From the IMG/VR virus record IMGVR_UViG_3300035670_000271, positions 1 through 54,492 of that record: 54,492 nt of DNA; one strand, written 5' to 3'. Positions 1-54,492 of the stretch are shown in pieces. The notes below the pieces were generated by a model. That model did no database searches, had not been told where the DNA came from, and worked only from the letters and a program-made list of their open reading frames with translations. This stretch comes from a virus (lineage: Duplodnaviria > Caudoviricetes). The translations under genes were made by a program, and so were the position numbers. How positions within the stretch are numbered: position 1 is the stretch's first letter; each line of letters opens with the position of its first letter.

Positions 1-127
1 GCGCCTGCGCTTTTGATTCCATCGGCGACTAAGGCTCCTAACGAAATTTTGAAGGTATCATTAAAATCCTTACGCATTTCAGACAATAATGACGTAATAC
101 CAGACCCCAAATCAGAGAACCCTTTTT
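1..127. repeat. Terminal direct repeat (circular assembly overlap), left copy
   Basis: 1-127 is identical to 54366-54492; 127 bp matches a common assembler k-mer size. Confidence 0.95.
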
Positions 128-254
128 CTGCGTTGGAGGCAGACTGCTGAGTTATTTCACCAGTATCGAGTAAATTGCGTTGGATTTTTTTGAGCTCGGC
201 GCTTGCCTGATTGTCAACTGTGACCTTGAGGATAAGTTCGTCAACGATTGCCAT
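1..254 (-). CDS. Tape measure protein, N-terminal part (continues across the origin into 50792-54492)
   Basis: ATG at 254 overlaps the upstream stop (TAATG); MAIVDELILKVTVDNQAS...GFSDLGSGITSLL joins in frame with the 1227-aa ORF. Confidence 0.9.
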   Translation of the reverse strand, partial: MAIVDELILKVTVDNQASAELKKIQRNLLDTGEITQQSASNAEKGFSDLGSGITSLLSEMRKDFNDTFKISLGALVADGIKSAG

Positions 255-724
255 TATTTTCCCTCCCAACAATAGTCACGGACTGCGTCTGTTATCTCAT
301 CAACATCAGCATCCTGAAACAAGAGAAATTTGCGTTGTGGCAATTTGCGGCGCGGCGCATCTGAATTGTGATATTTTCCATAGGGAACGGAGGCCCCAAA
401 GGACAGAGAGGATTCCCGCGCGGACAAATCAATTTGCGCAATACTTTCGCCACTGTTGGATTCTGAAATGGTTGAGTCGACAAGGCGTCCAGTCAAACGC
501 AGGACAGGGTGCGTTTTTGTGTCTGGGTATTGGAGTTCCCCGTTGACGTTGCTCACTCGCTTCGGCCAACGGGCTGGACGCCCTTCTTCAGCGAAATTCT
601 GCGCGATAGATCGGGAAAGCACTCGCCGTGACGACTCTAACGCCTGACGCGGCGAACTGACCCGCTGGTCAATGGCGTTTAGCCGGTTTCTGACGTGTTC
701 GATTCCGAGTATGTCCACTTGCAT
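254..724 (-). CDS. Virion morphogenesis / tail completion protein (Mu gpG / P2 gpS-like)
   Basis: NFAEEGRP..W, LRLTGRL..S, GASVPYGKYHN and LPQRKFL motifs. Confidence 0.8.
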   Translation of the reverse strand: MQVDILGIEHVRNRLNAIDQRVSSPRQALESSRRVLSRSIAQNFAEEGRPARWPKRVSNVNGELQYPDTKTHPVLRLTGRLVDSTISESNSGESIAQIDLSARESSLSFGASVPYGKYHNSDAPRRKLPQRKFLLFQDADVDEITDAVRDYCWEGK

Positions 725-1064
725 GCTTCTCGCTCCAAACGGAAAAAATACTATTTAACCGGCGTAACGCCTCGGCTTGGTCTGCTGCCGGTATCTGATA
801 GATGAGAAAGAGATAATACGCTGTTGCAACGTCAAACCGCAACAACGGAGCAAACTGCCCAGTAGTTGTCACGCTCACTAATTGATATGAGTGCCACAAC
901 TCCCATAACACATAATTTTCAGGGAGCAACTCCGTATTGCCATGTATGGGACACGGCAACTTATATATTTTGCGCTGACTTAATGGCTTTCGCCGGTTCT
1001 CTGCAATACAGGTGGGGCAACGGTTCGCCTCATTATTGAGGGTTCGCTGCGCCCACTCTATGAG
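669..1064 (-). CDS. Tail assembly chaperone GT extension (-1 frameshift product)
   Basis: The -1 frame is open from the slippery A AAA AAC (1070-1064) through the 669..959 ORF; lies near the tape measure gene. Confidence 0.75.
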   Translation of the reverse strand, partial: LIEWAQRTLNNEANRCPTCIAENRRKPLSQRKIYKLPCPIHGNTELLPENYVLWELWHSYQLVSVTTTGQFAPLLRFDVATAYYLFLIYQIPAADQAEALRRLNSIFSVWSEKHASGHTRNRTRQKPAKRH

Positions 1065-1468
1065 TTTTTTCTTGCGTGTTCCTTCGCTTTCAACAAACGG
1101 TCATCTGCATCACTGCTTATCTTGGAAATCTTGTCATTTATCCATTTGATCACCGGCTGCGGGGCGTGGTCAAGCACGTAGCGCAGTCCCTTGTCATCTG
1201 CGTTGACCGGCGTTCCATCTGGATATTCAAGATGGCGGAACCCTCGGATGGCTCGCTGCCATCCTAACAATGAGAGCCGATAAAAATCCATTGACTCATG
1301 GATTTTATAATCATTTCCGGCGGCAACACTTTTGCGATCTGTGGCGTCCTGTGTGATTTTGATTCGTTCCGCCCATCCTATAGGTGCAAGGCAGACCTCC
1401 GGGATGGGGTCTGCCTCAAGAATGTCTATCGGATACCATACGTCATGAGATTCCTGTCCTAATATCAT
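1058..1468 (-). CDS. Tail assembly chaperone G
   Basis: Follows the tail tube gene; likely start MILGQ at 1468; ends in a slippery heptamer. Confidence 0.75.
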   Translation of the reverse strand: MILGQESHDVWYPIDILEADPIPEVCLAPIGWAERIKITQDATDRKSVAAGNDYKIHESMDFYRLSLLGWQRAIRGFRHLEYPDGTPVNADDKGLRYVLDHAPQPVIKWINDKISKISSDADDRLLKAKEHARKNS

Positions 1469-1487
1469 AATAGATCCTTTGCTGTGA

Positions 1488-2933
1488 TTAGAAAAACGCC
1501 AGAATAAGCGGGGCAAGACTTCCTTCTTTCCGGGCATGCCATGAGACATCTTGCGTCCATAGCCCATCGGTGTCAACGGGTTGGACGTTATTCCGTCGCA
1601 TATTCGGCACAATAATCAACGGTTGATTGCCTTCCGTGTCACCCAACAGCAACAGCAGCGGCGCGGCGGTTCTGGCATCCCAGGCAGTATACTGCGAATC
1701 ATCTTCAAGGTCAAAATCAAAGACGCCTGTCGTGTTCCGTGCGCTATAATGCAACGACCGTATCCCGCTGTCATTGACCATTGACATCCGTTTTGTGATA
1801 GCATAGCCCAAATCAGCTTCAAATTTTTGGGTATACAAGGCATCACGGTCTGCGTTGAGCGAGACGACAGCCCCTAAACAGATGGGCGGCTCTGATTCGT
1901 CAGGCGTCGGGGCAAGACTCAATGTCGTGAAATCTGACCCGGTATGAACAACATCCCACCCCGCAAATTCGAGCGTGAATTGCACTTTGGGAATTTGTCC
2001 CGTTGTCGCGTTTTGGATGGTCATGTTCGGACGGCATCCCCAGAACCGATACCAGAGACCCTCTTTGTCTTCGCAGTCAAGGAAGATGTGAACGCTGACG
2101 GTGATCTGGTCTTCATCCTTCATTTTGTATGTCACGCCACCTTGCACGGCATTGGCGTCAAGTGGTTCGGCGCTCAGATATGGCGTCAAATAGAGTTCGT
2201 TATCCGTGCCTCCGATCGTCGCAACAGCCGTTACTTCGCTATATTCATAAGTCGGGGATGCTCCTGTCTGGTCAATGTCAATCTTGACCGCATCCTCAAC
2301 CGCGAAGGCGGTCGTGCTTCCGACAATCACTCGTGAAATGAGTTGTAGCGCATTTCCGGCCACCGGAACGGCGCTCAGAGCATCCGTCAATACGATTTCG
2401 TCATGGTCAACATTGAACGTTGACGTCAATATTGTGGCTTGTTCATACGTTCCCGCGCCTCCTGGCGACACATCAATCAGGATGACATCACCGGCTTTAA
2501 ACCACGCGGCGCCGTGCGCGTGGTCAACGTCAAAGGCCGTATCTGTCGGGACGGGGGAGGCGTTGAGCGTTAAAAGCGCGGCATTTCCGCTGACAGTCTT
2601 GTCTGCCGCGTTCAGGGGGTTGGTTGCCGTGCTAAATTGTGCCCGCAGAAGCGTATCAAGCTCCGGGACGGTTTTGCGAGTGCCGCTGCCACGAAGCTCT
2701 CCTGTGAGCGTTAGGCTCCCCGTCTGCATCCCCTGTAAGGTTTGCAATGCGTCAAGGCTTCCGTTGATAGCGTCTCGCGCAACCTCTTCATATCCGTGAT
2801 CAAAGGCAAAACCAGCGTCAAGCAGCACAAAATCAGCATTGACCGGTGGTGTTTCAAGCGTGTAGCAGGTCGTTTCTTCCTTTATCGCGATATAGGTATT
2901 CTTGACTTGTAATCCTTCAATCGTACAGGCCAT
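1488..2933 (-). CDS. Major tail (tube) protein with inserted repeated domains
   Basis: IAIKEET.Y N-terminus and GSLTLTGELRGSG motif; lies between terminator and chaperone genes. Confidence 0.75.
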   Translation of the reverse strand: MACTIEGLQVKNTYIAIKEETTCYTLETPPVNADFVLLDAGFAFDHGYEEVARDAINGSLDALQTLQGMQTGSLTLTGELRGSGTRKTVPELDTLLRAQFSTATNPLNAADKTVSGNAALLTLNASPVPTDTAFDVDHAHGAAWFKAGDVILIDVSPGGAGTYEQATILTSTFNVDHDEIVLTDALSAVPVAGNALQLISRVIVGSTTAFAVEDAVKIDIDQTGASPTYEYSEVTAVATIGGTDNELYLTPYLSAEPLDANAVQGGVTYKMKDEDQITVSVHIFLDCEDKEGLWYRFWGCRPNMTIQNATTGQIPKVQFTLEFAGWDVVHTGSDFTTLSLAPTPDESEPPICLGAVVSLNADRDALYTQKFEADLGYAITKRMSMVNDSGIRSLHYSARNTTGVFDFDLEDDSQYTAWDARTAAPLLLLLGDTEGNQPLIIVPNMRRNNVQPVDTDGLWTQDVSWHARKEGSLAPLILAFF

Positions 2934-2936
2934 TGG

Positions 2937-3281
2937 TTAGCCCTCCTGTTCCGCGAGTCTGGCTTGTAATAATACAAGCAGGTCTTCGCGGGTTTGAATG
3001 TCCATTGGAGCTTTGGGCGCGTCAAGCGTGCGCGACCTCAGCAAGCTCTTGTCATAGAGTTCCAGACTTAATGCGATAATGTCCGTCACATCGGAACGAA
3101 TCGCGGCCACCGCGTCCTGTGATGTGCCGACGACGTTGACACCTTTTTTGATAATTTGTGCCATTTCAATGGAGTTTTTCACCCGTGACACTTCAGCCAT
3201 GACGTGCTGAACTGTTTGGGCTATCGAATAGAAGTCCTTGACGTCAAGCTTTCTTGCTGTATGTTCGTCTTTTTTACTCAT
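2937..3281 (-). CDS. Hypothetical virion-module protein
   Basis: 114-aa ORF tightly packed in the operon. Confidence 0.6.
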   Translation of the reverse strand: MSKKDEHTARKLDVKDFYSIAQTVQHVMAEVSRVKNSIEMAQIIKKGVNVVGTSQDAVAAIRSDVTDIIALSLELYDKSLLRSRTLDAPKAPMDIQTREDLLVLLQARLAEQEG

Positions 3282-3738
3282 AACATTCTATCCATCGGTA
3301 GAGAAGAGGGATGCGTCCCTCCCATCTATCAACGTAATTTCTCCCGCTAAACGCTGGAAATACAATCGTTCCGACGTTGGCGTCTAAAAGAGTTAATCCC
3401 ATCTTGTTCCGATGTAGCAGAGTGCTTATCTCATAGCAGAGTGATTTCAAATCTTTTGACGGGGTGTCCGGCCCGTGATTAGCTTTTGAAAAGTCCTCTG
3501 TGTACGCATGGATAATTGCCTCAAACGTAATAAAAGAGCTATGCCCCGCCATATCCCTATCCTGCCGGGTGACGGCTCCGCTGGCAATCGCGATCCCAGG
3601 CATAGGAAGCGATGGTGCAATGTCTCCGTTTTCGGAAATCGTGACGGCATGCGCACACACTCCATACCCTTTTAAGGCTGTTGAGCCTTGCAAAACATCT
3701 TGAATCCCATCCAATATTGAGACAATCACGTTACTCAT
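3274..3738 (-). CDS. Putative tail terminator (Mu gp37-like)
   Basis: Size, position and PGIAI motif. Confidence 0.55.
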   Translation of the reverse strand: MSNVIVSILDGIQDVLQGSTALKGYGVCAHAVTISENGDIAPSLPMPGIAIASGAVTRQDRDMAGHSSFITFEAIIHAYTEDFSKANHGPDTPSKDLKSLCYEISTLLHRNKMGLTLLDANVGTIVFPAFSGRNYVDRWEGRIPLLYRWIECYE

Positions 3739-4214
3739 ACTTGCAACACATACGAGTTAAATGCACTATTTTTGCGTGAAAATACCGGCGTCCAGTTCCG
3801 AGTCGTTGAAACGGCGTTGCCTGACGTGACGGCGTTGCCTGGGTTTGGCAACTCCTCCCCATCTGAAACAAGGGGAATATCACCTGCTGCGATTTGTTCC
3901 AATTTTCGCATAGCTTCCTTGTATGCGAAAATATACATCTCTCCGGCTTGTTGATTGGTCGATGCCAACCAAAAGATCGCCAACGAGTCTTCAATATCCT
4001 TGAGGATGTCAGGAATAGCATCACCCACAAATGGCAAGTAGTCGCCGTAGCGCGTCTGTAAATGGCTGTTGATGCAATTATAGCCGTAAACGCGGGCGGC
4101 GTCAAGCTTCTCTGGGTCGACCACGCCTTCACAGGTGGCTGCCCAGGACAGGATAACTCGCTCTCCTGTCCTGAGAATCAGTCTGGCGTCTGTTGTATAT
4201 GTCACAGTTGCCAT
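3735..4214 (-). CDS. Head-tail connector (Mu gp36 / DUF1320-like)
   Basis: YTT..L, INSHL..RY..LP...P..L, YKEAMRKLEQIAAG.I.L pattern. Confidence 0.8.
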   Translation of the reverse strand: MATVTYTTDARLILRTGERVILSWAATCEGVVDPEKLDAARVYGYNCINSHLQTRYGDYLPFVGDAIPDILKDIEDSLAIFWLASTNQQAGEMYIFAYKEAMRKLEQIAAGDIPLVSDGEELPNPGNAVTSGNAVSTTRNWTPVFSRKNSAFNSYVLQV

Positions 4215-4223
4215 GATTTCCCC

Positions 4224-4874
4224 TTAGAAGCAGGCTGCGCCGTCTGCCACTTTCAAGTCATCACCAGCCTGATCACAAAAACAGACAATATTGGCGGTGT
4301 CATTATAGAAGATTGTCCCCTCTGGAAATGTGCCGCACGGATCGGACGTCTCAAATTCTAATTTGAGCGCGGCGCTAACTTCGACAACAGGAGATGTTAA
4401 GAGGATAGTGCCATCAGTGCTGTTGTCAATCGTTTCGCCATTGACTAATGTCACAACGCCTGTGCTTTCAATTGCAAACTTTTCAGCGGCGGCGGCTCCG
4501 GCGGCCATGAGTTTGACTGAAAAAGAGGCATCTTCTGACGTTGCGGTCGCGTCGTCAATCACGGCGTCTAATTGCATGACGGTCTCATTGTTTGCCGCGC
4601 TGGTTTCCTGGACAAATGACGCTCCGACTCCGATCCCCGTCGCAGGGGTTCCGCTGGTTTGGTGCGTCAACGTAGCGGGACGGCTCACGGTATTCGTCAA
4701 TGCCGTGTTGGTGGTACTGTCAGTCGATGACAACGTCACGGAAAAATTTCCGTTGCTGTCGAGAGCGCCTGACAAAATCTGCTCAACTGTTCCTACTCTG
4801 GTTTCTGCCGCAACAATTGTTAATGTGAACATCAACACAAGCAGGCTTGCAAGAATATATATGCGTTTTTTCAT
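4224..4874 (-). CDS. Hypothetical protein with N-terminal signal-peptide-like segment
   Basis: MKKR, then a hydrophobic stretch ending VAA; Thr/Ser/Ala-rich body. Confidence 0.65.
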   Translation of the reverse strand: MKKRIYILASLLVLMFTLTIVAAETRVGTVEQILSGALDSNGNFSVTLSSTDSTTNTALTNTVSRPATLTHQTSGTPATGIGVGASFVQETSAANNETVMQLDAVIDDATATSEDASFSVKLMAAGAAAAEKFAIESTGVVTLVNGETIDNSTDGTILLTSPVVEVSAALKLEFETSDPCGTFPEGTIFYNDTANIVCFCDQAGDDLKVADGAACF

Positions 4875-4890
4875 GTTGTATCCCTTACAG

Positions 4891-4913
4891 AAAAGGGGCG
4901 GGAGTCCCGCCCC
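4891..4913 (-). terminator. Rho-independent terminator after the major capsid gene
   Basis: ggggcggg-agt-cccgcccc stem followed by a T-run on the minus strand. Confidence 0.7.
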
Positions 4914-4918
4914 GTGTG

Positions 4919-5893
4919 TTATGAAATGGCGTCCTCAATCATGTAGGCCGCGCTGCTGTCAATAATGGCTTCGTCAACGGACTGGTCAACTTCAACCCAT
5001 ACGCCGCCGCCACCTCTGGCCTCATCGCGATACACGCGAACGCGAATGCCATCTTGACCGCCTTCGGGGGTGAACCTGAACGTTTTAAAGGCGCTATTGT
5101 CCATCGTGGACGGGCTGGGGTTGATGTAAGCAACCACACAGTGTTTTGTCCAGATATAGCCTTTGGTGAATGTGGTTTTCGTCTTCGGGGTGCTGTCGTA
5201 CATTGCCTCGCAGACATAGACGTTATTTACCCGGAAGATTTGCGCCAACAGTTGCGGCGTCACCATCGCTGGCGATCCAGGATAGGCTCCCCCGGTGATG
5301 CGCTCCAAAATCTGAGGATGTGACGTCAGTTGAATAAACACGTCCAACCCCATAAAGACGGTGTTCGGCTTTTTGTGACATGCCTGATATGCCGTCCATA
5401 TAATATCAATGGGGATGCTGTCAACGCTACTATGGTTATCCCATTGTGTCGCGGCGACAAGTTGCGTTTTGTTCGCAGCGGGATAATTCGCCGACGTGAA
5501 CGCTAACGTCTCGCAACGGCTCTCTCGCGCCAACATGAGTTTTGACATCAAGACGGTTGTCGTCTCTTCTTCCATGTCAAGGCTTCCCTGCCCGTTCGCT
5601 TGGTTTTGTTGATTGCGCATTTCGTTATCAGAGATAAAGAATTTCTGCGCTTTATCGGCGCAGTTGTACTCTGATAGGCTGATCGCGTAGTTTGCGCTCT
5701 TGGCTTCATCAGACGGCCCGCGCTCAACGTCTGGAATTGAAAGCTCGTTTTTCTTTGCGAAGACGCGATATTGTCCGCTCTGCGTGGATACCGGCACAAA
5801 CGGAAAGAGGATGTCTTGCATGTAATCGTTTCCGTCGTTCCGCGTCCTGATTGCAAGGTCTGTCAATAACGGCTTTACATATTCTCTACTCAT
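4919..5893 (-). CDS. Major capsid protein
   Basis: 324 aa; LTDLAI..N, ILFPFVPV, KPNTVFMG.DVF..L..HP.I pattern; follows protease and decoration genes. Confidence 0.85.
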   Translation of the reverse strand: MSREYVKPLLTDLAIRTRNDGNDYMQDILFPFVPVSTQSGQYRVFAKKNELSIPDVERGPSDEAKSANYAISLSEYNCADKAQKFFISDNEMRNQQNQANGQGSLDMEEETTTVLMSKLMLARESRCETLAFTSANYPAANKTQLVAATQWDNHSSVDSIPIDIIWTAYQACHKKPNTVFMGLDVFIQLTSHPQILERITGGAYPGSPAMVTPQLLAQIFRVNNVYVCEAMYDSTPKTKTTFTKGYIWTKHCVVAYINPSPSTMDNSAFKTFRFTPEGGQDGIRVRVYRDEARGGGGVWVEVDQSVDEAIIDSSAAYMIEDAIS

Positions 5894-5905
5894 CGGTTTT
5901 TCTCC

Positions 5906-6292
5906 TTACGGTTTCACGTATCCGACCATCTTGGCTTCGATACATTCGGCTGCGCCGGTTGCGGTTTCGAGTGCAATGCCACACACCCAGTCAGTGGATA
6001 CGGCTTTTTGTGCGCGTCCTAATGTCGCCGCGACGGTCAATTCGTCGCCGGGAATGACGGCTTCTGTCACAATGACTGGCATAATATTGCCAAGACCGAA
6101 CGCCGTGAACGTGGTGGTGTCGTCAGCAGATTCATACGCAACGCCATGCACATATACGCCCTTCGCGGCGGGAATCTTTGCTTGCCCATCGCTTGACCCT
6201 AATCCAACCAGGGCATATTCTGTGATCGCGCCTTCTGCGGTTTTTGTAATGCCTGACCCAGGCACAAATTTTGCTTGCGCTTCTGTTGCCAT
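5906..6292 (-). CDS. Head decoration / cement protein (DUF2190-like)
   Basis: Small Ala/Gly-rich protein with C-terminal GIALETAT; directly upstream of the capsid gene. Confidence 0.7.
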   Translation of the reverse strand: MATEAQAKFVPGSGITKTAEGAITEYALVGLGSSDGQAKIPAAKGVYVHGVAYESADDTTTFTAFGLGNIMPVIVTEAVIPGDELTVAATLGRAQKAVSTDWVCGIALETATGAAECIEAKMVGYVKP

Positions 6293-6296
6293 GTGT

Positions 6297-7595
6297 TTAG
6301 TCCTCCTCTCGGAACAGTTCAGGGCGTTCGCCCTTGACCGCTAACCGAGCTTGCAAGTATGGAATGTTGTCTGTTTTTATACGTTCCTCAATAAGGTGTC
6401 GCGCTTCAGTAACGTTATCGGCGAAGCGGGCTTTTGGCTCGGCGATTTGACCCATAGGCACGGCGCCGACGCCCTGCTCGGCGAATCCTTGCAAAAGATG
6501 ACAGAATTCATCTCGCAGGCTATGCGTCCGACCCTCCGCAAACTGGACTTTCCCGGAGTGCGACAGCTTCTGTGCAAACTGCTGGATATGTTGGCCTGTC
6601 AAAATTTGTGACGCATGATGTTTGACGGCTAACGTCTCGAAAAAATGCGCTAACTTTTCAGCAGCCTTGTCTTCTCTGGCTTGCTGTAGCTCGTTTCTGA
6701 GCGCCGAAATCTCATCGCGCATGGCGATCATGTCTGGCGTGTCGGTGATAGCCGTTTCCATTGGTGATACGGCATCGGCATCAACTATGGTAGGCGGTTC
6801 TGGTAGTTCTGGGGCGTTTTCTGCTGGCGTCTCTTGCGGGCGATCCTGTTGAGGCACTACGGAGATGTCAAGAGATGCGGAAGGAGTGTCTGCCTCACGT
6901 TCCCAGGGCGTCGGCTCGCCGTCAATGAATCCATACGCAGAGAGCACGCGACCTCGTAAGTCATCATTAGGCAGGATGTCGCCGGATTCCAATTTGTCGA
7001 GAATGACGGCATCAATCCCTGATGCCTCGGAAATCTCGGCAAGCGTTTTTCCGTCCGCTGCGCGTTTGGCTGACAAGAGTTGAGTGTTTGGCATTGGTTT
7101 GTTCTCCTCTTGGTGTGAAAATGTAATTGTCACAATGTCAGGCGATAGCCTGCCATCGTGAAATGGATGAAGTAACTCTTTTGGAAACATCCCCTTGACC
7201 GCAGGAGGCATCTTTGCGCCTAAAAAGCTAATTCCCGCGATGACGTTTCTCAGAACCCTCCCCCCTTGCGTAGGATACCGGAAGAAGAGGTCAACCGAGC
7301 GGTTAGGATAATGCGCGTCAAGGAGAGGAATCAGGCTGTCAGGGATGTTTTGAACTTCTGCGAAGACAGATTTGACTCCGTCTTTCGCCTTTTGAAGGAA
7401 ATATCTTGCGGCCATACCAAAAGAGGCTTCGCGGATAATTTCTGGGGCAACTTCCTCATGATTGAGCGAGATCAGCGCCCTGAATTCATGGCGAGCAGCA
7501 TTCGAATTATTGACCATATCAATGAGATCATGGTCTCCGAAGTGGTAGCCGTTCCAATTTCCAGGGCGGAAAATCTCGTAAATACGTGTTGCCAT
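6297..7595 (-). CDS. Prohead protease-scaffold protein (Mu gpI/Z-like) with an internal XRE-HTH
   Basis: EIFRPGNW, SLNH, YPNRSV, ISFLGAKMPPAVKGM; internal RBS and ATG at 7094. Confidence 0.8.
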   Translation of the reverse strand: MATRIYEIFRPGNWNGYHFGDHDLIDMVNNSNAARHEFRALISLNHEEVAPEIIREASFGMAARYFLQKAKDGVKSVFAEVQNIPDSLIPLLDAHYPNRSVDLFFRYPTQGGRVLRNVIAGISFLGAKMPPAVKGMFPKELLHPFHDGRLSPDIVTITFSHQEENKPMPNTQLLSAKRAADGKTLAEISEASGIDAVILDKLESGDILPNDDLRGRVLSAYGFIDGEPTPWEREADTPSASLDISVVPQQDRPQETPAENAPELPEPPTIVDADAVSPMETAITDTPDMIAMRDEISALRNELQQAREDKAAEKLAHFFETLAVKHHASQILTGQHIQQFAQKLSHSGKVQFAEGRTHSLRDEFCHLLQGFAEQGVGAVPMGQIAEPKARFADNVTEARHLIEERIKTDNIPYLQARLAVKGERPELFREED

Positions 7596-7671
7596 ATCTT
7601 TCATGTAACACTTTTCACAGCAACCTGTCAAGTGTTAATGAGAAGAATGGCAAACGAGCGCAAATACAAAC

Positions 7672-7709
7672 AAAAAAAGCCACTTCGCTTGGCCGAAGTG
7701 GCTTTTTTT
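7672..7709. terminator. Bidirectional rho-independent terminator
   Basis: aaaaaaagccacttcg-cttggc-cgaagtggcttttttt. Confidence 0.85.
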
Positions 7710-7720
7710 GTAAAAGAATA

Positions 7721-9031
7721 TTAGCGGATTTCTTTCCATTGGATTGCCGCCCTGACGGAGCTGTCACTGGTTGACGTCCTAATCGCCGCAATCGTCAAAA
7801 TGTCTGACGTCCCCGTGCGACGCAAGGAGAGAATAGTCTTGCCGAGCAGTCCTGATACTTGTGTCAGGCTATTCCGCCCCGTCGCCAAAAAATCAGAGAA
7901 AATCACGGTTCCCCCGCTCACGACAGTGGCGGCGGTATCAACGTCCATTCCACTTGTCGCGCCAACTGATGCGAAATTCGCGCCAATGAGGGTCGGTCGG
8001 TATAAAATGACATACCTGATCGGGTTATCCCCTGTCACGGTAAACCCGTCAGGCACGTAAAGCCCGCGATTCGTCAGGCTGTTGAATGTGGCGGATGGGC
8101 GGATGGACATAATGGGGATAAGCGTCGTGCTGACAGTCTTTGCTCCTGTTCCTGTATCGGCTGACCGCTGAAGCCCTGGTAACGATCTCAGGTCAAGACC
8201 ACCCTCACTCTTGACGGTCGCGCAAATCGCCCGCATGGTTGCCGAGGCATTCGCGGCAAGGCGATAGCGCAGGCCGATGGCATTGGACGTGTCACCGTAG
8301 CCCATCTCAGCATACGTGTATGTCGCATCGTTGTAAATCCTCCAAAAGATAGGGAGCGTCGGCGTCTGCCAATAGCCCGTTGCCCGAATATTGTCATTAT
8401 AAATCTCATGAAGAGGAACTGGGGAGCCATTTCTCACAAGCGCGAATCTGATGCGCCCAACTTTCAGGCTTTGAAAGTCAATGCTCAAAATCTGAGAGGT
8501 TGACCAATCAACATCAGATACGCTATTTTTGTTCCAGACGCTTTGCGCGTATGTGGTTTCTGTCGTTGACCCGCTAATGGACGTGCGTAGAAACAAAAAC
8601 GCGATTCCGGTTCCGATGTCTGCGTTGTCAAGCGTTCCTGTAATGTCAATGAGGGCGCTGTTCCCTGGAGTGTATGGAATGTCATAACTATAGAGCGCGG
8701 CGCTTGTGCCGTTGGTCACTTCGGTCGTTGCTAACACGACATCCCTGGCGTTCGCGTTGTGTGTGACTGTCGCGTTGCCTGATTTCACTTCGTCGATGAT
8801 GTCTGGCTGTTTCCCATAGATAAACTCGACATCTAACCGCTGTCCCGTATCAGAGACGCGCTGACGTCCGAAGGCATCCAGGTTGAGGCTGTCTGGCGTC
8901 GTTGACTGGATGCTGTTGGTAGTTGCGTCATAAATGTTATTCAGGATAACATTGTCTGGATAATTTGACCCAAAAATAACAATGACGGGAATGGTGAGAA
9001 TACAAAGTGATACAAGTGCAAATTTTTTCAT
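7721..9031 (-). CDS. Putative virion structural protein with signal-peptide-like N-terminus
   Basis: 436 aa, beta-rich; LDAFGRQRVS and IDFQ.L.VGRIRF motifs resemble phage structural proteins. Confidence 0.55.
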   Translation of the reverse strand: MKKFALVSLCILTIPVIVIFGSNYPDNVILNNIYDATTNSIQSTTPDSLNLDAFGRQRVSDTGQRLDVEFIYGKQPDIIDEVKSGNATVTHNANARDVVLATTEVTNGTSAALYSYDIPYTPGNSALIDITGTLDNADIGTGIAFLFLRTSISGSTTETTYAQSVWNKNSVSDVDWSTSQILSIDFQSLKVGRIRFALVRNGSPVPLHEIYNDNIRATGYWQTPTLPIFWRIYNDATYTYAEMGYGDTSNAIGLRYRLAANASATMRAICATVKSEGGLDLRSLPGLQRSADTGTGAKTVSTTLIPIMSIRPSATFNSLTNRGLYVPDGFTVTGDNPIRYVILYRPTLIGANFASVGATSGMDVDTAATVVSGGTVIFSDFLATGRNSLTQVSGLLGKTILSLRRTGTSDILTIAAIRTSTSDSSVRAAIQWKEIR

Positions 9032-9041
9032 GGCTGCCTCC

Positions 9042-10121
9042 TTATGGCAATGCGCTAAAGTCTATCAATGTTGCTGTTTTCGTTGTGCCTAAACTATTCG
9101 TGATTTTGATCATAATATCCCCGTCATCTCCGCTTCCCGATCCGTCGCTTTGCCACATGATATGACTGTTGTTTGGCGGGGCTGCCGGGTCTGATGAGAG
9201 TGCTGTTTTGACGATGGCGTTGATATTGTGAGAGGCGTCAAAATATCCGTTGACGCTATTCCATACCAGAATTTGCCCTGATGTCGTCAAGGGGGTTCCA
9301 TCGACATCGTCAAGCTCTGTGAGCCGAGAGGAGAACGTCGGGCGCGTGACGAGCGTCCCGTTTTGGTGGGCATGCACAACAACAGCGATGCGAATGCGTC
9401 GGTCTGGCGCTTCCGGCTCAACGTTGGTCAGATACCCCGCTGTTGTCGGAGAGATATACAAAATATCGCCATCATGCCACGTCTCTCCATACGGGGTTCC
9501 GGTCGTGTCAAACCCTCGCGTCTTCCCGAACCATGTGACTTTCCCGCTTTCCCCATTGTCAAGCCCCTCTGTCAGAATGCCCATCGTATATGAAGGATGC
9601 AGTGACCCATCTGCGATAGCGGGCTGTATTAACAGCCTGCCAGAGTTGCCGGTTGTGCCTGCGAACATAACGGGCGTTCCGTCTTCAATTCGCGTCCCTG
9701 TGTGATTCGCGCCCTCGAAAAACATCTCCTGACCGACCTGGAGAATGACATCAGCCGCCACGCGAAGATTGCATGTCTGCTCTGCATCATTCCACCAAAG
9801 CGTTCCAACCGGTTCGTTTCCGCTCTCAACATAGGCAGTGTCAAGGGTTATCGCGCCGACCGCATTGACATCATGCCCCTTCATGTCTATGTCTGTGTCA
9901 ATGGTGTGTGCGGCAACGCTCCATTCACGATTGTCAAGCTGCGCATGGTCACGAGTCAACCGACTTGTAACAGTTCCGTCCTGGTTATCGGTGAGACTGC
10001 CATCCTCAAACTCTATCGTGTGGATAAGCAGGCTCGGATCACCATCAGCTTCTTTCACTCGGATAGGATACCCGGCATTGACGCGGGTTGTGTGTGTGCC
10101 ATGAACTTGATGCGTTGTCAT
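9042..10121 (-). CDS. Putative tail fibre / minor structural protein
   Basis: Gly/Thr-rich; GILTEGLDNGESGKV..FG and LYISPTTAG.LT pattern. Confidence 0.55.
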   Translation of the reverse strand: MTTHQVHGTHTTRVNAGYPIRVKEADGDPSLLIHTIEFEDGSLTDNQDGTVTSRLTRDHAQLDNREWSVAAHTIDTDIDMKGHDVNAVGAITLDTAYVESGNEPVGTLWWNDAEQTCNLRVAADVILQVGQEMFFEGANHTGTRIEDGTPVMFAGTTGNSGRLLIQPAIADGSLHPSYTMGILTEGLDNGESGKVTWFGKTRGFDTTGTPYGETWHDGDILYISPTTAGYLTNVEPEAPDRRIRIAVVVHAHQNGTLVTRPTFSSRLTELDDVDGTPLTTSGQILVWNSVNGYFDASHNINAIVKTALSSDPAAPPNNSHIMWQSDGSGSGDDGDIMIKITNSLGTTKTATLIDFSALP

Positions 10122-10375
10122 TGACGTTCTTCCCTCATTTTTTCAAGGATTAGCAAAGGAGAATGTGCTGACAAAATACACTTGCCGCCACAAATGAAAA
10201 TAAGGCTTTGCGTCTTGCTGCCATGCGTCGCGTCAATGATATTGTGGTCAAGATACATATCATTAACGTATCGTTTGATAGGGCGGGCGCTCTCCTGCCC
10301 TGCCGCGCAAAATCCAATGACAGCATCCACACGAAAAAAATCATTGGTTCCAAAATCAATATATCGTGGACTCAT
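10118..10375 (-). CDS. remA: RemA / DUF370 family DNA-binding regulator homologue
   Basis: ESARPIKR, IIDATHGSKTQSLI and ILSAHSP match RemA motifs ESAPIKR, LIDATYGRRTRAVI and ILSAVQP. Confidence 0.75.
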   Translation of the reverse strand: MSPRYIDFGTNDFFRVDAVIGFCAAGQESARPIKRYVNDMYLDHNIIDATHGSKTQSLIFICGGKCILSAHSPLLILEKMREERQ

Positions 10376-10561
10376 AAGGGCACTCCCCAAAAATAGAACG
10401 TCACGGATAAATTGTTTCTATGTGAATAGGATAGCAAGAGAATATTATCTTGTCAAGACTTTTGTGTTTTTTTTCATTTTCGTTTAGAGAAAACGCCTAA
10501 TATTAAAAGCCGAGAGCGCAATGTAAAAAAAATATGGTGAGATTCACTCAGTCAAGCAAAC

Positions 10562-10600
10562 AAAAAATCTCCCTACACATCCGAGACATGTGTAGGGAGA
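10562..10600 (-). terminator. Rho-independent terminator downstream of dUTPase
   Basis: 13-bp stem tctccctacacat/atgtgtagggaga with a T-run on the minus strand. Confidence 0.7.
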
Positions 10601-10838
10601 CAGCCGTTGAAAAAAGCTTATGAAGTTGTGTGTGATGTCATGAGGAGTGTCTGCGGGTTATGGGATTTTGTCAAGATTTTTTTGCATGACGTGGCCGATT
10701 TTATGCGAGGCTTTGGCGGTCTGAATCGCTCGCGCTACCTGCTTCTCTCACAAGGCCGAATCTGTGAGTTGACGAAACTGTTCATGGGGGGACTCTGCCA
10801 CACACGGCGTTTCGTGTCAAGAAAAAATCTGCTAAAAT

Positions 10839-11345
10839 TTACACGCCGGTGCTCCCAAAACCCCCCGCCCCGCGCTCCGTCTTGCCGACTTCGCCCCACT
10901 CGACCTCTATGAGGGGGATAGACGAAAACACGAGTTGCGCGATCCGGTCACCGGGGTACACGACAAAGCGGCTGGCGTCGCGTGTCTTGGCTTCCTCCGG
11001 CCCATAGCAGATCACGTCAATGAGGTAACGGATTCTATCTATCCACGTGGCCCGGCGGCCATTCCTGAGCAAGATGAAGATTTCTCCTCGAAAATCGCTG
11101 TCTATCGTGCCCGGACTGTTCGCCACGAAAATATTCCTGAGCGCCAGCCCAGAGCGTGATCTGACTTGCGCCTCTAATCCGTTCGGCATCTCGCACGATA
11201 AACCCGTCGGAATCATGGCGACCCGTCCAGGATTAATGACAACCGGTTCTTCTAACGCGGCGTATATATCCAGCCCGGCGCTGCCTGTCGTGGCGCGACG
11301 TGGCAACATGGCGAGGCTGTTGAGTTTTTTTAAGATGATTTTCAT
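10839..11345 (-). CDS. dut: Trimeric dUTPase
   Basis: AGLDI, RSRSGLA, GTIDSDFRGE, DRIAQL and RGAGGFGSTG motifs. Confidence 0.95.
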   Translation of the reverse strand: MKIILKKLNSLAMLPRRATTGSAGLDIYAALEEPVVINPGRVAMIPTGLSCEMPNGLEAQVRSRSGLALRNIFVANSPGTIDSDFRGEIFILLRNGRRATWIDRIRYLIDVICYGPEEAKTRDASRFVVYPGDRIAQLVFSSIPLIEVEWGEVGKTERGAGGFGSTGV

Positions 11346-11478
11346 GGCTTCCCCCCGTCAAAAAAATGCCCGCCAACATCCACGATGCAGGCGGGCGATA
11401 TACAATACATAGCACGTTCTAAAGGGTCATCCCTGTGACTTTCGACAGGGATGAGACTCTCATGGGTGGGGAAATATG

Positions 11479-12585
11479 TCAAGAAATTTTTACCGCTTCT
11501 TTTGCATATTCCAGCGCGTCGGCTGACCGATGCCGCTGCCATGCGCCTTTTGAAAATGCAAACCTGAACCCATGTTTTTTCAAGTAGGTTATTACTGCGG
11601 CAGATGGTTTCCCCGGAAAGAAAATCTGAACTCGGTTGTCTTCGACGGAATCCTTGATCGTCACGTCTCCGAAGGTTTCTTCTTTTGTGACGTCTTTCGC
11701 CTTTCGCTCCAATTCCGCCAACCGGCCTTTCAGACGTCTGATTTCGGCGTTGTTATTCGTGAGCTTATACGTTTGGAAGCCTTGTTTCTCGTAAGTGTAT
11801 CGCGGATGCAACATGGAGTAAATGGCGTCATCTGTGAATCCTTGCGCCTTGAGTTCATCCGCTTTCTGTTCATCGGTTTTTTTCTTGCCGCGACAAATGG
11901 CGTTCGCCGCTTTCATCCTTTCCTGGACTCTCTCAAGTGTGTCGATTTTCTGACGCAGTTTGTCCAGCACGTCCTTATCGTCTGACGAAATCACATGCGA
12001 ATGTTTCGGGTTGAACTGTTTGTCCAGCCTCTCCCGTGATTTCTTTTGCCACTTGACCCACGTGTCAAGGTGGTTGCCTGCCCACCGTGACAGCTTCTCT
12101 GCTCGACGGACGGGGAAATTTGACGGGCCGGAAATCGCGCTGCTCATCAGATTGGCGTGGCTGTTCAGGTAACACCACATCAGCGAGAGATATTTTTTCC
12201 GATAGGTTTCCAGCGCCGCGACTAACGTGGGGCGGTTGTCGTCATTGACCAGTTTGCTAAAATATTCGTCAAGTTCTTCCATTTCAACACAATATCCCTC
12301 AGCGTAGAGATACCCCCGCCGTTCTGGTGTCCAGCTTGTTCCGTTATGGCAGGCATTCGCCCGCTGAATGTCCACGTCATTGTAATGATAGTTGATAAGG
12401 TTCGGCGTCACGGGCAGGAAGTCTTCTTCCCGCCCCTCGTATCTATCGCCCGCGCCGTTCTTTGCGACGACCTGCCCGTCAAGCATGTCCACGATAACAA
12501 GCGTATCTGTCAACGCTTTTGTGCTGTCAAGATACCGGTTCACTGGCTTGATGTTTTTTCCTCTGACCATTTGGTTGATTTGCAT
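11479..12585 (-). CDS. DUF3560-like early protein
   Basis: SGPSNFP, ISSDD...KL, NNNAEIRRL..RL, DNRVQIFFPGKP...LKKHGFR...AWQR. Confidence 0.65.
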   Translation of the reverse strand: MQINQMVRGKNIKPVNRYLDSTKALTDTLVIVDMLDGQVVAKNGAGDRYEGREEDFLPVTPNLINYHYNDVDIQRANACHNGTSWTPERRGYLYAEGYCVEMEELDEYFSKLVNDDNRPTLVAALETYRKKYLSLMWCYLNSHANLMSSAISGPSNFPVRRAEKLSRWAGNHLDTWVKWQKKSRERLDKQFNPKHSHVISSDDKDVLDKLRQKIDTLERVQERMKAANAICRGKKKTDEQKADELKAQGFTDDAIYSMLHPRYTYEKQGFQTYKLTNNNAEIRRLKGRLAELERKAKDVTKEETFGDVTIKDSVEDNRVQIFFPGKPSAAVITYLKKHGFRFAFSKGAWQRHRSADALEYAKEAVKIS

Positions 12586-12599
12586 GTTCTTCTCTCCTT

Positions 12600-12803
12600 T
12601 TATAATCCTAACTGTTTTCTGGCCCAGGTTGTCGCGCCTTTCAATGTTTTATGCTCTGCCCGTCGCCGCCCGGCGATAAATTCCCCGCGATCATCAAGAT
12701 AGATGCACGTTTCAAAGGTTCCGCCTTGAGTCCACTGACTTGTCAACGCGACTAAATTGCCTTGTCTGGCTACTTCTTTATTGAGGATTCTTATGTCTTT
12801 CAT
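12600..12803 (-). CDS. Small early hypothetical protein
   Basis: Strong RBS AAGGAGAG and an upstream promoter. Confidence 0.65.
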   Translation of the reverse strand: MKDIRILNKEVARQGNLVALTSQWTQGGTFETCIYLDDRGEFIAGRRRAEHKTLKGATTWARKQLGL

Positions 12804-12856
12804 GTTCTTCTCTCCTTGTTAAAAATTAAGAATTTCTTTTCCCGTTAAGTGAGTAT

Positions 12857-12904
12857 AAGATAAAATAATGCGCTTCTAAAGTCAAGAAAAAAGTGACTTT
12901 AGAA
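12857..12904 (-). promoter_or_regulatory. Sigma70-type promoter with overlapping palindromic operator
   Basis: TTGACT-17-TATCTT on the minus strand; TTCTAAAGTCA-N9-TGACTTTAGAA inverted repeat over the -35. Confidence 0.7.
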
Positions 12905-12978
12905 TGAGAAAAAGAATGAATTTTAGGAAGAATATGGCTTGAATTGACTGATTGACAAGGAGTTTCCGCCGTAAGGAT

Positions 12979-13731
12979 TTACAGCGAAATAGGATTGGAG
13001 AGAAGTTGTTTTTTCTTCCGCACGAGCGTCCTCATATCAATTCCTGTCAGGTGGTTGATTTCCTCAACCGTTTTCTCTCGGAATAGCTGACACATGACGC
13101 CTGACAATTCTTCTCGCGTCTCGATTTTAAACCCATAGAGCGGCTGTAGGCGCTCGACAATCCTGGTAAAAGTACACGCGAACCAGACTGACCGCACGAC
13201 GGGAATGCCTGCGCCGCGCCATATATACGAGAGTGTCTGATAATTTTCATCCAGCAAGAGGGCGACCTCATGGACGGTGTAGCCCATCGCATGAAATGTA
13301 TGGAACGCCCGATGTACATCGGATTCAATCGTCGCGTTCATGTCCGGGCAGTCGTCAGCGGGGGATGTGAACGCCATTGAGTCAAACGGTTTCATGTGTA
13401 GCGCGATGACTTTTGCGCGAAGCCTGCGCATGATGACGTCATGTACACGGGAGCGCACGTCTTTTGCGACGGTTTCCAGCGTTCCTGCTCGAAATCTCGC
13501 TAATACATCGCGTCGGGAAAGCCGCTGACGTTGCGCAAAATTACAGAGGGATGTATATCTATAGCCCCTGACCACAATGTCGCGCCTTTGCATGTACTCT
13601 TCAATCTCGTCGGCGCTCATGCCGTCCCGGTAACAATCGAAGACTGTCATGGGGCGGAAGTGATGATGCAGCGCGAAGGCCGTCATGGACGGGAAGCCGC
13701 CAATCGGGACGGATTTATTGAACTTGTGCAT
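12979..13731 (-). CDS. Hypothetical protein, probably DNA-binding (HTH-like segments)
   Basis: GYTVHEVALLL and KTVEEINHLTGIDMRTL. Confidence 0.55.
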   Translation of the reverse strand: MHKFNKSVPIGGFPSMTAFALHHHFRPMTVFDCYRDGMSADEIEEYMQRRDIVVRGYRYTSLCNFAQRQRLSRRDVLARFRAGTLETVAKDVRSRVHDVIMRRLRAKVIALHMKPFDSMAFTSPADDCPDMNATIESDVHRAFHTFHAMGYTVHEVALLLDENYQTLSYIWRGAGIPVVRSVWFACTFTRIVERLQPLYGFKIETREELSGVMCQLFREKTVEEINHLTGIDMRTLVRKKKQLLSNPISL

Positions 13732-13999
13732 CGGCTCTCACCTTCAGCATGATTCTCTCCCGTTTTGACGGCGATAATTCGCCGAACCACTCCAACGCCC
13801 GCGCCGCAAGAAGTGGCATCTGGCGTTCTCCGGTGTCCCACCGCCGAACCAGTCCAGGGCTGACGCAGAGCAGTCGCGCTACATCGACGTATTTCATTTG
13901 CTGAGACTGCAAAAACGCTTGTATAGCCTTGACGGTATCGTCAAGACTGAGATATTGTTTGATTCCTTGTTTCTTTTTCATGTTTCTACTAATACTCAT
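13715..13999 (-). CDS. XRE/Cro-like HTH regulator
   Basis: MKYVDVARLLCVSPGLVRRWDTGERQMP. Confidence 0.75.
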   Translation of the reverse strand: MSISRNMKKKQGIKQYLSLDDTVKAIQAFLQSQQMKYVDVARLLCVSPGLVRRWDTGERQMPLLAARALEWFGELSPSKRERIMLKVRADAQVQ

Positions 14000-14104
14000 C
14001 CCGTTGTGAAAGTCAAGAAAAACGTGACAGAAATTATCTTTTTTTTGACTTTCACATGAATATTGACAAAGTTATCTCTTTCTTTTTCAACACGTTACGT
14101 GTTT

Positions 14105-14368
14105 TTATCCCGCTCTATTTGGCAGCGTGTCAATGCCTTTGGACGCATACCATTCTGCGGAATACACGATCTGTTCCGGCGTAGGCTGCGGTTGTAGCGT
14201 TGACGTAAAAACTGGCATGGCCGGACGTCCTGGCTGAATCACACGGTCATAGCAGGCGCGACAATAGAAGCCGCTGGGTTTGCGCTCGGAATACACTAAG
14301 CCGAGCGAGCGCCGCGCAAAGAGTTGCTGACAGCCCTGACATCTGTGCTGAGTTTTGAAATATCTCAT
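14105..14368 (-). CDS. Small Zn-finger protein
   Basis: CQGC...CRAC. Confidence 0.55.
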   Translation of the reverse strand: MRYFKTQHRCQGCQQLFARRSLGLVYSERKPSGFYCRACYDRVIQPGRPAMPVFTSTLQPQPTPEQIVYSAEWYASKGIDTLPNRAG

Positions 14369-14403
14369 TATAAAGTTTCGCCTCCGTTGTTTTTGCGTCC
14401 AAT

Positions 14404-14650
14404 CTGTTGCAAGGTTGTATGAACAAGGTTGAAATGTTGTAAAGTCATTATTTTATCATTATTTATCTCTATGCGCTCTAACAACCTACAACCTTTTTTC
14501 TTATGTTACTCCTTATATACCTACTATTACCCATTACTATACCATTTTATATATTTTTAGTAATATAGGTTGTAAGGTTGCTTAAAGCACCTGATAGCAG
14601 TCGACTACAACCTCCTGCAACCTCAGAAATAGCTAAAATGGTTGAATGTG
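14404..14650. other. Putative replication origin
   Basis: Non-coding and AT-rich, with multiple AGGTTG/CAACCT iterons in both orientations just downstream of the helicase gene. Confidence 0.55.
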
Positions 14651-14695
14651 AAAAAAAAGATTTCGCTAAATATTCTCATTTTATTGTATGTTTTA

Positions 14696-16177
14696 TCAGA
14701 AAATATTTCCATTTTCTCCAGATTGCCTATTTTCGCCTTTTATTTGCACAAAATATCCTCTTTTACCGCTATCTGACGTGACGCCCTTTTCGTATCCAAG
14801 CTCTTTCATGACTGCCGCGACATCCATCATGTCCCCCCTGTCCGTCTTGCCTTTATAACCTGCGTCATTCAAAACGCGCAGAATCTCCGTTGACGCCGTG
14901 ATATAGTCGGAACGCTCAAACAGTTCGTTGATGTAATCTTCCAAAATATTCACGCGCCGGTAGCGTGGCAAAACGTGGATTTGTAAGTCATGCTTGTCGT
15001 CTGCTCCGAGGTCTGCCGTTTCACCTTGCTCAACAAGCATCATGATTTGGCCCCAAAGTTGATCGCGGTCTATCGCTGTTGCATACTCATGCCTGATGCG
15101 CGTAATGGTCACGGGGCGATACCTTCTATTGCCTGTGCTGTCAGAGAGGAACCCGGCTCCGTCGTCATTAATCGTGCCAATGAACGACGCTGTAACAGGC
15201 TTATCAACATCATAATGTCCGTAGGGACGTCGTAATGAAAACACGTCTTGTGTGAGAAACGCTTTCAGCGCCTCCATATCAGCGCGTCGTGTCGTGCTGC
15301 CGAGTTCAACAACTTCCCAAATCCACCGCTCACAGGCCCGAATCATGTGATCTTTGTTATCTGGCAAGATGATTGATGAAACAAACACGTCATCAACCGG
15401 GCAGAGCCAGCGGACAAAATAGCCTTTCCCGACCCCTTGCGACCCCATCATGACAAACATCGGATTCTGCTCTCGAAAAAGAATCTTTCGCACCGCGCCA
15501 ATAAGCCATTTCCTGAGATAGAGTGGAAATAATCCGTCCTCATCCTCAAAAAAAGAGCAAAGATGCTCAAGTTGAGGGCTTCCGTCATAGTGTTGCTTGA
15601 CAGTTTCAATATATGTTACAATGGGATTATATGGATTCATCGCCGCTGTTGCCGTCATCACGCTTCTAATAGCCTCTTGCGAAGAAATGCCAGCGTTCAT
15701 CATGTGGTAGTGAATTCCTGCAAAGATGGTATCGTTCAGCATTTCGCCATTGACAAAAATCGCATCACGTAACGTGTTGTACGTCAGTTTATACCCACGC
15801 AAAAGCCATGCGATTTTATCCGCTTTCCGCTCAGGCGTGTCTTCATTCTTCTTGCCAGAGTCGAGCGTTTTTTTCATTGTGAGATATAAGTCTTTATCAA
15901 TCTCACGCGCTATCGAAATAATAGGCACGACGGACGGGGTATTCCCATCGCTTTCGATACTATTCCATGCTTTAAAAATGCCTTGCGCCTCATATCCTGG
16001 AGACTTTTTGGCAATCGTGACAAAATCATCAAATGGGATGCCGCTGAACTTAAATATTTTGACATAGTCAATCCACTCGGCGTCTGATAGCCGTTTTTTA
16101 AAGCCACGCATAAAGAGCACGCGCAGCGCAGCCTCGAAAGAAATATCATTTGATCTGCTCTTTTGTAGGTTCTCCAT
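14696..16177 (-). CDS. VapE (virulence-associated E)-type helicase with PriCT-like N-terminus
   Basis: GSQGVGKG Walker A, WIWEVVEL, RRPYGH, FIGTIN, FLSDSTGNRRY, DRDQLWGQ; RBS before ATG 16177. Confidence 0.9.
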   Translation of the reverse strand: MENLQKSRSNDISFEAALRVLFMRGFKKRLSDAEWIDYVKIFKFSGIPFDDFVTIAKKSPGYEAQGIFKAWNSIESDGNTPSVVPIISIAREIDKDLYLTMKKTLDSGKKNEDTPERKADKIAWLLRGYKLTYNTLRDAIFVNGEMLNDTIFAGIHYHMMNAGISSQEAIRSVMTATAAMNPYNPIVTYIETVKQHYDGSPQLEHLCSFFEDEDGLFPLYLRKWLIGAVRKILFREQNPMFVMMGSQGVGKGYFVRWLCPVDDVFVSSIILPDNKDHMIRACERWIWEVVELGSTTRRADMEALKAFLTQDVFSLRRPYGHYDVDKPVTASFIGTINDDGAGFLSDSTGNRRYRPVTITRIRHEYATAIDRDQLWGQIMMLVEQGETADLGADDKHDLQIHVLPRYRRVNILEDYINELFERSDYITASTEILRVLNDAGYKGKTDRGDMMDVAAVMKELGYEKGVTSDSGKRGYFVQIKGENRQSGENGNIF

Positions 16178-16325
16178 GCGTAGAATCTCCTTGCTCAACT
16201 AAATATTGTTCGATACATTCTGCCACGAAAAGATTCAAGGGTTTCTCTGCTTGCGTCGCCGCGATCTTTGCTTTTTTGTGGATTTCAGGGTACAGATTCA
16301 CGGGAATATACACTCGTTTTTTCAT
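16146..16325 (-). CDS. Small ribbon-helix-helix / HicB-like DNA-binding protein (59 aa, not in the ORF track)
   Basis: MKKRVYIPVNLYPEIHKKAKIAATQAEKPLNLFVAECIEQYL; TAATG coupling to the Prim-Pol stop. Confidence 0.65.
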   Translation of the reverse strand: MKKRVYIPVNLYPEIHKKAKIAATQAEKPLNLFVAECIEQYLVEQGDSTHGEPTKEQIK

Positions 16326-17356
16326 TATGTAAGGTCTGCCGGGTGTGGCGGCGACTCATGCTGTAGTAATGTTTGGAGGTCAGGACAGAATCGACTGACA
16401 CACCACTCCAATGCTTGAAATGGTTTCATCTTGGTAAAAAGTGAGATGAGATGAAAGATGTCTCCTGACTTATTACATCCCTCATGAAAGCAATAAAAAA
16501 AACCATCTTCGATGTGCCATCTGAGACACGTCCCACTCTGAGAGTCATGCTCTGGACATTCTCCCACATAATTGACACCATCAACACTGTACGTCCACCC
16601 AATTTCGCCAAACACTGCGTCAACGTCTATCCGTGCCTTAACTTTGTCAAAAAGCGTCTCTTGCGTGTTTATAGTTGGCTGGTTTTTAGGGAGAGCATGG
16701 AAAACCGGTTGAGCATACGTCAACTCAAAAAATGTGTCAATGATTTTATTCCACGCAATTTTTTCAGGAGCCTTTGACGGTGATCCGTGTATAAATCTAT
16801 ATGTGTTCCCAGAAGGATGTATTGACGGAGGGATGAGCGTTTGACACCGCTCAACACGCAACTCAAGATGATCAAACCCAACACCCGGCGCAGAAAAGAC
16901 TCCCGCGCCTTGTCGCTTTGCGGGAAGACCATGCCGCGCCGGAATGGGGTCTGACAAAATCCACACGTGAAAACCATGACGGCTTCCACTTTCGACAACC
17001 CATTCATATCCCTCGTCAATCCCTAACCCATCCAACAACTCAAAAATCGCTGACGTTGAAGAGCATTTGTCGAAATCAAAACACGTCCAGCCATTGACAC
17101 CGCAGACAATTCCGACAGCATCAAACGGGTCATCATGCCGGAATAACGTGTCATAATCATCACGGGTCATGACACGCGACTGATATTCTTTCCATGTGAT
17201 AGGATGTGCGAGGGTTCCTGGCTGCTTTCCGGTAAAACGTTTTTTGCCGGTTGGTAATAGAATTTCGCGCCCTATCCCATCGATAGGTATAAGATTCGGA
17301 GGCGGCGAAAAACGCAACGATGATAACGCATCATGCAATGAGATAGTATATTTCAT
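16325..17356 (-). CDS. Bifunctional DNA primase-polymerase with C-terminal CHC2 zinc finger
   Basis: GIVCG..FDFD, SGSRHGFHVW, LIPPSIHPSGNTY; CPEH...CFHEGC..SGD. Confidence 0.85.
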   Translation of the reverse strand: MKYTISLHDALSSLRFSPPPNLIPIDGIGREILLPTGKKRFTGKQPGTLAHPITWKEYQSRVMTRDDYDTLFRHDDPFDAVGIVCGVNGWTCFDFDKCSSTSAIFELLDGLGIDEGYEWVVESGSRHGFHVWILSDPIPARHGLPAKRQGAGVFSAPGVGFDHLELRVERCQTLIPPSIHPSGNTYRFIHGSPSKAPEKIAWNKIIDTFFELTYAQPVFHALPKNQPTINTQETLFDKVKARIDVDAVFGEIGWTYSVDGVNYVGECPEHDSQSGTCLRWHIEDGFFYCFHEGCNKSGDIFHLISLFTKMKPFQALEWCVSRFCPDLQTLLQHESPPHPADLT

Positions 17357-17613
17357 GCGTTTTAATCTAATTAGATAATTAGATTTGTCAAGAAAAAAAG
17401 AAAAATCTCTTGACAAATCTGCGTAGACATGCGTTACTATTGACAAGGGCGACTCCTTGCGCCCATGTTCAAGAATTCTTCTTTCCAATTGATGGGGCTG
17501 GACGTGTTGACCAGCCCCATCAATCTTAATACATCGGCGTGCAGCCCATGCCGAAAAACAGCACGCACAAGCAGACAATTCCAATCAATAGCAAAGCCGC
17601 AGACACAAGATAT

Positions 17614-18144
17614 TCAGTTGGAATCATGGTTCTCACCTCCTTTGTAAGCGAATAAGCGCGTCAAGAGTGCGCAAAAGTCCACGATCATGAGATAAATCAC
17701 GTCAGGTTTTCCACGCTCAAGCCATAACTGGCCCAAATACATCAACAGATCAATCCCTTCCTGAATCGCGTCAAGATGCGCGTCCAGTCCGTTGTGTGTT
17801 TCCAGCATTGTGCCGTATTTCTCGGCTCCGACACTGACGCGCTGATCGAATGCGTCTACAATCTCTGACTTGACCAAGCCCTTGACGACAGGCTTCAACT
17901 CATCCCAGACGACAGCCCGCCCCTTGCGTGGCAAGGGCTGCCGCGTGCCGTAGACCATCGGCGATAATGCCAGAATCGCGGTCGGGTTTCCGTCAAGCGT
18001 GACGCGATGCCCGCAAAAATATTCCGCCCGCGTGTCAATCGCCACGTCGCCGACATAGCCAAGCAGTCGGTCAGCGGCAGTTGTCACGTGGTCTTTCTCG
18101 ACAATCATCATTTCCTCAACAATTTTGTGTGTCATGCCGTTCAC
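17614..18144 (-). CDS. Hypothetical protein with all-alpha NTP-pyrophosphohydrolase-like C-terminus
   Basis: R..VGAEKYGT.L...NG......QE.ID..MYL pattern. Confidence 0.5.
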   Translation of the reverse strand: MNGMTHKIVEEMMIVEKDHVTTAADRLLGYVGDVAIDTRAEYFCGHRVTLDGNPTAILALSPMVYGTRQPLPRKGRAVVWDELKPVVKGLVKSEIVDAFDQRVSVGAEKYGTMLETHNGLDAHLDAIQEGIDLLMYLGQLWLERGKPDVIYLMIVDFCALLTRLFAYKGGENHDSN

Positions 18145-18694
18145 ACCTGTCTGTAAATAGGTACGTCAGCCAGTGATGCAGCGCGCCGGCATAGCCTTTT
18201 GGCATACACGCATAATAGCCGATGCCCTCCAAATATTCAATCATTCTCTTCTGTTCTTTCCGCTTTTGCGAGTTCCCCGGCTTTTTCAATTCGCAGACGA
18301 ACCCGTGATAGTCATGACATGGATACAGCACTGTAATGTCCGCGCTCCCGCGCTGGTATCCCATACGTTTGTAGTTCTGCATCTGTGTTGAGTACCGTCC
18401 TTGCGTGCCGTCCTTGCGCGTGTAGGTGCGCGCCGACTTGTCAAAGAAATCGGCAACCGACACGATGAGTCCGGGATAGTGTGCCCCGTCCTCATCCACA
18501 TACTCGCCGAGTTTTTCAGGAAAGATCGCCATGAGGCAGGCAATCAGCGCCTTCTGTGATTTCTGCTCAGGCTTCCCGGACACCCCACGCAAAAACAATT
18601 CAGGATGCCAGTCCCGAATTTGAAAGCAGCGAGGGAAATCTTGCCTCACCCGTGCCAGTCCTTCCAATTCCATATCTTCCCATGCCTGCTTCAT
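18116..18694 (-). CDS. VRR-NUC family nuclease (putative Holliday junction resolvase)
   Basis: G.ADI, GFVCELK, EQK.....L...GY. Confidence 0.8.
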   Translation of the reverse strand: MKQAWEDMELEGLARVRQDFPRCFQIRDWHPELFLRGVSGKPEQKSQKALIACLMAIFPEKLGEYVDEDGAHYPGLIVSVADFFDKSARTYTRKDGTQGRYSTQMQNYKRMGYQRGSADITVLYPCHDYHGFVCELKKPGNSQKRKEQKRMIEYLEGIGYYACMPKGYAGALHHWLTYLFTDRCERHDTQNC

Positions 18695-18885
18695 TTGTTA
18701 TATGTCCTCCGTATCCGCGCCATCGTGTCAAGAAGAGCATACGCCTCTGCTTTCTCGTCTGATGTCAGCGTGTTTTTCGCCGACTGTTCGACGAGCTTGC
18801 CCCATCGTGACACGAGCGCGGACTGTGGTGGTAACGCAGAGGCAAGCATATTGCCCCTGGCGATAAGTTTGGGATATAGTGTCAT
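18691..18885 (-). CDS. Hypothetical protein
   Basis: 64-aa ORF overlapping the next start. Confidence 0.45.
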   Translation of the reverse strand: MTLYPKLIARGNMLASALPPQSALVSRWGKLVEQSAKNTLTSDEKAEAYALLDTMARIRRTYNK

Positions 18886-18948
18886 AACACGCCCTCAAGA
18901 TAGCAGGCAAGCATGAGAGACACCCATATAATGCAGAGAATGATCATG

Positions 18949-19545
18949 TTATTTTCTCCTCACGGTAGTTATAATGTCCTGAACCTCTTGCCACGCGGCA
19001 TTGACAGCGTCAGAAATCTTTTGACACATCTCATGATTCCGCATAAGCCTCACGACGGCAAGCGGACAGTCCTGAACTCTATCATCAAACGAAATAAAAT
19101 CATTCCATTCACGCCCCATGACAAACATTTCTGACTGCATCTGTATTTGATACTCATCAGGGATGGTCAAAGAGACGCAAAACGCGATATGAGTTGATGA
19201 GTCAGGGCATTTAATTTGGCCTAACCCATCAGGGGAGATAAGACAGTCAGGTGACGCGCCAAAAAACGGCATATTGGAATGCGAATAAAATGTAATCCCA
19301 TCCCCTTCAACCCACTGCTCTGTCTGAAACGCATACTCAGCCCGTGCGGCAGGTTCCTTGTCAATTCCGCGTTGCATCGCTTTCGAGATATATCCCTCGT
19401 CATATATCCCCGTCAAAATCTCTGTCGCTACCTGATATATATATGTTTGTCGAGTTTTCCCCCGGCCTCCTGTCATGAGTTTTGCGACATTTGACGCGGA
19501 AATTTTGCCAAGTTTCGCCTGACGCCATTGTTCATATTTCGTCAT
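18949..19545 (-). CDS. YqaJ / lambda-type exonuclease
   Basis: W...KLGKISAS, MQRGIDKEP.AR, GASPD, IKCP, YQIQMQ. Confidence 0.9.
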   Translation of the reverse strand: MTKYEQWRQAKLGKISASNVAKLMTGGRGKTRQTYIYQVATEILTGIYDEGYISKAMQRGIDKEPAARAEYAFQTEQWVEGDGITFYSHSNMPFFGASPDCLISPDGLGQIKCPDSSTHIAFCVSLTIPDEYQIQMQSEMFVMGREWNDFISFDDRVQDCPLAVVRLMRNHEMCQKISDAVNAAWQEVQDIITTVRRK

Positions 19546-20192
19546 ACAGCGATCCCCCCTGGATTTTCAAGCTCTTCTTTTTTAATATCCTTCGCGACCT
19601 CAACAAGCATCCGTAATTCGTGCGAGAGTGCCTTTTCTTTTGCCATTTTAAAAAAATCAATATAGACTGTTTTTAACTCATCCATATCGGATGCCCGGTC
19701 AATCACTCTCTGCCACTGCGTCAGTATTTCCATTTCTGATTTGAGCAGTGCCGGAGTATCAGCACGTTTCCCCCAGTCTACGTTTGCGTCAGAATCTTTA
19801 TCGCCGACGATGCCCCAAAACGCGCATAAAGCTTGACGACGAATAAAAGACAACCCACCCCCGGCAGCTTGAGCGCCTGAAATGACCGCACGCCCGTCAC
19901 GAGTCGTAATAATCCCCATCATCGGGAACGTCGCCGTTCCTTCGATGAACTGCGCTGATGAATGGAGAACCATTGTTTCTAACGAGACAAGATCACCCTC
20001 CATCTTTCCAGGGGATTGGATACAACACAGTTCAAATCTGGGCAGAATTGCCTTGAGTTGATCTACGATTTTATCATGTTCAAGATACCGGTATTTCCCA
20101 TCAACTTCCCCGCTTTTAAACATGTTTTGCACGGTTGCCCATGCCTTGACATAAGCAGGCGCGATTTTTGACATATCATCACTTGTTCTCAT
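19542..20192 (-). CDS. ERF-family ssDNA annealing protein
   Basis: LETMVLHSSAQFI, AQAAGGGLSFIRRQAL.AFWGI...D.DA. Confidence 0.85.
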   Translation of the reverse strand: MRTSDDMSKIAPAYVKAWATVQNMFKSGEVDGKYRYLEHDKIVDQLKAILPRFELCCIQSPGKMEGDLVSLETMVLHSSAQFIEGTATFPMMGIITTRDGRAVISGAQAAGGGLSFIRRQALCAFWGIVGDKDSDANVDWGKRADTPALLKSEMEILTQWQRVIDRASDMDELKTVYIDFFKMAKEKALSHELRMLVEVAKDIKKEELENPGGIAV

Positions 20193-20569
20193 TTACTTCC
20201 CCCCGCAAGATAGGCCAAGACCATGTCAAGACTTGCCTGTTCGCAGTCTTCACACATGTCTTGACTTTCTTCTTTCACGTTCCAACAGCATCCTTCGTTT
20301 TCACATGTCAGACCGAGATTCTCAGCAGGGTTGACGTCATACCATGCCGTCCCGCTTCCGAACCCGCCGGAGATATGTTCTTCCCAGCGGACAAGCGCCT
20401 GCGCGCCTGATTCAAAAAAGTCTTCTTCCAAAATTGCGACGAACCCACCGCCATGTACATGTAACCCACGCTTTGCCTCCTGAAATGCCTTTATCGCCTC
20501 ATGGAGTGTTTTGTATTGTTCATCCTGCGCCGCGTTGCTGCTCTGCGTTTTCCATACAAGTTTATACAT
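20189..20569 (-). CDS. Hypothetical acidic protein
   Basis: 126-aa ORF with RBS AAGGAG. Confidence 0.6.
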   Translation of the reverse strand: MYKLVWKTQSSNAAQDEQYKTLHEAIKAFQEAKRGLHVHGGGFVAILEEDFFESGAQALVRWEEHISGGFGSGTAWYDVNPAENLGLTCENEGCCWNVKEESQDMCEDCEQASLDMVLAYLAGGSK

Positions 20570-20679
20570 GCCATTTTCTCCTTGTGAATAGTATTGATTT
20601 TTATGTTTTTCGTCACACGCGAGAAAGTCAGATGCGACTCATTGGCATTGCGCTGACCGGCTTTTCGTCATGTAAGAAT

Positions 20680-20722
20680 ACAATAAAACATCCGTATTCA
20701 AAAGTCAAGAAAAAAGTGACTT
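20680..20722 (-). promoter_or_regulatory. Promoter and operator of the recombination operon
   Basis: TTGACT-17-TATTGT; AAGTCA-agaaaaaag-TGACTT, identical to the 12879 site. Confidence 0.65.
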
Positions 20723-20766
20723 GAAAAATGAAATAATGCAATTCTTTAACAAAGTCACTTATGGAA

Positions 20767-20991
20767 CTACGTCTTGAATTGGATAATGATGCTGTTTATG
20801 GCATACTCAACGCCATAATCCAACTCAACGGATTCCGCGATTTTCACGGCACAGCGTACCAGGTACGCATGTGTCGTGTCAGTCTCGCCGATAAGCCTGA
20901 CGCGAAAGTCTCTGGCAATACTAATTTCTTTAATCTTCACGTGTCGCGCCGCGACATTAATCACGGCGTTCGCAAACTCATAGAACTGCAT
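20767..20991 (-). CDS. Hypothetical protein
   Basis: RBS GAGGGAGG before ATG 20991. Confidence 0.5.
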   Translation of the reverse strand: MQFYEFANAVINVAARHVKIKEISIARDFRVRLIGETDTTHAYLVRCAVKIAESVELDYGVEYAINSIIIQFKT

Positions 20992-20993
20992 AC

Positions 20994-21593
20994 CTATTCC
21001 TCCCTCATTGCCAGAACGACGCGGACAAACCGCTGGAAATCGCGGCTGCCGCGCAATCGTTCGACAAGCTCTTGTTTCACGTTTGCCACAAACCACTCCC
21101 AGTCATTCCGATTGTCAGACATCCAATCCCGCGATGCCTCCGTCGGCGCTTCTGTCATTCGAACCAAAATTGAATCGCTCACGTCGTCATCCGTCTTGAC
21201 GATTTTTTGGATGCCTGCCAAATTCAGCGAGAGTTTTACAGACGCTGCTCGATCTTTCATGGCGTCCGGCCATGAGGCCGTCAGATGCCACGCCGGAAGA
21301 TCGCAGACGTCCGGCGCGAACAGCGTATCAAACACGGCTGGAATGCCGTGTTCAGCGATGTCACACAACATCACGAACATGCTTTCCAGTTCTGCCATGT
21401 CCGTTTCTTCTGTTCGACGCGCCAGTTCCTTCATCAGAAGAAACTGAGCGCCAAGCCCCTTAATCGTGCCATATTCACTCTTTGCGACCACGCTGGGACT
21501 TGAGACTCGGAAAAATGCCGCAGCCTGAAATTCTGGGGAGGCGGGATTCAACCGCCTCCATACGTGCAACGGTGAGAACTTAATCTCTTTCAT
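20994..21593 (-). CDS. Hypothetical protein
   Basis: RBS AAGGAGG before ATG 21593. Confidence 0.6.
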   Translation of the reverse strand: MKEIKFSPLHVWRRLNPASPEFQAAAFFRVSSPSVVAKSEYGTIKGLGAQFLLMKELARRTEETDMAELESMFVMLCDIAEHGIPAVFDTLFAPDVCDLPAWHLTASWPDAMKDRAASVKLSLNLAGIQKIVKTDDDVSDSILVRMTEAPTEASRDWMSDNRNDWEWFVANVKQELVERLRGSRDFQRFVRVVLAMREE

Positions 21594-22030
21594 GATATTC
21601 CTCCTTGCGCGATCAGCGCCTTGTATTGGATATGCAGTTGCCCGAACTTCTGAATCGGCTTTGCGCATTTCGGAGAATACGCAAATTTCGGGATATAAAA
21701 AAACCATCGAATTGACAACTCGTCGGCGAATTTTTGCAACTTCTTTTTGAATACCTCTCGGATGTCTGCCAGCGCCGCATTACTCTCATGCTCAAAAGCA
21801 CAGGAAACGCACCATCGCGTCGCGATCCGGCTGAAATCATCACCAGGGACGCATTGGAAATCACGGTCAAAGGATGCCGCGCCTTTGCGAATGACCTTTC
21901 CGCAGCATGAACAAATATATTCATCTCGCCCTGATAACACGATATGCAGCCCACACCACGCCCCGTCCCGCGTTTCGGAGGCGCTCAACATGAGCGCCCC
22001 ATTTTTGTGAATTACATTGACTAATTGCAT
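21590..22030 (-). CDS. Hypothetical Zn-binding protein
   Basis: CSCC...CVSC. Confidence 0.55.
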   Translation of the reverse strand: MQLVNVIHKNGALMLSASETRDGAWCGLHIVLSGRDEYICSCCGKVIRKGAASFDRDFQCVPGDDFSRIATRWCVSCAFEHESNAALADIREVFKKKLQKFADELSIRWFFYIPKFAYSPKCAKPIQKFGQLHIQYKALIAQGGIS

Positions 22031-22533
22031 GAGATCACCTCCGCGTGTAACAAAATGTGTGTAAGCGCCTGAGCAAAGCTCACAGCGTGGTTATTCAGCA
22101 TTTCATAATGCGCCCATGACGCCGCCAGCTTTTTTCTGGCGTCGTCGATTGTTGGGGCAAACAGCGTATGACGCCGCCCGTCAATCTGTGCCTGCCATTT
22201 TTTCGCAACCGGAATAACCTGCGTCGGGCGGCCGATAATAATAGCATACTCACACGGAGCGCAATTCCGTTGTTCTGTCTGCATTTCCGGCGTGACGCGG
22301 CGGATGCGCGCCATGTCAGCTAATCCCGATTCACGTTCCATACGTCCCGCAAATTCATCCATAATTTCCGCCACTTCATTTTTTGAGGCGTTGAGGATGT
22401 TCATCCGTAGGCACATCCAAGCGCCGTTTTCGGATTCTGTCGATACCCCCATTGACAAGTCAACATGGGGGTATTCTTCTTGTAATTTCTCAGAAATCTT
22501 CTGTGCAATTTGTTCCATCGTGTAAGCGTTCAT
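22021..22533 (-). CDS. Hypothetical early protein
   Basis: Strong RBS; upstream promoter TTGACA-17-TATCTT at about 22669-22697. Confidence 0.6.
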   Translation of the reverse strand: MNAYTMEQIAQKISEKLQEEYPHVDLSMGVSTESENGAWMCLRMNILNASKNEVAEIMDEFAGRMERESGLADMARIRRVTPEMQTEQRNCAPCEYAIIIGRPTQVIPVAKKWQAQIDGRRHTLFAPTIDDARKKLAASWAHYEMLNNHAVSFAQALTHILLHAEVISCN

Positions 22534-22881
22534 GTTCTTCTCTCCTTGTTACTAAATTGTTTTAAAAGTGTACGTCAAGGTCGTCTTCATCAATTCTCGC
22601 TAAATGGCGAGAATTTATTTGCATCAACGTTAAGTTGTTTTTGATTCCGTTTCTTAGCTTGTGAGTATAAGATAATTCTACCAATGAGATTTGTCAAGGA
22701 CTATTTTAAGAATATTATAAAATTCTTCAAATAGTTTCAAGATAGAATAAATAACGTCTTAATTTATAAGCATTTATCGCAAAAAATCGGTTGATATTAT
22801 GTGCGAATGTTTATAAACGAAAGACAAAAAGTATACTTTTTGTCTTGTATTTTTAGAAAAAAGTTGTTATTTTTAACCCAT

Positions 22882-22920
22882 GTCGAACAAAAAGTCAACA
22901 ATTTGTCAACAATTTGTCAC
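22882..22920 (+). repeat. Direct repeats upstream of ParM (parC centromere / operator candidate)
   Basis: gtcaacaattt twice in tandem, with partial copies on both sides. Confidence 0.5.
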
Positions 22921-22935
22921 GAGAGAGGTGAACAC

Positions 22936-24033
22936 ATGAAAACAGACAGTCAGAATATTTGGGTCAACATAGACCCAGGGACATCAACGATTAAAGTCTC
23001 GGCCACGCATAATCCGTCCGACCCGTCAACATATTATCGCTTTTCGTTTCTCAACATGGGACTGAGATGCGGGCAGGATGCCATGCTCGGCTCAGAAGAG
23101 TCGTGTATTCTGTCGCCATTCCAGGGTATTGTCGGCGAGCATGTTGCGCCGCTTGACCCAGAAAACCAGATCGTCCTTGACAACGATTGGACAGACGAGC
23201 GGTTGATGTTGCAACTCTTCTGGGCTATCAACCACGCTTGCGACACGTTCTCGCTCGGAAACGCTGTCAACGTTCATCTCGCGATTGCGCTCCCGGCAGC
23301 CAACATCAGCGCAGGGAAGCAACTCAAGAAATATTTGGAGACGCATGTCTGGCCGGGAAAGAATGCCAGCGATAAATCAGTCTTGCGTGAGCTAACAATT
23401 GACGTTACAGTCCGTGAGCAATCCGCGTATGTGCTCACAAGTCAGATTTATGCAATACATGGCAAGGGGAACCACGTAGTGCTGAGTGACGAACGGGGGC
23501 GGCAACTGCTCAAAAATGCGCCGGTCATGGTGTTACAATTCGGGTCAAAAACTATCGAGATCGCCATTATGACGACGCCGACAGACGTCAAGATGGAGTC
23601 AATATTTCTTGGGACGTTTAACCTCGTGGAACGTCTGAAAACTGAGGCGTACCGACTGACTGGAAAAAATTTCACACGCGTCGACTTGATCAAGTGGACT
23701 ATCGACGGAACACTGTCATATACCTCGTATGAGGATGGCCGAGTGACCGTTGATGCCAGTACAGAAGTCACGGACATTCTGTGCGGGCTGTTGCAAGAGC
23801 GGGCATTTACGCAAGGGATGCGACGCCTCATCAACAAGTATCAACCGAAAACCTGTCTTCTGTCTGGCGGCACAGCATTACGAGTGGGGGAAACATTTCA
23901 GTCCATGTATTCACATCTGTTCGAAAATTGTGAACCGGTCACGGATGATAAAGGCAATCATGACGTGCTCCTTTCCCTCCTGAGCGGGATGGAAAAAGAC
24001 ATGCTCAAAAAAGCCGGGAGGGTAGCCGAATGA
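22936..24033 (+). CDS. ParM/StbA-type actin-like partition ATPase
   Basis: IDPGTSTIKV phosphate-1, EQS, QFGSKTIEI phosphate-2 and LLSGGTA adenosine motifs. Confidence 0.8.
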   Translation: MKTDSQNIWVNIDPGTSTIKVSATHNPSDPSTYYRFSFLNMGLRCGQDAMLGSEESCILSPFQGIVGEHVAPLDPENQIVLDNDWTDERLMLQLFWAINHACDTFSLGNAVNVHLAIALPAANISAGKQLKKYLETHVWPGKNASDKSVLRELTIDVTVREQSAYVLTSQIYAIHGKGNHVVLSDERGRQLLKNAPVMVLQFGSKTIEIAIMTTPTDVKMESIFLGTFNLVERLKTEAYRLTGKNFTRVDLIKWTIDGTLSYTSYEDGRVTVDASTEVTDILCGLLQERAFTQGMRRLINKYQPKTCLLSGGTALRVGETFQSMYSHLFENCEPVTDDKGNHDVLLSLLSGMEKDMLKKAGRVAE

Positions 24034-24284
24034 AAAATGCGCGGCGTGAAAAATTTCTTGTCTACGTCCAGCCTGGGCACTTAGAACGATGGGAAGAATT
24101 AGTGAAGCGATGCGGGGGGTTTTCCCCCGCCATGAATCATCTGTTGACACTTTACGAGATGATCCATTATTCACAAATTCCAGTCTATAAAGTCAACGAG
24201 CCGCAAACAGGGCAAACCGAAAGCGGGAATGAGGCGGCTGACATGGCAGTCAAGGTGGAAGAAACCGTTGAATGGAGGTTTTGA
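24030..24284 (+). CDS. ParR-like adaptor (putative centromere-binding protein)
   Basis: Small ORF coupled (ATGA) to ParM; basic N-terminus and acidic tail. Confidence 0.55.
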   Translation: MKNARREKFLVYVQPGHLERWEELVKRCGGFSPAMNHLLTLYEMIHYSQIPVYKVNEPQTGQTESGNEAADMAVKVEETVEWRF

Positions 24285-24285
24285 G

Positions 24286-25638
24286 ATGCAAAAAAATAAA
24301 AATATCGTCGTCTATGCGTTTTTAGCGGTCGCGATAACCATGATCGCCGCCTCGCTCTATCAAAAAGGTGAAATGTGGGTCAAACGGCAAGCCTTCGGCG
24401 ATGTCTTTGACGCGCAATTGGTCAGGGTGTCGGAAAAGGAGGCTGAACTCCGTGTCGCACAACTCGACATGGAGTTGGAGCGCATTGCATATAAGCGATC
24501 TCGGATAGGTGAGACGTCCGCCAAAATCCACAGTATCATTCTTATCCTGATTTGTGGCGGGTTTTTGGTCACGGGGTTGTATGCGACACCGATTTCGTTA
24601 GCTCACCTGCGGGCGAATTCTGTCATTGAACAGCATATCGGGTCATCTGTGTTGCGTATCCACTTCCAGACGGTCAAGAGTCCTGACTTTGCGCAGTTCA
24701 TGGGATTAGTCGCGCATATTGAAGGTGTGAGAGCGCAGAATCCTGAGAAGGCGCTTGAGATGTCATTGCAACTCACAAAAGCGATTACGGGCAGACTTGC
24801 CGCGTTGCCACATCCAGTCCAGTCAAGCTCATCTGCTGCGATGCCACAATTGACGCCCGTGCCGACGTTCCGCCAACTCTATGATGCCGGAAAAGTCGCG
24901 CCTGGTCAACCCCTCTGCATGGGTTTTTGTCAAGGGGAGCCGCAAAATAGAAGCATCAATGAAATCAGAAGCATGGCCGTCGCAGGAGCACAGGGCAGCG
25001 GAAAAACCCTGTCGATTGCGTACCTGATTACAAGCCTGTTGTCAATCGAAAAAGACTCGCAAGGTTTTGTGATCGATCCTCATCACAAGCATCATGAAGG
25101 GCTATGGTCGTACATCTCTCCATTGGAGCAGACTGGAAGGTTGACGCGGGTAGGAGAATTTGAATGCCGGGAGCGGATGGAATGGCTACAAGATCGGCTT
25201 GACGCTCGTCTTAATGACCAAGAGCCATCAACGTCTCTCATCTTTTTTGTTATTGACGAACTTCCCGCAATCGGCAAGATTGACATTTTTCAGCAATCAA
25301 TCTTACCCGTGCTTTCGCGTTGTGTCTCTGAAAGCCGAAAGGCAAGAATTCTCTTCATCGGCGCTGGGACACGCTGGCAGGCGTCTAATTTTGGCGGAGA
25401 CGCTTCAATTCGTCAGACTCTATCATCCCTATGGGTTCACAAGACTAAGCCGTCTCAAGCCGAATTTTTGCTTGAGGATTCGCAAGATCGGAAACTCGTT
25501 AAAGCATTGAAGTCGCCGGGGCAGGCACTCTTGGCAACCGCAAACAGTAGTGACCCAAGCATCGTGACAGTGCCGCTCATTACTAAAAGCGATATTCTCA
25601 CGGTAGCTCAGGCGTTACAACCAAAAGAGGGGTCATGA
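24286..25638 (+). CDS. FtsK/SpoIIIE/TraB-like membrane DNA translocase ATPase
   Basis: Two hydrophobic segments, GAQGSGKT Walker A, VIDP, FFVIDELP Walker B, ESRK. Confidence 0.8.
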   Translation: MQKNKNIVVYAFLAVAITMIAASLYQKGEMWVKRQAFGDVFDAQLVRVSEKEAELRVAQLDMELERIAYKRSRIGETSAKIHSIILILICGGFLVTGLYATPISLAHLRANSVIEQHIGSSVLRIHFQTVKSPDFAQFMGLVAHIEGVRAQNPEKALEMSLQLTKAITGRLAALPHPVQSSSSAAMPQLTPVPTFRQLYDAGKVAPGQPLCMGFCQGEPQNRSINEIRSMAVAGAQGSGKTLSIAYLITSLLSIEKDSQGFVIDPHHKHHEGLWSYISPLEQTGRLTRVGEFECRERMEWLQDRLDARLNDQEPSTSLIFFVIDELPAIGKIDIFQQSILPVLSRCVSESRKARILFIGAGTRWQASNFGGDASIRQTLSSLWVHKTKPSQAEFLLEDSQDRKLVKALKSPGQALLATANSSDPSIVTVPLITKSDILTVAQALQPKEGS

Positions 25639-25663
25639 TTCTTCCTCCCGCGTCTCACTCGAC

Positions 25664-25719
25664 GCATAACGACAGCTTCAGCGGCGAAGAGGGGTGAGCC
25701 ACTCAAGCTGTCGTTAATG
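25664..25719 (-). repeat. attC site (short, terminal)
   Basis: TAACGACAGCTT...AAGCTGTCGTTA stem directly after the last cassette ORF. Confidence 0.7.
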
Positions 25720-25720
25720 A

Positions 25721-25936
25721 TTATTCTTCCCCGCGCCCCTCTGCTATCGTATTATGTTGTCGAATCATTGCCTGTGCATATATTACCGCATGGGTATAAT
25801 CATTTCTTAACGCAATTGATATGCCTCCTAATGGTTGCCATCCTTCACGTATCTTTTGTTTTACATTTTGTTGTAATATTCTGGAAGAGTTCCATTCCTC
25901 AATATGATAATCAACAATATTCATCGTAATTTGCAC
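25721..25936 (-). CDS. Cassette gene: DUF1737-like protein
   Basis: L...V...I.EGWQPLGGISI...YAQAM. Confidence 0.7.
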   Translation of the reverse strand: MQITMNIVDYHIEEWNSSRILQQNVKQKIREGWQPLGGISIALRNDYTHAVIYAQAMIRQHNTIAEGRGEE

Positions 25937-25950
25937 CTATTATTAAATAT

Positions 25951-26032
25951 GCCTAACAAGCCGCATGAGCGGCGAAAACCGCCTGGACGCTGTTCATCTT
26001 GGTTAATAGTTCCCGGCGGTTTTCGTCCGCTC
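25951..26032 (-). repeat. Truncated attC (family A)
   Basis: GCCTAAC..gcatgagcggcgaaaaccgcc...ggcggttttcgtccgctc; right core missing. Confidence 0.75.
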
Positions 26033-26080
26033 TAAGGGAACTTGGTTCACCATATTCTATCACTTAAACTGTGAACGGAG

Positions 26081-26149
26081 GCATAACGCGCTGAGGCCGC
26101 GCCATGCCTCCGTTCACACAATGATTAGTCTTCGCGCCCCGTGTTAGCA
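26081..26149 (-). repeat. Damaged attC (family C)
   Basis: Matches the 31785 site internally; both arms partly lost; GTTAGCA core at 26143. Confidence 0.7.
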
Positions 26150-26397
26150 ATTTCAGCGCCAACCTGAAATGCCATATCACACGCCTCATCAGAAACATAA
26201 TCCAACTCAGAAAAACCGCTCAACGAATATCCTATAAGTTGCGCAAATTGTTCTCTGTCCTCTCGACAAAAAGGCATTCGCGCTATTTGATTCAAATCAA
26301 AAGGGCCGTCATTAAGCAAAAAACGTACAATTCTATTTTCAACAAATCTTAGAATTCCTTTCTCGTCGATTTCTATTGATTGTAAAGGGTGTCTCAT
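26125..26397 (-). CDS. Cassette gene: phage-type hypothetical protein
   Basis: RF.EN.IV..LL...DLN.IA...F..ED.EQFAQLIGYSLSGF.EL.YVSDE. Confidence 0.7.
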   Translation of the reverse strand: MRHPLQSIEIDEKGILRFVENRIVRFLLNDGPFDLNQIARMPFCREDREQFAQLIGYSLSGFSELDYVSDEACDMAFQVGAEIANTGRED

Positions 26398-26529
26398 TCT
26401 GTTCCTCCGTAATTAGAACTTTATCCCAATTCGCTCAGGCGTGTCTTGATACGCATTATTAAGAGCATTCTGGAAACTACCTCTTCCGATATTGACTTCG
26501 TATCCTTCTGATTGTCTCCTTTAAAATAT

Positions 26530-26627
26530 TGCTAACAACGTGCATGAGCGGCGAAAACCGCCTGTGTGCTGTTCATTATTGTGAATCTCGCCCGGCGGTT
26601 TTCGTCCGATCCATGCGATTGTTAGAA
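26530..26627 (-). repeat. attC site (family A)
   Basis: TGCTAAC...GTTAGAA imperfect palindrome with bulged bases. Confidence 0.9.
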
Positions 26628-27445
26628 CGCTCATCTCCCATACTAAAAAGATTCTGCTGCCGCGTGTCCTTCTCGATACGCTGACACGCTTTCTCAAAGA
26701 TTTCCGAGTCTTTCTCCATGCCGATCCATCGTCTGCCGGTTCTAAACGCGGCAACGGCTGTTGTCCCTGAGCCGATCACGTTGTCAAGCACCGTGTCGCC
26801 TTCATTCGTATAGGTTCTGATGAGATATTCAAACAGCGCAACCGGCTTCTGTGTTGAATGTATTGTTAACCCTGATTTTGTTGAGTTGAAAAAATCAGAC
26901 TCAGTTTTTACAGAAAATACTGAACGAGGGAGCCTTGATCCGTCTTTACTTCCTGACTCCTTTATTGGTGAAAATTCCCCATAGTTTCCATTCCGCTTTT
27001 GACGATATTTCTCATTCTTAAAGCTTGGTGTAGTCAACATGAATTTCTGTGGATGATACACGGGTAAACTCTTATAAAACACAAGGATATTTTCATGCCC
27101 TCGCAACGGCATCCTGTTTGAATTCAAAAATCCTGTCGCAATCGACTTCTCCCATACTAAATCGTACCGAAACAGCTTATGATTCGACACGACAAGAAAG
27201 CTGGTGAACGGTTCAGCCGCAGTCAATACAATCGCACCATTCTGTTTGATGATGCGCTCGTACTGTTCCCATAGTGGAGCAAACGGAATAACGACATCCC
27301 ACTTATTTTGAGTCGTGCCATACGGTAAGTCAGCAAGAATCATGTCGATGGAACTGTCAGGAATATCTTGCATTAATTCCAAACAGTCTCCTTCGTAAAT
27401 GATACCATGCTCAAAGTCTTGCTCTCTCACTGGCTGAGTCTCCAT
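26576..27445 (-). CDS. Cassette gene: N6A/N4C DNA methyltransferase (beta class)
   Basis: DLPYG, HSTQKPVAL, LDNVIGSGTT. Confidence 0.92.
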   Translation of the reverse strand: METQPVREQDFEHGIIYEGDCLELMQDIPDSSIDMILADLPYGTTQNKWDVVIPFAPLWEQYERIIKQNGAIVLTAAEPFTSFLVVSNHKLFRYDLVWEKSIATGFLNSNRMPLRGHENILVFYKSLPVYHPQKFMLTTPSFKNEKYRQKRNGNYGEFSPIKESGSKDGSRLPRSVFSVKTESDFFNSTKSGLTIHSTQKPVALFEYLIRTYTNEGDTVLDNVIGSGTTAVAAFRTGRRWIGMEKDSEIFEKACQRIEKDTRQQNLFSMGDERSNNRMDRTKTAGRDSQ

Positions 27446-27450
27446 TTGCG

Positions 27451-27549
27451 TTCTAACAACGCGCATGAGCGGCGAAAACCGCCCTGTGCACTGTTCATCT
27501 TGGTTAATAGTCCCCGGCGGTTTTCGTCCGATCCATGCGATTGTTAGCC
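27451..27549 (-). repeat. attC site (family A)
   Basis: TTCTAAC...GTTAGCC. Confidence 0.9.
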
Positions 27550-27753
27550 TTTTTCCATTATCTTGTCGATCAAAAACTTTACATCATTTTCATGGACATA
27601 CGAATCATCACGACACATGCTCCATGCGTAATCTTTCAACCCTAATTCCTCAACAGTGGGAATATCCCGTAAAACAAAAGCGGCTGTCGCTGGATCGTCC
27701 CGTGTCAGAAACTCTTGCGCCGTCGCAATAGCTTTTTTAGTATGCTCTGTCAT
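27544..27753 (-). CDS. Cassette gene: hypothetical protein
   Basis: RBS AAGGA; stop TAA lies inside the inverse core. Confidence 0.7.
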   Translation of the reverse strand: MTEHTKKAIATAQEFLTRDDPATAAFVLRDIPTVEELGLKDYAWSMCRDDSYVHENDVKFLIDKIMEKG

Positions 27754-27770
27754 TTCCTTCACCTTTAAGT

Positions 27771-27881
27771 GGCTAACGCTTGTTTTGCACCTGACCCAAA
27801 AGGGCGGGCGCAACACGCTTGAAAGTAAACCACTAATTTTTATGCCCGCCCTTTTGGGTCAGGTGCAAAACATTGTTCGCA
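27771..27881 (-). repeat. attC site
   Basis: GGCTAAC...GTTCGCA around a long stem tgttttgcacctgacccaaaagggcgggc. Confidence 0.85.
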
Positions 27882-28021
27882 GGCGTTTTGTGTATTCAAC
27901 ACGACTGCCGTGTTTTTGGTACTTCTGACACCCGCTAAGATGTCAGGTTGCCATCTCGGTTCGGTACGTTGACCGGTGCGTTACCTCACGAAAGCTCTAC
28001 ATGAGAGCAACACTTCACGCC

Positions 28022-28040
28022 TGCGAACGCATTGTTATGC
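28022..28040 (-). repeat. Collapsed attC (cores only)
   Basis: TGCGAAC-gcatt-GTTATGC; each core complements the far end of its neighbouring cassette. Confidence 0.6.
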
Positions 28041-28086
28041 AACTTGTTTATATTGTTAGACATACGAACACTATCCACAGGAGAAA

Positions 28087-28188
28087 GCATAACGACTGCG
28101 ATAACGCGCTGAAGACGCGCCTGCACAGACGCTCGTTCAATGTTAATCTTGCTGCGCGGCTTCAGTCGCGTTCATTGCTTTGTTAGCA
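28087..28188 (-). repeat. attC site (family C)
   Basis: GCATAAC...GTTAGCA. Confidence 0.88.
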
Positions 28189-28451
28189 ATCTGTTCATAT
28201 TTTAAACCATGTGCTCTATGCGCTGCATTTACTGTCTCAAGCGTCGTTTCACACCAATGAAACAAAGGATGATCTTGATTTTTGCACATCCAAGAATCCT
28301 GCAATAATTTTATTTGTTCTTCTATGCGCGATAGATAATCATGAATGCTCATTTTATTAACTCTATCATGAGAATCTGAATGGCAAAAATCAGAAAATCT
28401 TTGTTCTTCTGCGCCCCTATTATATCCGTGACCCCATTGTTTCTTGCCCAT
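28143..28451 (-). CDS. Cassette gene: hypothetical protein
   Basis: RBS AAGGA; the ORF reads through into attC. Confidence 0.65.
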   Translation of the reverse strand: MGKKQWGHGYNRGAEEQRFSDFCHSDSHDRVNKMSIHDYLSRIEEQIKLLQDSWMCKNQDHPLFHWCETTLETVNAAHRAHGLKYEQIANKAMNATEAAQQD

Positions 28452-28473
28452 ACATATCCTTTCGTTCTAAGAT

Positions 28474-28571
28474 TGCTAACAACGCGCATGAGCGGCGAAA
28501 ACCGCCTGGACGCTGTTCATTATTGGTAATCTCGCCCGACGGTTTTCGTCCGATCTATGCGATTGTTATTC
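28474..28571 (-). repeat. attC site (family A)
   Basis: TGCTAAC...GTTATTC. Confidence 0.9.
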
Positions 28572-28796
28572 GTCCTTATCAATACATTCAATTTCTACTT
28601 TGCCGTTTGATTTGATAATAAATACAAACCTTTTTGATTTAGCATTTTCATGCGTTAAATCAAAACGCTGGCGCAATTCAGCAGGGATTGTCATCTGCCA
28701 ATGCTCTGATGTTTTCCCCTGGCTGACTCTTATAGCAATAGGTTTTGATTTGATTTCAAATTGTGGACTCATGCCGGTATTTTGCCCCCAGGCCAA
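28566..28796 (-). CDS. Cassette gene: AbrB/MazE/SpoVT-type DNA-binding protein
   Basis: QMTIPAELRQRFDL...FII..GKVEI. Confidence 0.7.
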   Translation of the reverse strand: MAWGQNTGMSPQFEIKSKPIAIRVSQGKTSEHWQMTIPAELRQRFDLTHENAKSKRFVFIIKSNGKVEIECIDKDE

Positions 28797-28990
28797 AATT
28801 TACGATACTGTGATGCTTCGTAATCAGCTTGCCAGTATTCCTTTTGCGCTAATTCGTAACAATGCTTTAGCCCAGGAGATACCCTCCCGTGTTTTTTTGC
28901 GTCGTCTACCATTTCTTTATGCGCTTCCCGTCTTTTCTTGACGGCTTTATCCAAATCTTTTTTCACGTTACGCCATGCACGGTATCCCAT
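28769..28990 (-). CDS. Cassette gene: small basic protein paired with the AbrB-like gene
   Basis: First ORF downstream of the cassette-internal promoter. Confidence 0.6.
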   Translation of the reverse strand: MGYRAWRNVKKDLDKAVKKRREAHKEMVDDAKKHGRVSPGLKHCYELAQKEYWQADYEASQYRKFWPGGKIPA

Positions 28991-29053
28991 TATATTTCCC
29001 CCATTTCTTGTTTGAGTTCTTTCAACGTCTATACGTTCACTTAACTAATATAC

Positions 29054-29082
29054 AGTATAATATACCGACAGGTATTTGTCAA
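29054..29082 (-). promoter_or_regulatory. Cassette-internal promoter
   Basis: TTGACA-17-TATACT; the spacer holds the palindrome atacc-tgtc-ggtat. Confidence 0.8.
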
Positions 29083-29146
29083 GCGTTTATCAAAAATATT
29101 TACTCTCAGGTGTGATTTTTTCAATAAACGCTGCAAACAGGAAGAC

Positions 29147-29247
29147 GGATAACGAGCGCATAACCGGCTTTGGAGGGCGCGTGCTCACTTCACCACGAGG
29201 TGAAATTCCCCGCGCCCTCCAAAGTCCGGTTCATGCGTTTGTTATGA
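29147..29247 (-). repeat. attC site (family B)
   Basis: GGATAAC...GTTATGA; near-identical to 35734-35833. Confidence 0.9.
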
Positions 29248-29294
29248 CTTCGGTTTATTTTGCGATTGCTACAATACGATCTTTCTTGAATTTA

Positions 29295-29353
29295 CGCTCG
29301 CACCATGTTAGTGTTCCGGCGCGGTTTCAGTCGCGTTCATTGCAGTGTTATAT
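29295..29353 (-). repeat. Half attC (family C)
   Basis: gcgcggtttcagtcgcgttcattgcagtGTTATAT right arm only. Confidence 0.7.
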
Positions 29354-29559
29354 CACCCACCACCTGCCACAGCTTTTCCGAATGATTCTTTCACAGAATG
29401 GACAGATAATTCTCCCCAAATGCAAGGATCGTAAGTCATTTCTTTTTTGATGATTTCCTGCGCTTCTTCTAATGATTCAGCAATAGCGAACGCTAACCCA
29501 GAAGTATAGTCAGGAGAAAACCCTTCCCAAACATATAATTGTAATTTATTTTTTGCCAT
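29353..29559 (-). CDS. Cassette gene: phage-type hypothetical protein
   Basis: LYVWEG...DYTSGLAFAIAES.EEA; RBS GGAGG. Confidence 0.7.
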   Translation of the reverse strand: MAKNKLQLYVWEGFSPDYTSGLAFAIAESLEEAQEIIKKEMTYDPCIWGELSVHSVKESFGKAVAGGG

Positions 29560-29583
29560 GATTCCCTCCGCTCGTAGTTAGTG

Positions 29584-29686
29584 ATATAACGACTGGCATA
29601 ACCGGCAAAAGCCGCGCCAGTACTTGGTTTATAGACTATCCAAATTCGCCGCGCGGCTTTTGTCCGCGTTCATGCCTTTGTTAGGC
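29584..29686 (-). repeat. attC site (family D)
   Basis: ATATAAC...GTTAGGC. Confidence 0.9.
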
Positions 29687-29901
29687 TTCTGTTTCATTTT
29701 GACTGCTGCAATTTCTCGCTCACGCTTCGATTTCGGCATGTTGCGAAAAAAAAAGATCGCGCGTTCAAGATACAAAGGAACTGGCCGTTCTCCTGTCGTC
29801 ATGCGATAAATGACAGGGCGATGAGAGCCTAACAACAAGGCGGCCTGACGTGGATTTAGGCCATATTCCTCCAAGAATGTGTTGAGTTCGTCTTGTGTCA
29901 T
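29629..29901 (-). CDS. Cassette gene: HTH DNA-binding protein (Aca-like)
   Basis: MTQDELNTFLEEYGLNPRQAALLLGSHRPVIYRMTTGERPVP. Confidence 0.75.
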   Translation of the reverse strand: MTQDELNTFLEEYGLNPRQAALLLGSHRPVIYRMTTGERPVPLYLERAIFFFRNMPKSKREREIAAVKMKQKPNKGMNADKSRAANLDSL

Positions 29902-29929
29902 AGCATGAAAGGGGCTTTCGCCCCTCTGT

Positions 29930-30139
29930 TTAGATTTCTGAAAAATCTTGAGCATCAAAATTCAATTCGCCCATGTTCGTTTCTACTGTGTATGATACAG
30001 CGATAAAGTATCCTGGTTTATTTTTGTATATGGTCGGCTCTTCAATTTTTGTTTCGACTCTTTCCGCTGAATACACTTTGCCAGATTCTATTCCAAAAGA
30101 TTTGTTGAAATCGTTATTTGCTTTAACTTGAACTCTCAT
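29930..30139 (-). CDS. Cassette gene: small protein upstream of the HTH gene
   Basis: RBS AAGGAG and ATG 30139 downstream of an internal promoter. Confidence 0.7.
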   Translation of the reverse strand: MRVQVKANNDFNKSFGIESGKVYSAERVETKIEEPTIYKNKPGYFIAVSYTVETNMGELNFDAQDFSEI

Positions 30140-30195
30140 TTTTATTCTCCTTGTTGTTAGTGTTTTTGTTTTCCCTCTCATCAACTTACAAGTTT

Positions 30196-30224
30196 AATAT
30201 AGTACCAATGGTACTTTTTGTCAA
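30196..30224 (-). promoter_or_regulatory. Cassette-internal promoter with operator palindrome
   Basis: TTGACA-17-TATATT; the spacer contains AGTACCA-T-TGGTACT. Confidence 0.8.
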
Positions 30225-30333
30225 GCACTTTCTCACATTTTTTTGAATTATTTTATATAATTCCTGAAAATGCCTGATTCATAGGGAGCACAAGGAGAAA
30301 ATATTTTATCAAAGAACGCTGTTGATGGTAGAA

Positions 30334-30445
30334 GCCTAACGACAAGCTTCAGCAGCTTGGAAGGGCGGGCGGCAACCAAGCGTGAAGTAAAACAACAGAC
30401 TTTCTACGCCCGCCCTTCCAAGTCTGCTGCAAGCATTTGTTCGGG
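30334..30445 (-). repeat. attC site
   Basis: GCCTAAC...GTTCGGG; stem gcttcagcagcttggaagggcgggc with two bulges. Confidence 0.88.
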
Positions 30446-30591
30446 CTTCTTTCGTCTCATAACCACATCCTGCCATAAAAGAAAACTATTGGCTAAAATT
30501 ACCCCAAACCAAGCAATCCCTCTAAACAAACTGATTCCAATTATACTGATGATAATCGCAAAGATACGAATAGTCATCAGTGAACGATTGT

Positions 30592-31344
30592 TTAATATGG
30601 TCTCTTGCATGTTGGACATATCCCTTTTGTTGACGCTGTTGGTTTTGAACCAACATTGATCCCGAAATTTTCTTTGATTGGATGTGGGCCTAAATATACG
30701 CCTTGCGTAAACGACCCCGCACCATATAATAACTCAATAATCTCTTGCTTTTGTTGGTCTGATAATGTTTTAAACCAATCCTGTTCAAATGCAAGAAAAT
30801 TTCGATTGAGAACCTTACAAGATGCAGGAACTGTGCCACCACCTGTAAAGGGATCAAAAATAATTGCTTGCGTTGATGTCAGCCTGTCTATGTAATACAG
30901 ATACGGCCCCGCCTGTTTATGCCACTTATGATTTCCTGATAATAACGCCGGATTCCCATCAACAAAATAATCTCTTGTTGGCTTATTCACAGTAGGAATG
31001 CCCTTTCTAAATACAAGAATAGAGTGCCAACAAGAAAACATTTTCATTGCGCCAAAAATATTGAGTGCTGGACGATAGCAGGCTATTTGCCAAATAAATT
31101 CAATTGTTTCATTTTGAACAGCTTGAAGTGTTTCAAAGAGCCGTTTTTGTGCGTGCCATACTAAACAAGCTGAATTTGGCTTCAATATCCGCGCTGCTGT
31201 TTCTCCGAGCCATTTATAATCATCAACGTTTTCATAAATGGGATCAGTGAAAATCAGGTCAACCGATTCATCGGGAATGCCCTTTGACAATTCTCTGGCA
31301 TCGCCTGTATAGATTTGGTTGAGTTCGTATTCTCCGAGTTTCAC
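30592..31344 (-). CDS. Cassette gene: DNA methyltransferase, probably a chimera with an unrelated C-terminus
   Basis: DLIFTDPIY, HKWHKQ and DPFTGGGT, then unrelated sequence ending CPTC. Confidence 0.8.
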   Translation of the reverse strand: MKLGEYELNQIYTGDARELSKGIPDESVDLIFTDPIYENVDDYKWLGETAARILKPNSACLVWHAQKRLFETLQAVQNETIEFIWQIACYRPALNIFGAMKMFSCWHSILVFRKGIPTVNKPTRDYFVDGNPALLSGNHKWHKQAGPYLYYIDRLTSTQAIIFDPFTGGGTVPASCKVLNRNFLAFEQDWFKTLSDQQKQEIIELLYGAGSFTQGVYLGPHPIKENFGINVGSKPTASTKGICPTCKRPY

Positions 31345-31360
31345 TGTCTCACCTCAAGCA

Positions 31361-31459
31361 GCAGAACAACACGCATGAGCGGCGAAAACCGCCCTGTGCT
31401 CTGCTTATTATTGTTAATAGTCCCCGGCGGTTTTCGTCCGCTCGATGCGATTGTTAGAC
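31361..31459 (-). repeat. attC site (family A)
   Basis: GCAGAAC...GTTAGAC. Confidence 0.9.
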
Positions 31460-31762
31460 ATGATTAATTGCTACCTGCGTTAATTTAGCAATTACCCAAA
31501 CACGTAAGTCTGACAAATCTTTATTCACCTCAGCGGCACACTCAAGCCAGCGTTCTCCCGCCATCACATCGAACAGAATATGTCCCTTATAATCGCCATG
31601 CGTGTATTCTATATTTTTTACAGACATATCCAAAAATTGAGCGCAAGCATTGACTTCTTTCTGTACGGATTCTTGTCTTGCAATCTGCGATTGCAATGCT
31701 TGTGGATCATCATACTTCCCCCTTGCTAATCCTGCTATGTCGGAAAACTTTGATAATTTCAT
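31454..31762 (-). CDS. Cassette gene: hypothetical protein
   Basis: Fills the cassette; stop in the inverse core. Confidence 0.7.
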   Translation of the reverse strand: MKLSKFSDIAGLARGKYDDPQALQSQIARQESVQKEVNACAQFLDMSVKNIEYTHGDYKGHILFDVMAGERWLECAAEVNKDLSDLRVWVIAKLTQVAINHV

Positions 31763-31784
31763 TTCTTACCACTCCTGTGAGTAT

Positions 31785-31885
31785 TGCTAACGACTGGCAT
31801 AACGCGCTGAGGCCGCGCAATGCTGCCGTTCACACAATGTTAATCTTCGCGCGCGGCCTCAGTCGCGTTCATGCCTTCGTTAGAC
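31785..31885 (-). repeat. attC site (family C)
   Basis: TGCTAAC...GTTAGAC. Confidence 0.9.
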
Positions 31886-32126
31886 ATCCTCCCTGTTATC
31901 CTTTGAGCCTCTTTCAACGCTCCCTCTCTCACGATCTTTGATTCTTCAATCCCTGAAACCTCAACAGCCAATTCAATTATATGCCGTTCCTCTTCCGAGA
32001 AACGATAGACCTTACGAATAGTTCGGCGTTTTTCTTCTGGCTTCTCGGCGTTTTTGTATGTGCCAGGGCGGAGTCCCTGGTTTCGATTATCTTCTCGATT
32101 ATCTCTTTGAATTCTAAATCATCCAT
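31840..32126 (-). pseudogene. Frameshifted DUF1778-like RHH antitoxin/regulator cassette gene
   Basis: Adding one C near 32003 gives VRSIRFSEEERHIIELAVEVSGIEESKIVREGALKEAQRI. Confidence 0.6.
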
Positions 32127-32152
32127 ATCTTTTGTTTGTATTACAGAGCGGT

Positions 32153-32263
32153 TTCTAACGATCGCAAATCACCGGCGACAAAGGGCGGGCGGGAAAAGCC
32201 TGTAATACAGCAACCAAGTTTTAGGCCCGCCCTTTGGCGTCCGGTGCATTTGCATTGTTATGC
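32153..32263 (-). repeat. attC site
   Basis: TTCTAAC...GTTATGC. Confidence 0.88.
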
Positions 32264-32452
32264 TGCGTCTATTGTCTTTTCAACTAACTGACGCAGCCAC
32301 TTTTGATACGACTTAAACCCGGCCACTTTTGCCGCCTGAATGATGTGCTTTTTCAATTCCGGCTCACACCTGAAAGACACTTGCACATCTTTTGTGCCGT
32401 CTTTAGTGGAGCCGGTTGGTCTCCCGGCTCCTTCTCGTTTCCCGCCTCGCAT
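32258..32452 (-). CDS. Cassette gene: RHH-type DNA-binding protein
   Basis: RGGKREGAGRP, then VSFRCEPELK...AA...G...WLR. Confidence 0.75.
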   Translation of the reverse strand: MRGGKREGAGRPTGSTKDGTKDVQVSFRCEPELKKHIIQAAKVAGFKSYQKWLRQLVEKTIDAA

Positions 32453-32733
32453 TAGTATGCCTCGTATCCTTCAATTTCCCAATCCAGTTGATCCAACTCC
32501 TCAACCTTATCGAGAGCATCCTGCATCTGGTAGTAATAGGCTACAAGGGTGCGTCGTTCGCCTTCTGCGTCCGTGTAGTTTATGGATGCCGTAAACTCAA
32601 CAGATTGATCGCCGTCCGTCTGTACCCGCCCGCTAAAATCGCAATTCTCACGATCTAATGCTTCAACAACTTCTTTACTAGCTTCTACGATTGCCTGATC
32701 TCTCGTTAATTTACCGTGTCTCATGTGTTTCAC
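32452..32733 (-). CDS. Cassette gene: small acidic protein (anti-defence candidate)
   Basis: D/E-rich 93 aa, TAATG-coupled to the RHH gene, own promoter TTGACA-16-TATATT at 32782-32809. Confidence 0.7.
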   Translation of the reverse strand: MKHMRHGKLTRDQAIVEASKEVVEALDRENCDFSGRVQTDGDQSVEFTASINYTDAEGERRTLVAYYYQMQDALDKVEELDQLDWEIEGYEAY

Positions 32734-32907
32734 CTCGTTTGCTTGACGTTTTTAAAATTTCCATTTACTGAGTATAGTCTTAATATAAGCATTATAGAAT
32801 TTTTGTCAAGCAAATAATCTAAATATTTACACAAACAAGACGATTTTTTGAGGTCAAAACCTGAGAACGCCTGATCTTGTAGGCAAGAACTTTTTACGAG
32901 TGAAGCA

Positions 32908-33014
32908 GCATAACGACGCGCATAACCCGCCAAAAGCCGCGCGCCGAATTGTTTCACGAACACCGGCCACGCTCTCCGCGCGGGTTTTGGTCGGGGTTCA
33001 TGCGATTGTTATGC
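32908..33014 (-). repeat. attC site
   Basis: GCATAAC...GTTATGC. Confidence 0.9.
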
Positions 33015-33203
33015 CGCACATTTCCAAATTTTAACATTCCCCTGATTACTTGCCTTCCAGTAAGCATGCTTTTCTGCCCATCGCATTAGGCGAACAAGGC
33101 TAAATCTTGACACCCCATAATATTTACGATAATGCCACCCGATACACACAAGGTTTTTCACTCCTGGAAGATTATCATATATTGCGATACCTGTCTTCTT
33201 CAT
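33009..33203 (-). CDS. Cassette gene: small basic hypothetical protein
   Basis: RBS AGGGGAG, ATG 33203, stop in the inverse core. Confidence 0.65.
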   Translation of the reverse strand: MKKTGIAIYDNLPGVKNLVCIGWHYRKYYGVSRFSLVRLMRWAEKHAYWKASNQGNVKIWKCAA

Positions 33204-33233
33204 TTCTCCCCTTTGCCGCTTACTTTTTAAGCG

Positions 33234-33374
33234 GCATAACGCTTGGCTTGAGGTGCTTGGGGGACGCCCTTCAGCGGAGCAACCAAGCCCGAACCCCCTC
33301 TGAACGATATGGCGGACAACCTCTGCTGAAATCACCGCGCGTCCCCCAAGTCACCCTCCAAGCCTTTGTTCGCG
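33234..33374 (-). repeat. attC site (long, 141 bp)
   Basis: GCATAAC..ggcttgaggtgcttgggggacgc...gcgtcccccaagtcaccctccaagcc..GTTCGCG. Confidence 0.85.
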
Positions 33375-33385
33375 ATGCTCTCTCG

Positions 33386-34960
33386 TTATAACAATTGTTG
33401 TTGCGTACTTTCTTGAATATGCTTGCCAGCCGTTTTAAAGACGCCATGCGTCGTCATGGGCATTTTGACCTGTTCACCATCCAATAGCTGTTCAATCGTC
33501 AGAAGTTGAATCGTCGGAAACTGTGTCGCATAGACGCCAAGCTGCTCACCATGCGGAGAATAAAAGCCTTCCTGCTTGGCTTCTCGAATCATGGGCGTCG
33601 TCACCTGTTCCTGAAAACACACAAACACTCCAATTGCGGCTTTTTGAGACTTCACGACGTGAATAAACTCTCTCAGGTTCTTGACATTCACCTTGCCGCT
33701 TTTGACTTCGATCAGCACGGTTTCTTTCTTCTTGCCCATCGCAAAGGTCATGTGCCCATCCCATCCGCCATCTGCGGTTTTCTTGGGATTACTGACACCT
33801 GACAACACAAATTCAATGACCCAATCCTGAAATTTAAACCGACCATTGTCGTCACTTTCCGCTAAAGCTTTGGCTGAGGCGATGTCTTTTGGAATGCCAA
33901 ACACTTCAAAGGTGTGACGAATTTCAGCATATTTTGTGTCATACGTCTCCTGAAGGCGTTTCATGACCAGTTTGATTGAGAGATGTGAAATGTCAACGCC
34001 TAACCATCGGCGGCCTAATTTTTGGGCGACAGCGATGGTTGTCCCGCATCCACAGCAAAAGTCAGCCACCAGATCGCCTTCGTTGCTGCTCGTTTTGAGA
34101 ATACGTTCAAGTAGTTCTTCTGGTTTTTGGGTCGGATACCCTAAACGCTCTTTTGCCATTGGATTGATATGAAAAATATCATTCCATAAATTATTCATAG
34201 GAACGCCTTTCAGGGTATTGATGTATTGCTTATATTCTGGCTTTCCTGATTTTGTCCACCGCAACATATCTTGTGATTCAAGGTCGTGTAACTTTTCATC
34301 AGAATATGTTTTCATCGCTTGCCAACGATATTTCCCTTTTACGTCTTGATACTTGAACCGTTTGAGATAAGTTTCTCCATATTCTCGATACAGCTTATTA
34401 AAGGTAAATTGTTCAGTCTTTGTATAAAATAAAATCGTATCAGTATCGGCACTGAATCGTTTTGAGAGAGATTTGCTACTCCCAGTGTTTGTCGTTCTTT
34501 GCCAAATAATTTCATTTTGAAAATATCGTTCACTAAAAATCATATCACAGGCTATCTTCAAATAATGGCTCATTGTTGGGTCACAGTGCAAATAAAAGCT
34601 TCCAGTGTCTTTCAGTACCTTGTACATATACCATATTCTGAGAGCCATCGTACAGAGATACGATATAGCTGCCTTTGGGAGTGACGTATTATCAAGCACA
34701 TTCAGCACGTTATACAGGTCAAGATCAATCTCATGAATCTCGTTCAATGTGTCGAGATAGGACACTTGACTCCATGTATCGGCAAACGCTTCTTTTTGGG
34801 CTTTGGTGTCTTGCAAGTCCACATCTTCAAACAAAATGTTATAGTTCCGTTTTGAGTTAAACGGAGGGTCAATATAAATCAGATCAATAAAGCCGTTTGG
34901 ATGCGCGGCATACAGTTGTTTGAGTATATCGAGATTATCACCAAAATATAATGCATTCAC
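33386..34960 (-). CDS. Cassette gene: DNA methyltransferase fused to a Mrr-like PD-(D/E)xK domain
   Basis: IYIDPPF, YPTQKPE, DFCCGCGTT; C-terminal DGGWDG...IEVKSG. Confidence 0.9.
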   Translation of the reverse strand: MNALYFGDNLDILKQLYAAHPNGFIDLIYIDPPFNSKRNYNILFEDVDLQDTKAQKEAFADTWSQVSYLDTLNEIHEIDLDLYNVLNVLDNTSLPKAAISYLCTMALRIWYMYKVLKDTGSFYLHCDPTMSHYLKIACDMIFSERYFQNEIIWQRTTNTGSSKSLSKRFSADTDTILFYTKTEQFTFNKLYREYGETYLKRFKYQDVKGKYRWQAMKTYSDEKLHDLESQDMLRWTKSGKPEYKQYINTLKGVPMNNLWNDIFHINPMAKERLGYPTQKPEELLERILKTSSNEGDLVADFCCGCGTTIAVAQKLGRRWLGVDISHLSIKLVMKRLQETYDTKYAEIRHTFEVFGIPKDIASAKALAESDDNGRFKFQDWVIEFVLSGVSNPKKTADGGWDGHMTFAMGKKKETVLIEVKSGKVNVKNLREFIHVVKSQKAAIGVFVCFQEQVTTPMIREAKQEGFYSPHGEQLGVYATQFPTIQLLTIEQLLDGEQVKMPMTTHGVFKTAGKHIQESTQQQLL

Positions 34961-35017
34961 ACCTGGCGTTCATCTTTCGTATAGCCTCATATACGCTTAG
35001 TTAAGAGACTATACCAA

Positions 35018-35119
35018 AGCGAACGACTGGCATAACCGGCAACAGCCGCGCCTTCCAGCCGCTTGCACTATGTTAATGTTTCGGCGCGGCTGTTGTCCGC
35101 GTTCATGCCTTTGTTAGCA
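35018..35119 (-). repeat. attC site (family D)
   Basis: AGCGAAC...GTTAGCA. Confidence 0.9.
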
Positions 35120-35136
35120 ATCTGATTTTTATTTAC

Positions 35137-35337
35137 TTGACATATCATAATATACTTACTATCTTTATCTTGATGATAGTTGAGCATAGCGACTTTTTAT
35201 CAAGTCCGCCGTGACTGCTCAGGAAATTAACTCTAATACAAGGATGAAACAAGTTCATTTCGTATAGCGTTATACGTTGCTTTCCAGACTACATCAAAGC
35301 GAACGCCGCCCCAGGTCTAAGCAGCCTGGGGCTTTTC
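35137..35337 (+). ncRNA. Candidate cassette-encoded small RNA (promoter to terminator)
   Basis: TTGACA-17-TATCTT at 35137-35165; no convincing ORF; terminator gccccagg...cctggggctttt at 35308-35336. Confidence 0.5.
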
Positions 35338-35709
35338 ATTATAACATGATAAGCATCCATCTCGTTTATCACACTCCGTCACATCACACGAAGAATTTAC
35401 CATATCATCCTGCATACGTCGCCGTTCTTCATCTGGCAATACATTCCATGCGTATTCTGCATGGTTTAGACAATATTTGCCTCCACAAACCTGCTCAGGC
35501 TCTTCTCCGTGATATTTACGGATAGTATTGACAGATTGAACGCTGATGTAAAGACTGTATCTTGAGTCTGCCTCATCAGTATTTTGAATCTGAATTGTCT
35601 GGTCATGCGGAGTGACAACCTGCACAATTTGAATAATTTCTCCATCGCCATATTCTTCTACTTCTTCTGTATGAATGTTTTTAAAATGAACCCAATCACC
35701 TATTTTCAT
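35317..35709 (-). CDS. Cassette gene: hypothetical protein, Cys-rich C-terminus
   Basis: MKIGDWV N-terminus; several Cys pairs. Confidence 0.7.
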   Translation of the reverse strand: MKIGDWVHFKNIHTEEVEEYGDGEIIQIVQVVTPHDQTIQIQNTDEADSRYSLYISVQSVNTIRKYHGEEPEQVCGGKYCLNHAEYAWNVLPDEERRRMQDDMVNSSCDVTECDKRDGCLSCYNEKPQAA

Positions 35710-35733
35710 ATCTCAATGCCACTCCCATAAGAT

Positions 35734-35833
35734 TGCTAACGAGCGCATAACCGGCTTTGGAGGGCGCGTACTCACTTCCCACGAGGCAAAAGTTCCCGCG
35801 CCCTCCAAAGTCCGGTTCATGCGGTTGTTATGC
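35734..35833 (-). repeat. attC site (family B), first cassette
   Basis: TGCTAAC...GTTATGC. Confidence 0.9.
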
Positions 35834-36034
35834 AGATTTGTCTCCATGAATCGGGAAATTCCATTCACGACATTTCCCATACGCTTCTTTCGCTGCTTTA
35901 TCATCGTTGCCTTTAATGCCAAGTCCGATTTTATCACGACAACTAACTCCACACCATCCAGTTAAATGCGGCTTTACGTGTTGATTACAATATACCCATT
36001 GATTCTCACCAAATACTTTTGCATCTTCTTCCAT
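35828..36034 (-). CDS. First-position cassette gene: small Cys/His hypothetical protein
   Basis: WVYC.QH..PH.TGWC; RBS GAGGAG; stop in the inverse core. Confidence 0.7.
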   Translation of the reverse strand: MEEDAKVFGENQWVYCNQHVKPHLTGWCGVSCRDKIGLGIKGNDDKAAKEAYGKCREWNFPIHGDKSA

Positions 36035-36058
36035 GTCTTTCTCCTCTCTTCATGAACG

Positions 36059-36121
36059 GCATAACAATTATTATATTGACAAATTCTATATCTAATATTA
36101 TATTAATACACAGAAAGTCAA
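36059..36121 (-). promoter_or_regulatory. attI-like site overlapping the integrase promoter
   Basis: Lone G/TTATGC core at 36065 with no hairpin; plus-strand TTGACA-17-TATATT at 36076-36104. Confidence 0.7.
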
Positions 36122-36132
36122 GGAGAAAATAC

Positions 36133-36864
36133 ATGAAAACAAAAAAATATGACGAATATCTACTCTATCTCTATAGTTTTTCACAACTTAGCAAACAAAC
36201 AATCTGTGCGTATCTCTCATGGTCAGCAAAGCTCTGTCTCTGGGTTGGGGTCGCGCATCCGTTGGACGTGCCGCCGGGAAAAATTGACGAATTTCGCCTC
36301 TATCTACTTAACGAGAAAAAATTCTCATGGAAGAGCGATACGGTTGTGTTTAACGCTTTGAAGCACACCTACTCGACGCTCTTGAAACATGTTGAACCAG
36401 AAGAGGCCAAGAAATATGCGAATATCTTCCGCACGTCACCACGACAGCCTAACACCCTGCCGCGCTATGTGACACAGGAGAGCATGGCCGCCTTTTGCGC
36501 GGCGCTTCCTGCGACGATTGCAGGCAATCTCTTGCGATCAAGCTATCAGACGGGAAAAACGGTAGATATGATTTTGGCCAAGGCGGAAAAGCCCTGGAAA
36601 GTCTCGCAGAGATACCTGCAACAAGTTTGTCTAAAGACCGCGCTGAAAGTCGGTATGCCGAAAGGGTTCGGCGTGACCGGAGTCAGGGGTGCTGGCATCT
36701 TACACAGAATCCAAAACCGACAGACGGATTTAGAATTGACAGCCATTCGTGAGGATTCCGGCCTGTCACATGCGCAGTTTCTCTTGTATTGTCGAGCGGC
36801 AGGTGTGACCGGGTTATCTGGGAATGCAACCAGACAACGCCACCGCAAGAAGAAGCAAGCATAA
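36133..36864 (+). CDS. intI: Integron-integrase (IntI)-derived protein, internally deleted and probably catalytically inactive
   Basis: S.QT..AY..W......GV.HP......I.EF..YL.NE.K.S, PR..NTLP..T and Y.TG align with IntI1; box I R and box II H residues replaced. Confidence 0.8.
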   Translation: MKTKKYDEYLLYLYSFSQLSKQTICAYLSWSAKLCLWVGVAHPLDVPPGKIDEFRLYLLNEKKFSWKSDTVVFNALKHTYSTLLKHVEPEEAKKYANIFRTSPRQPNTLPRYVTQESMAAFCAALPATIAGNLLRSSYQTGKTVDMILAKAEKPWKVSQRYLQQVCLKTALKVGMPKGFGVTGVRGAGILHRIQNRQTDLELTAIREDSGLSHAQFLLYCRAAGVTGLSGNATRQRHRKKKQA

Positions 36865-36874
36865 CAGATAGAAT

Positions 36875-37177
36875 CTATATCGCATAAGACTTCCGAATTC
36901 CGGCGTAAATCGCTCGGTAAACGAACCACCACGCCAACGTAATGGGGATATTGGCAAGAATCCAATCCACCACTGGCAAAAACGCAAACTGAGCGCCCAC
37001 AATCGTTTCTACGACGCGGGGGGCATGATGGAGGATTACGCCACACGCCACAAGATTTACGAGCACCTGTGGCGTGTAGACCCTATAAATTCGGTAACTC
37101 TGAATAGCGAGCGCCAAAAAGATCGCAAACTCTAACGCCATGAGGCAAAACGAAATACTATACAGAATCGTCTTCAT
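36875..37177 (-). CDS. Membrane protein with 3 predicted TM segments (holin candidate)
   Basis: Three hydrophobic segments and a basic C-terminus. Confidence 0.5.
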   Translation of the reverse strand: MKTILYSISFCLMALEFAIFLALAIQSYRIYRVYTPQVLVNLVACGVILHHAPRVVETIVGAQFAFLPVVDWILANIPITLAWWFVYRAIYAGIRKSYAI

Positions 37178-37186
37178 CTCTTCCTC

Positions 37187-38854
37187 TCACAATAAGTCGG
37201 CCACGCGAGCGGTTGACTCCGATGGAATCGTAATTTCAGCGCATACCCCGCACTCTGTGATAACAACCTTACACGTCGCGCCATACACAACATCCCAATA
37301 CCAAAACGGGCCGGTCACGGGGTTATAGAGCGGGTCGCCTACGTCAATAAATGTCGCGTCAATTTTCGTGCCGGCGTGAAGCTTCCCGTCATAGTCATAC
37401 GGCAAGGCCACAATGGACAGTGTGGCCGTCATGGTCGATAGACTTGTATCACTCGCCTGATTATAGGCTAACTCATACAGGCGGCAGGTATTGGGGCCAG
37501 ACGGAACGGGAATGCTCACCACATCACCGTAAATCGTCTCTGTGGTGTTTCCTGAGACGGTCAAGGGGATATTGACGTCAAAGACCGCGCCAACACGGTT
37601 GACGCGCATCGTGTAGCTACCATCGTCAAGATTGACAGTGACTTGCCCGTCAACCCCAGAGACTCCGGTCGCCTTAAAATCCACGCCTGCCCAAAAACTC
37701 ACAAGCACGCCAGAGATAGGTGTCACGGTGTCCGTCTCGTAAATCTGTATCGTGACGTCATTGACCGTCGGCGCAGCGGCAAGTGTGACAGCCGCCGTTC
37801 CGACGGTATCGTCAACCGGGACGCCAAGCGCGACGCTCCCCGCAGGCGGAACCGCTAACGTTCCTGTCAAGTTGCCATGAGAATAGACGGTGTCCTTCCT
37901 GACATCTGCGATGGCAGCATGGTCAGCTGCGCTCAATTCGTACAGCATGTTATCTTCTGACACTCCATCAGACATGAACACCGGCCAGACATCATCATCA
38001 GAATTATCAAAACGGAAGCCATATCCGGCGATAGGCGTGGCGCGGGCAGTCCGAAAATCTAACGATTTCACGGTCACATTATTGTTGTCGAAGCCATTAT
38101 AGACTCCATAGGAGAACGCCCCTGTGCCGCCTGTTGCGCGATCTACTGTGACCGGGACATTTCCCGTCCGTGATACGCCATACACAGACGTGCCTGTTCC
38201 GCCAATTGCCTCACCAACATCAAGGGATACCCCACCAGTAACGGATATGCCAGGCGAAGAACTGCCGCCTTGTGCTCCACCGACGCGAACAGTTCCGCCT
38301 GTCTGCACTAAACCAATCCCAATGGAACCATACACTATCCCTACGACATCAACAGAAGAAGAGGCGTTCCCTCCGGCATTCAGCCCGTTAGTACTGCCTG
38401 CCAGCGCGCCAACCACGTCACCAGCAATCACAACTTGTGAGCTATTCGACACTGATACTCCAATTGACCCATTGCCTATACCCGCGTAGACATTACCTAC
38501 GACATGAACAACCCCACTAAAGTTACCCCAGATTCCACGCTGGCTTGTCGGCAGGTCTCCACCATACACATCCCCAATCACAATGGCTGTATATAACGAA
38601 CTATCGACTAACGCTCCGTTGTTTGATGTGCCGCCAAATATATCTGCTGTAATCGTAATATTCCCGCCAATAATAAATCGCCCCCCAGCAACACCTCCAC
38701 CATCTGCGCGAGAAGAAAGATGGATAACTGTCACGTCAACATCAACAGTTACGTCAAATCCATTGCAATGTACTTGGTCAAATTCCGTCGCGCCAGAGAC
38801 TCCGACCGTAGGGTCTGACCATAATCCAGTTTTGAGCGCGTTAATTATTGCCAT
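37187..38854 (-). CDS. Gly/Val-rich beta-helix fibre/spike-like protein with Ig-like C-terminal domain
   Basis: Repeated GxVYGG/GI.V units; PISGVLV...G...VNLDDGSY. Confidence 0.6.
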   Translation of the reverse strand: MAIINALKTGLWSDPTVGVSGATEFDQVHCNGFDVTVDVDVTVIHLSSRADGGGVAGGRFIIGGNITITADIFGGTSNNGALVDSSLYTAIVIGDVYGGDLPTSQRGIWGNFSGVVHVVGNVYAGIGNGSIGVSVSNSSQVVIAGDVVGALAGSTNGLNAGGNASSSVDVVGIVYGSIGIGLVQTGGTVRVGGAQGGSSSPGISVTGGVSLDVGEAIGGTGTSVYGVSRTGNVPVTVDRATGGTGAFSYGVYNGFDNNNVTVKSLDFRTARATPIAGYGFRFDNSDDDVWPVFMSDGVSEDNMLYELSAADHAAIADVRKDTVYSHGNLTGTLAVPPAGSVALGVPVDDTVGTAAVTLAAAPTVNDVTIQIYETDTVTPISGVLVSFWAGVDFKATGVSGVDGQVTVNLDDGSYTMRVNRVGAVFDVNIPLTVSGNTTETIYGDVVSIPVPSGPNTCRLYELAYNQASDTSLSTMTATLSIVALPYDYDGKLHAGTKIDATFIDVGDPLYNPVTGPFWYWDVVYGATCKVVITECGVCAEITIPSESTARVADLL

Positions 38855-38857
38855 AGA

Positions 38858-39196
38858 TTACACCTCGAAATCTTCCAAAATATCAGCAGCAAGACGTTCC
38901 AATTCTCGGCCAATCCGCTGAAGAGTTGCCCGCTGCTTCTGCGTATGTCGTGGACTTGCATTCTCAGTATCTTTACATCGTACAGGAATCCACTGTTCAG
39001 AGGGCGCGCGGTCTGTTGTGCCGTCAGATAATACCCTGATCGGAACAAGGGACACATTCAATTTGATTCCAACAACCCCGGCGCTATCAGCCGTCAATGC
39101 GGCATTAACATAAAAATCGGCTGTTGTATAAACATTTTCAGGCTCTACGCTTCCCGGCTTTGGCGATTTCGGATGTTTTAATAGTAATCGTTGCAT
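38858..39196 (-). CDS. Hypothetical protein
   Basis: RBS AAGGAGG; in operon. Confidence 0.6.
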   Translation of the reverse strand: MQRLLLKHPKSPKPGSVEPENVYTTADFYVNAALTADSAGVVGIKLNVSLVPIRVLSDGTTDRAPSEQWIPVRCKDTENASPRHTQKQRATLQRIGRELERLAADILEDFEV

Positions 39197-39222
39197 TTTT
39201 TCCTCCTTCTATTCTGGTGGTG

Positions 39223-39597
39223 TTATCGGTTGACTGATTCTTCGGCCGCTTCTTTTAGATAATCTGACCGTCGTTTTTTCTGATGGAATAGAATCTCTGC
39301 TGTTGTCTTATCATGTTGCGTCATCCAATTGTGGCACTCGCGAAACTTCGTGTCCGTGTACTCACGAATCGCCCACAACGCCTGTTCCATTTCCTTGAGT
39401 TGCGAATTCAGGTTATGGATTTCGACACGCATTTCCCCTACGACAGAAACGTACTCTTTTTGTTGCGTCATATATTCGTGAAAGGCTGCTTTCAGAAACG
39501 GCGCAGCGCGTTTAGAAAGATAAAATACGACCGCAATGAGCGTCACGGGTGAAAAGTTGTCTCCGATTATTTTATACAACTCATGCCATTCATCCAT
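39223..39597 (-). CDS. Single-TM coiled-coil protein (holin-like candidate)
   Basis: Hydrophobic segment followed by a coiled coil; overlaps the portal stop. Confidence 0.5.
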   Translation of the reverse strand: MDEWHELYKIIGDNFSPVTLIAVVFYLSKRAAPFLKAAFHEYMTQQKEYVSVVGEMRVEIHNLNSQLKEMEQALWAIREYTDTKFRECHNWMTQHDKTTAEILFHQKKRRSDYLKEAAEESVNR

Positions 39598-41719
39598 TAA
39601 AGCCCCCCCCTCCAACAAAGCCTTCATCTGGCATCACGTCAGGAAGTACAGGCGTCCGCCTTACTCCCTGTGCCCGTGATATTGGGATGACCTCAATTCG
39701 ACATCGGCAATTATATCCGTTAGGCGGCCACCATATTGACCAGATCGGGTCATCTGCTGGGCGCGTGACCATGTGCATCGCTTGATGTGTTGGGCGAACT
39801 CGTGAGTCATCCATTGTGATATATCGCAAGTATGCGATCTCTTCAGCATGCTCTTTAATGAGAAGCGCCGTTCCAATGGCAAGCGCCGCGCTGGTCTCCA
39901 TGGTCAACACTCTGTCAACGTGATATGGGTTATCAGGTTGTATGCCATACCGCGAGATGCCGTCAAGGAAGATGTCATCCAGGTCGTCAACAGATACGTC
40001 GTCTTGCTCCGAAATGTCTTGTGTCGCTGCGATGAGCGTTTTAATGCGTTGCGTTTCACGTGTGGCCTGCATTTTTGCGCGTGACGTCGCCTCCTGAACA
40101 AGACGAGACAGTTCAGATGCCGGCACAAACTCCGCCAGCATGCGAGATAATTGTGACGATGTGGCCTGCATAACGTCCCCTACTGTAATTGACGATTGAC
40201 CCCCTATATCTTGTAATCCGAGAAGAATGCCAATAAGCGCCCCTTTGAGCGCAATGTCTGTCAACGAACGCTCAACCTCTTCCGTGTCTGGCTGCCAATC
40301 TTCAATCGACGAAAACGCCTCTGATGTCGTCTCTGCTGCGTCAAAAGAATCAACGACTGGCGTTACCCATGTATTTTTATATAGAGTCAACAGCGCCTCA
40401 CGAGATGCGTCAATCAACATATCCTGCTCATTCGCCTGAGCAAACCGTTGTGACGAGGTCTGTTCATCTTGCGGGGTTGTCTCTTCTGTCTCAACGCGAA
40501 TCATTTCACGTTCTCGCAGCTCTGGTTTCTCATTCTCGATAATTTCCTGCGGAGGCTTCATAATCTGATGGCGTGGCAATTCACGCTCTTGTGGAAAGTT
40601 AAACCGCATCCACCAGTAAATGAGTTGATGGTTGATCACCTCGTCAAGACGTGATGCCATGCTGTACAAGAGGATTTTGCGCAATGTGGCTGTTGTGGCT
40701 TGCGCCTGTCCTAACGTGCCGTTTTGCTCATTAGACAGCCCCGCCGAATGTCCCGTGATCACCATCGCAATTTGACTCTCAATGACTTTATGCAACACCT
40801 CGAACCCAGCCGACCCCCCACGCATCGCCTCTAAAAACTCAAGTTGTTGGTCTTCAGGGATAATGACGCCCGTCTCCTGCTGTATACTGTCAATTGCGTT
40901 GAGAAGCGCCGTCTGTTGATCTGCTGTTGCGTTGACGGGGTATTTGCCAATCGTGACAGGCGACCCGTACCGATGCAGGTGAACCATCCAGGCTGTGAAA
41001 TTATTTCGCCAGTACCATTCAAGCTCATGCAATTTCGTCAGGATGCTTTCCCCTTCATCATTTTCATAGCGGCGGTCAAATACTGAAACGATAAATTTTG
41101 AATCGTCAACCGGCTTTCCGCGATAAATTGGCATAGCGTCCTTGTCATAGAGTAGCACCCTGACAAATTCGCTCCCATGTTCCCCTTGACGCTCTTCATA
41201 TCGAAATCCAAATTCTTCCGGGCGGCAACTCAAAATATCATGGATGACAAATAACCCGGCAGGAATAGTCATCCCGCTTGACAGGGTAATTGACTCGGCT
41301 TCGCGCCTCCATAGAATCTCATTGACGCTTTTTCCATCTTCCCGGTCAAGTGCGATCTGCCCCAAGACCTCACTCCATCCACGTCTCACTCTGTGGTCAA
41401 GATTCCATCGCAAGAGGTCGGCTTGGAGTTGATGAGATGGGGATTCGGACGCTGCCATGACTTGCGGGTCGCGCTTCATGTGTTCGGTCTCTTCGCTTTG
41501 TGGCGTATAGCCAGCCGCGCCGCGCCATTCGGCCTTGACTTGATCTTTGGTATTTCTCAGCGCCGTCCAGATCGCGGAATTGCGGCGCATGGTGTCAATT
41601 TGTCGCCATGTCAATTCTTTTGGCGCTTTATAGCTGGCAAGCTGTATCTCGTTCCCGCGTTTGACTATCGCATCTGTTGTTGGAGTGTTCTGTTGTTGCG
41701 TCCGTCGTGCTCTTGCCAT
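39590..41719 (-). CDS. Portal protein (DUF935 / Mu gp29-like) fused to a MuF head morphogenesis domain
   Basis: RYGSP..IGKY, IIPEDQQLEFLEA, NHQLI...FNF; C-terminal DDSRVRPTH..MH...W.PPNGYNCRC. Confidence 0.9.
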   Translation of the reverse strand: MARARRTQQQNTPTTDAIVKRGNEIQLASYKAPKELTWRQIDTMRRNSAIWTALRNTKDQVKAEWRGAAGYTPQSEETEHMKRDPQVMAASESPSHQLQADLLRWNLDHRVRRGWSEVLGQIALDREDGKSVNEILWRREAESITLSSGMTIPAGLFVIHDILSCRPEEFGFRYEERQGEHGSEFVRVLLYDKDAMPIYRGKPVDDSKFIVSVFDRRYENDEGESILTKLHELEWYWRNNFTAWMVHLHRYGSPVTIGKYPVNATADQQTALLNAIDSIQQETGVIIPEDQQLEFLEAMRGGSAGFEVLHKVIESQIAMVITGHSAGLSNEQNGTLGQAQATTATLRKILLYSMASRLDEVINHQLIYWWMRFNFPQERELPRHQIMKPPQEIIENEKPELREREMIRVETEETTPQDEQTSSQRFAQANEQDMLIDASREALLTLYKNTWVTPVVDSFDAAETTSEAFSSIEDWQPDTEEVERSLTDIALKGALIGILLGLQDIGGQSSITVGDVMQATSSQLSRMLAEFVPASELSRLVQEATSRAKMQATRETQRIKTLIAATQDISEQDDVSVDDLDDIFLDGISRYGIQPDNPYHVDRVLTMETSAALAIGTALLIKEHAEEIAYLRYITMDDSRVRPTHQAMHMVTRPADDPIWSIWWPPNGYNCRCRIEVIPISRAQGVRRTPVLPDVMPDEGFVGGGGFNG

Positions 41720-41731
41720 AGTATCCTCCTC

Positions 41732-43354
41732 CTAAAACCCGCCTTTTTTGAGGCTTCGTAAACTTGTCGCCTGAATAGCTGATCTGTGTCCTGTCGTTTT
41801 GATGCCTGAGACGCCTGTCAAGATTGAGTTGAGCGATAACCCCATTGACGGGGCGAGATGCATGATGCCGTATCGCATGGCGTCCTGCGTATGGTCATCA
41901 ACCGGGTTCGGCGTTTCCGGTTCGTTGCGGTTGCGTTTTCGCATCGCATAACAATAGTTTCGCGTTTCCTTCACTACGCACGGCAAATCATCAAAAATAT
42001 AGAGTGATGCCCTCCCGTTTGGGCGCTTCATAAATGCTCTGTTCACAAGCGACACGCCTTCCTCAATATCTTTTTTCGCAGGAGTGATACGTGTAGTGAT
42101 TGTCACCCCTTGAGTGTCAATCCGTTGTGTGGCTTGACGTTCTGCCTCTTTCAGGCGTTGCTCAAAAATGTCTGACGGACACCCCGCATAGTTTGCGCAC
42201 TCACGCAAGTCTTGTCGAGTATACGGCATTGTGAGTAATTTGTCAAGCGCAAAATGAGAGCCGAGGTATTGCCATAACGTTTCAATGACAATCGCGTCAA
42301 TATGCTTTTCCCGATAAATCCGATAGATGGCTGTTTCAAGCTCTGCCCGTCCTTGCGCGTCATGGTCTGCGATTGTGGCGTCAATCTGTCTCAATATCGC
42401 GCCCTCTGCAAGTCCTTGACCGTCAAGCCTGACAATAGCTTTCGCGTGTTCTTCGATTAAGGTTTGGCTTTTATACCATTCATTATACACGTATGCCTCG
42501 CCTTCTGGACTCAGTGCAATCCACAGGCAGACAAACGGATTAGTATATCCGAAATCAACCGCCCGAATGCGTCGCCAATGCGTAGGAATGGGAAATCGTT
42601 TGACAAGATTCCGGTCATTATCGAATTCTTTCCACACTGCCCCCTCCATACGCACAAACTTTCCCTCGACTCGCTTGCGACGCTCTTCTTCTGACATCAT
42701 GGCAAGCGCCGCCTGTTTGTGGTCTTCGGGAATATGCTTGTTTTCAAGCATAGACATCGTCCAGTGCTTCACTCCAATCATCTTCGGTTGATAGAGCCTG
42801 TCATAGACCCAGGTCAACCCCTTGAGAGGGGTCATCGTCAAGATAATGCGCCCACCCCTGTCAACCGTTCTGGCGATACATTCGTCAAAAATATCTTCCG
42901 GGCTTTCCTCATCCAGCCAAATCAGGTCAACCGCCGCGCCCTGGAACTTTTCTCGCCCTTGCTCGTAACTCTTGAAATAGATGACAGCCCCATTTTCAAG
43001 CCGAATAAGCGCAGGAATTTTTTTGATGCGATTCGCCCATGCCACGTCATGTGACATCGTGAGATACTTTTCGATTTTCGGATACACGTATTCGCCAAGC
43101 GCATCATACGATACCCCACATGCCCACACGACAGCATGATGATGCGTCTCAGCATAATCAACAATCTCTTTGCCTCCCGCCTCGCTCTTCCCGGAGCGGT
43201 TGCCCCCAAAGAGACACCGCACTTTGCTCTTGTCGGCATGAAACGCAGCGACCTTCTCATTGGCGGGGTCATACGCATACACCCCTGTCCAATCTGAGAC
43301 AGTCAACTCGTCTCTCAATAATGCAATCGCGCTATTTAGGTCTTGTCGTGTCAT
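41732..43354 (-). CDS. terL: Terminase large subunit
   Basis: GGNRSGKS, FQG...WLDEE, LTMTP, DFGYTNPF, DDHTQDAMRY. Confidence 0.95.
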   Translation of the reverse strand: MTRQDLNSAIALLRDELTVSDWTGVYAYDPANEKVAAFHADKSKVRCLFGGNRSGKSEAGGKEIVDYAETHHHAVVWACGVSYDALGEYVYPKIEKYLTMSHDVAWANRIKKIPALIRLENGAVIYFKSYEQGREKFQGAAVDLIWLDEESPEDIFDECIARTVDRGGRIILTMTPLKGLTWVYDRLYQPKMIGVKHWTMSMLENKHIPEDHKQAALAMMSEEERRKRVEGKFVRMEGAVWKEFDNDRNLVKRFPIPTHWRRIRAVDFGYTNPFVCLWIALSPEGEAYVYNEWYKSQTLIEEHAKAIVRLDGQGLAEGAILRQIDATIADHDAQGRAELETAIYRIYREKHIDAIVIETLWQYLGSHFALDKLLTMPYTRQDLRECANYAGCPSDIFEQRLKEAERQATQRIDTQGVTITTRITPAKKDIEEGVSLVNRAFMKRPNGRASLYIFDDLPCVVKETRNYCYAMRKRNRNEPETPNPVDDHTQDAMRYGIMHLAPSMGLSLNSILTGVSGIKTTGHRSAIQATSLRSLKKGGF

Positions 43355-43866
43355 GTGGTCGCTAACGTGTTGAGATATTCGTCAAGAAGTCGAAACGCTC
43401 CCATTACTTCGGCTTCTGTCATTTGATTTTCTTTGACAAGTTTATAACCAAGCGCCTTGAGTTCTTTTGTGGTTTCAAATCGTTGGCGGTCTTCAAGAAG
43501 CAACCCCATCGGACGCAGGCGCTCATAGACACGTGAGAGCCTATCCATCCGGCTCTCAATATCCCCATCTGGCAGTTGGAACCCGTCCCCACCCAAATCT
43601 TCTGGGATTGTGCTCTCGAAAAGTACCTGACTCATGCGGTTGATGGTTCTCAGGATGTAATCGCACGTCGGTTCAAACAGGCTGTAGCCTTCGCCTTGTT
43701 TCAGTTTGCGGCGTTTGTCTGTCCATTTGTCATCAGAGGCCCAGACGCCAAGTGTCCCCTTTGGGATACCTGTCTTTTGCTCAATGTTTTCAAGCGTCAG
43801 CCCGTAAAAAATGAACAAATCCGCTGCATATTCCCGGTCATTCCATGACCACCGAGTTTGTCTCAT
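43351..43866 (-). CDS. terS: Terminase small subunit (HTH)
   Basis: GLTLENIEQKTGIPKGTLGVW...KW; overlaps the terL start. Confidence 0.75.
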   Translation of the reverse strand: MRQTRWSWNDREYAADLFIFYGLTLENIEQKTGIPKGTLGVWASDDKWTDKRRKLKQGEGYSLFEPTCDYILRTINRMSQVLFESTIPEDLGGDGFQLPDGDIESRMDRLSRVYERLRPMGLLLEDRQRFETTKELKALGYKLVKENQMTEAEVMGAFRLLDEYLNTLATT

Positions 43867-43867
43867 G

Positions 43868-45721
43868 TTATCCCCATATCACGCAATAATAGTTTTTCCC
43901 TGTCTGGTTGAGCGAGACATCGTTGATCTCGAACCCCCCGTCTGTCCACGTAATTTTCCCGCCGGTATCGATGGCGCTTGCCGAGAGAGATTTGAGGTCA
44001 TTGGCGCTCATGCTGTCAGTTTTGACCACGCCATGCGCGGTGTCATCGGGCAAGATGGTCAACTTTTTAATGCTTGCGTATACTTCATCCTGAAATCCTG
44101 CGATGCTATAAATTGGCAACGTTCCTGTGAGAATTGCCCTCCCTCCATATTCACCTAAAAAGACATTGCCACTGACGCTATCATACGCGCCATAATAGAG
44201 TACACCCGCCACAGAAGCCAGCGCAGTATACCCAAGCGTTGGGCCTACCAAAATATTCGCATCATTTGTCCATGTCGTGCCATCATACCGATATAATGCG
44301 CTCTCGAACAAGACAAATAAAATATCGTTATGCACAACCATCGCAACGCAATCCCCCGCCGAACTAAAATTTTGTTCCTCCAAAAAACTCCCTGGCAGAA
44401 AAACGCTCGGCGCATTGGAAAAGATGTGCGTGCCGGCACCGACATAGACAATTCCATTGTATTCAGCCAAGCCAGTAATCGCGGTTTCCGTTGTTGCCAA
44501 TTGCAATGCCCATGGAATCTCACTATCATCATAGAGCCACAAATTTCCATCAAGGCCGACATAAATAGTAAGATCATTAATAGCAAGCAAGCTGTAGACT
44601 GTTCCTGTCTCAAAATTAACGCCATCAAATGGTCTTACGGCGATAGACCAGCCGCCCAAAGGAGGCGTCCCTTGAAAAAATCTATAAATATAAGCAGCCG
44701 TCCCCGTACCCGCCAAAGCCGTATCCGTTAAAGGAGCAAAACTTCGGATTTCAGCTTCTCCGGTTGATCCTAATGTTGATAGCGACCATGTTGAGCCATC
44801 ATATTCATAAATATCACCATTAGAAAGCCCCGCGAAAAGCAGGTCTTTAAACGGCTGCAATGCGTAGACCTTAGATGCTGCTGATCCATAAGACAATGCC
44901 AGACTGCCGTTCACTATTTCGTACACATCCCCATCCCCCCCACTTCCACCACCTACGCCAATAAAGACTCGCGTCACTTTTACCGCTTGAATCGCATTGA
45001 GCGGAATCGTTCGCGGCAATGCACCCGTGCCTGTGCCGGTATAGGAGATATGATCAAGCAATATGCCGGACGTCGGAAAGGCATTTCGTTTATGTGTGCC
45101 GTCTTCTTCGTGGGTGACGAGGAATTTCTGCCAGTAAGCATAACCGGATTTCGTGGGATCATCATTCTCGCGGTCTGGCGAGGCGCTCACTTCTATTGAG
45201 TCGCCATCTTGAATCCATGGGAGTTCATCGCTGCGTATCGCTTCAGAAGACTTCCCAGGGAGCACACCGCCGTACACACACCACGCCTCAAGAAAATATT
45301 CCTGATTGGGATAATTGACATACACGGAACTACCGATGCTAATAGCCCCTGGCGAAAAGTTGAGAATATCATTTTTTGTGAGCACGACATTTGACAACCT
45401 TTTCGAGTATTCGGCTGGCATGTCGATTGTCCTTGCGCATGACAATAGGCCATACGTGGCATGACTGCACACAACGCGACAGTATATCGGCACAAGGTTG
45501 GCATTGGGGAGAGAGATTGACCGCTGTGCGCCGTTGCCAACGTAGGATAGTGCGACACAGTATCCGCTATAACCGCCGACAGTATGATATGCCTCAGCAG
45601 AGTGCTCTCGCAAATACCGCGCATACATATCGATATTCCCGCGATCCCATGTGTTACTATAAAGCAAATCGCCATCACCAATGACAGGCTCGTTCCGTAC
45701 CATCCAATTCGGATCAGACAT
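43868..45721 (-). CDS. Tail / receptor-binding protein with beta-propeller repeats
   Basis: Repeated L..Y.G / IY.YDG..W blades. Confidence 0.65.
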   Translation of the reverse strand: MSDPNWMVRNEPVIGDGDLLYSNTWDRGNIDMYARYLREHSAEAYHTVGGYSGYCVALSYVGNGAQRSISLPNANLVPIYCRVVCSHATYGLLSCARTIDMPAEYSKRLSNVVLTKNDILNFSPGAISIGSSVYVNYPNQEYFLEAWCVYGGVLPGKSSEAIRSDELPWIQDGDSIEVSASPDRENDDPTKSGYAYWQKFLVTHEEDGTHKRNAFPTSGILLDHISYTGTGTGALPRTIPLNAIQAVKVTRVFIGVGGGSGGDGDVYEIVNGSLALSYGSAASKVYALQPFKDLLFAGLSNGDIYEYDGSTWSLSTLGSTGEAEIRSFAPLTDTALAGTGTAAYIYRFFQGTPPLGGWSIAVRPFDGVNFETGTVYSLLAINDLTIYVGLDGNLWLYDDSEIPWALQLATTETAITGLAEYNGIVYVGAGTHIFSNAPSVFLPGSFLEEQNFSSAGDCVAMVVHNDILFVLFESALYRYDGTTWTNDANILVGPTLGYTALASVAGVLYYGAYDSVSGNVFLGEYGGRAILTGTLPIYSIAGFQDEVYASIKKLTILPDDTAHGVVKTDSMSANDLKSLSASAIDTGGKITWTDGGFEINDVSLNQTGKNYYCVIWG

Positions 45722-48035
45722 AACTATTCTCCCCGTATACGATATAATGATAGGTCACTCCAGCCGCGTTCACTTTGGCGCTGCTGTTCAGAGTAAATTC
45801 TCCTTTCGTGCCTATATCCACAACCGCCTCAACAAACGTTCCCGTGCCTATTTGCTTAGACTGGAAAAAGTCACTATCACTATAAATTTTCCCGCCACTG
45901 CTCCCGCCGGTCGCAATATACCAATGATTGTCAAAGCGGAGAAAATCATGAATGTCATCAACGCCTGCCAACGTGACAGCCAACGCAACATTGCCAATAG
46001 AATTAATCGTATAGAGCGCATTATTTGCTGCGAACCATGTCAACCCATTATAAGAATACATGGGATTCGGGGATGTTCCATTAAATAGAGTCCCATCCGA
46101 CACTGTCATCCCATCCCACTTGCCTAATCCCCCGAGGGTTGGATAGGTATCACCCCTGAGCATAAAATACAAGACAGGAAGTCCATTGAGTAAAGCGCTT
46201 GCCATGCCTACCACTGTCACCTGTAAAAAATCACGGCCATAAATCTCTCCCGTATCCATGCCATAAAGCCAGCGCGTCCCATCCCAGATAATCGCATTCA
46301 CCCCAACCAGACTTCGTGACAACACTGTACGAGCATAATTTGTAGACTCGATATATTCAATATATATCTTGCCGTCGGTCTTTTTCACATAAATATGTTG
46401 CGTTTGGGCATTATCATAAGAAAGTATCTTGATGACATCAAAAGGGCCGTAAACTGAGAAAAATGCCCCCTGAGTACCAGATAGCGGGTTTAGCATACTA
46501 TTTATCCCACCAGATGATGAGGCATAATACAAACTGGAATTTGTCCGCCCTAAAGAATCGATCGGTTTTGCGTATTCATTGACTGATTGTTTTCCAGCAA
46601 CTTCCCATGTGTCACCCACAGGAGGCTTTCGATATATATGTGCACCTCCCGCGAATAAAGTTCCTGACCAATCTAATAAACTCAGTATCCCCGTGTCATA
46701 CAAATTCCAATCATATCCAGGGATATACACTGCCGCAGGGTCTATGATAGGAGAAGAAAACGATGTTGACCATGACGACCCATCAAATTTTAATACTTTC
46801 GCAACCGAAGCCGCCCCCGAGACGTATTCAGAAATCCCCATATAAAGGTTCCCAGACGACACTTCAAGACAATGATGCCTGTTGGTACTTGTCAGCGAGG
46901 TTGACCATGTCGTTCCATCAAAGACCTCAACCTTCCCTGTAGGCGGTGCGCCCTCGCTATACCCTGCCGCATATAATTTCGTGCCATACACTCTCAACGA
47001 TGTCACCGCATCAAGCCCTGTTGAATGTGAGAGACTCCAAGACAAATCTCCCCTGTTAAACACGTAAATATTCCCGCTGAGTTGTGTCCCGGCATACGTC
47101 TTCCCTTGATAAATCGCAAAACATGTGACATCTGACTGCGTGGTATCGTAAAGTGATTCCTCTATGCTGTCATACCCATAGCCAGAATATATACTATACC
47201 ATGATGTTGCTCCCCTATACAAAATCATATTATAAGGGCCTGTGCCTGCAAAAAGCGTATTATTGTGATAAGTAAAGCATGTAACGGTTGTTGCATATCC
47301 TGGCGTTGTCTGCCAGACAAGTGACCAAGTTGATCCATTATATTGATAAATTCCAGCGCCACCGGTTGATGACAGCGTTGTTCCAAGAAATAACCAAGCA
47401 CTATATCGTTTAAGCGCCGTATGTTTATCAGCATCCGTTTTGACGGTTGACCATGTGCTGCCGTCATACTTAAACACATTTCCAACGACAGGAGGCCCGT
47501 CGGCATAACCTGCGGCATAGAGATTCGTGCCAGATACGGCTAAGGCCGTAATATAATCCGCCGCCGACGCATAACTGAGCGACCATGTCAGCGTACCAGT
47601 ATCGTATTTATACACATTGCCAGATGTGCCAGAGCCGACATACAGATTACCGCCATACTCTGCCATGCAAAGCGCATCGCTCTGCGTCGTGTCATAGTCC
47701 AACGCTATCGAAGTCGGCACAGGGCCAATCATCACATCATCTGTCAACACAGGAGCCTCTGCATTTTCAGGGAACGTCTCAAGCGCCTTGATCACCAGGT
47801 TCGAATTCGACAGCGTGACCGTCTGGCTTCCGCTGTTGCCTGGATACGTGCCGGTTTCCATCTCGGAGAATGCAAAACCATTATAGACAATCGACTGCGT
47901 TTGGCCGTCTTCTTTATGCCCGGCGCGAAATAAGCTATAGAGGCCGCGCAAATAGCGGTTGGCGGTGTCTTCGCGTCCGAGAGGGTCATTCTCACCGGCC
48001 AGCGGTTCATTAATATTCCAGGGTTCAAGACTCAT
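45714..48035 (-). CDS. Tail / receptor-binding protein with duplicated beta-propeller
   Basis: Two homologous blocks starting YDTTQSD; YDG.TWS repeats. Confidence 0.65.
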   Translation of the reverse strand: MSLEPWNINEPLAGENDPLGREDTANRYLRGLYSLFRAGHKEDGQTQSIVYNGFAFSEMETGTYPGNSGSQTVTLSNSNLVIKALETFPENAEAPVLTDDVMIGPVPTSIALDYDTTQSDALCMAEYGGNLYVGSGTSGNVYKYDTGTLTWSLSYASAADYITALAVSGTNLYAAGYADGPPVVGNVFKYDGSTWSTVKTDADKHTALKRYSAWLFLGTTLSSTGGAGIYQYNGSTWSLVWQTTPGYATTVTCFTYHNNTLFAGTGPYNMILYRGATSWYSIYSGYGYDSIEESLYDTTQSDVTCFAIYQGKTYAGTQLSGNIYVFNRGDLSWSLSHSTGLDAVTSLRVYGTKLYAAGYSEGAPPTGKVEVFDGTTWSTSLTSTNRHHCLEVSSGNLYMGISEYVSGAASVAKVLKFDGSSWSTSFSSPIIDPAAVYIPGYDWNLYDTGILSLLDWSGTLFAGGAHIYRKPPVGDTWEVAGKQSVNEYAKPIDSLGRTNSSLYYASSSGGINSMLNPLSGTQGAFFSVYGPFDVIKILSYDNAQTQHIYVKKTDGKIYIEYIESTNYARTVLSRSLVGVNAIIWDGTRWLYGMDTGEIYGRDFLQVTVVGMASALLNGLPVLYFMLRGDTYPTLGGLGKWDGMTVSDGTLFNGTSPNPMYSYNGLTWFAANNALYTINSIGNVALAVTLAGVDDIHDFLRFDNHWYIATGGSSGGKIYSDSDFFQSKQIGTGTFVEAVVDIGTKGEFTLNSSAKVNAAGVTYHYIVYGENSYV

Positions 48036-49204
48036 TCGCGTAAACTCCCTTGAAAATTCCCGACTTGCGTTGTGCCATCATAAATGACACGGGTCGCCGG
48101 GTAAAACGTTTGTGTATCGTAAAGGACATATCCCGTCGTCATATTGACCGGGTCGGGCGAGATTTCCAGCACCCGCCAAATCTGATTGATAAGCAGGTCG
48201 CCGCTGCTGTCTTTCGCGAAGCGACAAGAGGCCACAACATAATCGCCGCGCTCTAAGGCCACGTTTTGCAAGGACGGCTCTGTCACGCTCCATATCCAAC
48301 GCGGCGCGTCTGCTCTCAACAAAATTTCTGACTGAACGGATTGCGCGACAGCATCGGCGCGAATCCATTGCATATTGAATGTTTTCGGCTGATCCCCATA
48401 CAGCGACACACTCACTTGCGGTTGAACGTCTAATCCGTCTAAAAATCCGTCGTAGTCGCCCTTGCCTGAACCGGTTGTCGTGCGCCGGTCGCGGTTCGTA
48501 AAGTTCGGCGCGTAATACATGATTGGCCGGTTGCACAAATCATTAAGGCTACGAGCAAGCTGTCCCTGAAAGTTGACTCGGTTGTCAAGAAACCCCATCA
48601 CCTGATACGTGGTTTGCTGCTGTCCGATTTCAATGACAATCTTCTGCTCGTAATTCAGCCACCACGACCCTAAAAATGATGACAGTACACTGCTCAACCA
48701 GAAACGTGGCGATTGGTCTTGTAGCAAGACTCCTGCGGCAACATAGCCTAATTGCGACGCAACCTGACGAGCGCGACTATATGCCCCCGGCTCAAAATCA
48801 TTCTCAATTCCCATCCAGGTCATCACATCCACGACAATATCAATCGGATTTTCAATGAGCGCCCCGGCGTCATCGGGTTTTCCCTGTCCTGATGCTGTAA
48901 CGTCGCCATTTGGGGCAGTGCTGAATGTTGCCGTGCTGATAATGCCTTGCCCCTCGTAATCATGCGATAAGTTGAGCGTATAGTCAGCGGCGTCAATTTC
49001 ACCGTCATCATCATAGAGCGTCGCTGAGATAATGGGATGCGCGGCAAGTGCCCAGACCATATCATTCTCATGAATTAATGAGGCAGGCCAGACGCCTCCA
49101 TCACCTGACAAGTCTCCATACACGACCGCCAGAATATCGCTCTGGTTCGCAGGCGCGCTATATCGCGAGGCACGAGGCAATAAATATGTATCTGATAATC
49201 GCAT
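48032..49204 (-). CDS. Tail tip / hub protein
   Basis: Post-tape-measure position; VVYGD, IENPIDI, LERGD; TAATG coupling. Confidence 0.6.
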   Translation of the reverse strand: MRLSDTYLLPRASRYSAPANQSDILAVVYGDLSGDGGVWPASLIHENDMVWALAAHPIISATLYDDDGEIDAADYTLNLSHDYEGQGIISTATFSTAPNGDVTASGQGKPDDAGALIENPIDIVVDVMTWMGIENDFEPGAYSRARQVASQLGYVAAGVLLQDQSPRFWLSSVLSSFLGSWWLNYEQKIVIEIGQQQTTYQVMGFLDNRVNFQGQLARSLNDLCNRPIMYYAPNFTNRDRRTTTGSGKGDYDGFLDGLDVQPQVSVSLYGDQPKTFNMQWIRADAVAQSVQSEILLRADAPRWIWSVTEPSLQNVALERGDYVVASCRFAKDSSGDLLINQIWRVLEISPDPVNMTTGYVLYDTQTFYPATRVIYDGTTQVGNFQGSLRE

Positions 49205-49704
49205 TACGTTGCAGCGGCGACCAGCCACAGTTCATCAGCAGTCAAGCGTTCTTCCACAATACGACCTGAAAACCTGTCAAGAAAATCAGAATACGCCAAT
49301 GACGGAAATCCTACCTTGACAGCGACGTCTTGATTCTGGAAACTTTCTGATACCAATAACTCAGAAAAAACTAACCCGACATTCGAGAGTGAGAAGGAAA
49401 TTGACGGAATTTCCGTTCCGGTATACAACAAGACATTATTACTATCAGGCGCAAGCGTTTCCCTCAAGGGAGACACGTTGAGCAACCTGGAATCCTTATC
49501 CACAACAATGCCACGACTGCCATAAACGACGTCCTCGCCAACAGAAGCGCTTCCATCATAGCGGATAACATCACCGATGCCTTCGGCTTTCGGCATCTCA
49601 TAGCTATAGAGCCGCCTCCCTCCATTGCCTTCAATCTCAACATAGAGAATCGTGGTCTCTCTGGCATCTCTGGCAGCCGAAAACGCCGACGATACCTGAT
49701 ACAT
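49204..49704 (-). CDS. Tail tip protein
   Basis: Coupled ORF in the tail operon. Confidence 0.55.
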   Translation of the reverse strand: MYQVSSAFSAARDARETTILYVEIEGNGGRRLYSYEMPKAEGIGDVIRYDGSASVGEDVVYGSRGIVVDKDSRLLNVSPLRETLAPDSNNVLLYTGTEIPSISFSLSNVGLVFSELLVSESFQNQDVAVKVGFPSLAYSDFLDRFSGRIVEERLTADELWLVAAAT

Positions 49705-50792
49705 TACACCAATTCCTCCAATGATAAGGTGATGCTATCCAACCCTTTTCGGCGATATGTACGGCTCAGTGATGAGGCAAAACGCACGAGCCTAATTGAC
49801 GACGGCACATCAGAAAAGAGATGAAATAAAAACCCCTTGCTCACCCCTGAACCTAAAAATCTTACCGCATCATAACACGCCTGGATGCTATCAAATTCAG
49901 TGCTTGTGATCACTGGATAGTTGAGCGTAAGCCGTCTGATGCTATTGGCGACGGACTCACGATAGACACCAACAGGCGTTTGATTCTCAAAGGCAAACAC
50001 GTCGTGTTCTTCTTGACTGCCCCATTCGGCATTCCCGTCAAGCTCTGTATAGTCCCCTAAAAAAAGCGTGTCGATCTCCATATACCCATCAGGATTTGTG
50101 GCGTCTGCGATAGCGACGCGCCAATAGCGATACGCCAGCGTCGCAAAATAGAGAACATACGGAGTGTCCGCTGTCATGGCATAGGGGCCAAGCGTCTGGT
50201 CTGCGGGAGAAAACCCTGAATCGCTGTCAGCGTAGAGCGTGACGGTTGCGCTACTTGTCAAATTATGTGTGACGATTGCCAACGCTGACACGTCCTGAGC
50301 CGCCCCACAATCTACCGTAACTGTCAACGTTGAGAGGTTGCCGGTTTTGAATGTTGTGCCCTTGAGTCCATCCGACAACCGAGACGGTGACCACGTCGCA
50401 TAGGCTCTCACCGTCCATGTGTCAAGCCCCTCGAAATCGTTGCCAGTGCCTGCTGAGACAAAGCGGAACGTGACCCCGTTGCTCATCGTCACGTTGTTGG
50501 TTGTGGTCAGGATGTCTGTGGCTTCCCATGCCCCAGGAGACGTTGCTGACGTCCGCCATCTGACTTTTGCCTGTCCGATAGACTTCCCCCCAAGCACATT
50601 ATACACCTGTATCGTATAGTCAAGGTTCTCCGTCCCGGAATAGTCGCCAGAAGCATACATAATCGCCGTGCCTATCGCGTCTCCGCCTGCCGTTTTTTGT
50701 GCGCCACCAACAGCCCCCGTCTTTTGACTGCTGACGGTGACAGTCCCAGACGCGAGCACATTATCATATAAAAATCGACTTGCCTCGTACAT
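49704..50792 (-). CDS. Distal tail-like protein with discoidin-like insert
   Basis: Immediately after the tape measure gene; HNL..SA.V and YRYWRV motifs. Confidence 0.6.
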   Translation of the reverse strand: MYEASRFLYDNVLASGTVTVSSQKTGAVGGAQKTAGGDAIGTAIMYASGDYSGTENLDYTIQVYNVLGGKSIGQAKVRWRTSATSPGAWEATDILTTTNNVTMSNGVTFRFVSAGTGNDFEGLDTWTVRAYATWSPSRLSDGLKGTTFKTGNLSTLTVTVDCGAAQDVSALAIVTHNLTSSATVTLYADSDSGFSPADQTLGPYAMTADTPYVLYFATLAYRYWRVAIADATNPDGYMEIDTLFLGDYTELDGNAEWGSQEEHDVFAFENQTPVGVYRESVANSIRRLTLNYPVITSTEFDSIQACYDAVRFLGSGVSKGFLFHLFSDVPSSIRLVRFASSLSRTYRRKGLDSITLSLEELV

Positions 50793-53700
50793 TATCTCAC
50801 CATGAACGACTGTTGACGGTCAATTTCGGTCTTGACATCACGCGCAAACTTTTGAAACGCATTCTGATCAGCATACGTCGCGTAAAGATTAAAAGTATAG
50901 CCCCCCCCCATTGTAGGGGCTGGCATCGATCCGCTGGACTGAGACGGGCGTGATTGTGCCGACTGAAAGCTTGACTGCTGTTGTGTCAGTGACGACTCCA
51001 AATCAGATAACGCCCGCCGTGACTCCAACTGTTTGCGGTATTGGTCAAGCACCTGAAATGCGCCTTCTGTGACGTTGTAGTCTTTCCCCAACGCGCTCAG
51101 AATATCCGCATTACTCATGCGGAAAAGGTTCTGTTGCGCGTCTTCTGAGAGCTTCCGAATCGGGCCAAGCAAATCTTCGGTTGAGACTTTTTCGACACTC
51201 ATGCCACCAAACCCACCGAGGCTTCCCTGATAGACTGTTTGCCCCACGACAATCTCTCCTGCTTCTGTACTGAGTGCGCCGCCTATGCCAGTAGTCAAGC
51301 CTTCTAACGACATTGCATACATATTTGTTTTCTGCGTAAGCGCGTCTGTGGCTTGTCCGTGTTGGATGAGTTTGGCGAATTGTTTATCAAGGGCTTCATT
51401 GGTTTTTTCCAACGCCTGTTTTTGCCGTTCTTCAGCGGCGATCTGGTTAAAAATAGAGAGGGAGACGCTATCTGTGAAAACACCGATCCCCCGCAAGGAT
51501 GTTTCGATGTTATTGGAGTCAACAAGCCACTGTTGCGTTTTTTCTGACAGTCCGTCGAAGAGCTTTTGGACATAGATATATTTTGCGTCAAGCGCCTGCG
51601 ATGACTCATTAACAGCCATGCTTTGCCGTTCTTCAGCGGCGATCTGGTTATAAATAGACATTGATAGCGCATCGGTCTGTATGCCAACAGAGCGGAGCAT
51701 GGTTGTCATTTCACCCGACTGTATCAGCCATTTTTGAGTTGCTTGTGACAGCCCTCCAAAAAAACTCTTTGATTTCTGCTCTAAATCCTCATAATACCTT
51801 TGTTCTGACATTGCACGCCATTCTATAGCCTCAGAAATGTCTTTAATTTCTTGTTTTTCTATACTTTCAAGTTTTGTTTTTTCAGCGACCTTGAGCATCA
51901 CATCATCTACTGTTACGCCAAAAGACTCAAGCGCCCCTTTTAGTGAATCTTGGACAAATAGCCAATTTTGCGTGTCTTGAGAGAGTCCAGAAAAAAATTT
52001 TGTATATTTTTCTTCCAAAGTCTCTACAGAATCTGCCTGTTCTTTTTGTGAACGAATGGCATCAGATTGTGTCTCAATAGATGCTTTTAATTCAGTTTGC
52101 TCAATGCGAAGGACATTTATAATGTTTTGTTCTTCTCGTTTTTTAGCCTGTAGCGAATCAATAGTTGCGTTTATTTCTTTACGCCGTTCTTTGTCTGCTG
52201 CATCTATTGATTCAAGTAATGTTTTTTGTTCACGAATTGCGTTATCAAATGATCTAACACTATTTTGATGCTCTATAAAAGTGTCTTTAATTGTTTGATA
52301 TGCCTTATCAGTTTCCATTACTTGTAGGAAAGCGTCTTTCTGCGATTGCGTCAGACTCTCAGTTGTTTGCTCTCCACTTAATGCCGCTTCTACATACCTT
52401 TTCAGCGCAGGGGTTAATGATCGCCCCTCATACGCATCATCAACAGCTAACACCGCGTCGCCTTGCAAATAGAGACTTTTTGACAATGCTTCATTTGCTG
52501 TTTTCGCGCCTTCTGCCCCGCTCTTATACCGCCTGACGGCTTCTTCTAACGCAACAACGCCGTCTTTGAGTTCCTGAGATGGCTCGATCCCTGCTTTTAA
52601 TGATTTTTCTAACCCTTCTTCAAGTTTGACAAACGCATTATACATCTCATCAGTGCCACGTTGCGTAAACACAAATTGTTCATTAAGGTCTTGTAAAGCA
52701 TTATATGTATCTTTCATGCTTTTCTGCCCTAACTCAAATGCTTCGTCGGCTTTTGCATATCCTTCTTCCATCTTTTGAATTTTTGCGGTTATGCTATCTA
52801 TGGTTTGCCCCCACCATTCAGCGGCATCAGTGATCGCCTGTATCGCTCCGCCTAACGCTTTTCCTATACCAACCAAGGCGCCAGCCGTTAATTTTATCGC
52901 ACCGGGAAGTGTCTCTTTAAAAAAATGCGCGGCTTCCTCTGAGGTTTGATACCACTCGCGAAAATCCTCAACAAGTGGCATAAAATCTGTTGAAACTACG
53001 CCCGACAATGCCGTTGCAATATCTTTCCCGATGATTTCCTGGGTTGCTGTGAGTTGGCTTTGGAAGACCTCAAATGATGCCCCAAGCCGCTGCAAAGACC
53101 GTTGGTATTCTCGTTCGATGGATGAACCTGTCCCTTGTTGCACTTCTTCGGCAAGGGCTTTTGATTTTTGCAGGGCTTTATCTAACATTTCAAGCCCGGA
53201 CTGACCTCCATCAGCAACACGCTTGCCAATATCTTCTCCGAATATTGCTATAGCAGTTTGCGTTTGTTTCGCGCTATCTTCAATGCCTGCAATGCCTTCC
53301 AAGAGGACGCCAACCGCGACTTCTGGCTTTTCAGTAAGTGCCTTAGCAATAAACTCTCCCGTTGTTCCGAATGCCTCGCGAGTTGTTCCTAAATCCTCTT
53401 CAAGCTTTTTGAGGCTTTCTTCCGTCGAGAGGAGCGCGGTGGCGGCTTCTTTTCCCGCTTCTGTAATTTCGGCATTTTGACCAAGCAGGACGTTCCAAAT
53501 CCGAGAACCAACACGGCCGAATATTTCAACGCTCGCGGTCAGTTGTTTCGATTGCGTATCCAGTGCGCTAATACTTTCTGTTAAAATCTTTGTTGCGCCA
53601 ATCGCGTCTTTCCCTACAGCCTCACGGACGACGCCGACCCAGTTGACTGTTTCCTGCCCTTTGACTTTAATCGTATGGGCGCTTAAATCAACAATCCCTG

Positions 53701-54492
53701 CAAGGTCTTCTTGCGCTTTCTTGTTGCCTTCTATAAGGCTTTTAACGGCTTCATTTGTCTTTTTACTGCCTGACAGAATGTTCGCAAGTGCTGATTGGTA
53801 GCGAGTTGCAGCATCATTGGCGTCCTGCCCTAACGAAATAAAGACAGCGCCCATCGCGGCGGCCTCATGTTGCATCATGTTAAGGCTTGGGGCCATTGTA
53901 AAGCTTGCTAAAAACGATGAGATTTGCTTTGCGTCCGTTGCCATCGCATCGCCTAATCCGTTCATGACGGCCAGGAATTCTTCAGCGGCATCAGGCCCTT
54001 GCCTATAGAGGGCCAACTGTTTGGAAATCACCGTCGCGATCTCTTCAGCGCCCCCGCTAAACTCTTTCATGGCCTCTTTGCTCTTCGCAATGACTAAGGC
54101 AAAATTCTGAAGTTCTTCGCGTGCCTCGCCAAATTTTTGGGCGTCAATCTTATCGCTTGCAATCCCTAATTGTCCAGCGATGGCAACAACGTCAGCAAGG
54201 TCTTTTGTCGTGACTGGCCCTATAGCGGCAGCAGTTTCCCGCAAGGCTGTTTCGAGCTTCAGGAGTTCTTCGCCTTCCAATCCTGTCGTTTTCGATACTT
54301 GGTTTAAAGAGCCTTCCAACTCTAAGAAAACAGCAACGCTCTCTTTCCCGAAATCTACCAGGGCTGCGCCTGCGCTTTTGATTCCATCGGCGACTAAGGC
54401 TCCTAACGAAATTTTGAAGGTATCATTAAAATCCTTACGCATTTCAGACAATAATGACGTAATACCAGACCCCAAATCAGAGAACCCTTTTT
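50792..54492 (-). CDS. Tape measure protein (TP901-type core; true start at 254 across the origin)
   Basis: About 1275 aa in total, helical Ala/Glu/Lys-rich; V.KTTGL, AGQLGI, IFG motifs. Confidence 0.9.
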   Translation of the reverse strand, partial: KGFSDLGSGITSLLSEMRKDFNDTFKISLGALVADGIKSAGAALVDFGKESVAVFLELEGSLNQVSKTTGLEGEELLKLETALRETAAAIGPVTTKDLADVVAIAGQLGIASDKIDAQKFGEAREELQNFALVIAKSKEAMKEFSGGAEEIATVISKQLALYRQGPDAAEEFLAVMNGLGDAMATDAKQISSFLASFTMAPSLNMMQHEAAAMGAVFISLGQDANDAATRYQSALANILSGSKKTNEAVKSLIEGNKKAQEDLAGIVDLSAHTIKVKGQETVNWVGVVREAVGKDAIGATKILTESISALDTQSKQLTASVEIFGRVGSRIWNVLLGQNAEITEAGKEAATALLSTEESLKKLEEDLGTTREAFGTTGEFIAKALTEKPEVAVGVLLEGIAGIEDSAKQTQTAIAIFGEDIGKRVADGGQSGLEMLDKALQKSKALAEEVQQGTGSSIEREYQRSLQRLGASFEVFQSQLTATQEIIGKDIATALSGVVSTDFMPLVEDFREWYQTSEEAAHFFKETLPGAIKLTAGALVGIGKALGGAIQAITDAAEWWGQTIDSITAKIQKMEEGYAKADEAFELGQKSMKDTYNALQDLNEQFVFTQRGTDEMYNAFVKLEEGLEKSLKAGIEPSQELKDGVVALEEAVRRYKSGAEGAKTANEALSKSLYLQGDAVLAVDDAYEGRSLTPALKRYVEAALSGEQTTESLTQSQKDAFLQVMETDKAYQTIKDTFIEHQNSVRSFDNAIREQKTLLESIDAADKERRKEINATIDSLQAKKREEQNIINVLRIEQTELKASIETQSDAIRSQKEQADSVETLEEKYTKFFSGLSQDTQNWLFVQDSLKGALESFGVTVDDVMLKVAEKTKLESIEKQEIKDISEAIEWRAMSEQRYYEDLEQKSKSFFGGLSQATQKWLIQSGEMTTMLRSVGIQTDALSMSIYNQIAAEERQSMAVNESSQALDAKYIYVQKLFDGLSEKTQQWLVDSNNIETSLRGIGVFTDSVSLSIFNQIAAEERQKQALEKTNEALDKQFAKLIQHGQATDALTQKTNMYAMSLEGLTTGIGGALSTEAGEIVVGQTVYQGSLGGFGGMSVEKVSTEDLLGPIRKLSEDAQQNLFRMSNADILSALGKDYNVTEGAFQVLDQYRKQLESRRALSDLESSLTQQQSSFQSAQSRPSQSSGSMPAPTMGGGYTFNLYATYADQNAFQKFARDVKTEIDRQQSFMVR
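54366..54492. repeat. Terminal direct repeat, right copy
   Basis: Identical to 1-127. Confidence 0.95.

What the first reader, a model, noticed from the sequence alone, without database searches (positions are those of the whole stretch)
25664..36864. A native phage integron: about 20 attC-bounded cassettes of phage-type genes
Seen: 16 intact (56-141 bp) and 4 damaged imperfect palindromes with AAC...GTT cores. They separate one- or two-gene units, all on the minus strand. Stop codons often fall in the inverse core. The array ends at a hairpin-less core (attI-like, 36065) next to a divergently transcribed IntI-like gene. Known: this is canonical integron layout, and integrons are typically chromosomal or on plasmids and transposons. 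Inference: with no transposon or resistance context and phage-like cargo (methyltransferases, small early-type proteins), this looks like an integron used as the phage accessory genome, about 20% of its length.
Basis: partly seen in the sequence, partly recalled or inferred. Interest (0 to 1): 0.96.

Follow-up and report, generated by a model that had tools for sequence, protein, structure and literature searches.

The report
Large integron cassette array in phage
A complete 54-kb phage genome devotes about a fifth of its length to a genuine integron-type gene-cassette array, but the neighbouring "integrase" is a shortened relative that has lost nearly all catalytic residues, so the phage probably depends on a host enzyme to capture cassettes.

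Summary
A covariance model built only from 13 attC sites of bona fide integrons (class 1, Vibrio-type, bacterium UASB270) finds 16 sites in the window. All lie on the minus strand within 25951-35833, at E<=1.8e-8, and nothing comparable lies elsewhere. The sites share canonical attC geometry and strong covariation.

The window is a complete phage genome: 127-bp terminal repeat, CheckV 100%, and capsid, portal, terminase and replication genes on both sides. Contigs of three runs give the array the same depth as the backbone. Contigs in all three runs cross both junctions, so a chimera is unlikely.

The divergent 243-aa gene has an IntI/Xer-type N-terminal domain (best PDB match VchIntIA). It lacks about 90 residues, including the beta-hairpin lysine and the IntI-specific insertion, and keeps one of the five RKHRH residues. 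It belongs to a rare conserved family of 219-264 aa proteins. The phage has no other recombinase.

Formally this is a very large phage CALIN, headed by an attI-like core and an IntI-derived, probably non-catalytic protein. Recombination activity is untested.

The parts
25664..36065 (-). Whole cassette array: 20 intervals between successive G|TT cores, about 10.4 kb, 19% of the unique genome length
   Evidence: GC 43.2% (40.8% without the attC sites) against 48.9% for the backbone
36133..36864 (+). Divergent 243-aa gene: IntI/Xer-type N-terminal core-binding domain plus a truncated, degenerate catalytic-domain remnant
   Evidence: PF13495 E 8e-8; TIGR02249 22 bits vs cut-off 265; PDB 2a3v N-terminal only; alignment to real IntIs; family of 8 homologues; AF2 pLDDT 84, all-helical; Foldseek top hits IntI4 and XerA
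36076..36104 (+). Promoter-like site (TTGACA-17-TATATT, 11 of 12) upstream of the integrase-like gene
   Evidence: consensus match only
36094..36121 (-). Weak promoter-like site (TTGACT-16-AATATT, 9 of 12) facing the cassettes; candidate Pc
   Evidence: consensus match only; overall promoter count is not above shuffles
36059..36065 (-). attI-like core GTTATGC without a hairpin; start of cassette 1
   Evidence: same heptamer as the R' core of several attC sites
35734..35833 (-). attC s1 (100 nt)
   Evidence: R2 59.0 bits; 90% identical to s11
35300..35325 (-). Remnant of an attC 3' end (…GGCGGCGTTCGC) between cassettes 2 and 3
   Evidence: by eye; not found by R1 or R2
35018..35119 (-). attC s2
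   Evidence: R2 51.2 bits
33386..34960 (-). Cassette 4: 524-aa N6/N4 DNA methyltransferase with a C-terminal Mrr_cat-like domain
   Evidence: PF01555 E 4e-43, PF04471 E 2.5e-6; phrog_67 E 1e-58
33234..33374 (-). attC s3 (141 nt, longest)
   Evidence: R2 46.4 bits
32908..33014 (-). attC s4
   Evidence: R2 48.7 bits
32782..32809 (-). Internal promoter-like site (11 of 12) of two-gene cassette 6 (ORFs 32452-32733 and 32258-32452, the latter NikA-like RHH, E 5e-4)
32153..32263 (-). attC s5
   Evidence: R2 56.6 bits
31785..31885 (-). attC s6
   Evidence: R2 61.6 bits
31361..31459 (-). attC s7
   Evidence: R2 56.0 bits
30592..31344 (-). Cassette 9: 250-aa DNA methyltransferase, followed by a 71-aa hydrophobic ORF at 30404-30619
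30334..30445 (-). attC s8
   Evidence: R2 53.6 bits
30196..30224 (-). Internal promoter-like site (11 of 12) of two-gene cassette 10 (ORFs 29930-30184 and 29629-29958; the latter hits phrog_14076, transcriptional regulator, E 3e-4)
29584..29686 (-). attC s9
   Evidence: R2 66.7 bits
29290..29353 (-). Damaged attC s10 (5' half only)
   Evidence: by eye; not found by R1 or R2
29147..29247 (-). attC s11
   Evidence: R2 57.4 bits
29054..29082 (-). Internal promoter-like site (11 of 12) of two-gene cassette 12 (ORFs 28769-28990 and 28566-28796)
28474..28571 (-). attC s12
   Evidence: R2 49.7 bits
28087..28188 (-). attC s13
   Evidence: R2 51.5 bits
27865..28040 (-). Odd 176-nt element: attC-like 5' arm pairing with a distant 3' arm that overlaps the 5' arm of s15; status unclear
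   Evidence: by eye; only the 5' arm gives a weak R2 match (28012-28040, E 0.44)
27771..27881 (-). attC s15
   Evidence: R2 46.3 bits
27451..27549 (-). attC s16
   Evidence: R2 52.8 bits
26576..27445 (-). Cassette 17: 289-aa N6/N4 DNA methyltransferase
   Evidence: PF01555 E 1.7e-28
26530..26627 (-). attC s17
   Evidence: R2 46.4 bits
26072..26149 (-). Damaged attC s18 (5' arm lost; 3' part resembles s6)
   Evidence: by eye; not found by R1 or R2
25951..26050 (-). attC s19 (5' core lost, rest intact)
   Evidence: R2 37.8 bits, E 1.8e-8; not in the training set of R1, which scores it 55.2 bits
25664..25719 (-). attC s20 (56 nt, short form; last site, abutting the convergent gene 24229-25638)
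   Evidence: weak: R2 E 0.11, R1 E 0.061 although it was in R1's training set; perfect 11-bp AACGACAGCTT/AAGCTGTCGTT arms

Best explanation
This is a real integron-type cassette array (16-17 recognisable attC sites, 20 cassette intervals) resident in the genome of a complete tailed phage that encodes no recombinase of its own.

Shown:
- The sites are canonical attC sites in the canonical orientation relative to their ORFs.
- The array is physically part of the phage genome.
- It begins at an attI-like GTTATGC core, 67 nt from a divergent gene.
- That gene is a shortened derivative of the IntI/Xer recombinase group and lacks nearly all catalytic residues.
- It belongs to a small conserved protein family.

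Inferred:
- The cassettes were inserted one or a few at a time by an integron integrase supplied in trans by host cells. The closest attC type among the loci I examined is that of bacterium UASB270, which carries intact IntI genes.
- The phage's own IntI-derived protein no longer cuts DNA. It acts as a DNA-binding factor at the attI/promoter region or on folded attC sites, as a regulator, a targeting aid or a blocker of host IntI.
- The cargo serves the phage. Three DNA methyltransferases would protect it against restriction. Three two-gene cassettes carry their own strong promoter-like sites. The rest are small orphan proteins.
For: attC identity:
- R2, trained on 13 non-phage sites, gives 16 minus-strand hits at E<=1.8e-8 and none outside the array.
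- Reciprocally, R1, trained on 16 phage sites, finds class 1 sites (1 in L071, 4 in L075), 6 Vibrio-type sites in L061 and 2 sites next to a 450-bit IntI in L072. All are on the cassette strand.
- 94.3% of cells are paired against 69.2% in shuffles (0 of 500 reach it). 17 of 22 pairs show compensatory changes. Slid controls pair 35-44%.
- There are two single-base bulges on the 5' arm. The second is A in 15 of 15 phage sites that have a letter there, and in 13 of 13 reference sites.
- The arm pattern has 59 loci in bacterial genomes and 0 in IMG/VR.

Phage context:
- Hallmark genes lie on both sides.
- 127-bp DTR, CheckV 100%.
- Depth of the backbone is 48.8 against 42.9-55.2 for array contigs in X1, and 13.2-15 against 10.6-17.6 in X2.
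- In X3, a run not flagged as a possible source, contigs 25083-25802 and 34808-37309 cross both junctions with 0 differences.

Integrase-like gene.

No other recombinase.

Multi-source acquisition:
- attC pairwise identity is 35-90%, falling into at least five families.
- Cassette GC is 8 points below the backbone, while the integrase-like gene matches the backbone.
Against: - No recombination was observed. One search shows no joints, but it used contigs only, which drop rare variants.
- The host is unknown, and the link to UASB270-type integrons rests only on attC similarity (R1 76.7 bits) and a distant capsid homologue (28% identity).
- Loss of catalysis is inferred from alignment, not tested. 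A tyrosine near the usual position is kept in most family members.
- The genomic context of the 8 homologues could not be seen, so it is unknown whether the family goes with attC arrays.
- The order of four blocks between 25968 and 29179 rests on the original assembly alone, because per-run contigs break at repeated attC families.
- Lower cassette GC also fits a single capture of a host array.
- No close relative of the phage was found for comparison of arrays.
Confidence: 0.6

Rival explanations
1. One-step capture: the phage picked up a stretch of a host chromosomal integron (platform remnant plus cassettes) by illegitimate or homologous recombination. The array is now passenger DNA that is slowly decaying, and the integrase-like gene is just its relic.
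For: - Cassette GC (40.8% without attC) is below the backbone (48.9%).
- Several sites are damaged and two intervals are empty.
- Temperate Vibrio phages are documented to have captured host integron segments (Qi et al. 2023, section 3.1).
- attC types match bacterial ones.
Against: - The integrase-like gene has backbone GC (49.0%) and belongs to a conserved family of equally short proteins at 27-46% identity. That is not the look of a recent deletion relic.
- The family was not found at E<=1e-15 in any of the 1,217 genome searches I ran in four phyla plus five single genomes; only N-termini of real IntIs matched, at weaker E.
- attC sites are heterogeneous (35-90% identity), whereas sedentary arrays are described as homogeneous (Qi et al. 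2023).
- No host housekeeping genes flank the array, unlike MK672802.
- No integrase for lysogeny is present.
Confidence: 0.2
2. Complete, self-sufficient phage integron: the 243-aa protein is an unusual but active recombinase that itself captures and shuffles cassettes.
For: - Position and divergent orientation next to an attI-like core.
- IntI is the best match of its N-terminal domain.
- Conserved family with invariant R185 and R192 and a mostly conserved C-terminal Tyr.
- Foldseek aligns both halves to tyrosine recombinases.
Against: - Only 1 of the RKHRH pentad is kept.
- About 90 residues are missing, including the beta-hairpin Lys and the IntI-specific insertion. The pentad and the I2 helix are named as features of integron integrases in Escudero et al. 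2016 (passages).
- No PF00589 hit even at E 0.1.
- The model is all-helical, without strands.
Confidence: 0.07
3. Assembly artefact: a host integron was joined to a phage contig in the metagenome assembly.
For: - Repeated attC families break per-run contigs at six places.
- All four runs come from one study, and two may be the source sample.
Against: - Array and backbone have equal depth in X1 and X2.
- The 44.6-kb backbone contig of X1 runs into the array at both ends.
- X3 contigs bridge both junctions with 0 differences.
- The genome closes with a 127-bp terminal repeat.
Confidence: 0.03
4. The palindromes are not attC sites but terminators or another class of intergenic repeat (REP/MITE-like).
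For: They are GC-rich hairpins placed after genes.
Against: - They are detected by a model trained only on sites of three kinds of real integrons, with a strand bias of about 8-50 bits.
- AAC...GTT cores are invariant.
- Bulged bases sit at the canonical positions.
- The terminator scan reports only the stem of one site (30394-30414) among them.
Confidence: 0.01

Closest known systems
[quoted passage not shown] 2023, PMC9892861; I read the abstract, section 3 part 1 and section 3.4)
   Same: attC-bounded, mostly co-oriented cassettes inside phage genomes with no functional IntI. DNA methyltransferases are among the cargo. In that paper 5 of 6 tested phage attC sites were recombined by IntI1.
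   Different: Those described in the text and legends have 2-3 attC sites (TJE1: 4 ORFs, 3 sites). Here there are 16-17 model-detected sites and 20 intervals, 19% of the genome. The array has a defined head with an attI-like core and an IntI-derived gene. The full list of their 17 CALINs is in a supplement I could not open.
Chromosomal integrons of environmental bacteria, for example that of bacterium UASB270 (G001:C3, locus L072)
   Same: Same attC geometry and closely similar arms (...T[G]AACCGG[A]C...). The two L072 sites score 60.6 and 56.7 bits with the phage-derived model. A gene lies divergent to the cassettes.
   Different: There the gene is a full 333-aa IntI (450.6 bits, cut-off 265). 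Here it is a 243-aa derivative at 22 bits. The replicon here is a phage. The attI regions show no similarity above shuffles.
Complete integron carried by temperate Vibrio phage Va_90-11-286_p16 (MK672802; Qi et al. 2023)
   Same: A phage record with an integrase gene divergent to a row of attC cassettes. R1 finds 6 sites there on the cassette strand.
   Different: That one is described as a subset of the host's sedentary integron, captured at prophage excision. It lies next to host genes (threonine-tRNA ligase, IF-3, L35, L20) and the record also has a lysogeny integrase. The present phage has neither host genes nor any catalytic recombinase.
Tyrosine-recombinase-fold phage regulators (SPbeta MrpR/YopR, phi3T SroF)
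   Same: Phage-encoded proteins with the recombinase fold, listed by Foldseek as a master regulator and a repressor. They are a possible precedent for a DNA-binding, non-recombining role.
   Different: The structural match here is weak (E 1-3, probability 0.18-0.44). There is no sequence similarity.

Membership tests
attC recombination site (integron cassette site) | Inverse core ...AAC at the 5' end and core GTT... at the 3' end on the cassette coding strand | tested here: met
   AAC and GTT are invariant columns in the alignment of 16 sites
attC recombination site (integron cassette site) | Imperfect inverted repeats (L''/L' and beyond) conserved as structure rather than sequence | tested here: met
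   22 pairs, 17 with compensatory changes; 94.3% paired vs 69.2% in shuffles (0 of 500); slid controls 35-44%; pairwise identity only 35-90%
attC recombination site (integron cassette site) | Unpaired central spacer and extrahelical bases on the R''/L'' arm (features named in PMC8946536, passages) | tested here: met
   Unpaired stretch between the AAC/GTT cores and the first pairs. Two one-base bulges on the 5' arm: first G in 14 of 16 (reference sites: G 5, C 4, T 3, A 1 of 13); second A in 15 of 15 with a letter (reference sites 13 of 13)
attC recombination site (integron cassette site) | Variable terminal structure giving variable length | tested here: met
   56-141 nt
attC recombination site (integron cassette site) | Recognised by a covariance model of known attC sites | tested here: met
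   R2 (13 sites of class 1, Vibrio-type and UASB270 integrons): 16 hits at E<=1.8e-8. Caveat: the 13 training sites were located and aligned with the phage-derived model R1, and this is not IntegronFinder's own model
attC recombination site (integron cassette site) | Recombined by an integron integrase | not testable with these tools
   Needs an attC x attI assay
Integron integrase (IntI) | Scores above the curated cut-off of the IntI family model | tested here: not met
   TIGR02249: 21.9-22.3 bits vs cut-off 265, N-terminal positions 13-116 only
Integron integrase (IntI) | Catalytic RKHRH pentad and tyrosine (pentad named in PMC4792948, passages) | tested here: not met
   In the alignment with three UASB270 IntIs only the second Arg is kept. 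Box-I Arg, the Lys region and both His are absent. A Tyr lies one position off in most members. No PF00589 hit at E<=0.1
Integron integrase (IntI) | IntI-specific additional domain (I2 helix region) | tested here: not met
   It falls within the ~90-residue gap of the family relative to IntIs
Integron integrase (IntI) | N-terminal core-binding domain of the IntI/Xer group | tested here: met
   Family profile vs PDB: IntI4 (2a3v) E 1.5e-9, XerA E 8e-5. 8 of 9 members hit TIGR02249, 6 XerA, 5 XerC, 4 XerD, all below cut-offs
Complete integron (intI + attI + attC cassettes) | A functional-looking intI adjacent to the array | tested here: not met
   See the IntI rows. The topology (divergent gene, attI-like core, co-oriented cassettes) is present
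CALIN (cluster of attC sites lacking an integron-integrase) | At least two attC sites and no integron-integrase nearby (as used in Qi et al. 2023) | tested here: met
   16 sites; no IntI above cut-off in the whole genome
Complete tailed-phage genome | Hallmark genes and closed ends | tested here: met
   Major head, protease, portal, large terminase, tape measure, primase/helicase; 127-bp terminal repeat; CheckV 100% as reported by the tool

The most novel reading that the evidence does not exclude
A lineage of phages maintains its own integron platform: an attI-like site, a cassette promoter region and a conserved, non-catalytic IntI-derived protein. It parasitises the host's integron integrase in trans. 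The short protein either directs host IntI to the phage attI or shields the phage's folded attC sites from it. The phage would then draw on, and feed back into, the bacterial cassette pool as a stockpile of counter-defence genes. This would be a third way of life for integrons, besides sedentary chromosomal and transposon/plasmid-borne ones. It would also give material for the speculation, voiced in Escudero et al. 2016 (passage seen), that integrons have a viral connection.
Probability: 0.25. Interest if true: 0.9.

Novelty: new variant of a known kind. Interest (0 to 1): 0.77.

Why it matters
Integron parts in phages were reported only recently, either as small clusters or as accidental captures (Qi et al. 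2023).

Here a complete phage gives a fifth of its genome to a well-formed array of canonical attC cassettes, with a defined head. That makes phages credible long-term carriers and exchangers of integron cassettes, not only occasional transducers.

The cargo of three DNA methyltransferases and many small unknown proteins suggests the cassette format is being used to stockpile phage counter-defence genes. This would mirror the recent finding that bacterial integrons stockpile anti-phage defence genes; I saw those 2024 preprints only as titles and abstracts in the listing.

The IntI-derived protein with a conserved, catalytically stripped architecture is a new object. It could show how integrase activity is controlled or hijacked in trans.

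All of this is directly testable with established attC x attI assays.

Tried and rejected
Site finding. My first energy- and geometry-based scans were either too strict or too noisy. I replaced them with covariance models. Rfam holds no matching family (0 matches).

Relatives of the phage:
- megablast of 50 kb against 50,697 phage records: none.
- Major head protein in IMG/VR: none.
- Portal alignment A6 in IMG/VR: 2 contigs of 4.1 and 4.8 kb (41% identity). They are too short to reach the syntenic region and have no attC hit.

Relatives of the integrase-like protein:
- Word-based search: only itself, and with the profile only itself plus two known members.
- tblastn against phages: none.
- IMG/VR, JGI metagenome contigs and GTDB genome contigs with A2 or P0013: none.
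- The 8 homologues sit on contigs of 1.1-5.0 kb from Logan/ENA.
- Whole-genome profile searches found no member at E<=1e-15 in 401 + 401 + 401 sampled genomes of three phyla or in 5 single genomes. In these runs only 7 candidates per genome were scored. In the 9 genomes of UASB270's phylum only N-termini of true IntIs matched, at weaker E.

Other leads that went nowhere:
- attC-family patterns in IMG/VR: 0.
- Similarity of the phage attI region to attI regions of UASB270, class 1 and Vibrio integrons: not above shuffles (score 23 vs mean 19, max 29). I dropped the 'GTCAATATAAT' resemblance.
- blastn of the array against the 59 bacterial loci: one weak hit.
- tblastn of 21 cassette ORFs against 84 loci: only methyltransferase hits in L009.
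- AF2 without an alignment was uninformative (pLDDT 39).
- Host assignment: only a 28%-identical capsid homologue in UASB270. I make no host claim.
- The neighbouring 555-aa protein gave only leads to viral beta-helix/Ig-like proteins (scores <0.9). It is not a transposase as far as this shows.

Read laying:
- Run X4 has depth over 25805-39752 but almost none over 22001-25804 and none over 39753-41000.
- Loose ends at 27261, 27301, 27454, 29910, 32028, 34838 and 34877 are mostly not at attC boundaries, and I did not interpret them.

Literature. Searches turned up only Qi et al. 2023 on integrons in phage genomes. One 2026 preprint on cassette recovery had 0 occurrences of phage-genome terms. 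The library lacks most subscription journals, and supplements were closed. Supplementary Table S1 of Qi et al. lists all 17 CALINs and could show larger ones.

Full report
WHAT THE WINDOW IS. The 54,492-base window is a whole IMG/VR virus record with direct terminal repeats and a CheckV completeness of 100%. I confirmed a 127-bp terminal direct repeat. PHROG profiles identify a major head protein (4919-5893, E 4e-58), a maturation protease, a virion protein, primase/helicase genes (11479-17584), a portal (39590-41719), a large terminase (41732-43354) and a tape-measure protein (50792-54475). Phage genes therefore lie on both sides of the region in question. No record in the 50,697-phage collection is similar at megablast level.

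THE OBSERVATION. Read on the minus strand, 25664-36065 is a row of short ORFs, each followed by an imperfect palindrome that starts ...AAC and ends GTT.... I aligned 16 intact copies.
- AAC and GTT are invariant.
- RNAalifold pairs 22 columns, 17 of them with compensatory changes.
- 94.3% of cells form standard pairs against 69.2% in 500 column shuffles (none reach it) and 35-44% when partners are slid by 1-3 columns. The covariation score is 0.577 against 0.179.
- Pairwise identity between sites is only 35-90%. There are at least five sequence families: {s1, s11}, {s7, s12, s16, s17, s19}, {s2, s9}, {s6, s13}, {s5, s8, s15}. Structure, not sequence, is what is conserved.

ARE THEY attC SITES?
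- a class 1 integron mosaic in phage-plasmid P1 MH445380;
- the Vibrio-type integron in phage MK672802 (both named in Qi et al. 2023);
- the integron of bacterium UASB270, whose IntI scores 450.6 bits against a 265-bit cut-off.

Test 1. A model built from the 16 phage sites (R1) finds 1 + 4 class 1 sites, 6 Vibrio-type sites, 2 sites beside the UASB270 IntI and 3 more in another UASB270 scaffold. It also finds sites in Acidobacteriota, Aminicenantes, Anaerolineales, Planctomycetota, Bacteroidota and Spirochaete loci. The strongest match at each is on the strand expected from the integrase or cassette orientation, where that is known.

Test 2. A model built only from the 13 class 1, Vibrio and UASB270 sites (R2) was run over the whole window with filters off. 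It gives 16 minus-strand hits at E<=1.8e-8, all within 25951-35833. The same loci score about 8-50 bits lower on the plus strand, and nothing else passes E 0.05.

The fine geometry also agrees. After the inverse core come about five unpaired bases, three pairs, a bulged base, six pairs and a second bulged base. That second bulge is A on the coding strand in 15 of 15 phage sites with a letter there, and in 13 of 13 reference sites. The first bulge is G in 14 of 16 phage sites and variable in the references (G 5, C 4, T 3, A 1). These are the unpaired central spacer, extrahelical bases and variable terminal structure that a review names as the defining features (PMC8946536, passages).

An arm pattern taken from the phage sites occurs in 59 loci of the GTDB genome collection and in none of IMG/VR. 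Of the 60 matches, 43 are an 82-84-nt Planctomycetota-type repeat. The rest come from Acidobacteriota, Spirochaetes, Anaerolineales, UASB270 and others.

Caveat: the training sites of R2 were located and aligned with R1, so the alignment leans towards the same structure. The sequences themselves are independent.

CASSETTE ANATOMY. Successive G|TT cores define 20 intervals of 94-1784 nt (the first starts at 36065).
- Of 17 cassette-terminal ORFs, 6 have their TAA inside the inverse core, 6 stop deeper inside the attC and 5 stop outside an intact site.
- Damaged sites seen by eye are a 5' half (about 29290-29353), a 3' part (about 26072-26149) and a remnant (about 35300-35325). Site 25951-26050 has lost its 5' core but is still detected. 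The last site (25664-25719, 56 nt) is weak for both models.
- Two intervals (27871-27777 and 26076-25957) hold no plausible gene.
- Cargo: three N6/N4 DNA methyltransferases (33386-34960, with an Mrr_cat-like C-terminal domain; 30592-31344; 26576-27445).
- Cargo with family hits: a 68-aa protein of phrog_34232 (E 3e-8), a DUF1737 protein (E 6e-5), a NikA-like RHH protein (E 5e-4) and a putative regulator (phrog_14076, E 3e-4). The rest have no match.
- Three two-gene cassettes (6, 10, 12) carry 11-of-12 matches to the sigma-70 consensus. A fourth such match faces the integrase-like gene. The total number of promoter-like sites is not above shuffles.
- GC: array 43.2% (40.8% without attC sites), backbone 48.9%, integrase-like gene 49.0%.

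THE "INTEGRASE". The divergent gene (ATG 36133, 243 aa) matches only the N-terminal SAM-like domain (PF13495, E 8e-8). It reaches 22 bits on the integron-integrase model against a cut-off of 265. The PF00589 catalytic domain and the serine-recombinase domain are absent from the whole genome.

An exhaustive HMMER search of 1.84 billion representatives found 11 proteins at E<=0.001. Eight of them are full-length homologues of 219-264 aa at 27-46% identity, all on contigs of 1.1-5.0 kb.

Aligned with three real IntIs of UASB270, the family shows:
- a retained N-terminal domain;
- no arginine in the box-I position;
- about 90 residues missing, covering the beta-hairpin with the catalytic lysine and the insertion peculiar to integron integrases;
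- in box II only the arginine retained;
- a tyrosine one position off in most members.

The family profile's best solved relative is VchIntIA (2a3v, E 1.5e-9, N-terminal part), followed by XerA (E 8e-5), with a faint second stretch aligning to the HxLRH region. Eight of 9 members hit the IntI model, fewer the Xer models, and all are far below cut-offs.

With the family alignment AlphaFold gives a confident (pLDDT 84.4), entirely helical model. Its best Foldseek matches are IntI4 and XerA (E 2e-4). Phage regulators with this fold (MrpR, YopR, SroF) appear only at E 1-3.

I conclude, by inference, that this is an IntI/Xer-derived DNA-binding protein that no longer catalyses recombination. Its conservation argues that it has a function. 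It is not an integron integrase by any of the three defining features I could test.

IS THE ARRAY REALLY IN THE PHAGE? Four runs of one study (subsurface and soil metagenomes) hold the region. Two may be the source sample. Laying their Logan contigs on 22001-41000 shows:
- In X1, one 44.6-kb contig is the phage backbone and enters the array at both ends (up to 25991 and from 35740).
- The array itself is split into contigs that abut at repeated attC families.
- Depths are equal: backbone 48.8 against 42.9-55.2 in X1, and 13.2-15 against 10.6-17.6 in X2.
- In X3, which is not flagged as a source, contigs 25083-25802 and 34808-37309 bridge both junctions with no differences.
- No joints were reported.

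A chimeric join with a host chromosome is therefore unlikely. The order of the four blocks between 25968 and 29179 is not independently confirmed, and all runs are from one study.

MECHANISM. Best reading (confidence about 0.6 for the whole, far higher for its shown parts): the array is a phage-resident CALIN with an intact head. It was built by attC x attI or attC x attC recombination catalysed by a host IntI in trans. The phage's short IntI-derived protein is a non-catalytic DNA-binding factor. The cargo serves phage fitness, methyltransferases against restriction being the clearest case.
- Heterogeneous attC families and low-GC cargo next to a backbone-GC platform gene favour piecemeal acquisition over a single capture, but do not exclude it.
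- Among the loci I scored, UASB270 sites are the closest to the phage's (76.7 and 65.5 bits with R1). That genome has three full IntIs and a distant capsid homologue. This is a lead to the host lineage, no more.

COMPARISON WITH WHAT IS KNOWN. Qi et al. 2023 screened 10,705 phage genomes (I read the abstract, section 3 part 1 and section 3.4). They found 3 complete integrons and one In0 in temperate phages, explained as captures from host or plasmid integrons. They also found 17 CALINs with at least two attC sites, and five methyltransferases among the cargo. Five of six tested phage attC sites were recombined by IntI1.

The present case is of that kind but differs in three ways:
- scale (16-17 sites, 19% of a complete genome);
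- a defined attI-like head;
- the conserved IntI-derived gene.

My four literature searches found no description of either a phage array of this size or this protein family.

VERDICT. Observation confirmed. Interpretation partly supported: a real, large, phage-borne attC cassette array, but not a canonical complete integron. I rate it a new variant of a known kind, interest 0.77.

Noticed in passing
window 35250-35304 and 34975-35024 (minus strand): Cassettes 3 and 4 begin with the same ~55-nt leader after the GTT core (TTCGCTTTGrTrTAGTCT ... GTATA-n-TATAC hairpin ... ATGAAC). It is either a shared regulatory 5' region or a duplicated cassette start, with cassette 3 a truncated copy.
   Followed up: no
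window 27865-28040: An attC-like 5' arm (GCATAACAATGCGTTCGCAGGCG) pairs with a 3' arm 150 nt away that overlaps the 5' arm of the next site. The 110 nt in between have no ORF and no Rfam match. It may be a fused or rearranged pair of sites.
   Followed up: partly
window 31840-32126 (cassette 7): The reading frame that gives an RHH-like peptide (...RKVYRFSEEERHIIELAVEVSG...) has no start codon in phase with the upstream ATG at 32126. This is probably a frameshifted paralogue of the NikA-like gene of cassette 6.
   Followed up: no
window sites s3, s5, s8; L019 7468-7578; L072 5296-5407: The loop regions of three phage attC sites and of two UASB270 sites share the octamer TTGGTTGC, although loops are supposed to be the variable part. 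This hints at a common attC lineage.
   Followed up: no
window 22001-41000, run X4: In the small soil run X4 all 32 laid contigs are at least 99% identical and lie between 25805 and 39752. The flanks 22001-25804 and 39753-41000 have almost no depth.
   Followed up: no
G004:C1 (Planctomycetaceae bacterium SH139), e.g. 6130264-6131067: At least eight near-identical copies of a 428-477-aa open frame match the IntI model in two pieces (positions 5-180 and 238-314, 120.9 + 82 bits). This is a multi-copy recombinase gene, perhaps part of a repeated mobile element.
   Followed up: no
G001:C13:256343-258505 (bacterium UASB270): Two full-length integron-integrase genes (438.9 and 398 bits) lie in tandem on the same strand. 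No attC site of the phage type was found in the 16 kb downstream that I fetched (L073).
   Followed up: partly
Genome-contig loci L002-L060: 43 of the 60 pattern matches are an almost invariant 82-84-nt attC-like repeat shared by many Planctomycetota genera, and by MAGs labelled Kuenenia and 'delta proteobacterium'. That is remarkable sequence conservation across genera.
   Followed up: no
window 24229-25638 (+) and 22801-24033 (+): The two plus-strand genes that converge on the array's tail have no clear family. The first has a weak HerA/FtsK-type P-loop match (E 4e-4, below cut-off). They interrupt an otherwise minus-strand genome.
   Followed up: no

Follow-up and report, generated by a model that had tools for sequence, protein, structure and literature searches.

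Complementary cassette ends in a probable integron-type cassette array of a tailed-phage genome

The window (the whole stretch of DNA that was analysed, 54,492 nt) is a virus sequence recorded as having terminal repeats and an estimated completeness of 100%. It carries an exact terminal repeat of 127 nt, and its end is bridged to its start by an independent run contig of 44,617 bp. This contig also spans both edges of the cassette array described below, with a depth there equal to that of the array pieces, and contigs from a third sample cross both array-backbone junctions with zero differences. PHROGs matches were obtained for seven of ten large ORFs (tape measure, large terminase, portal, major head protein, protease, and tail proteins). 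The window is the whole genome of a tailed phage, 54.5 kb long and closing on itself as a circle; the phage itself is uncultured, and no relatives were found among 50,697 cultured phage records.

The array holds about 20 sites over 10.4 kb (19% of the genome), with cassettes of 65-1,784 bp whose ORFs lie on the minus strand, divergent from the IntI-like gene. In all, 21 sites were located and curated by eye (20 attC-like sites and an attI-like core), as follows.

36133..36864, plus strand: IntI-like gene (243 aa) with an N-terminal SAM-like integrase domain and a shrunken, all-helical recombinase-type C-terminal half
25664..36065, minus strand: whole array of 19-20 cassettes, numbered c1 to c20 starting beside the attI-like core, with the minus strand as coding (top) strand
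36059..36132, minus strand: attI-like region; core G/TTATGC from 36065 down to 36059, the other 67 nt reaching the start codon of the IntI-like gene
35734..35833, minus strand: attC s18 (c1), 79.8 bits; extrahelical bases at 16 and 23
35018..35119, minus strand: attC s17 (c2), 90.3 bits; extrahelical bases at 16, 20, and 24
33234..33374, minus strand: attC s16 (c3), the longest site (141 nt), untrained, 34.8 bits, E 7.9e-6; extrahelical bases at 17, 21, and 24
32908..33014, minus strand: attC s15 (c4), 76.7 bits
32153..32263, minus strand: attC s14 (c5), 71.7 bits
31785..31885, minus strand: attC s13 (c6), 97.1 bits
31361..31459, minus strand: attC s12 (c7), type A, 86.6 bits
30334..30445, minus strand: attC s11 (c8), 69.8 bits
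29584..29686, minus strand: attC s10 (c9), 94.9 bits
29317..29353, minus strand: s9, type-B attC remnant reduced to the plus-strand 3' half and the GTT core at 29347, which pairs over 10 nt with 29581-29590
29147..29247, minus strand: attC s8 (c11), 79.6 bits; 92% identity to s18
28474..28571, minus strand: attC s7 (c12), type A, 83.2 bits
28087..28188, minus strand: attC s6 (c13), 85.5 bits
28022..28040, minus strand: mini-site s5b (AAC-GTT gap of 5 nt), bounding the 65-bp ORF-less cassette c14
27771..27881, minus strand: attC-like s5 (c15, a cassette without an ORF), perfect 29-bp stem with zero extrahelical bases, 57.1 bits; repeat I1
27451..27549, minus strand: attC s4 (c16), type A, 88.8 bits
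26530..26627, minus strand: attC s3 (c17), type A, 84.2 bits
26070..26149, minus strand: s2 (c18), degenerate type-B attC, plus-strand 3' arm partly missing, 15.2 bits, E 0.33; repeat I2
25951..26051, minus strand: attC s1 (c19), decayed type A, untrained, 48.9 bits, E 3.6e-9
25664..25719, minus strand: s0 (c20), a 56-nt attC-like hairpin closing the array, weak (about 14.6 bits, E about 0.45); repeat I3

The sites, 56-141 nt long, share a consensus hairpin of 26 pairs with compensatory changes at 15 of them; the paired fraction of consensus stem cells is 95.9%, falling to 76.3% in shuffles and to 37-42% when partners are slid. Single-base bulges occur at positions 16/17 and 23/24 in 13 of 16 sites, and three of these carry another at 20/21; every such bulge is on the plus-strand 3' arm, and a bulge of any kind on the 5' arm was seen in just one of the 16. 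These positions match the G16/(A or T20)/T23-24 extrahelical layout described for attCaadA7, attCoxa2, and VCR2 (PMC5027507), so the anatomy is that of canonical attC. A covariance model, R1, built on the plus strand from array sites, recovered both s1 and s16, which stood outside its training set, and every R1 match in the window falls within 25,664-35,833, with none outside the array. The array sites are canonical attC hairpins, each structural test for attC that was run having come out positive.

The sites are also heterogeneous, with a median pairwise identity of 62.6% and at least five types. Five type-A sites have interiors that are 76-90% identical and left flanks that diverge from the fourth base outward; these like interiors and unlike flanks mark hybrid sites. 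Several degenerate or atypical sites occur (s9 and s2 are truncated, s5 lacks extrahelical bases, and the interior of s5b is 5 nt), and part of the array is thus either decaying or the product of other events.

The cargo is foreign to the phage backbone, with a GC content of 0.41 versus 0.489 and a tetranucleotide distance of 0.293 versus 0.134 ± 0.015 (maximum 0.164) for equal-size backbone chunks; GC is fairly uniform among cassettes (0.35-0.44 in 18 of 19). It includes three DNA methyltransferases and several two-gene operons.

33386..34960, minus strand: c3 gene, 524-aa DNA methyltransferase (N6_N4_Mtase, 148.4 bits) with a C-terminal Mrr_cat-like domain (28 bits)
30592..31344, minus strand: c8 gene, 250-aa divergent DNA methyltransferase (N6_N4_Mtase 26.3 bits, cut-off 26.7; CcrM-type model, E 1.3e-10)
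26627..27445, minus strand: c17 gene, 273-aa N6/N4 DNA methyltransferase (100.9 bits), the open frame continuing into attC s3
32258..32809, minus strand: c5 operon of two genes, the first encoding 90 aa and the second a 64-aa RHH/NikA-like protein (NikA-like 20.7 bits, under the cut-off)
29629..30224, minus strand: c9 operon, also of two genes, with a promoter-like site of its own (11/12 match at 30224-30196)
28566..29082, minus strand: c12 operon of two genes, the first encoding 73 aa and the second a 68-aa weakly AbrB-like protein (AbrB domain 18 bits, under the cut-off)

The c5 and c12 operons likewise have their own promoter-like sites (11/12 matches at 32809-32782 and 29082-29054, respectively); no family match was found for the c9 operon proteins. 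At the nucleotide level, the c17 methyltransferase gene is 67-73% identical to cultured-phage methylase genes.

[quoted passage not shown] This accepted definition predicts that the first bases of each cassette will be complementary to the inverse core at its other end. The original prediction had named ten such word pairs, and all ten are exact reverse complements at the positions given; the pair at 27875/28018 is complementary as claimed, although its run is 12 nt rather than 11. That list covered the best junctions only. All 19 junctions having both cores were scored here for the perfect run, that is, the complementary nucleotides counted outward from GTT/AAC. The mean run is 7.95 nt and the median 7 (4 nt at two junctions, 5 at two, 6 at three, 7 at three, 9 at one, 10 at four, 11 at three, and 12 at one), so runs of 6 nt or less (4-6) occur at 7 of the 19. 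The two cores of one site give a mean of 3.95 (n = 19, maximum 7) and all other right-core/left-core pairings a mean of 4.22 (n = 362), which bears out the claim that cores flanking one cassette pair better than the two cores of one attC; they also pair better than unrelated cores do. Neither the observed mean nor the count of nine junctions with runs of at least 9 nt was reached by any of 100,000 permutations.

The result holds in a restricted set of 12 junctions without a degenerate site between them, drawn from the 16 sites placed by the covariance model alone (mean 8.0 versus 4.06 for the same site, n = 16, and 4.26 for other pairings, n = 228; 0/100,000 permutations reached the mean). The two junctions adjoining s5b still follow the rule (runs of 12 and 7), and the attI-like core is complementary over 7 nt to the inverse core at 35827, in the attC of the first cassette. 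One placement matters: the left core of s2 was set at 26076, and the alternative at 26087 would cut that junction's run from 6 to 3. In the cassettes checked, the two complementary ends were found together on one independent run contig, which makes the result independent of the order in which the assembler placed repeats.

The paired words extend the attC stem in register and stabilise its fold. When cassettes were circularised in silico, 14 of 17 sites were more stable with their own cassette's 5' end than in situ (mean difference -4.3 kcal/mol), and the true flank was the best of 20 candidate flanks at 9 of the 17. At s0, s2, and s11 the circularised fold is less stable than that in situ.

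Our analysis supports the view, with a probability of about 0.82, that 25,664-36,065 is an integron-type cassette array in a complete tailed-phage genome, its units being former circular cassettes inserted by an IntI-type tyrosine recombinase. Such an enzyme would bind the folded bottom strand of attC (here the plus strand), cut the R' core between A and C of AAC, and exchange strands with attI or another attC. Insertion would split the cassette's own R', leaving the G at its 3' end and placing TT with the following bases at its start. Every attC in the array would consequently be a hybrid, its own R'' lying beside the R' tail of the next cassette, and the true partner of R'' would be found across one gene, at that cassette's opposite end; hence the complementarity across each cassette. 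The claim that complementarity supports a G/TT crossover of circular cassettes and IntI-type assembly is supported; AAC/GTT being invariant, the crossover can be placed only within or beside the triplet, not exactly at G/TT. The ends had further been taken as a record of real excision and integration. The footprint shows insertion of each unit by core-site recombination; it does not show excision, nor when, where, or by whose integrase insertion took place, and no excision or rearrangement joints were seen in the run contigs, which are blind to rare forms.

The region 36059..36132 probably functions as attI. Beside it, the IntI-like protein scores 21.9 bits against TIGR02249 (cut-off 265) and 32.2 bits against PF13495, and it has no PF00589 match at E<=1. 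Its best match in a profile search is IntI4 (2a3v; E 1.5e-9), and its structural model (pLDDT 84.4) gives a Z of 12.5 to 2a3v, residues 108-226 aligning with integrase catalytic domains at 2.3-2.6 A; the C-terminal half matches the catalytic domains of the HP1, P2, and S. aureus integrases (Z 9-10, rmsd 2.3-3.5 A), and the Atlas TM is 0.71-0.74 over 211-220 residues. Its small, conserved family (219-264 aa, 31-46% identity, eight matches at E<=1e-10) has invariant residues. By hhalign the protein aligns to residues 17-139 of IntIA only; it has about 18 residues where IntI has about 100, too few to accommodate the IntI-specific domain. The protein is no bona fide IntI, and is more likely a DNA-binding remnant or regulator derived from IntI than a catalyst. 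The recombinase-fold DNA-binding repressors MrpR/YopR (phage SPbeta) and SroF (phi3T) are structural matches (Z 7-8.5); they are about 320 aa, keep their beta-strands, and do not lie beside attC arrays, whereas the IntI-like protein is 243 aa and all-helical and, unlike them, is nearest to integron integrases by sequence profile.

Complementary ends might also arise by chance on top of the GTTRRRY/RYYYAAC consensus that the cores share, or because the units are small and transposon-like, with terminal inverted repeats. GTT/AAC is common to all cores and A is frequent at position 4, which is enough to give any pairing a run of 3-5 nt. The permutation result makes this account very improbable, as does an excess that continues past the 7-nt consensus (3.08 matching bases out of 5 at positions 8-12, versus 1.75 for the same site and 1.93 for other pairings); the in-register lengthening of the stem, the absence of a transposase from the phage, and the canonical attC hairpins between the units likewise count against it. 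A different proposal, which we think unlikely, is that the 243-aa protein is itself a minimal recombinase running the array without the IntI-specific domain. Its intI-like position and divergent orientation beside the attI-like core, its whole-length tyrosine-recombinase fold as modelled, an invariant R185 weakly aligned to the arginine of the IntI4 H-x-x-R motif, and Y219 near the C-terminus, kept in 8 of 9 family members, are in its favour. Besides the missing domain and PF00589 match, however, K142 stands where IntIA has its first catalytic Arg, a position that varies in the family (K, C, H, Q), and the model, being all-helical, has no counterpart of the beta-hairpin bearing the catalytic Lys; MrpR/YopR, moreover, are described as repressors that kept the recombinase fold and Tyr and lost recombinase activity (PMC10516654).

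The remaining alternative concerns the place of assembly and does not dispute the core-site footprint: an IntI-built array with a piece of the integrase gene may have been taken en bloc from a bacterial chromosome or plasmid by illegitimate recombination, and persist as a frozen passenger without cassette traffic in the phage. We regard this as possible, with the odds somewhat against it. In its favour, neither a recognisable IntI nor any other recombinase catalytic domain was found encoded by the phage (no PF00589 or PF00239 match in six frames of its genome at E<=1), the cargo is foreign in composition yet fairly uniform, and the attI-distal sites s0-s2 are decayed. Against it, sedentary chromosomal integrons have homogeneous attC sites, unlike those here; the IntI-like gene is no fresh pseudogene, its product folding confidently in the model and belonging to a family that is similar in length and has invariant residues; and a lysogeny integrase able to give imprecise excision was not found in the phage. 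Three methyltransferases in the cargo, one of a type common in cultured phages, also count against it, as they fit selection in a phage. There is, on the other hand, precedent for such capture in Vibrio anguillarum phages, which are reported to carry fragments of the host chromosomal integron (PMC9892861). For the enzyme, time, and place of assembly, which we infer, the lack of a recognisable recombinase in the phage means that assembly may have preceded capture (in a bacterium) or used a host IntI in trans; the likeliest agent of cassette integration is the IntI of a bacterial host, working in trans on phage DNA or earlier, before the phage acquired the array.

Complementarity of cassette ends is textbook; the phage context is the less ordinary part. 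Classical integrons share with this array a divergent integrase-like gene, a core at the array start, co-oriented and mostly promoterless cassettes of similar size, hybrid sites, some TA-like cassettes with their own promoters, and attC anatomy (R and L boxes, unpaired spacer, extrahelical 16/20/23-24, variable loop), but they possess IntI and the replicon here is a tailed phage. The attC heterogeneity resembles that of mobile integrons, and the array length that of a small chromosomal integron. Small phage-borne attC clusters have been published, and phage attC sites have been demonstrated to be recombinable by IntI1 (PMC9892861). The integrase-less attC clusters (CALIN) and phage integron fragments described there (Qi et al. 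2023, PMC9892861) similarly comprise attC-bounded cassettes in phages without a neighbouring IntI, with recurrent DNA methyltransferases and TA-like double-ORF cassettes having their own promoter; the examples described in its text have 2-3 attC sites (the CALIN minimum being two), versus about 20 here, and the array studied here differs from them in its attI-like end and divergent IntI-derived gene. Vibrio phage Va_90-11-286_p16 (MK672802) also bears a cassette array; there the 320-aa IntIA is reported to be intact and the sites to be homogeneous, of Vibrio type, and captured from the superintegron of the host (PMC9892861), neither of which is true of our phage. Across 82,266 bases of other loci, R1 gave two matches only, both of them Vibrio-type attC sites on the bottom strand of the integron cassette region of this Vibrio phage.

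The complementary cassette ends described in the original prediction are present in the array: all ten of its word pairs are exact reverse complements at the coordinates assigned to them, and the pair at 27875 and 28018 is longer than first listed, reaching 12 nt. Because these pairs represent the best junctions only, all junctions with both cores (n = 19) were scored. Sites were placed by reading the region together with its inverted repeats; 20 are attC-like and one is an attI-like core, and they span 25,664 to 36,065. The score was the length of perfect reverse complementarity between the bases following a GTT core on its right and those preceding the next AAC core on its left. These curated coordinates, later checked with a covariance model, replaced an automatic AAC...GTT caller scored by folding energy, which was dropped after it fused sites with flanking hairpins and called coding regions.

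Perfect runs at the 19 junctions measure 4, 4, 5, 5, 6, 6, 6, 7, 7, 7, 9, 10, 10, 10, 10, 11, 11, 11, and 12 nt, with a mean of 7.95, compared with 3.95 for the two cores of the same attC (n = 19); the ends of one cassette do pair better with each other, as had been claimed. All other core pairings average 4.22 (n = 362), and none of 100,000 permutations reached the observed mean, an outcome opposite to the one that the claim could not have survived. The result is unchanged in a subset built from the 16 sites placed by the covariance model alone, with 12 junctions free of an intervening degenerate site (mean 8.0 versus 4.06 for the same site and 4.26 for other pairings; 0/100,000 permutations), and in this subset the excess of complementarity remains at positions 8–12, beyond the shared consensus. 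On circularization and folding in silico, 14 of 17 sites are more stable in the circle than in situ (mean difference −4.3 kcal/mol) and three are less stable; in nine of the 17 the true flank came out top of 20 candidates. In the cassettes checked against contigs of public sequencing runs, both complementary ends lie within one contig, with contig breaks falling at repeated attC sites, so the complementarity is independent of the order in which the array was assembled.

Circular-cassette integration is expected to leave this pattern, and the reading of the array as IntI-type assembly is supported. As accepted, the definition of a cassette has it begin with the first T of one R' core box and finish with the G of the next R', and the attC of a cassette is whole only in the circular form (PMC2674596). 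Insertion of the IntI type splits a cassette's own R' between its two ends; each R'' box in the array therefore faces a foreign R' tail, and the partner that truly belongs to it is found at the cassette's opposite end. The complementarity itself only confirms textbook integron chemistry; its value lies in proving that the cassettes are genuine and not look-alike repeats. As a record of "real excision and integration" it holds in part: it is evidence of insertion by recombination at core sites, and does not bear on excision, on the agent, or on the place where the events occurred.

The sites themselves have the structure of attC. An attC site was taken to be an imperfect palindrome of ~57–141 nt bounded by AAC and GTT; the 16 model-placed sites are 98–141 nt long and the short site s0 is 56 nt long, with AAC and GTT bounding all of them, and the wider RYYYAAC/GTTRRRY consensus is followed loosely. 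Fourteen well-formed sites fit a single hairpin of 26 pairs, 15 of which have compensatory changes; 95.9% of cells are paired, a level reached in 0 of 500 shuffles, versus 76.3% after shuffling and 37–42% with slid partners. What is conserved is the hairpin rather than the sequence, the median identity of site interiors being 62.6%. Single-base bulges occur at 16/17 and 23/24 in 13 of 16 sites, with a third at 20/21 in three of these; site s5 has no extrahelical bases. The extrahelical bases are confined to the 3' arm of the plus strand, as a recombining strand would carry them, the other arm being bulged in one of 16 sites. In minimum free energy folds of most sites a short R-box helix is followed by an asymmetric unpaired internal loop in the place of the attC spacer, and a 2x1 loop at stem position 9 is found in nine of 18 folds, with variants at positions 8–10 in four more.

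Extrahelical bases, an unpaired central spacer, and a variable terminal structure are described for attCaadA7, attCoxa2, and VCR2, where the bulges mark the recombinogenic bottom strand, cleaved between the A and C of AAC (PMC5027507); the array sites share this layout with the three as described there. Since the bulges lie on the plus strand, the plus strand is the bottom strand and the minus strand the top. The cassette ORFs, which are on the minus strand, agree with this assignment, as does the gene that diverges from the array at its right end. Our covariance model, R1, trained on 14 of the array sites, recovers the untrained sites s1 (E = 3.6e-9) and s16 (E = 7.9e-6), and s2 and s0 weakly; it finds no match outside the array within the 54,492 bases. 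On 82,266 bases of other loci it gave only two matches (E = 6.9e-6 and 5.3e-4), both on the bottom strand in the cassette region of the integron of Vibrio phage Va_90-11-286_p16, a positive control that ties the array sites to accepted attC sites. Rfam at gathering thresholds has no match in the window, a result that is uninformative about attC. Judged by sequence and modeled fold, the sites have the structural hallmarks of attC, and their recombination by an integron integrase, at the AAC of the bottom strand, is predicted.

The sites are heterogeneous, falling into at least five sequence types, with an identity of ≥75% in only 14 of 120 site pairs. Interiors of the type-A sites are 76–90% identical and their flanks diverge from the fourth core base outward, which is the look of hybrid sites made by crossover at the core. 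A 20-nt word of the type-A attC has four single matches in species genomes, about the number expected by chance and none of them attC-like by R1; in viral contigs neither this word nor a 21-nt type-E word has a match. At 27771–28040, one ORF-less cassette carries s5 with a perfect 29-bp stem and has the longest end complementarity of the array (12 nt perfect, 19 nt at 84%); the mini-site beside it has an AAC-GTT spacing of 5 nt, and both look atypical or collapsed.

The right end of the array and its neighborhood comprise the following features:

36059-36065: attI-like core, pairing over 7 nt with the R'' of the attC of the first cassette
36121-36094, minus strand: Pc candidate, with only a 9/12 consensus match
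36133-36864, divergent from the array: IntI-like gene, 243 aa

Promoter-like sites across the region number 26, versus 22.5 +/- 6.0 expected, and so are not in excess. The four best, at 36076-36104 (plus strand), 32809-32782, 30224-30196, and 29082-29054 (all minus strand), match at 11/12 positions each, with TTGACA and TATATT or TATACT separated by 16–17 nt, and precede the IntI-like gene and the three two-gene cassettes.

A complete integron would have an IntI, with its extra domain, adjoining the array; the gene adjoining this array is no such IntI. At least two close attC sites and no intI define a CALIN, which is what is found here, with 16 model-placed and four degenerate sites in 10.4 kb. 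A sedentary chromosomal integron does not fit the phage replicon and the dissimilar attC sites. A survey of 10,705 phage genomes yielded three complete integrons, one In0, and 17 CALINs, the CALINs having at least two attC each and two or three in the examples described (Qi et al. 2023; PMC9892861). Five methyltransferases occurred in the cargo of that survey, and IntI1 recombined phage attC sites in the same work. Next to those described examples the array, with ~20 sites, is thus a new and unusually large one. It has in addition an attI-like end and an IntI-derived neighbor; CALINs of the phage-borne kind are already published (PMC9892861).

The family match of the 243-aa protein is limited to the N-terminal SAM-like integrase domain, and on the integron-integrase model TIGR02249, whose cut-off is 265 bits, it reaches 21.9 bits, with a match to profile positions 13–116 of 315 only. 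No PF00589 or other serine- or tyrosine-recombinase catalytic domain was detected genome-wide in six frames at E<=1, and the protein has ~18 residues where IntI has ~100. A HMMER search of 1.84 billion representatives returned 11 relatives at E<=0.001, eight of them at E<=1e-10; aligned members are 219–264 aa long and 31–46% identical, with invariant residues in the alignment, and the protein is not a fresh pseudogene. The best solved relative of the family profile is IntI4 (E = 1.5e-9, N-terminal domain), and tblastn against plasmid sequences gave, as its top match, a gene annotated as an integron integrase, though weakly (E = 2e-3); no cultured phage has a relative. By sequence, the family is closest to the integron integrases. 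Its members sit on contigs of <=5 kb, and scans for their genomic context returned nothing.

Prediction of the structure from the single sequence was poor (pLDDT 39), and an alignment-based model was used instead (pLDDT 84.4; all-helical, without beta-strands). The model has the two domains of a tyrosine recombinase: it aligns with IntI4 over 216 residues (Z = 12.5), the matches of its C-terminal half are to catalytic domains of integrases over 111–112 residues (Z = 9.1–10.0; rmsd 2.3–3.5 Å), and its Atlas neighbors are tyrosine recombinases of ~300 aa (TM 0.71–0.74). As modeled, the protein has the fold of a tyrosine recombinase in shrunken form.

The catalytic set R, D/E, K, H, R, H/W, Y is incomplete. 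Lys142 aligns with the first catalytic Arg of Vibrio IntIA (hhalign), at a position that is variable in the family; the hairpin for the catalytic Lys is absent from the model; and T182 stands at the H of H-x-x-R, with R185 kept in what is a weak alignment. Tyr219 is kept in eight of nine members, and the alignments behind the C-terminal residue assignments are weak. Most of the catalytic residues are thus missing. MrpR/YopR is described as a repressor of phage origin that has the fold of a recombinase and no longer functions as one (PMC10516654); it is also among the structural matches of the 243-aa protein and has the same pattern of a fold kept and catalysis lost. On the strength of the residue losses and this precedent, we rate the protein a non-catalytic remnant or regulator. 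That it is a minimal active recombinase is improbable.

The array occupies 10.4 kb, or 19% of the genome, and its cargo is compositionally foreign to the backbone (GC 0.41 versus 0.489; tetranucleotide distance 0.293 versus 0.134 +/- 0.015 for backbone chunks of equal size). Three N6/N4 DNA methyltransferases are encoded, one with a C-terminal Mrr-like domain; another cargo methyltransferase shares 67–73% nucleotide identity with methylase genes of cultured phages. Three cassettes carry two genes each, preceded by an 11/12 promoter-like site, and are toxin/antitoxin (TA)-like by architecture only, with no toxin or antitoxin family above cut-off in any of the three. The rest of the cargo consists of small ORFs without known function, four cassettes being ORF-less or holding a remnant only, and for 20 array and flank proteins PHROGs gave matches to two families only, both of unknown function. 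The C-terminal domain of the 524-aa methyltransferase at 33386-34960 matches Mrr_cat (28 bits) and "inactive restriction endonuclease" (26.5 bits). The protein could combine modification and restriction in one chain, or it could be a methylase whose nuclease domain is dead. In cassette c2, the second from the attI-like core, a non-coding stretch of ~200 nt separates the ORF from the attC (35113-35332), containing a GC-rich terminator-like hairpin at 35308-35332 and a plus-strand promoter-like site (10/12) at 35137-35165.

The window takes in a whole virus record, which has terminal repeats and an estimated completeness of 100%. An exact 127-nt direct repeat occupies 1-127 and 54366-54492, and an independent run contig of 44,617 bp extends from 35,740 through the window end and on from the start to 25,991, with both array edges inside it. 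The genome is therefore self-closing, whether circular, concatemeric, or circularly permuted. Of ten large ORFs, seven match families of phage structure and packaging (tape measure, large terminase, portal, major head protein, protease, a tail protein, and a virion protein). Array pieces and backbone have equal depth in two runs, and in a third sample the two junctions between array and backbone are each spanned by contigs without differences; all four runs come from one study. Within the array, leaving aside the stretches that runs X3 and X4 do not cover, the run contigs show no joints, indels, or letter differences, contigs being blind to rare circles and rearrangements.

The phage lineage is poorly sampled. 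Searches of viral contigs with the IntI-like protein, both flanking proteins, and the large terminase found no close relative; with a portal profile, two short contigs came up (4.1 and 4.8 kb; 41% identity), neither having an attC match, and capsid matches in cultured phages are all below 60% identity, the best among the matches listed being 25–28%. The nearest portal proteins are 36–41% identical. The gene to the left of the array (24229-25638) encodes 469 aa with weak HerA/FtsK P-loop matches, both below cut-off, and its neighbors of 410 and 555 aa have no family match.

How the array is used is a more tentative matter. We give a probability of about one in four to the reading that a tailed phage lacking a lysogeny integrase carries a live integron platform, loaded through a borrowed host IntI. 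Such a platform would consist of the attI-like site, the ~20 cassettes with canonical attC, and a non-catalytic DNA-binding protein derived from IntI. If the platform is live, counter-defense and addiction genes (three methyltransferases and three TA-like operons) would be stockpiled as exchangeable cassettes, and the IntI-like family of 220–260 aa would be dedicated to cassette traffic on phage DNA, as its partner or regulator without catalysis. The cargo methyltransferases could shield phage DNA from restriction. Cassettes of bacterial integrons are now viewed as stores of anti-phage defense genes; here the same device, as large as a small chromosomal integron, is part of the complete genome of a phage. 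If host integrases load the phage cassettes, integrons would be a gene market shared by both sides of the phage-host conflict, and phages in turn a vehicle carrying cassettes from one bacterium to another. The IntI-like family, conserved and reduced in its catalytic residues, offers a testable lead on the re-use of integrase-derived proteins.

Two observations in the run contigs concern variation in the sampled community. A single contig of run X2 fits the window from 27454 (the TAAC of site s4) onward and has other sequence before it, so a near-identical type-A attC seems to lie beside a different cassette in the same community. Contigs of runs X1 and X2 fit the backbone only from 22815 and 25253 on, with other sequence before, which suggests mosaic variants of the phage in the same samples, differing just to the left of the array.

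Follow-up and report, generated by a model that had tools for sequence, protein, structure and literature searches.

We find that a 754-bp stretch of a complete tailed-phage genome is one integron-type cassette, read on the minus strand from 32913 to 32160, in which a promoter of its own precedes two overlapping genes: ORF A, for a small acidic protein, and ORF B, for a ribbon-helix-helix (RHH) protein. By analogy with known operons, we propose that it may be a counter-defence module of phages that is mobile, represses itself and follows Acr-Aca-like logic, a reading to which we give a probability of about 45%. Integron cassettes are normally promoter-less and have mostly been a bacterial subject; in the long array described here, from a complete phage genome, no fewer than three cassettes have a near-consensus promoter of their own.

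The cassette and its array

The window is the whole stretch of DNA that was analysed (54,492 nucleotides, the 54.5-kb phage genome), and the cassette is number 5 of about 17 in its array. The array, the cassette and the neighbouring recombinase-like gene lie as follows.

25664..36065, minus strand: cassette array; 16 strong attC-like sites and one weak site in one orientation, about 17 cassettes
32160..32913, minus strand: whole cassette; from the promoter through ORF A and ORF B to its own attC, with the R' boxes of two attC-like sites as limits
32908..33014, minus strand: attC-like site of cassette 4, which comes just before; scored 73.4 bits (E 5e-17) by covariance model R1
32153..32263, minus strand: the cassette's own attC-like site; R'' GCATAAC at 32263-32257, R' GTTAGAA at 32160-32154
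36133..36864, plus strand: tyrosine-recombinase-like gene, 243 aa, divergently transcribed beside the array; PF13495, E 8e-8

Scores for the 16 attC-like sites were 54-95 bits on the minus strand and 16-36 bits for the same sites on the plus strand. Covariation was evident across 15 sites, with compensatory changes in 14 of the 20 consensus pairs. Inverse core boxes bound the cassette, and the sites are imperfect palindromes of conserved structure in one orientation, both of which are features of integron cassettes. Core boxes follow the consensus R'' RYYYAAC and R' GTTRRRY; on the cassette strand of the array we read R'' as GCATAAC, GCCTAAC or GTCTAAC and R' as GTTAGNN or GTTATGC. The R' cleavage consensus given in PMC9892861, GTTRRRY cut between G and TT, agrees with the core-box consensus. 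The folds leave unpaired extra bases on one arm, with the identities C and T on the plus strand; they differ in position and identity from the extrahelical bases of attCaadA7, which we take to be G/T.

The R' box GTTATGC (32914-32908) of the cassette-4 attC sets the 5' limit, and a cut after its G places the cassette start at 32913. The cassette's own attC reached 64.0 bits (E 1.7e-14) on the minus strand versus 29.3 bits on the plus strand with covariance model R1, its DNA fold was -34.8 kcal/mol, and the TAA stop codon of ORF B sits within its R'' box, GCATAAC. The initial annotation, made from the sequence of this region, named elements that are all present on the minus strand. Its limits, 32257 and 32914, correspond to the outer GTTATGC and GCATAAC boxes of the two attC-like sites, and the cassette as defined by recombination runs instead from 32913 to 32160.

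The array ends ahead of its first cassette at an attI-like GTTATGC junction (36065-36059). It includes three DNA methyltransferase cassettes and two further self-promoted two-gene cassettes; the others are mostly ORFs with no family assigned in PHROGs or Pfam, and ten other cassette ORFs gave nothing at the Pfam family cut-off. A megablast search with the array found no match among GenBank phages. When two other viral records were scanned for attC sites by a generic AAC...GTT hairpin pattern, shuffled sequence matched just as often (19-32 versus 32), and the scan was dropped as unspecific.

The recombinase-like gene has a promoter, TTGACA-17-TATATT, with its -35 box starting at 36076. Only the N-terminal part of the protein aligned to TIGR02249 (model positions 13-116; 21.6-22.3 bits, cut-off 265), and a six-frame search of the entire genome with PF00589 returned nothing up to E 10, so the IntI of a complete integron (TIGR02249 at 265 bits or more, with a Phage_integrase catalytic domain) was not found by these models. 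The Atlas structure had a TM score of 0.71-0.74 to Xer/integrase clusters over residues 5-227. Together, these results indicate a very divergent recombinase fold and no recognisable IntI. No relatives of the 243-aa protein were found in viral contigs, and among 328 candidates from a 5.8-billion-protein set only the protein itself was recovered.

Promoter and candidate operator

The regulatory elements of the cassette are listed here.

32805..32814, strand not assigned: left arm of an inverted repeat, TTTGCTTGAC as read on the minus strand; overlaps the -35 box, candidate operator half-site
32782..32809, minus strand: sigma-70-type promoter TTGACA-16-TATATT, 11/12 consensus matches
32738..32747, strand not assigned: right arm of the inverted repeat, GTCAAGCAAA as read on the minus strand; lies within the 5' UTR, a single base ahead of the Shine-Dalgarno element
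32731..32736, minus strand: Shine-Dalgarno element GAGGTG, read from the sequence, 6 nt ahead of ATG 32724

The internal promoter claimed initially was confirmed: TTGACA (32809-32804) and TATATT (32787-32782) are separated by a 16-nt spacer. Promoters of such quality are rare: both strands of the window together hold seven sites with at least 11/12 matches, and 30 dinucleotide-shuffled versions averaged 1.17, with no more than 4 in any of them. Four of the seven fall inside the cassette array. In the homologous cassettes L003 and L062, TTGACA-16-TACAAT occupies the same place; L005 and L023 have weaker -35 boxes.

The perfect 10-bp inverted repeat is the sole repeat of at least 8 nt within 32700-32915. 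ORF B stands where an autorepressor gene usually does, and by this analogy its product may repress the cassette promoter. The candidate operators are not alike among homologues (an inverted repeat in the window, a direct repeat in L003, another inverted repeat in L005), which counts against our preferred reading.

Two coupled genes

Both proteins are encoded on the minus strand.

32452..32724, minus strand: ORF A, an acidic protein of 90 aa from an unnamed family; two helices and a four-stranded sheet in the predicted structure
32258..32452, minus strand: ORF B, 64 aa, basic (pI 10.0); Gly/Arg-rich N-terminal arm, then ribbon-helix-helix

A program-made listing had begun ORF A at GTG 32733, giving the 93-aa D/E-rich ORF of the initial annotation. 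All 18 homologues (18/18) start at the equivalent of ATG 32724 (MR.G.LTR), and GTG 32733 is part of the Shine-Dalgarno GAGGTG; we therefore assign A 90 aa from ATG 32724. It remains a small acidic protein, with 22 D/E versus 9 K/R residues, a net charge of about -13 and a pI of 4.2, and this acidity counts for a counter-defence role. Translational coupling of the two genes, also claimed earlier, is evident in the sequence TAATG, where the TAA stop codon of A (32454-32452) lends its last A to the ATG of B.

Structure prediction, which had been suggested as a check, modelled B as an RHH protein and gave a confident model of A that matched no known fold. In the AlphaFold2 (AF2) model of B, an extended segment is followed by predicted helices at residues 31-43 and 49-63. 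Foldseek against the PDB placed Arc, TacA1, NikR, CopG and ParD in the lead, at an rmsd of 1.2-1.7 A over about 40 residues; the E-values were all 0.7 or worse, which we attribute to the very small size of the domain. Model and Foldseek list together bear out the RHH-like second ORF. Pfam returned a weak NikA-like match under its cut-off (E 4.6e-4), and a profile search of PDB sequences gave only two rows (E 0.7 and 1.1), the second being a CopG-family regulator. Residues 1-20 are basic and of low confidence (pLDDT 52-54), the RHH follows, and the protein ends at the attC, lacking the C-terminal tails of 8-17 residues present in its homologues. Neither sequence nor model reveals an evident toxin-neutralising or toxin-binding extension besides the DNA-binding domain. 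As in acr-aca operons, the small DNA-binding regulator is encoded last. In one source, homologues of B carry the label 'DUF1778 family' (the TacA antitoxin family), and the RHH partner in L003 gave a weak TacA1 match (E 0.028).

A had no match in profile searches of Pfam, PHROGs, NCBIfam and PADLOC, and no toxin family appeared in Pfam up to E 0.01 or in NCBIfam up to E 0.1. Its profile found no PDB sequence at E 10 or better, and Foldseek found no fold better than E 0.1 in the PDB or BFVD. An exhaustive VIA fold search yielded a best Z of 4.1, with RelE/ParE-type toxins in the top rows and no significant match; by calibration, a Z of about 4 lies under the usual best score of unmatched models. 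The ESM Atlas gave no usable feature match, and its structural rows were discarded because the Atlas model was poor (pLDDT 0.44). Prediction of a complex of A with two copies of B scored 0.01 in both runs versus a mark of 0.32, which is evidence neither way. Judged by sequence comparison, A appears unrelated to any characterised anti-defence protein, and this counts against the counter-defence reading.

Relatives of ORF A

The family of A comprises 416 clusters in metagenomes and has no name. Its distribution is phage-biased, with 12 IMG/VR viral loci versus a single locus in 185,579 species genomes, which counts for counter-defence; tblastn found no A in GenBank phages or PLSDB plasmids. The top row of the profile search, P0031, was spurious, being built of Hpf1-type YTTT repeats. 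Homologues of A at 80-89% identity (P0002, P0003) and homologues of B (P0021-P0030) were among the proteins recovered.

Partners were surveyed in 34 evaluable distinct relatives. An overlapping or abutting RHH-like ORF follows A in six of them (L003, L005, L014, L023, L062 and L063), and these partners belong to two unrelated RHH sequence families. All six share the layout promoter-A-RHH-attC; in all seven cassettes, counting that of the window, the reading frame ends with a TAA inside a YYTAAC box, and a promoter-like element with a 16-nt spacer occupies the same place in the five of five that have upstream sequence. Five to six more of the 34 have a possible DNA-binder partner judged by eye only, on which Pfam was silent. 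In about 22 of the 34, neighbouring small ORFs are unrelated or absent and there is no attC; A is thus not partner-dependent. Pfam gave nothing at the family cut-off for 20 ORFs adjoining A relatives (19 downstream, 1 upstream). One of the six, L014, lies in a bacterial MAG that encodes a genuine integron integrase (489.9 bits) at another place, and the pool of cassettes is therefore not confined to viruses.

Two polyvalent-type proteins also contain A as an internal domain: P0169, which has MuF_C (E 3.6e-18) and ArdC-N (E 1.7e-4) matches, and P0165, which has an ArdC-N match (E 1.5e-4). The ArdC-N matches are marginally sub-threshold (22.2-22.4 versus a Pfam cut-off of 22.6 bits), which counts against our preferred reading. 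Four fusion proteins searched against PHROGs gave nothing. Polyvalent-type proteins are described, in the available text of PMC5512222, as conflict weaponry of phages and plasmids.

Mobility

The cassette had been called mobile, and its setting supports this: it is bounded by attC sites in an array of 16-17 sites, and a homologous A+RHH cassette occurs in eight left contexts. Copies of the homologue, of the L005 type, share 88-99.5% identity at 12 loci across a stretch of only some 620 bp, with eight distinct left flanks (of 12) and six distinct right flanks (of 9). Its homology between contexts thus stops at the attC boundaries, and occurrence in such differing flanks means that the L005-type cassette moves.

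The window cassette, or part of it, is present in five DNA runs from two studies, and two of the runs may be its source; no RNA run was listed. Contigs of four runs covering 25500-36900 had the same array; they broke off where the attC sites repeat, and one joint pointed to a circle or a terminal repeat. They contained no excision joint or alternative cassette order, though rare variants are lost in contigs and mobility is not addressed by them.

A model and its alternatives

The Acr-Aca-like layout proposed in the initial annotation is borne out by a strong promoter, a small acidic cargo and an RHH regulator in the place of the autorepressor. The counter-defence reading is drawn from the polyvalent fusions, the methyltransferase cassettes, the acidity of A, the recurring design, the mobility and the parallel with Aca14. 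In our model, host RNA polymerase would start at the cassette's own near-consensus sigma-70 promoter, which would make the unit independent of its distance from an array promoter. One mRNA would yield the 90-aa A and, through translational coupling, the 64-aa B. As a dimer or tetramer, B would most likely bind the 10-bp inverted repeat over the -35 box and the 5' UTR, shutting the promoter down once there is enough protein. A would most likely be the cargo, a 'conflict' effector of phages and mobile elements that neutralises a host function by binding; its target would most plausibly be a defence system, and A may be an acidic nucleic-acid mimic. Recombination at attC would carry the whole unit between arrays.

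Small early phage proteins mostly have non-defence targets, and A could instead serve host takeover, replication, transcription or superinfection exclusion in an autoregulated accessory cassette with B as its repressor. This we consider rather unlikely. It draws on the same architecture and distribution, nothing links A specifically to a defence system, and the family-less ORFs that fill most of the array are in keeping with it; the ArdC-N/MuF fusions, the methyltransferase cassettes and the Acr-Aca-like design point rather to an arms race, none of them decisively. That A and B form a regulatory pair, with A an anti-repressor or co-factor binding B and no separate cargo, is very improbable: opposite charges (pI 4.2 versus 10.0) and translational coupling would suit such a pair, but A is joined to at least two unrelated RHH families, often to none, and is found inside large multidomain proteins.

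The cassette could be a toxin-antitoxin pair, with A as the toxin, encoded first as in higBA and brnTA, and B as RHH antitoxin and autorepressor. Like the toxin-antitoxin cassettes of sedentary chromosomal integrons, the pair would act in array stabilisation or abortive infection; we regard this as less likely, indeed improbable. An overlapping small gene pair with its own promoter in an integron-type array is the classic toxin-antitoxin cassette picture of PMC13108822, as far as its available text goes, and the array has two more self-promoted two-gene cassettes. The weak top fold rows for A were the toxins RelE, ParE, YoeB and HigB (Z 3.1-4.1), and the DUF1778 label of B's homologues and the TacA1 match of the L003 partner point the same way. 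Against these stand fold scores lower than unmatched models usually reach at best, the absence of A from the toxin families of Pfam and NCBIfam, and its strong acidity, RelE-type toxins being basic. B comprises a low-confidence basic arm of ~20 residues and an RHH, with no evident neutralising extension. No recognisable partner accompanies A in ~22/34 relatives, so an obligate antitoxin is not seen; A is embedded in MuF/ArdC-type polyvalent proteins, and its family is almost missing from bacterial genomes. Post-segregational killing would, moreover, have no obvious role in a phage lacking a detected integrase catalytic domain.

Implications

The design of an acidic protein with an RHH partner recurs and, in the L005-type cassette homologous to ours, demonstrably shuffles between contexts. 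If A does act in counter-defence, it represents a new effector family of 416 sequence clusters; further such modules could be found by a simple genomic signature, a cassette in a phage attC array that has its own promoter and ends in a small repressor gene, and phages would swap ready-to-express counter-defence modules through integron-type recombination. Were the cassette a toxin-antitoxin pair instead, A would stand for a new family of toxins found in an unusual setting. More tentatively, A may found a new, widespread counter-defence family, for example of acidic mimics blocking a restriction-type or other nucleic-acid-sensing system, that travels as an integron cassette together with its own promoter and an RHH repressor. 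In that case, phages might maintain 'counter-defence biobanks', attC arrays served by a minimal recombinase of the phage itself, and so mirror the anti-phage cassette libraries in the chromosomal integrons of bacteria. Recent work has found anti-phage defence systems stored in such bacterial integrons (bioRxiv 10.1101/2024.07.02.601686).

Comparison with known systems

As far as PMC13108822 is available, the toxin-antitoxin cassettes of sedentary chromosomal integrons resemble ours in being self-promoted two-gene units with overlapping ORFs and an RHH-type binder in attC arrays. Ours differs from them in that Pfam and NCBIfam gave no toxin homology, its acidic cargo is often found alone, a neutralising extension is not evident in the RHH protein and the replicon is a phage. 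The domains of polyvalent proteins (Iyer et al. 2017, PMC5512222, available text) offer another likeness, in that the A domain lies in two large proteins with MuF_C and ArdC-N-like domains; in the window, unlike these, A makes up the whole of a 90-aa protein.

Qi et al. 2023 (PMC9892861) describe integrons and clusters of attC sites (CALINs, with at least two predicted attC sites) in phage genomes, and the text available proposes that methyltransferase cargo protects attC-cluster phages from restriction. The window shares with those CALINs attC-bounded cassettes in a phage, orphan DNA methyltransferase cassettes and a proposed help against host defence. It differs in its 16-17 sites, complete genome, divergent 243-aa recombinase-like gene and attI-like junction; the same available text yielded no mention of the A+RHH cassette type.

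The closest parallel in regulation that we cite is the recently described RHH-type Aca14, a regulator that takes the place of an Aca and whose promoter is overlapped by an inverted repeat (bioRxiv 10.64898/2026.07.27.740549, available text). In neither this source nor PMC9892861, so far as their text is available, did we find an acr-aca-type operon described as an attC-bounded cassette; the literature search otherwise gave surveys and reviews. Searches of Pfam, PHROGs, NCBIfam, PADLOC, the PDB, GenBank phages and PLSDB linked A to no Acr, the likeness to Aca14 is one of layout and RHH fold only, and the operon of the window, unlike acr-aca, is packaged as an attC-bounded integron cassette. As in acr-aca operons and that of Aca14, a strong promoter precedes a small, fast-evolving cargo, and a small DNA-binding protein, which by analogy would be an autorepressor, comes last. 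Also common to them are an inverted repeat overlapping the promoter, a regulator family that is swapped between homologous cargos, and a location in phages or mobile elements.

An integron-like cassette array in a tailed phage

Direct terminal repeats flank the window, whose 54,492 bp make up the whole virus record. Matches to PHROGs included a tape measure protein, terminase large subunit, head protease, virion protein, helicase-primase and a portal with a MuF-like C-terminus; these structural, packaging and helicase-primase genes identify a tailed phage. Rfam, searched at gathering thresholds, gave no match in the window.

The window contains 24 copies of the heptamer GTTATGC/GCATAAC (6.3 expected), and 17 of these are located between 25,664 and 36,865. 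These boxes are parts of imperfect palindromes ~100 nt long that follow an attC-like order on the minus strand: outer core box R'' (G/T-N-C/A-T-A-A-C), spacer, inner box, variable GC-rich stem, inner box, spacer and outer core box R', which reads GTTAGNN or GTTATGC. When 15 sites were aligned, 20 consensus pairs emerged, and 14 of these showed compensatory changes. A covariance model based on this alignment identified 16 sites (one absent from the model-building set) at 54-95 bits, all on the minus strand between 25,951 and 35,833; the same sites scored only 16-36 bits on the plus strand. With one additional weak site at 25,664, the array comprises ~17 cassettes of 287-1,784 bp and ends at a GTTATGC junction (36065-36059) before the first cassette. 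Clusters of attC sites in phages, some with methyltransferase cassettes, have already been described, as reported in PMC9892861.

Features of the cassette array and its surroundings
25664-36065, minus strand: cassette array, 16 strong attC-like sites in one orientation plus one weak
26576-27466, minus strand: N6_N4 DNA methyltransferase cassette (Pfam)
28474-29146, minus strand: third self-promoted cassette, TTGACA-17-TATACT, -35 box from 29082
29584-30333, minus strand: second self-promoted two-gene cassette, TTGACA-17-TATATT at 30224-30196
30592-31344, minus strand: N6_N4 DNA methyltransferase cassette (Pfam)
33386-34960, minus strand: N6_N4 DNA methyltransferase cassette fused to an Mrr_cat-like C-terminus (Pfam)
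36133-36864, plus strand: 243-aa tyrosine-recombinase-like gene with its own 11/12-match promoter, divergent from the array

The cargo also includes many small ORFs without any family. ORFs of several cassettes run into their own attC (e.g., ends at 28143, 29629, 31840 and 35068) and share similar terminal peptides, ..GMNA(D/T).., which are the translated conserved inner box GCATGAAC. Cassette 6 (31838-32128, minus strand) holds an RHH-like frame (..RKVYRFSEEERHIIELAVEVSG..) that lacks its own start codon and is overlapped, in a different frame, by a 49-aa ORF with an ATG start; either the RHH gene is frameshifted or the assembly is wrong here.

The 243-aa orphan protein occupies the position expected for intI. 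At its N-terminus lies a SAM-like integrase domain (PF13495, E 8e-8), and the protein's ESM Atlas model aligned to Xer/integrase clusters over residues 5-227 (TM 0.71-0.74). The searched protein and viral-contig sets contained no sequence relatives of it. By eye, candidate R, H and Y residues remain in its C-terminal half, from which the usual beta-hairpin region is missing. The integron-integrase model matched weakly and only over the N-terminal third (~22 bits; cut-off 265), and the Phage_integrase catalytic domain (PF00589) was not detected anywhere in the phage genome. The array thus has an integron-like layout, but its recombinase, if it is active, cannot be recognised as an IntI.

Cassette 5 carries its own promoter and a candidate operator

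Cassette 5 (32913-32160, minus strand) encodes an acidic protein, A, followed by a ribbon-helix-helix (RHH) protein, B. It begins just past the R' GTTATGC of the preceding attC-like site, and the TAA stop of B sits within the R'' GCATAAC of its own attC-like site (32263-32153). The initial annotation had called this unit a cassette, and attC-like sites at both ends confirm that it is one, of the integron type. The internal promoter proposed there was also recovered.

Promoter and candidate operator of cassette 5
32809-32804 (TTGACA) and 32787-32782 (TATATT), minus strand: promoter TTGACA-16-TATATT, 11/12 matches
32805-32814: inverted-repeat arm 1, overlapping the -35 box
32738-32747: inverted-repeat arm 2, one base ahead of the Shine-Dalgarno

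At a loose threshold of 9/12, promoter sites in the region were at chance level (13 vs 12.1). At 11/12 there were 7 in the window, compared with a mean of 1.17 and a maximum of 4 in 30 dinucleotide shuffles; 4 of these 7 fall in the array (29082-, 30224-, 32809- and 36076+). The inverted repeat, a perfect one of 10 bp, is the only repeat of at least 8 nt in 32700-32915.

The motif TTT(T/G)CTTGAC (up to one mismatch) was found 16 times in the window, where 5.5 copies were expected, and most copies are on the gene strand (minus-strand examples at 10551, 10816, 12881, 14012, 17387, 20704 and 49276); it probably marks a T-rich -35 extension common to this phage's promoters. Of the other self-promoted cassettes, that at 29584-30333 has an 84-aa ORF and, overlapping it, one of 109 aa with a weak PHROGs match to a transcriptional regulator (phrog_14076, E 2.9e-4). 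The one at 28474-29146 pairs a basic ORF of 73 aa with an overlapping one of 76 aa, the latter AbrB/MazE-like by eye, for which Pfam MazE_antitoxin reached only E 0.093.

Proteins A and B

The ORF listing called A as 93 aa from GTG 32733. In each of the 18 homologues the start corresponds to ATG 32724, and the GTG is part of the Shine-Dalgarno GAGGTG; A is therefore 90 aa long. The acidity first ascribed to it stands (22 acidic vs 9 basic residues, pI 4.2), the length does not. Its stop overlaps the start of the 64-aa B as TAATG, in agreement with the proposed translational coupling.

Searches of A against Pfam, PHROGs, NCBIfam and PADLOC gave no family match, and its 18 metagenome homologues (47-89% identity) are all named merely "hypothetical protein". 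A profile of A matched 416 clusters at E<=1e-3 among 1.84 billion representatives, nearly all stand-alone and ~90 aa; the best-scoring row was dismissed as spurious. In two long proteins the A domain is internal, adjoining MuF_C (E 3.6e-18) and ArdC-N-like segments (E ~1.6e-4, slightly below cut-off). The AF2 model is confident (pLDDT 86) and predicts two helices, three long strands, a short helix and a final strand; it had no significant match in PDB or BFVD. An exhaustive fold search gave RelE/ParE-type toxins at a best Z of 4.1, which is lower than the usual best score of unmatched models according to the tool's own notes.

B had only a sub-threshold NikA-like RHH match in Pfam and a weak match to a PHROGs family of unknown function. 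Its AF2 model (pLDDT 75) shows a low-confidence arm, an extended segment and two helices, and nearly all Foldseek rows were RHH proteins (Arc, TacA1, NikR, CopG, CopA, ParD and the RHH part of an AcrIF25 complex), with rmsd 1.2-1.7 A over ~40 residues and, the domain being so small, E of 0.7 or worse. The RHH-like character originally assigned to the second ORF is thus upheld. Ten homologues (71-84% identity; two labelled "DUF1778 family" by one source) share an invariant N-terminal arm, MRGGKR.GAGR, followed by the RHH core. Their C-terminal tails span 8-17 residues; the window's B has no tail because its ORF ends in attC.

Relatives of A and mobility of the cassette

Pattern scans located A in 12 viral-contig loci, 59 metagenome-contig loci and one locus in 185,579 species genomes, a Kiritimatiellia MAG (L014/G003). 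By tblastn, A was absent from 50,697 GenBank phage records and 72,556 plasmids. The A frame was present in 72/72 loci, giving 42 distinct sequences, 34 of them with at least 200 nt downstream. An RHH-like ORF overlaps or abuts the stop of A in six of the 34 (L003, L005, L014, L023, L062 and L063); the partner in L003 is related to B (35% identity), and those of the remaining five form a separate sequence family whose Gly/Arg arm is similar. Five to six further relatives have a possible small DNA binder, by eye only, with Pfam silent; the remainder have unrelated neighbours or none.

The A+RHH relatives follow the window's plan: R' box, promoter, A, overlapping RHH and a TAA within a YYTAAC box. 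L003 and L062 have TTGACA-16-TACAAT as their promoter, and L005 and L023 have weaker -35 boxes in the same place. Repeats over the promoter differ by type, being inverted in the window, direct in L003 (TGTGGTACAA, two copies) and inverted in L005 (TAATGCTT). Matches to the attC model, at ~28 bits, a score at which strand is unreliable, lie directly behind the pair in L003, L005/L028 and L014/L061, ahead of it in L062, and farther along in L030 and L033; none lay near partner-less A genes (11 matches in 54 sources). The L014 MAG encodes a genuine IntI (489.9 bits) and has further attC-model matches on other contigs; no IntI was found in the viral records behind L003 or L005. On the L014 contig, attC is only downstream of the pair and the surrounding small ORFs are phage-like by eye.

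The L005-type cassette, a recurrent homologue of cassette 5, is present in 12 loci at 88-99.5% identity to L005. Identity is confined to ~460-640 bp in 10 of the 11 other loci, and the flanks differ (8 distinct left of 12, 6 distinct right of 9) in mixed combinations; the cassette thus undergoes shuffling. The mobility initially proposed is thereby established for this homologue.

Interpretation

There is good support for the architecture, for the cassette status and for the mobility of the design. The best reading of B is as a putative autorepressor of the operon: the protein is a minimal RHH, its N-terminus is DNA-arm-like, its gene comes last, and each version has repeats that overlap the promoter. 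For A, a phage or mobile-element conflict effector is the best-supported class: it is small and very acidic, occurs almost wholly in viral and metagenomic sequence, frequently stands alone in phage genomes and is embedded in polyvalent proteins of the MuF/ArdC type (polyvalent proteins are described in PMC5512222), and the array also carries three methyltransferase cassettes. We give the counter-defence reading of the A+B cassette a probability of about 0.45.

Because self-promoted two-gene cassettes of chromosomal integrons are typically toxin-antitoxin (TA) systems, as reported in PMC13108822, the natural rival makes A a toxin and B its antitoxin. The gene layout would suit such a pair, as would the weak RelE/ParE fold rows for A and the TacA-like label on relatives of B. 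However, A is acidic and has no toxin homology, B lacks a neutralising extension, many A genes are partner-less, the A domain occurs in fusions, and the family is nearly absent from bacterial genomes; we consider a TA pair improbable. That A is cargo with a non-defence role is more probable than a TA pair and less probable than counter-defence.

Clusters of attC sites in phages, Acas of the RHH type and cassettes with their own promoter are each already known. New here are protein family A; its recurrent packaging with an RHH into a mobile phage-array cassette that is ready for expression; and the size of the array in this phage, beside a minimal recombinase-like gene. Relatives might already be among the cassette contents tabulated in the supplement to PMC9892861.

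Early expression far from the array promoter would call for a promoter within the cassette, and a strong cassette promoter would call for a brake. Promoters of acr genes need Aca repression. The A-B unit, with a putative repressor encoded last and repeats over the promoter, would follow the logic of acr-aca operons. An RHH-type Aca, Aca14, is reported to bind an inverted repeat over the -10 box, as shown experimentally (bioRxiv 10.64898/2026.07.27.740549).

What the first reader, a model, noticed from the sequence alone, without database searches (positions are those of the whole stretch)
36133..36864. Intact-ORF but catalytically stripped IntI homologue at the head of the array
Seen: the N-terminal domain aligns by eye with IntI1 (LSKQTICAYLSW...GVAHP...EFRLYLLNEKKFS versus YSLRTEQAYVHW...GVRHP...AFLSWLANERKVS). 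YGTGMR has become YQTGKT, losing the catalytic Arg. About 100 aa are absent, including the catalytic Lys hairpin and the integron-specific insert. HTLRH has become TGVRG and LGH has become SGL, while the second Arg and the terminal Tyr remain. The ORF, RBS and a consensus promoter are intact. Inference: a repurposed att-binding protein that may repress the attI promoters, shield cassettes from excision, or modulate a host IntI that shuffles the array in trans.
Basis: partly seen in the sequence, partly recalled or inferred. Interest (0 to 1): 0.88.

Follow-up and report, generated by a model that had tools for sequence, protein, structure and literature searches.

The report
Shrunken integron-integrase relative heading a phage cassette array
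A complete 54-kb phage carries a genuine integron-style array of 18 gene cassettes, and in the integrase position sits a conserved, shortened relative of the integron integrase that has lost most of the catalytic machinery and probably only binds the recombination sites.

Summary
ORF 36133-36864 (+) encodes a 243-aa protein with a consensus-like promoter and an RBS. Residues 7-157 are homologous to integron integrases (family profile vs VchIntIA, E 7e-16; hhalign vs IntI, E 5e-13). Box I reads YQTGKT where IntI has YGxGxR. About 92 residues between Box I and Box II are missing, including the Lys hairpin and the IntI-specific insert. Only Arg-II (R185) and the Tyr (Y219) remain.

It is not a one-off wreck. 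Eight full-length homologues of 219-264 aa (27-46% identity) share this architecture, and the C-terminal remnant is their best-conserved part.

The array is real. It has 18 attC sites with canonical geometry (C16, T23/24). A covariance model built from them finds 12 of 12 attCs beside a Vibrio intI, on the same relative strand. The R-box halves pair cassette by cassette (51/72 against 31/72; 0 of 20000 permutations), including at an attI-like junction 68 nt upstream of the ATG.

No Pfam PF00589 or PF00239 recombinase domain was detected in the phage.

My best reading is a non-catalytic, IntI-derived att-site-binding protein, acting as regulator or gatekeeper, with catalysis supplied in trans. 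DNA binding is not shown. An AU test does not exclude Xer affinity.

The parts
36133..36864 (+). CDS of P0001, 243 aa: a shortened IntI-related protein
   Evidence: Eight full-length homologues of 219-264 aa.
36178..36387 (+). N-terminal SAM-like / core-binding domain (residues 16-85)
   Evidence: PF13495, E 1.4e-7. VchIntIA is the best PDB hit. hhalign against IntI gives E 5e-13 over residues 7-157.
36544..36561 (+). Box I remnant YQTGKT (residues 138-143). T143 occupies the Arg-I position.
   Evidence: HMM alignments. The Arg-I column holds T,P,K,T,S,P,P,K,- in the 9 members.
36604..36810 (+). Helical remnant of the catalytic domain (residues 158-226), with R185 (36685-36687) and Y219 (36787-36789). 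It follows the scar of a deletion of about 92 aa.
   Evidence: Weak collinear hhalign. Fold match with TM 0.64-0.74. Best-conserved segment of the family at 40.9% mean identity.
36076..36104 (+). Sigma-70-like promoter of P0001 (TTGACA-17-TATATT), followed by the RBS AAGGAG at 36120-36125
   Evidence: This is a consensus match only.
36059..36065 (+). attI-like R box GCATAAC: the junction with the first cassette, 68 nt upstream of the ATG
   Evidence: It is the exact complement (7/7) of the 3' box GTTATGC of the first attC, 35734-35833.
36067..36121 (-). Two promoter-like sites facing the cassettes (candidate Pc), overlapping the P0001 promoter
   Evidence: 9/12 each. These are weak consensus matches.
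25664..35833 (-). Array of 18 cassettes whose ORFs lie mostly on the - strand, so the + strand is the attC bottom strand. The attC sites are 25664-25719, 25951-26051, 26070-26118, 26530-26627, 27451-27549, 27771-27881, 28087-28188, 28474-28571, 29147-29247, 29584-29686, 30334-30445, 31361-31459, 31785-31885, 32153-32263, 32908-33014, 33234-33374, 35018-35119 and 35734-35833.
   Evidence: MTase cassettes are shown.
36859..36865 (+). A further GCATAAC box overlapping the P0001 stop codon. Its significance is unknown.

Best explanation
P0001 belongs to a small, conserved family of miniaturised IntI-related proteins. It keeps the N-terminal core-binding domain and the helical core of the catalytic domain. 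It has lost the beta-sheet with the catalytic Lys, the IntI-specific insert, Arg-I and both His residues, so it cannot perform canonical tyrosine-recombinase chemistry.

It sits where intI sits in an integron: divergent from a genuine array of 18 attC cassettes, with the attI-like junction inside its own promoter region.

Most likely it is a sequence- or structure-specific att-site-binding protein whose targets are the GCATAAC/GTTATGC-type R and L boxes. At attI it would control its own promoter and the cassette-facing promoter. At attI and attC it would gate access of a recombinase supplied in trans, most plausibly a host IntI.

Shown: homology, loss of active-site residues, conservation, position, and authenticity of the array.

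Inferred: DNA binding, the regulatory or gatekeeping role, and trans catalysis.
For: Homology to IntI over residues 7-157:
- Family profile vs PDB: VchIntIA E 7e-16, XerA 1e-7, XerD 1e-3.
- hhalign vs 5 IntIs: score 94.3, E 3.4e-13. Against 5 XerC/D: score 47.7, E 3.8e-6.
- TIGR02249 is the best NCBIfam hit for P0001 and matches 9 of 11 aligned rows.
- 19 of the 30 listed plasmid tblastn hits lie under genes annotated 'integron integrase'.
- The ML tree joins the family to IntI with support 99/93.

Loss of catalysis:
- Arg-I present in 0/9 members, His-II in 0/9, and position 211 is Leu in 9/9.
- About 92 aa are deleted, including the Lys hairpin.
- PF00589 is matched by 0 of 11 rows at E<=1.

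The fold is retained:
- The ESM Atlas model (pLDDT 0.75) aligns 211-220 residues to two-domain tyrosine recombinases at TM 0.71-0.74.
- Residues 112-228 align to PF00589 domains at TM 0.64-0.72.

It is not decay:
- Eight full-length homologues have the same length class and the same deletion.
- The C-terminal remnant is the most conserved part: 40.9% identity, against 32.8% for the CB domain and 24.4% for the linker.

Context:
- There are 18 attC sites with canonical geometry: C at position 16 in 14/18 and T at position 23 in 10/18 (plus T at 24 in five more, read off the listing by eye). Nivina 2016 (PMC5027507, passages read) gives the canon as G16, T23/24 and a 6-bp stem.
- 13 of 20 consensus pairs show compensatory changes.
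- A model built only from the phage sites finds 12 intergenic attCs next to an annotated Vibrio intI. All are on the same relative strand, at E 1e-10 to 4e-5.
- It finds nothing outside the array in the phage.
- The 3' box of each site is complementary to the 5' box of its cassette-mate site in 51/72 positions, against 31/72 for its own 5' box. None of 20000 permutations reached 51. The attI-like GCATAAC at 36059-36065 fits this pattern.
- GCATAAC occurs 24 times against 7.35 expected, and 16 copies lie in the array or attI.
- No PF00589 or PF00239 match at E<=10 anywhere in the complete genome.

Precedent: MrpR of phage SPbeta has a tyrosine-recombinase fold, retains 3 of 7 catalytic residues, shows no recombination and acts as a repressor on repeated sites (PMC10516654, passages read).
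Against: - No binding or regulatory data exist.
- The AU test does not reject a family+XerC/D clade (delta lnL 7.2, p 0.279). The family stem is long (2.37).
- The C-terminal residue assignments rest on a weak alignment (E 0.01, probability 4%) and on a third-party predicted model.
- Invariant R185 and R192 and near-invariant Y219 and Y161 could mean residual or unorthodox chemistry.
- The genomic context of the homologues is unknown. The one extra locus, L011, is 1.1 kb and lacks the upstream side.
- The host, and whether it has an IntI, are unknown.
- The attC EHB at position 16 is C, not the usual G, so the cognate recombinase may not be an ordinary IntI.
Confidence: 0.55

Rival explanations
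1. Positive cofactor. P0001 is the platform-specific targeting subunit. It binds attI and recruits a host IntI (or Xer) so that cassettes are captured into the phage array, standing in for the non-cleaving protomers of the synapse.
For: - The same structural evidence as for the best explanation applies.
- The cassette-by-cassette R-box pairing and the attI junction show that insertions at this attI did happen, although no PF00589 or PF00239 recombinase domain was detected in the phage.
- In IntI synapses half of the protomers do not cleave (Escudero 2016, PMC4792948, passages read).
Against: - The IntI insert that reads the extrahelical bases is deleted, as are large parts of the protomer-protomer interface.
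- No host is known.
- The insertions may predate the shortening of the protein.
Confidence: 0.17
2. General phage transcription regulator of the MrpR type. It would control, for example, a lysis/maintenance switch, and its neighbourhood to the array is historical only.
For: - The MrpR precedent.
- The gene has its own strong promoter-like site.
- Seven GCATAAC copies lie outside the array/attI: one overlaps the P0001 stop codon at 36859-36865 and six lie further along the genome.
- A weak ParM-like neighbour hints at a plasmid-like lifestyle.
Against: - 16 of 24 GCATAAC boxes lie in the array or attI.
- There is no match to PF22823 or any repressor family.
- The closest relatives are IntI, whose sites are exactly the neighbouring ones.
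Confidence: 0.12
3. Unorthodox but active recombinase. A minimal enzyme would use R185, R192, K142 and Y219 (or Y161) and shuffle the array itself.
For: - R185, R192 and Y161 are invariant and Y219 is present in 8/9 members.
- The C-terminal remnant is the most constrained part.
- No PF00589 or PF00239 domain was detected elsewhere in the phage.
- The array bears the marks of site-specific assembly.
Against: - Arg-I, the Lys hairpin and both His residues are absent.
- For Cre and its relatives, substitutions at these positions abolish recombination. This is established knowledge; Gibb 2010, PMC2943603, was seen only as a search listing.
- K142 is not conserved: it reads C, H or Q in 3 of 9 members.
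Confidence: 0.09
4. Functionless relic of the integron's former integrase.
For: IntI genes are often inactivated. Many fragments with stop codons were seen among the 201 sampled genomes.
Against: - The ORF is intact, with a promoter-like site and an RBS.
- Eight diverged homologues have the same architecture and no random truncations.
- The remnant domain is the best-conserved part.
Confidence: 0.07

Closest known systems
Integron integrases (IntI; TIGR02249; VchIntIA, PDB 2a3v)
   Same: - The N-terminal core-binding domain and the start of the catalytic domain are homologous.
- Gene position and orientation are the same: divergent from attI plus an attC array, as beside the Vibrio intI.
- Arg-II and the Tyr are retained.
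   Different: - 243 aa against 320-337 aa.
- About 92 aa are missing, including the Lys hairpin and the IntI-specific insert.
- Arg-I and both His residues are replaced.
- It scores 22 bits against a cut-off of 265.
- It is sister to the sampled IntIs, not nested within them.
MrpR (YopR) of Bacillus phage SPbeta (PDB 8A0A; Kohm et al. 2023, PMC10516654)
   Same: It is a phage protein with a tyrosine-recombinase fold that has lost most catalytic residues, does not recombine, and works as a DNA-binding repressor on repeated sites.
   Different: - MrpR keeps the full-size catalytic domain, including the beta-strands and the Lys.
- It is not IntI-related and is not next to attC sites.
- P0001 does not match PF22823.
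- Function is demonstrated for MrpR and only inferred here.
CALINs and integron fragments in phages (Qi et al. 2023, PMC9892861)
   Same: attC clusters occur in virulent or uncharacterised phages. DNA methyltransferases were found among their cassettes, and the phage attCs were usable by IntI1.
   Different: - That section (3.4) describes 17 CALINs, each with a minimum of two attC sites, lacking an integrase.
- Here there are 18 sites plus a conserved integrase-derived gene and an attI-like junction.
- The paper's supplementary tables could not be opened, so a similar gene there cannot be excluded.
Inactivated intI pseudogenes of chromosomal integrons
   Same: Loss of integrase activity next to a persisting array.
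   Different: Pseudogenes decay by stop codons and irregular truncation (examples). This protein is an intact, conserved short form.
XerC/XerD
   Same: Same superfamily, with a similar CB domain.
   Different: - Profile similarity is about half that to IntI.
- The tree places Xer apart, although the AU test does not exclude the grouping.
- Xer sites have no extrahelical bases (PMC4792948).

Membership tests
Integron integrase (IntI, TIGR02249) | Score at or above the curated HMM cut-off | tested here: not met
   22.3 bits against a cut-off of 265. It is nevertheless the best NCBIfam hit.
Integron integrase (IntI, TIGR02249) | Complete R-K-H-R-H/W-Y active site | tested here: not met
   Only Arg-II (R185) and the Tyr (Y219) are present. 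Arg-I is T, His-II is T, H/W-III is L, and the Lys hairpin is deleted.
Integron integrase (IntI, TIGR02249) | IntI-specific additional domain (I2 helix) that reads the extrahelical bases | tested here: not met
   It lies within the roughly 92 aa that have no counterpart. The feature is as described in PMC4792948.
Integron integrase (IntI, TIGR02249) | Closer to IntI than to XerC/D | tested here: inconclusive
   Profiles favour IntI and the ML tree gives 99/93. The AU test does not reject a clade with Xer (p 0.279).
Integron integrase (IntI, TIGR02249) | Gene adjacent to and divergent from attI and an attC array | tested here: met
Integron integrase (IntI, TIGR02249) | Catalyses attI x attC recombination | not testable with these tools
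   Needs a recombination assay.
Tyrosine recombinase catalytic domain (PF00589) | Pfam HMM match | tested here: not met
   0 of 11 rows at E<=1. No match at E<=10 in the six-frame search of the genome.
Tyrosine recombinase catalytic domain (PF00589) | Fold | tested here: inconclusive
   The ESM Atlas model gives TM 0.64-0.74 to PF00589 proteins.
attC recombination sites (for the neighbouring array) | Imperfect hairpin with AAC/GTT R box, unpaired spacer, extrahelical bases at positions 16 and 23/24 on the arm opposite AAC, variable loop, and length of 57-141 nt | tested here: met
   -. The lengths are 49-141 nt, so two sites (49 and 56 nt) fall below the cited 57-141 range, and position 16 is C rather than the usual G.
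- The model cross-detects 12 of 12 intergenic Vibrio attCs.
Complete integron (IntegronFinder sense) | Functional-looking intI together with attC sites | tested here: not met
   The integrase criteria fail. I expect it would be called a CALIN. IntegronFinder itself was not run.
MrpR-like repressors (PF22823) | Pfam match | tested here: not met
   It is not among the hits at E<=10.

The most novel reading that the evidence does not exclude
This phage carries a self-contained viral integron platform whose integrase lineage is a sister of all bacterial IntIs. That lineage has been reduced to a non-catalytic att-site reader which borrows the catalytic protomers of the host's IntI. The phage would then draw on, and feed, the host's cassette pool (methyltransferases and other counter-defence genes) while controlling when its own array is touched.

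It would be the first dedicated 'integron parasite' protein. It would also be a living link for the proposed viral connection of integrons.
Probability: 0.2. Interest if true: 0.9.

Novelty: new variant of a known kind. Interest (0 to 1): 0.72.

Why it matters
Integrons are regarded as bacterial devices. Phage reports so far are mostly small attC clusters without an integrase. Here a complete phage genome has three things together:
- an 18-cassette array with canonical attC geometry;
- sequence marks of cassette-by-cassette insertion at an attI;
- a conserved, shortened integrase relative that cannot work as an ordinary recombinase.

If the protein is an att-site reader, it gives a natural tool to separate site recognition from catalysis in integron recombination. 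It would be a second, independent case, after MrpR, of a tyrosine recombinase turned into a DNA-binding factor. It would also give a handle on how phages assemble counter-defence genes such as methyltransferases.

It also makes Escudero et al.'s speculation about a viral origin of integrons testable on a concrete lineage.

Tried and rejected
Searches that found nothing useful:
- blastn of 35000-38000 and tblastn of P0001 against 50,697 phage records: no match.
- PHROGs: no family.
- Rfam on the whole window: nothing.
- The word-indexed protein search found only the query itself. With the family profile it found only 3 members.
- IMG/VR scans with the family alignment, with two flanking proteins, with a 21-nt attC core and with a back-translated motif: no relatives.
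- The same attC core in 185,579 species genomes: four single, scattered matches in unrelated taxa, taken as chance.
- The back-translated motif in the species genomes: one match, antisense inside an unrelated gene.
- Metagenome scan with P0013: nothing.
- Metagenome scan with the motif: 9 loci, of which only L011 is a relative.
- PDB searches with the 410-aa and 469-aa proteins at the far end of the array showed no recombinase.
- Ten cassette ORFs gave only one weak DUF1737 match in Pfam.

Analyses that were limited or could not be done:
- Reads. Contigs of 4 runs from one study cover the region without differences in P0001. No contig joins across a cassette. Single loose ends at attC boxes are only hints. 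Parts without cover in X3 and X4 mean nothing.
- dN/dS could not be done. No DNA of the homologues is held except a half gene at 49% amino-acid identity.
- The host could not be inferred.

Ideas considered and rejected:
- That the repeats are mere terminators or PeSL-like promoter stem-loops. This is contradicted by the AAC/GTT boxes, the 16/23 geometry, the cross-detection of Vibrio attCs and the cassette-mate complementarity.

Literature:
- I found no description of a conserved short IntI-like family in searches.
Full report
THE WINDOW

The window is one complete virus record: 54,492 bp, 127-bp direct terminal repeats, estimated 100% complete. It is a tailed phage with portal, large terminase, helicase/primase and minor tail protein genes. 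No relative was found in INPHARED or IMG/VR. Four sequencing runs from one study (subsurface and soil metagenomes) hold it, and two of these may be its source.

THE ORF

The ATG lies at 36133 and the stop ends at 36864, giving 243 aa (P0001). AAGGAG lies at 36120-36125. A TTGACA-17-TATATT site lies at 36076-36104, matching 11 of 12 consensus positions. It is the only + strand gene between the structural module and the array, both of which are on the - strand.

A FAMILY, NOT A WRECK

An exhaustive HMMER search of 1.84 billion representative proteins gave 11 hits at E<=1e-3.
- Eight are full-length homologues (P0002-P0009; 219-264 aa; 27-46% identity).
- One is a fragment (P0010).
- P0011 (a repeat protein) and P0012 (an IntI N-terminus joined to a head-tail-joining domain) are not members.
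- All are singletons or doubletons from metagenomes.
- One more partial member was found on a 1.1-kb metagenome contig, L011.

The members share one architecture and one internal gap. Mean pairwise identity by segment is 32.8% in the core-binding domain, 24.4% in the linker, 33.3% around Box I and 40.9% in the C-terminal remnant. The part a pseudogene would lose first is the best kept. By contrast, decayed intI genes in sampled Gammaproteobacteria show stop codons and irregular truncations.

RELATION TO IntI

- P0001 alone matches PF13495 (E 1.4e-7). In the PDB it matches only VchIntIA.
- The family profile scores VchIntIA at 61.7 bits (E 7e-16), XerA at 34.7 bits and XerD at 21.9 bits.
- hhalign against three annotated IntIs gives probability 97.9 and E 5e-13 over family positions 7-157.
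- Against five IntIs the score is 94.3. Against five XerC/D it is 47.7. The XerC/D identity of those rows was checked.
- TIGR02249 is the best NCBIfam hit, but at 22 bits against a cut-off of 265.

I built an IQ-TREE on 152 columns with these rows: 9 family members; 23 IntIs (20 from a sample of Gammaproteobacteria, 3 from plasmids); 5 XerC/D; and 3 other recombinases as outgroup. One truncated Xer row and the unpublished L048 were left out.
- The family forms a clade (100/99).
- The IntIs form a clade (96/90).
- The two are joined (99/93), with Xer apart.

The AU test does not reject a family+Xer clade (delta lnL 7.2, p 0.279). The family stem is also long. IntI affinity is therefore the favoured reading, not a proven one. 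The family is sister to the sampled IntIs rather than nested among them.

WHAT IS LEFT OF THE CATALYTIC DOMAIN

The HMM alignments pair YQTGKT (138-143) with YGSGLR. The key columns in the nine full-length members read as follows:
- Arg-I column: T,P,K,T,S,P,P,K,- . None is Arg.
- His-II column: T,S and then R seven times.
- Arg-II: R185 in 9/9.
- H/W-III column: L in 9/9.
- Tyrosine: Y219 in 8/9.

From T143 to R185 there are 42 residues. An annotated IntI has 134 between R144 and R278. About 92 residues are therefore gone: the beta-sheet with the Lys and the IntI-specific insert.

The C-terminal alignment alone is weak (E 0.01, probability 4%) but collinear. It agrees with the ESM Atlas model of this very protein (pTM 0.59, pLDDT 0.75):
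- 211-220 residues superpose on two-domain tyrosine recombinases at TM 0.71-0.74.
- Residues 112-228 superpose on PF00589 domains at TM 0.64-0.72.

PF00589 itself is not matched.

THE ARRAY IS A GENUINE attC ARRAY

Eighteen imperfect hairpins lie between 25664 and 35833.
- Of the 20 AAC...GTT windows in the genome that fold at -0.39 kcal/nt or lower, 17 lie in this 10-kb stretch.
- Each site has a TAAC/GTTA R box, a partly unpaired spacer, a conserved L box (GCATAAC...GTT-C-ATGC) and a variable loop.
- Counted from the 3' end of the + strand, position 16 is C in 14/18 sites and position 23 is T in 10/18. Five more sites have the T at position 24; I read that count off the listing by eye.
- This is the geometry that Nivina et al. 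2016 describe for the attC bottom strand: G16, T23/24, a 6-bp stem between them, and extrahelical bases on the arm opposite AAC (PMC5027507, passages read). The one difference is C in place of G.
- 13 of 20 consensus pairs show compensatory changes.
- A covariance model built only from these 18 sites finds nothing else in the phage. All 18 sites score higher on the + strand than on the - strand.
- In 12 kb next to an annotated Vibrio intI, the model finds 12 sites at E 1e-10 to 4e-5. All are intergenic, and all lie on the same strand relative to intI as the phage sites do relative to P0001.

Cassette ORFs lie mostly on the - strand, so the + strand is the bottom strand, as in integrons. Three cassettes encode N6/N4 DNA methyltransferases, one of them with an Mrr-like domain.

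MARKS OF SITE-SPECIFIC ASSEMBLY

If cassettes were inserted one by one at G|TT, the two halves of a cassette's own R box end up in neighbouring sites. The data fit this.
- The four variable bases of each site's 3' box are complementary to the 5' box of the next-higher site in 51 of 72 positions.
- The figure is 31 of 72 for the site's own 5' box and 19-35 of 60-68 for other offsets.
- None of 20,000 permutations reached 51 (mean 31.6, maximum 49).
- The first attC (3' box GTTATGC) pairs 7/7 with GCATAAC at 36059-36065. This attI-like junction lies 68 nt upstream of the P0001 ATG, 11 nt from its -35 hexamer, and next to two weak promoter-like sites that face the cassettes.
- GCATAAC is over-represented: 24 copies against 7.35 expected, with 16 in the array or attI.

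WHO CATALYSES?

No PF00589 or PF00239 match exists anywhere in the complete genome at E<=10. The large proteins at the far end of the array look like a weak ParM (E 0.04) and a HerA/FtsK-type P-loop protein, not recombinases. There are two possibilities. The insertions may be old, from when the lineage still had an enzyme. Or a recombinase acts in trans. The canonical extrahelical-base geometry points to an IntI-type enzyme rather than Xer (PMC4792948).

MECHANISM I COMMIT TO

P0001 is a non-catalytic reader of the R and L boxes. Bound at attI, it would sit on its own promoter and on the cassette-facing promoter. On attI and attC, it would decide whether a trans-acting IntI can work. I put this at about 0.55.

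The rivals are: a positive cofactor of a host IntI (0.17); a general MrpR-type regulator (0.12); an unorthodox active enzyme (0.09); and a relic (0.07).

The closest functional precedent is MrpR of SPbeta. It has the tyrosine-recombinase fold, only 3 of 7 catalytic residues and no recombination activity, and it is a repressor that binds repeated sites (PMC10516654). The closest contextual precedent is the set of attC clusters lacking an integrase in phages, some with methyltransferase cassettes (Qi et al. 2023, PMC9892861; abstract and section 3.4 read).

LIMITS

- There are no binding data.
- The context of the homologues is unknown.
- The host is unknown.
- Phylogenetic placement is not decisive.
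- Fold evidence comes from a third-party predicted model.

Noticed in passing
window 26576-27466 (-), 30592-31344 (-), 33386-34960 (-): Three cassettes encode N6/N4 DNA methyltransferases, the largest fused to an Mrr/restriction-endonuclease-like domain. They look like anti-restriction cargo. Of the ten other cassette ORFs scanned, nine have no Pfam match and one has only a weak DUF1737 match.
   Followed up: partly
window 22801-24033 (+) and 24229-25638 (+): The far end of the array is flanked by a 410-aa protein with a weak ParM/StbA likeness (E 0.04) and a 469-aa protein with a HerA/FtsK-type P-loop. This hints at a plasmid-like (phage-plasmid) lifestyle. No integrase is present.
   Followed up: partly
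window 36859-36865 and 36882-36887: A GCATAAC box overlaps the P0001 stop codon and a GCATAA follows 23 nt later. The whole module 25664-36865 is thus bounded by GCATAAC in direct orientation. This may be chance.
   Followed up: no
L011 1-255 (-): Downstream of the partial family member on this 1.1-kb metagenome contig, an ORF running off the contig begins with a stretch that resembles the start of a tyrosine-recombinase catalytic domain (...ALTDHEIHTLLAATTPRNRVL). It is too short to test. If real, some relatives may pair with a separate catalytic protein.
   Followed up: no
protein P0012: A 240-aa metagenomic protein joins a strong IntI-type N-terminus to a phage head-tail-joining domain (NF047331, E 9e-17). 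It is not a member of the family, but it is another IntI piece in a phage setting.
   Followed up: no
window 25675, 25744, 26624, 27454 (loose ends in runs X1 and X2): Single contigs match up to an attC box and then continue with other sequence, some of it attC-like. The samples may hold other neighbours for these cassettes, or related arrays. Assembly graphs break at the repeated attCs, so this is weak evidence.
   Followed up: partly
window 26781, 29075, 30218, 32802: A short motif (TTTGTCAAGC...) recurs inside four cassettes (repeat families D12 and D13). It may be a cassette-internal promoter or operator. Three ORFs inside the array (27656-27928, 28600-28941, 29076-29450) lie on the + strand, opposite to the rest.
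   Followed up: no
window attC sites, position 16: The extrahelical base in the L box is C in 14 of 18 sites, where bacterial attCs usually have G. The 12 Vibrio sites found with the same model show G there in the two alignments printed.
   Followed up: partly
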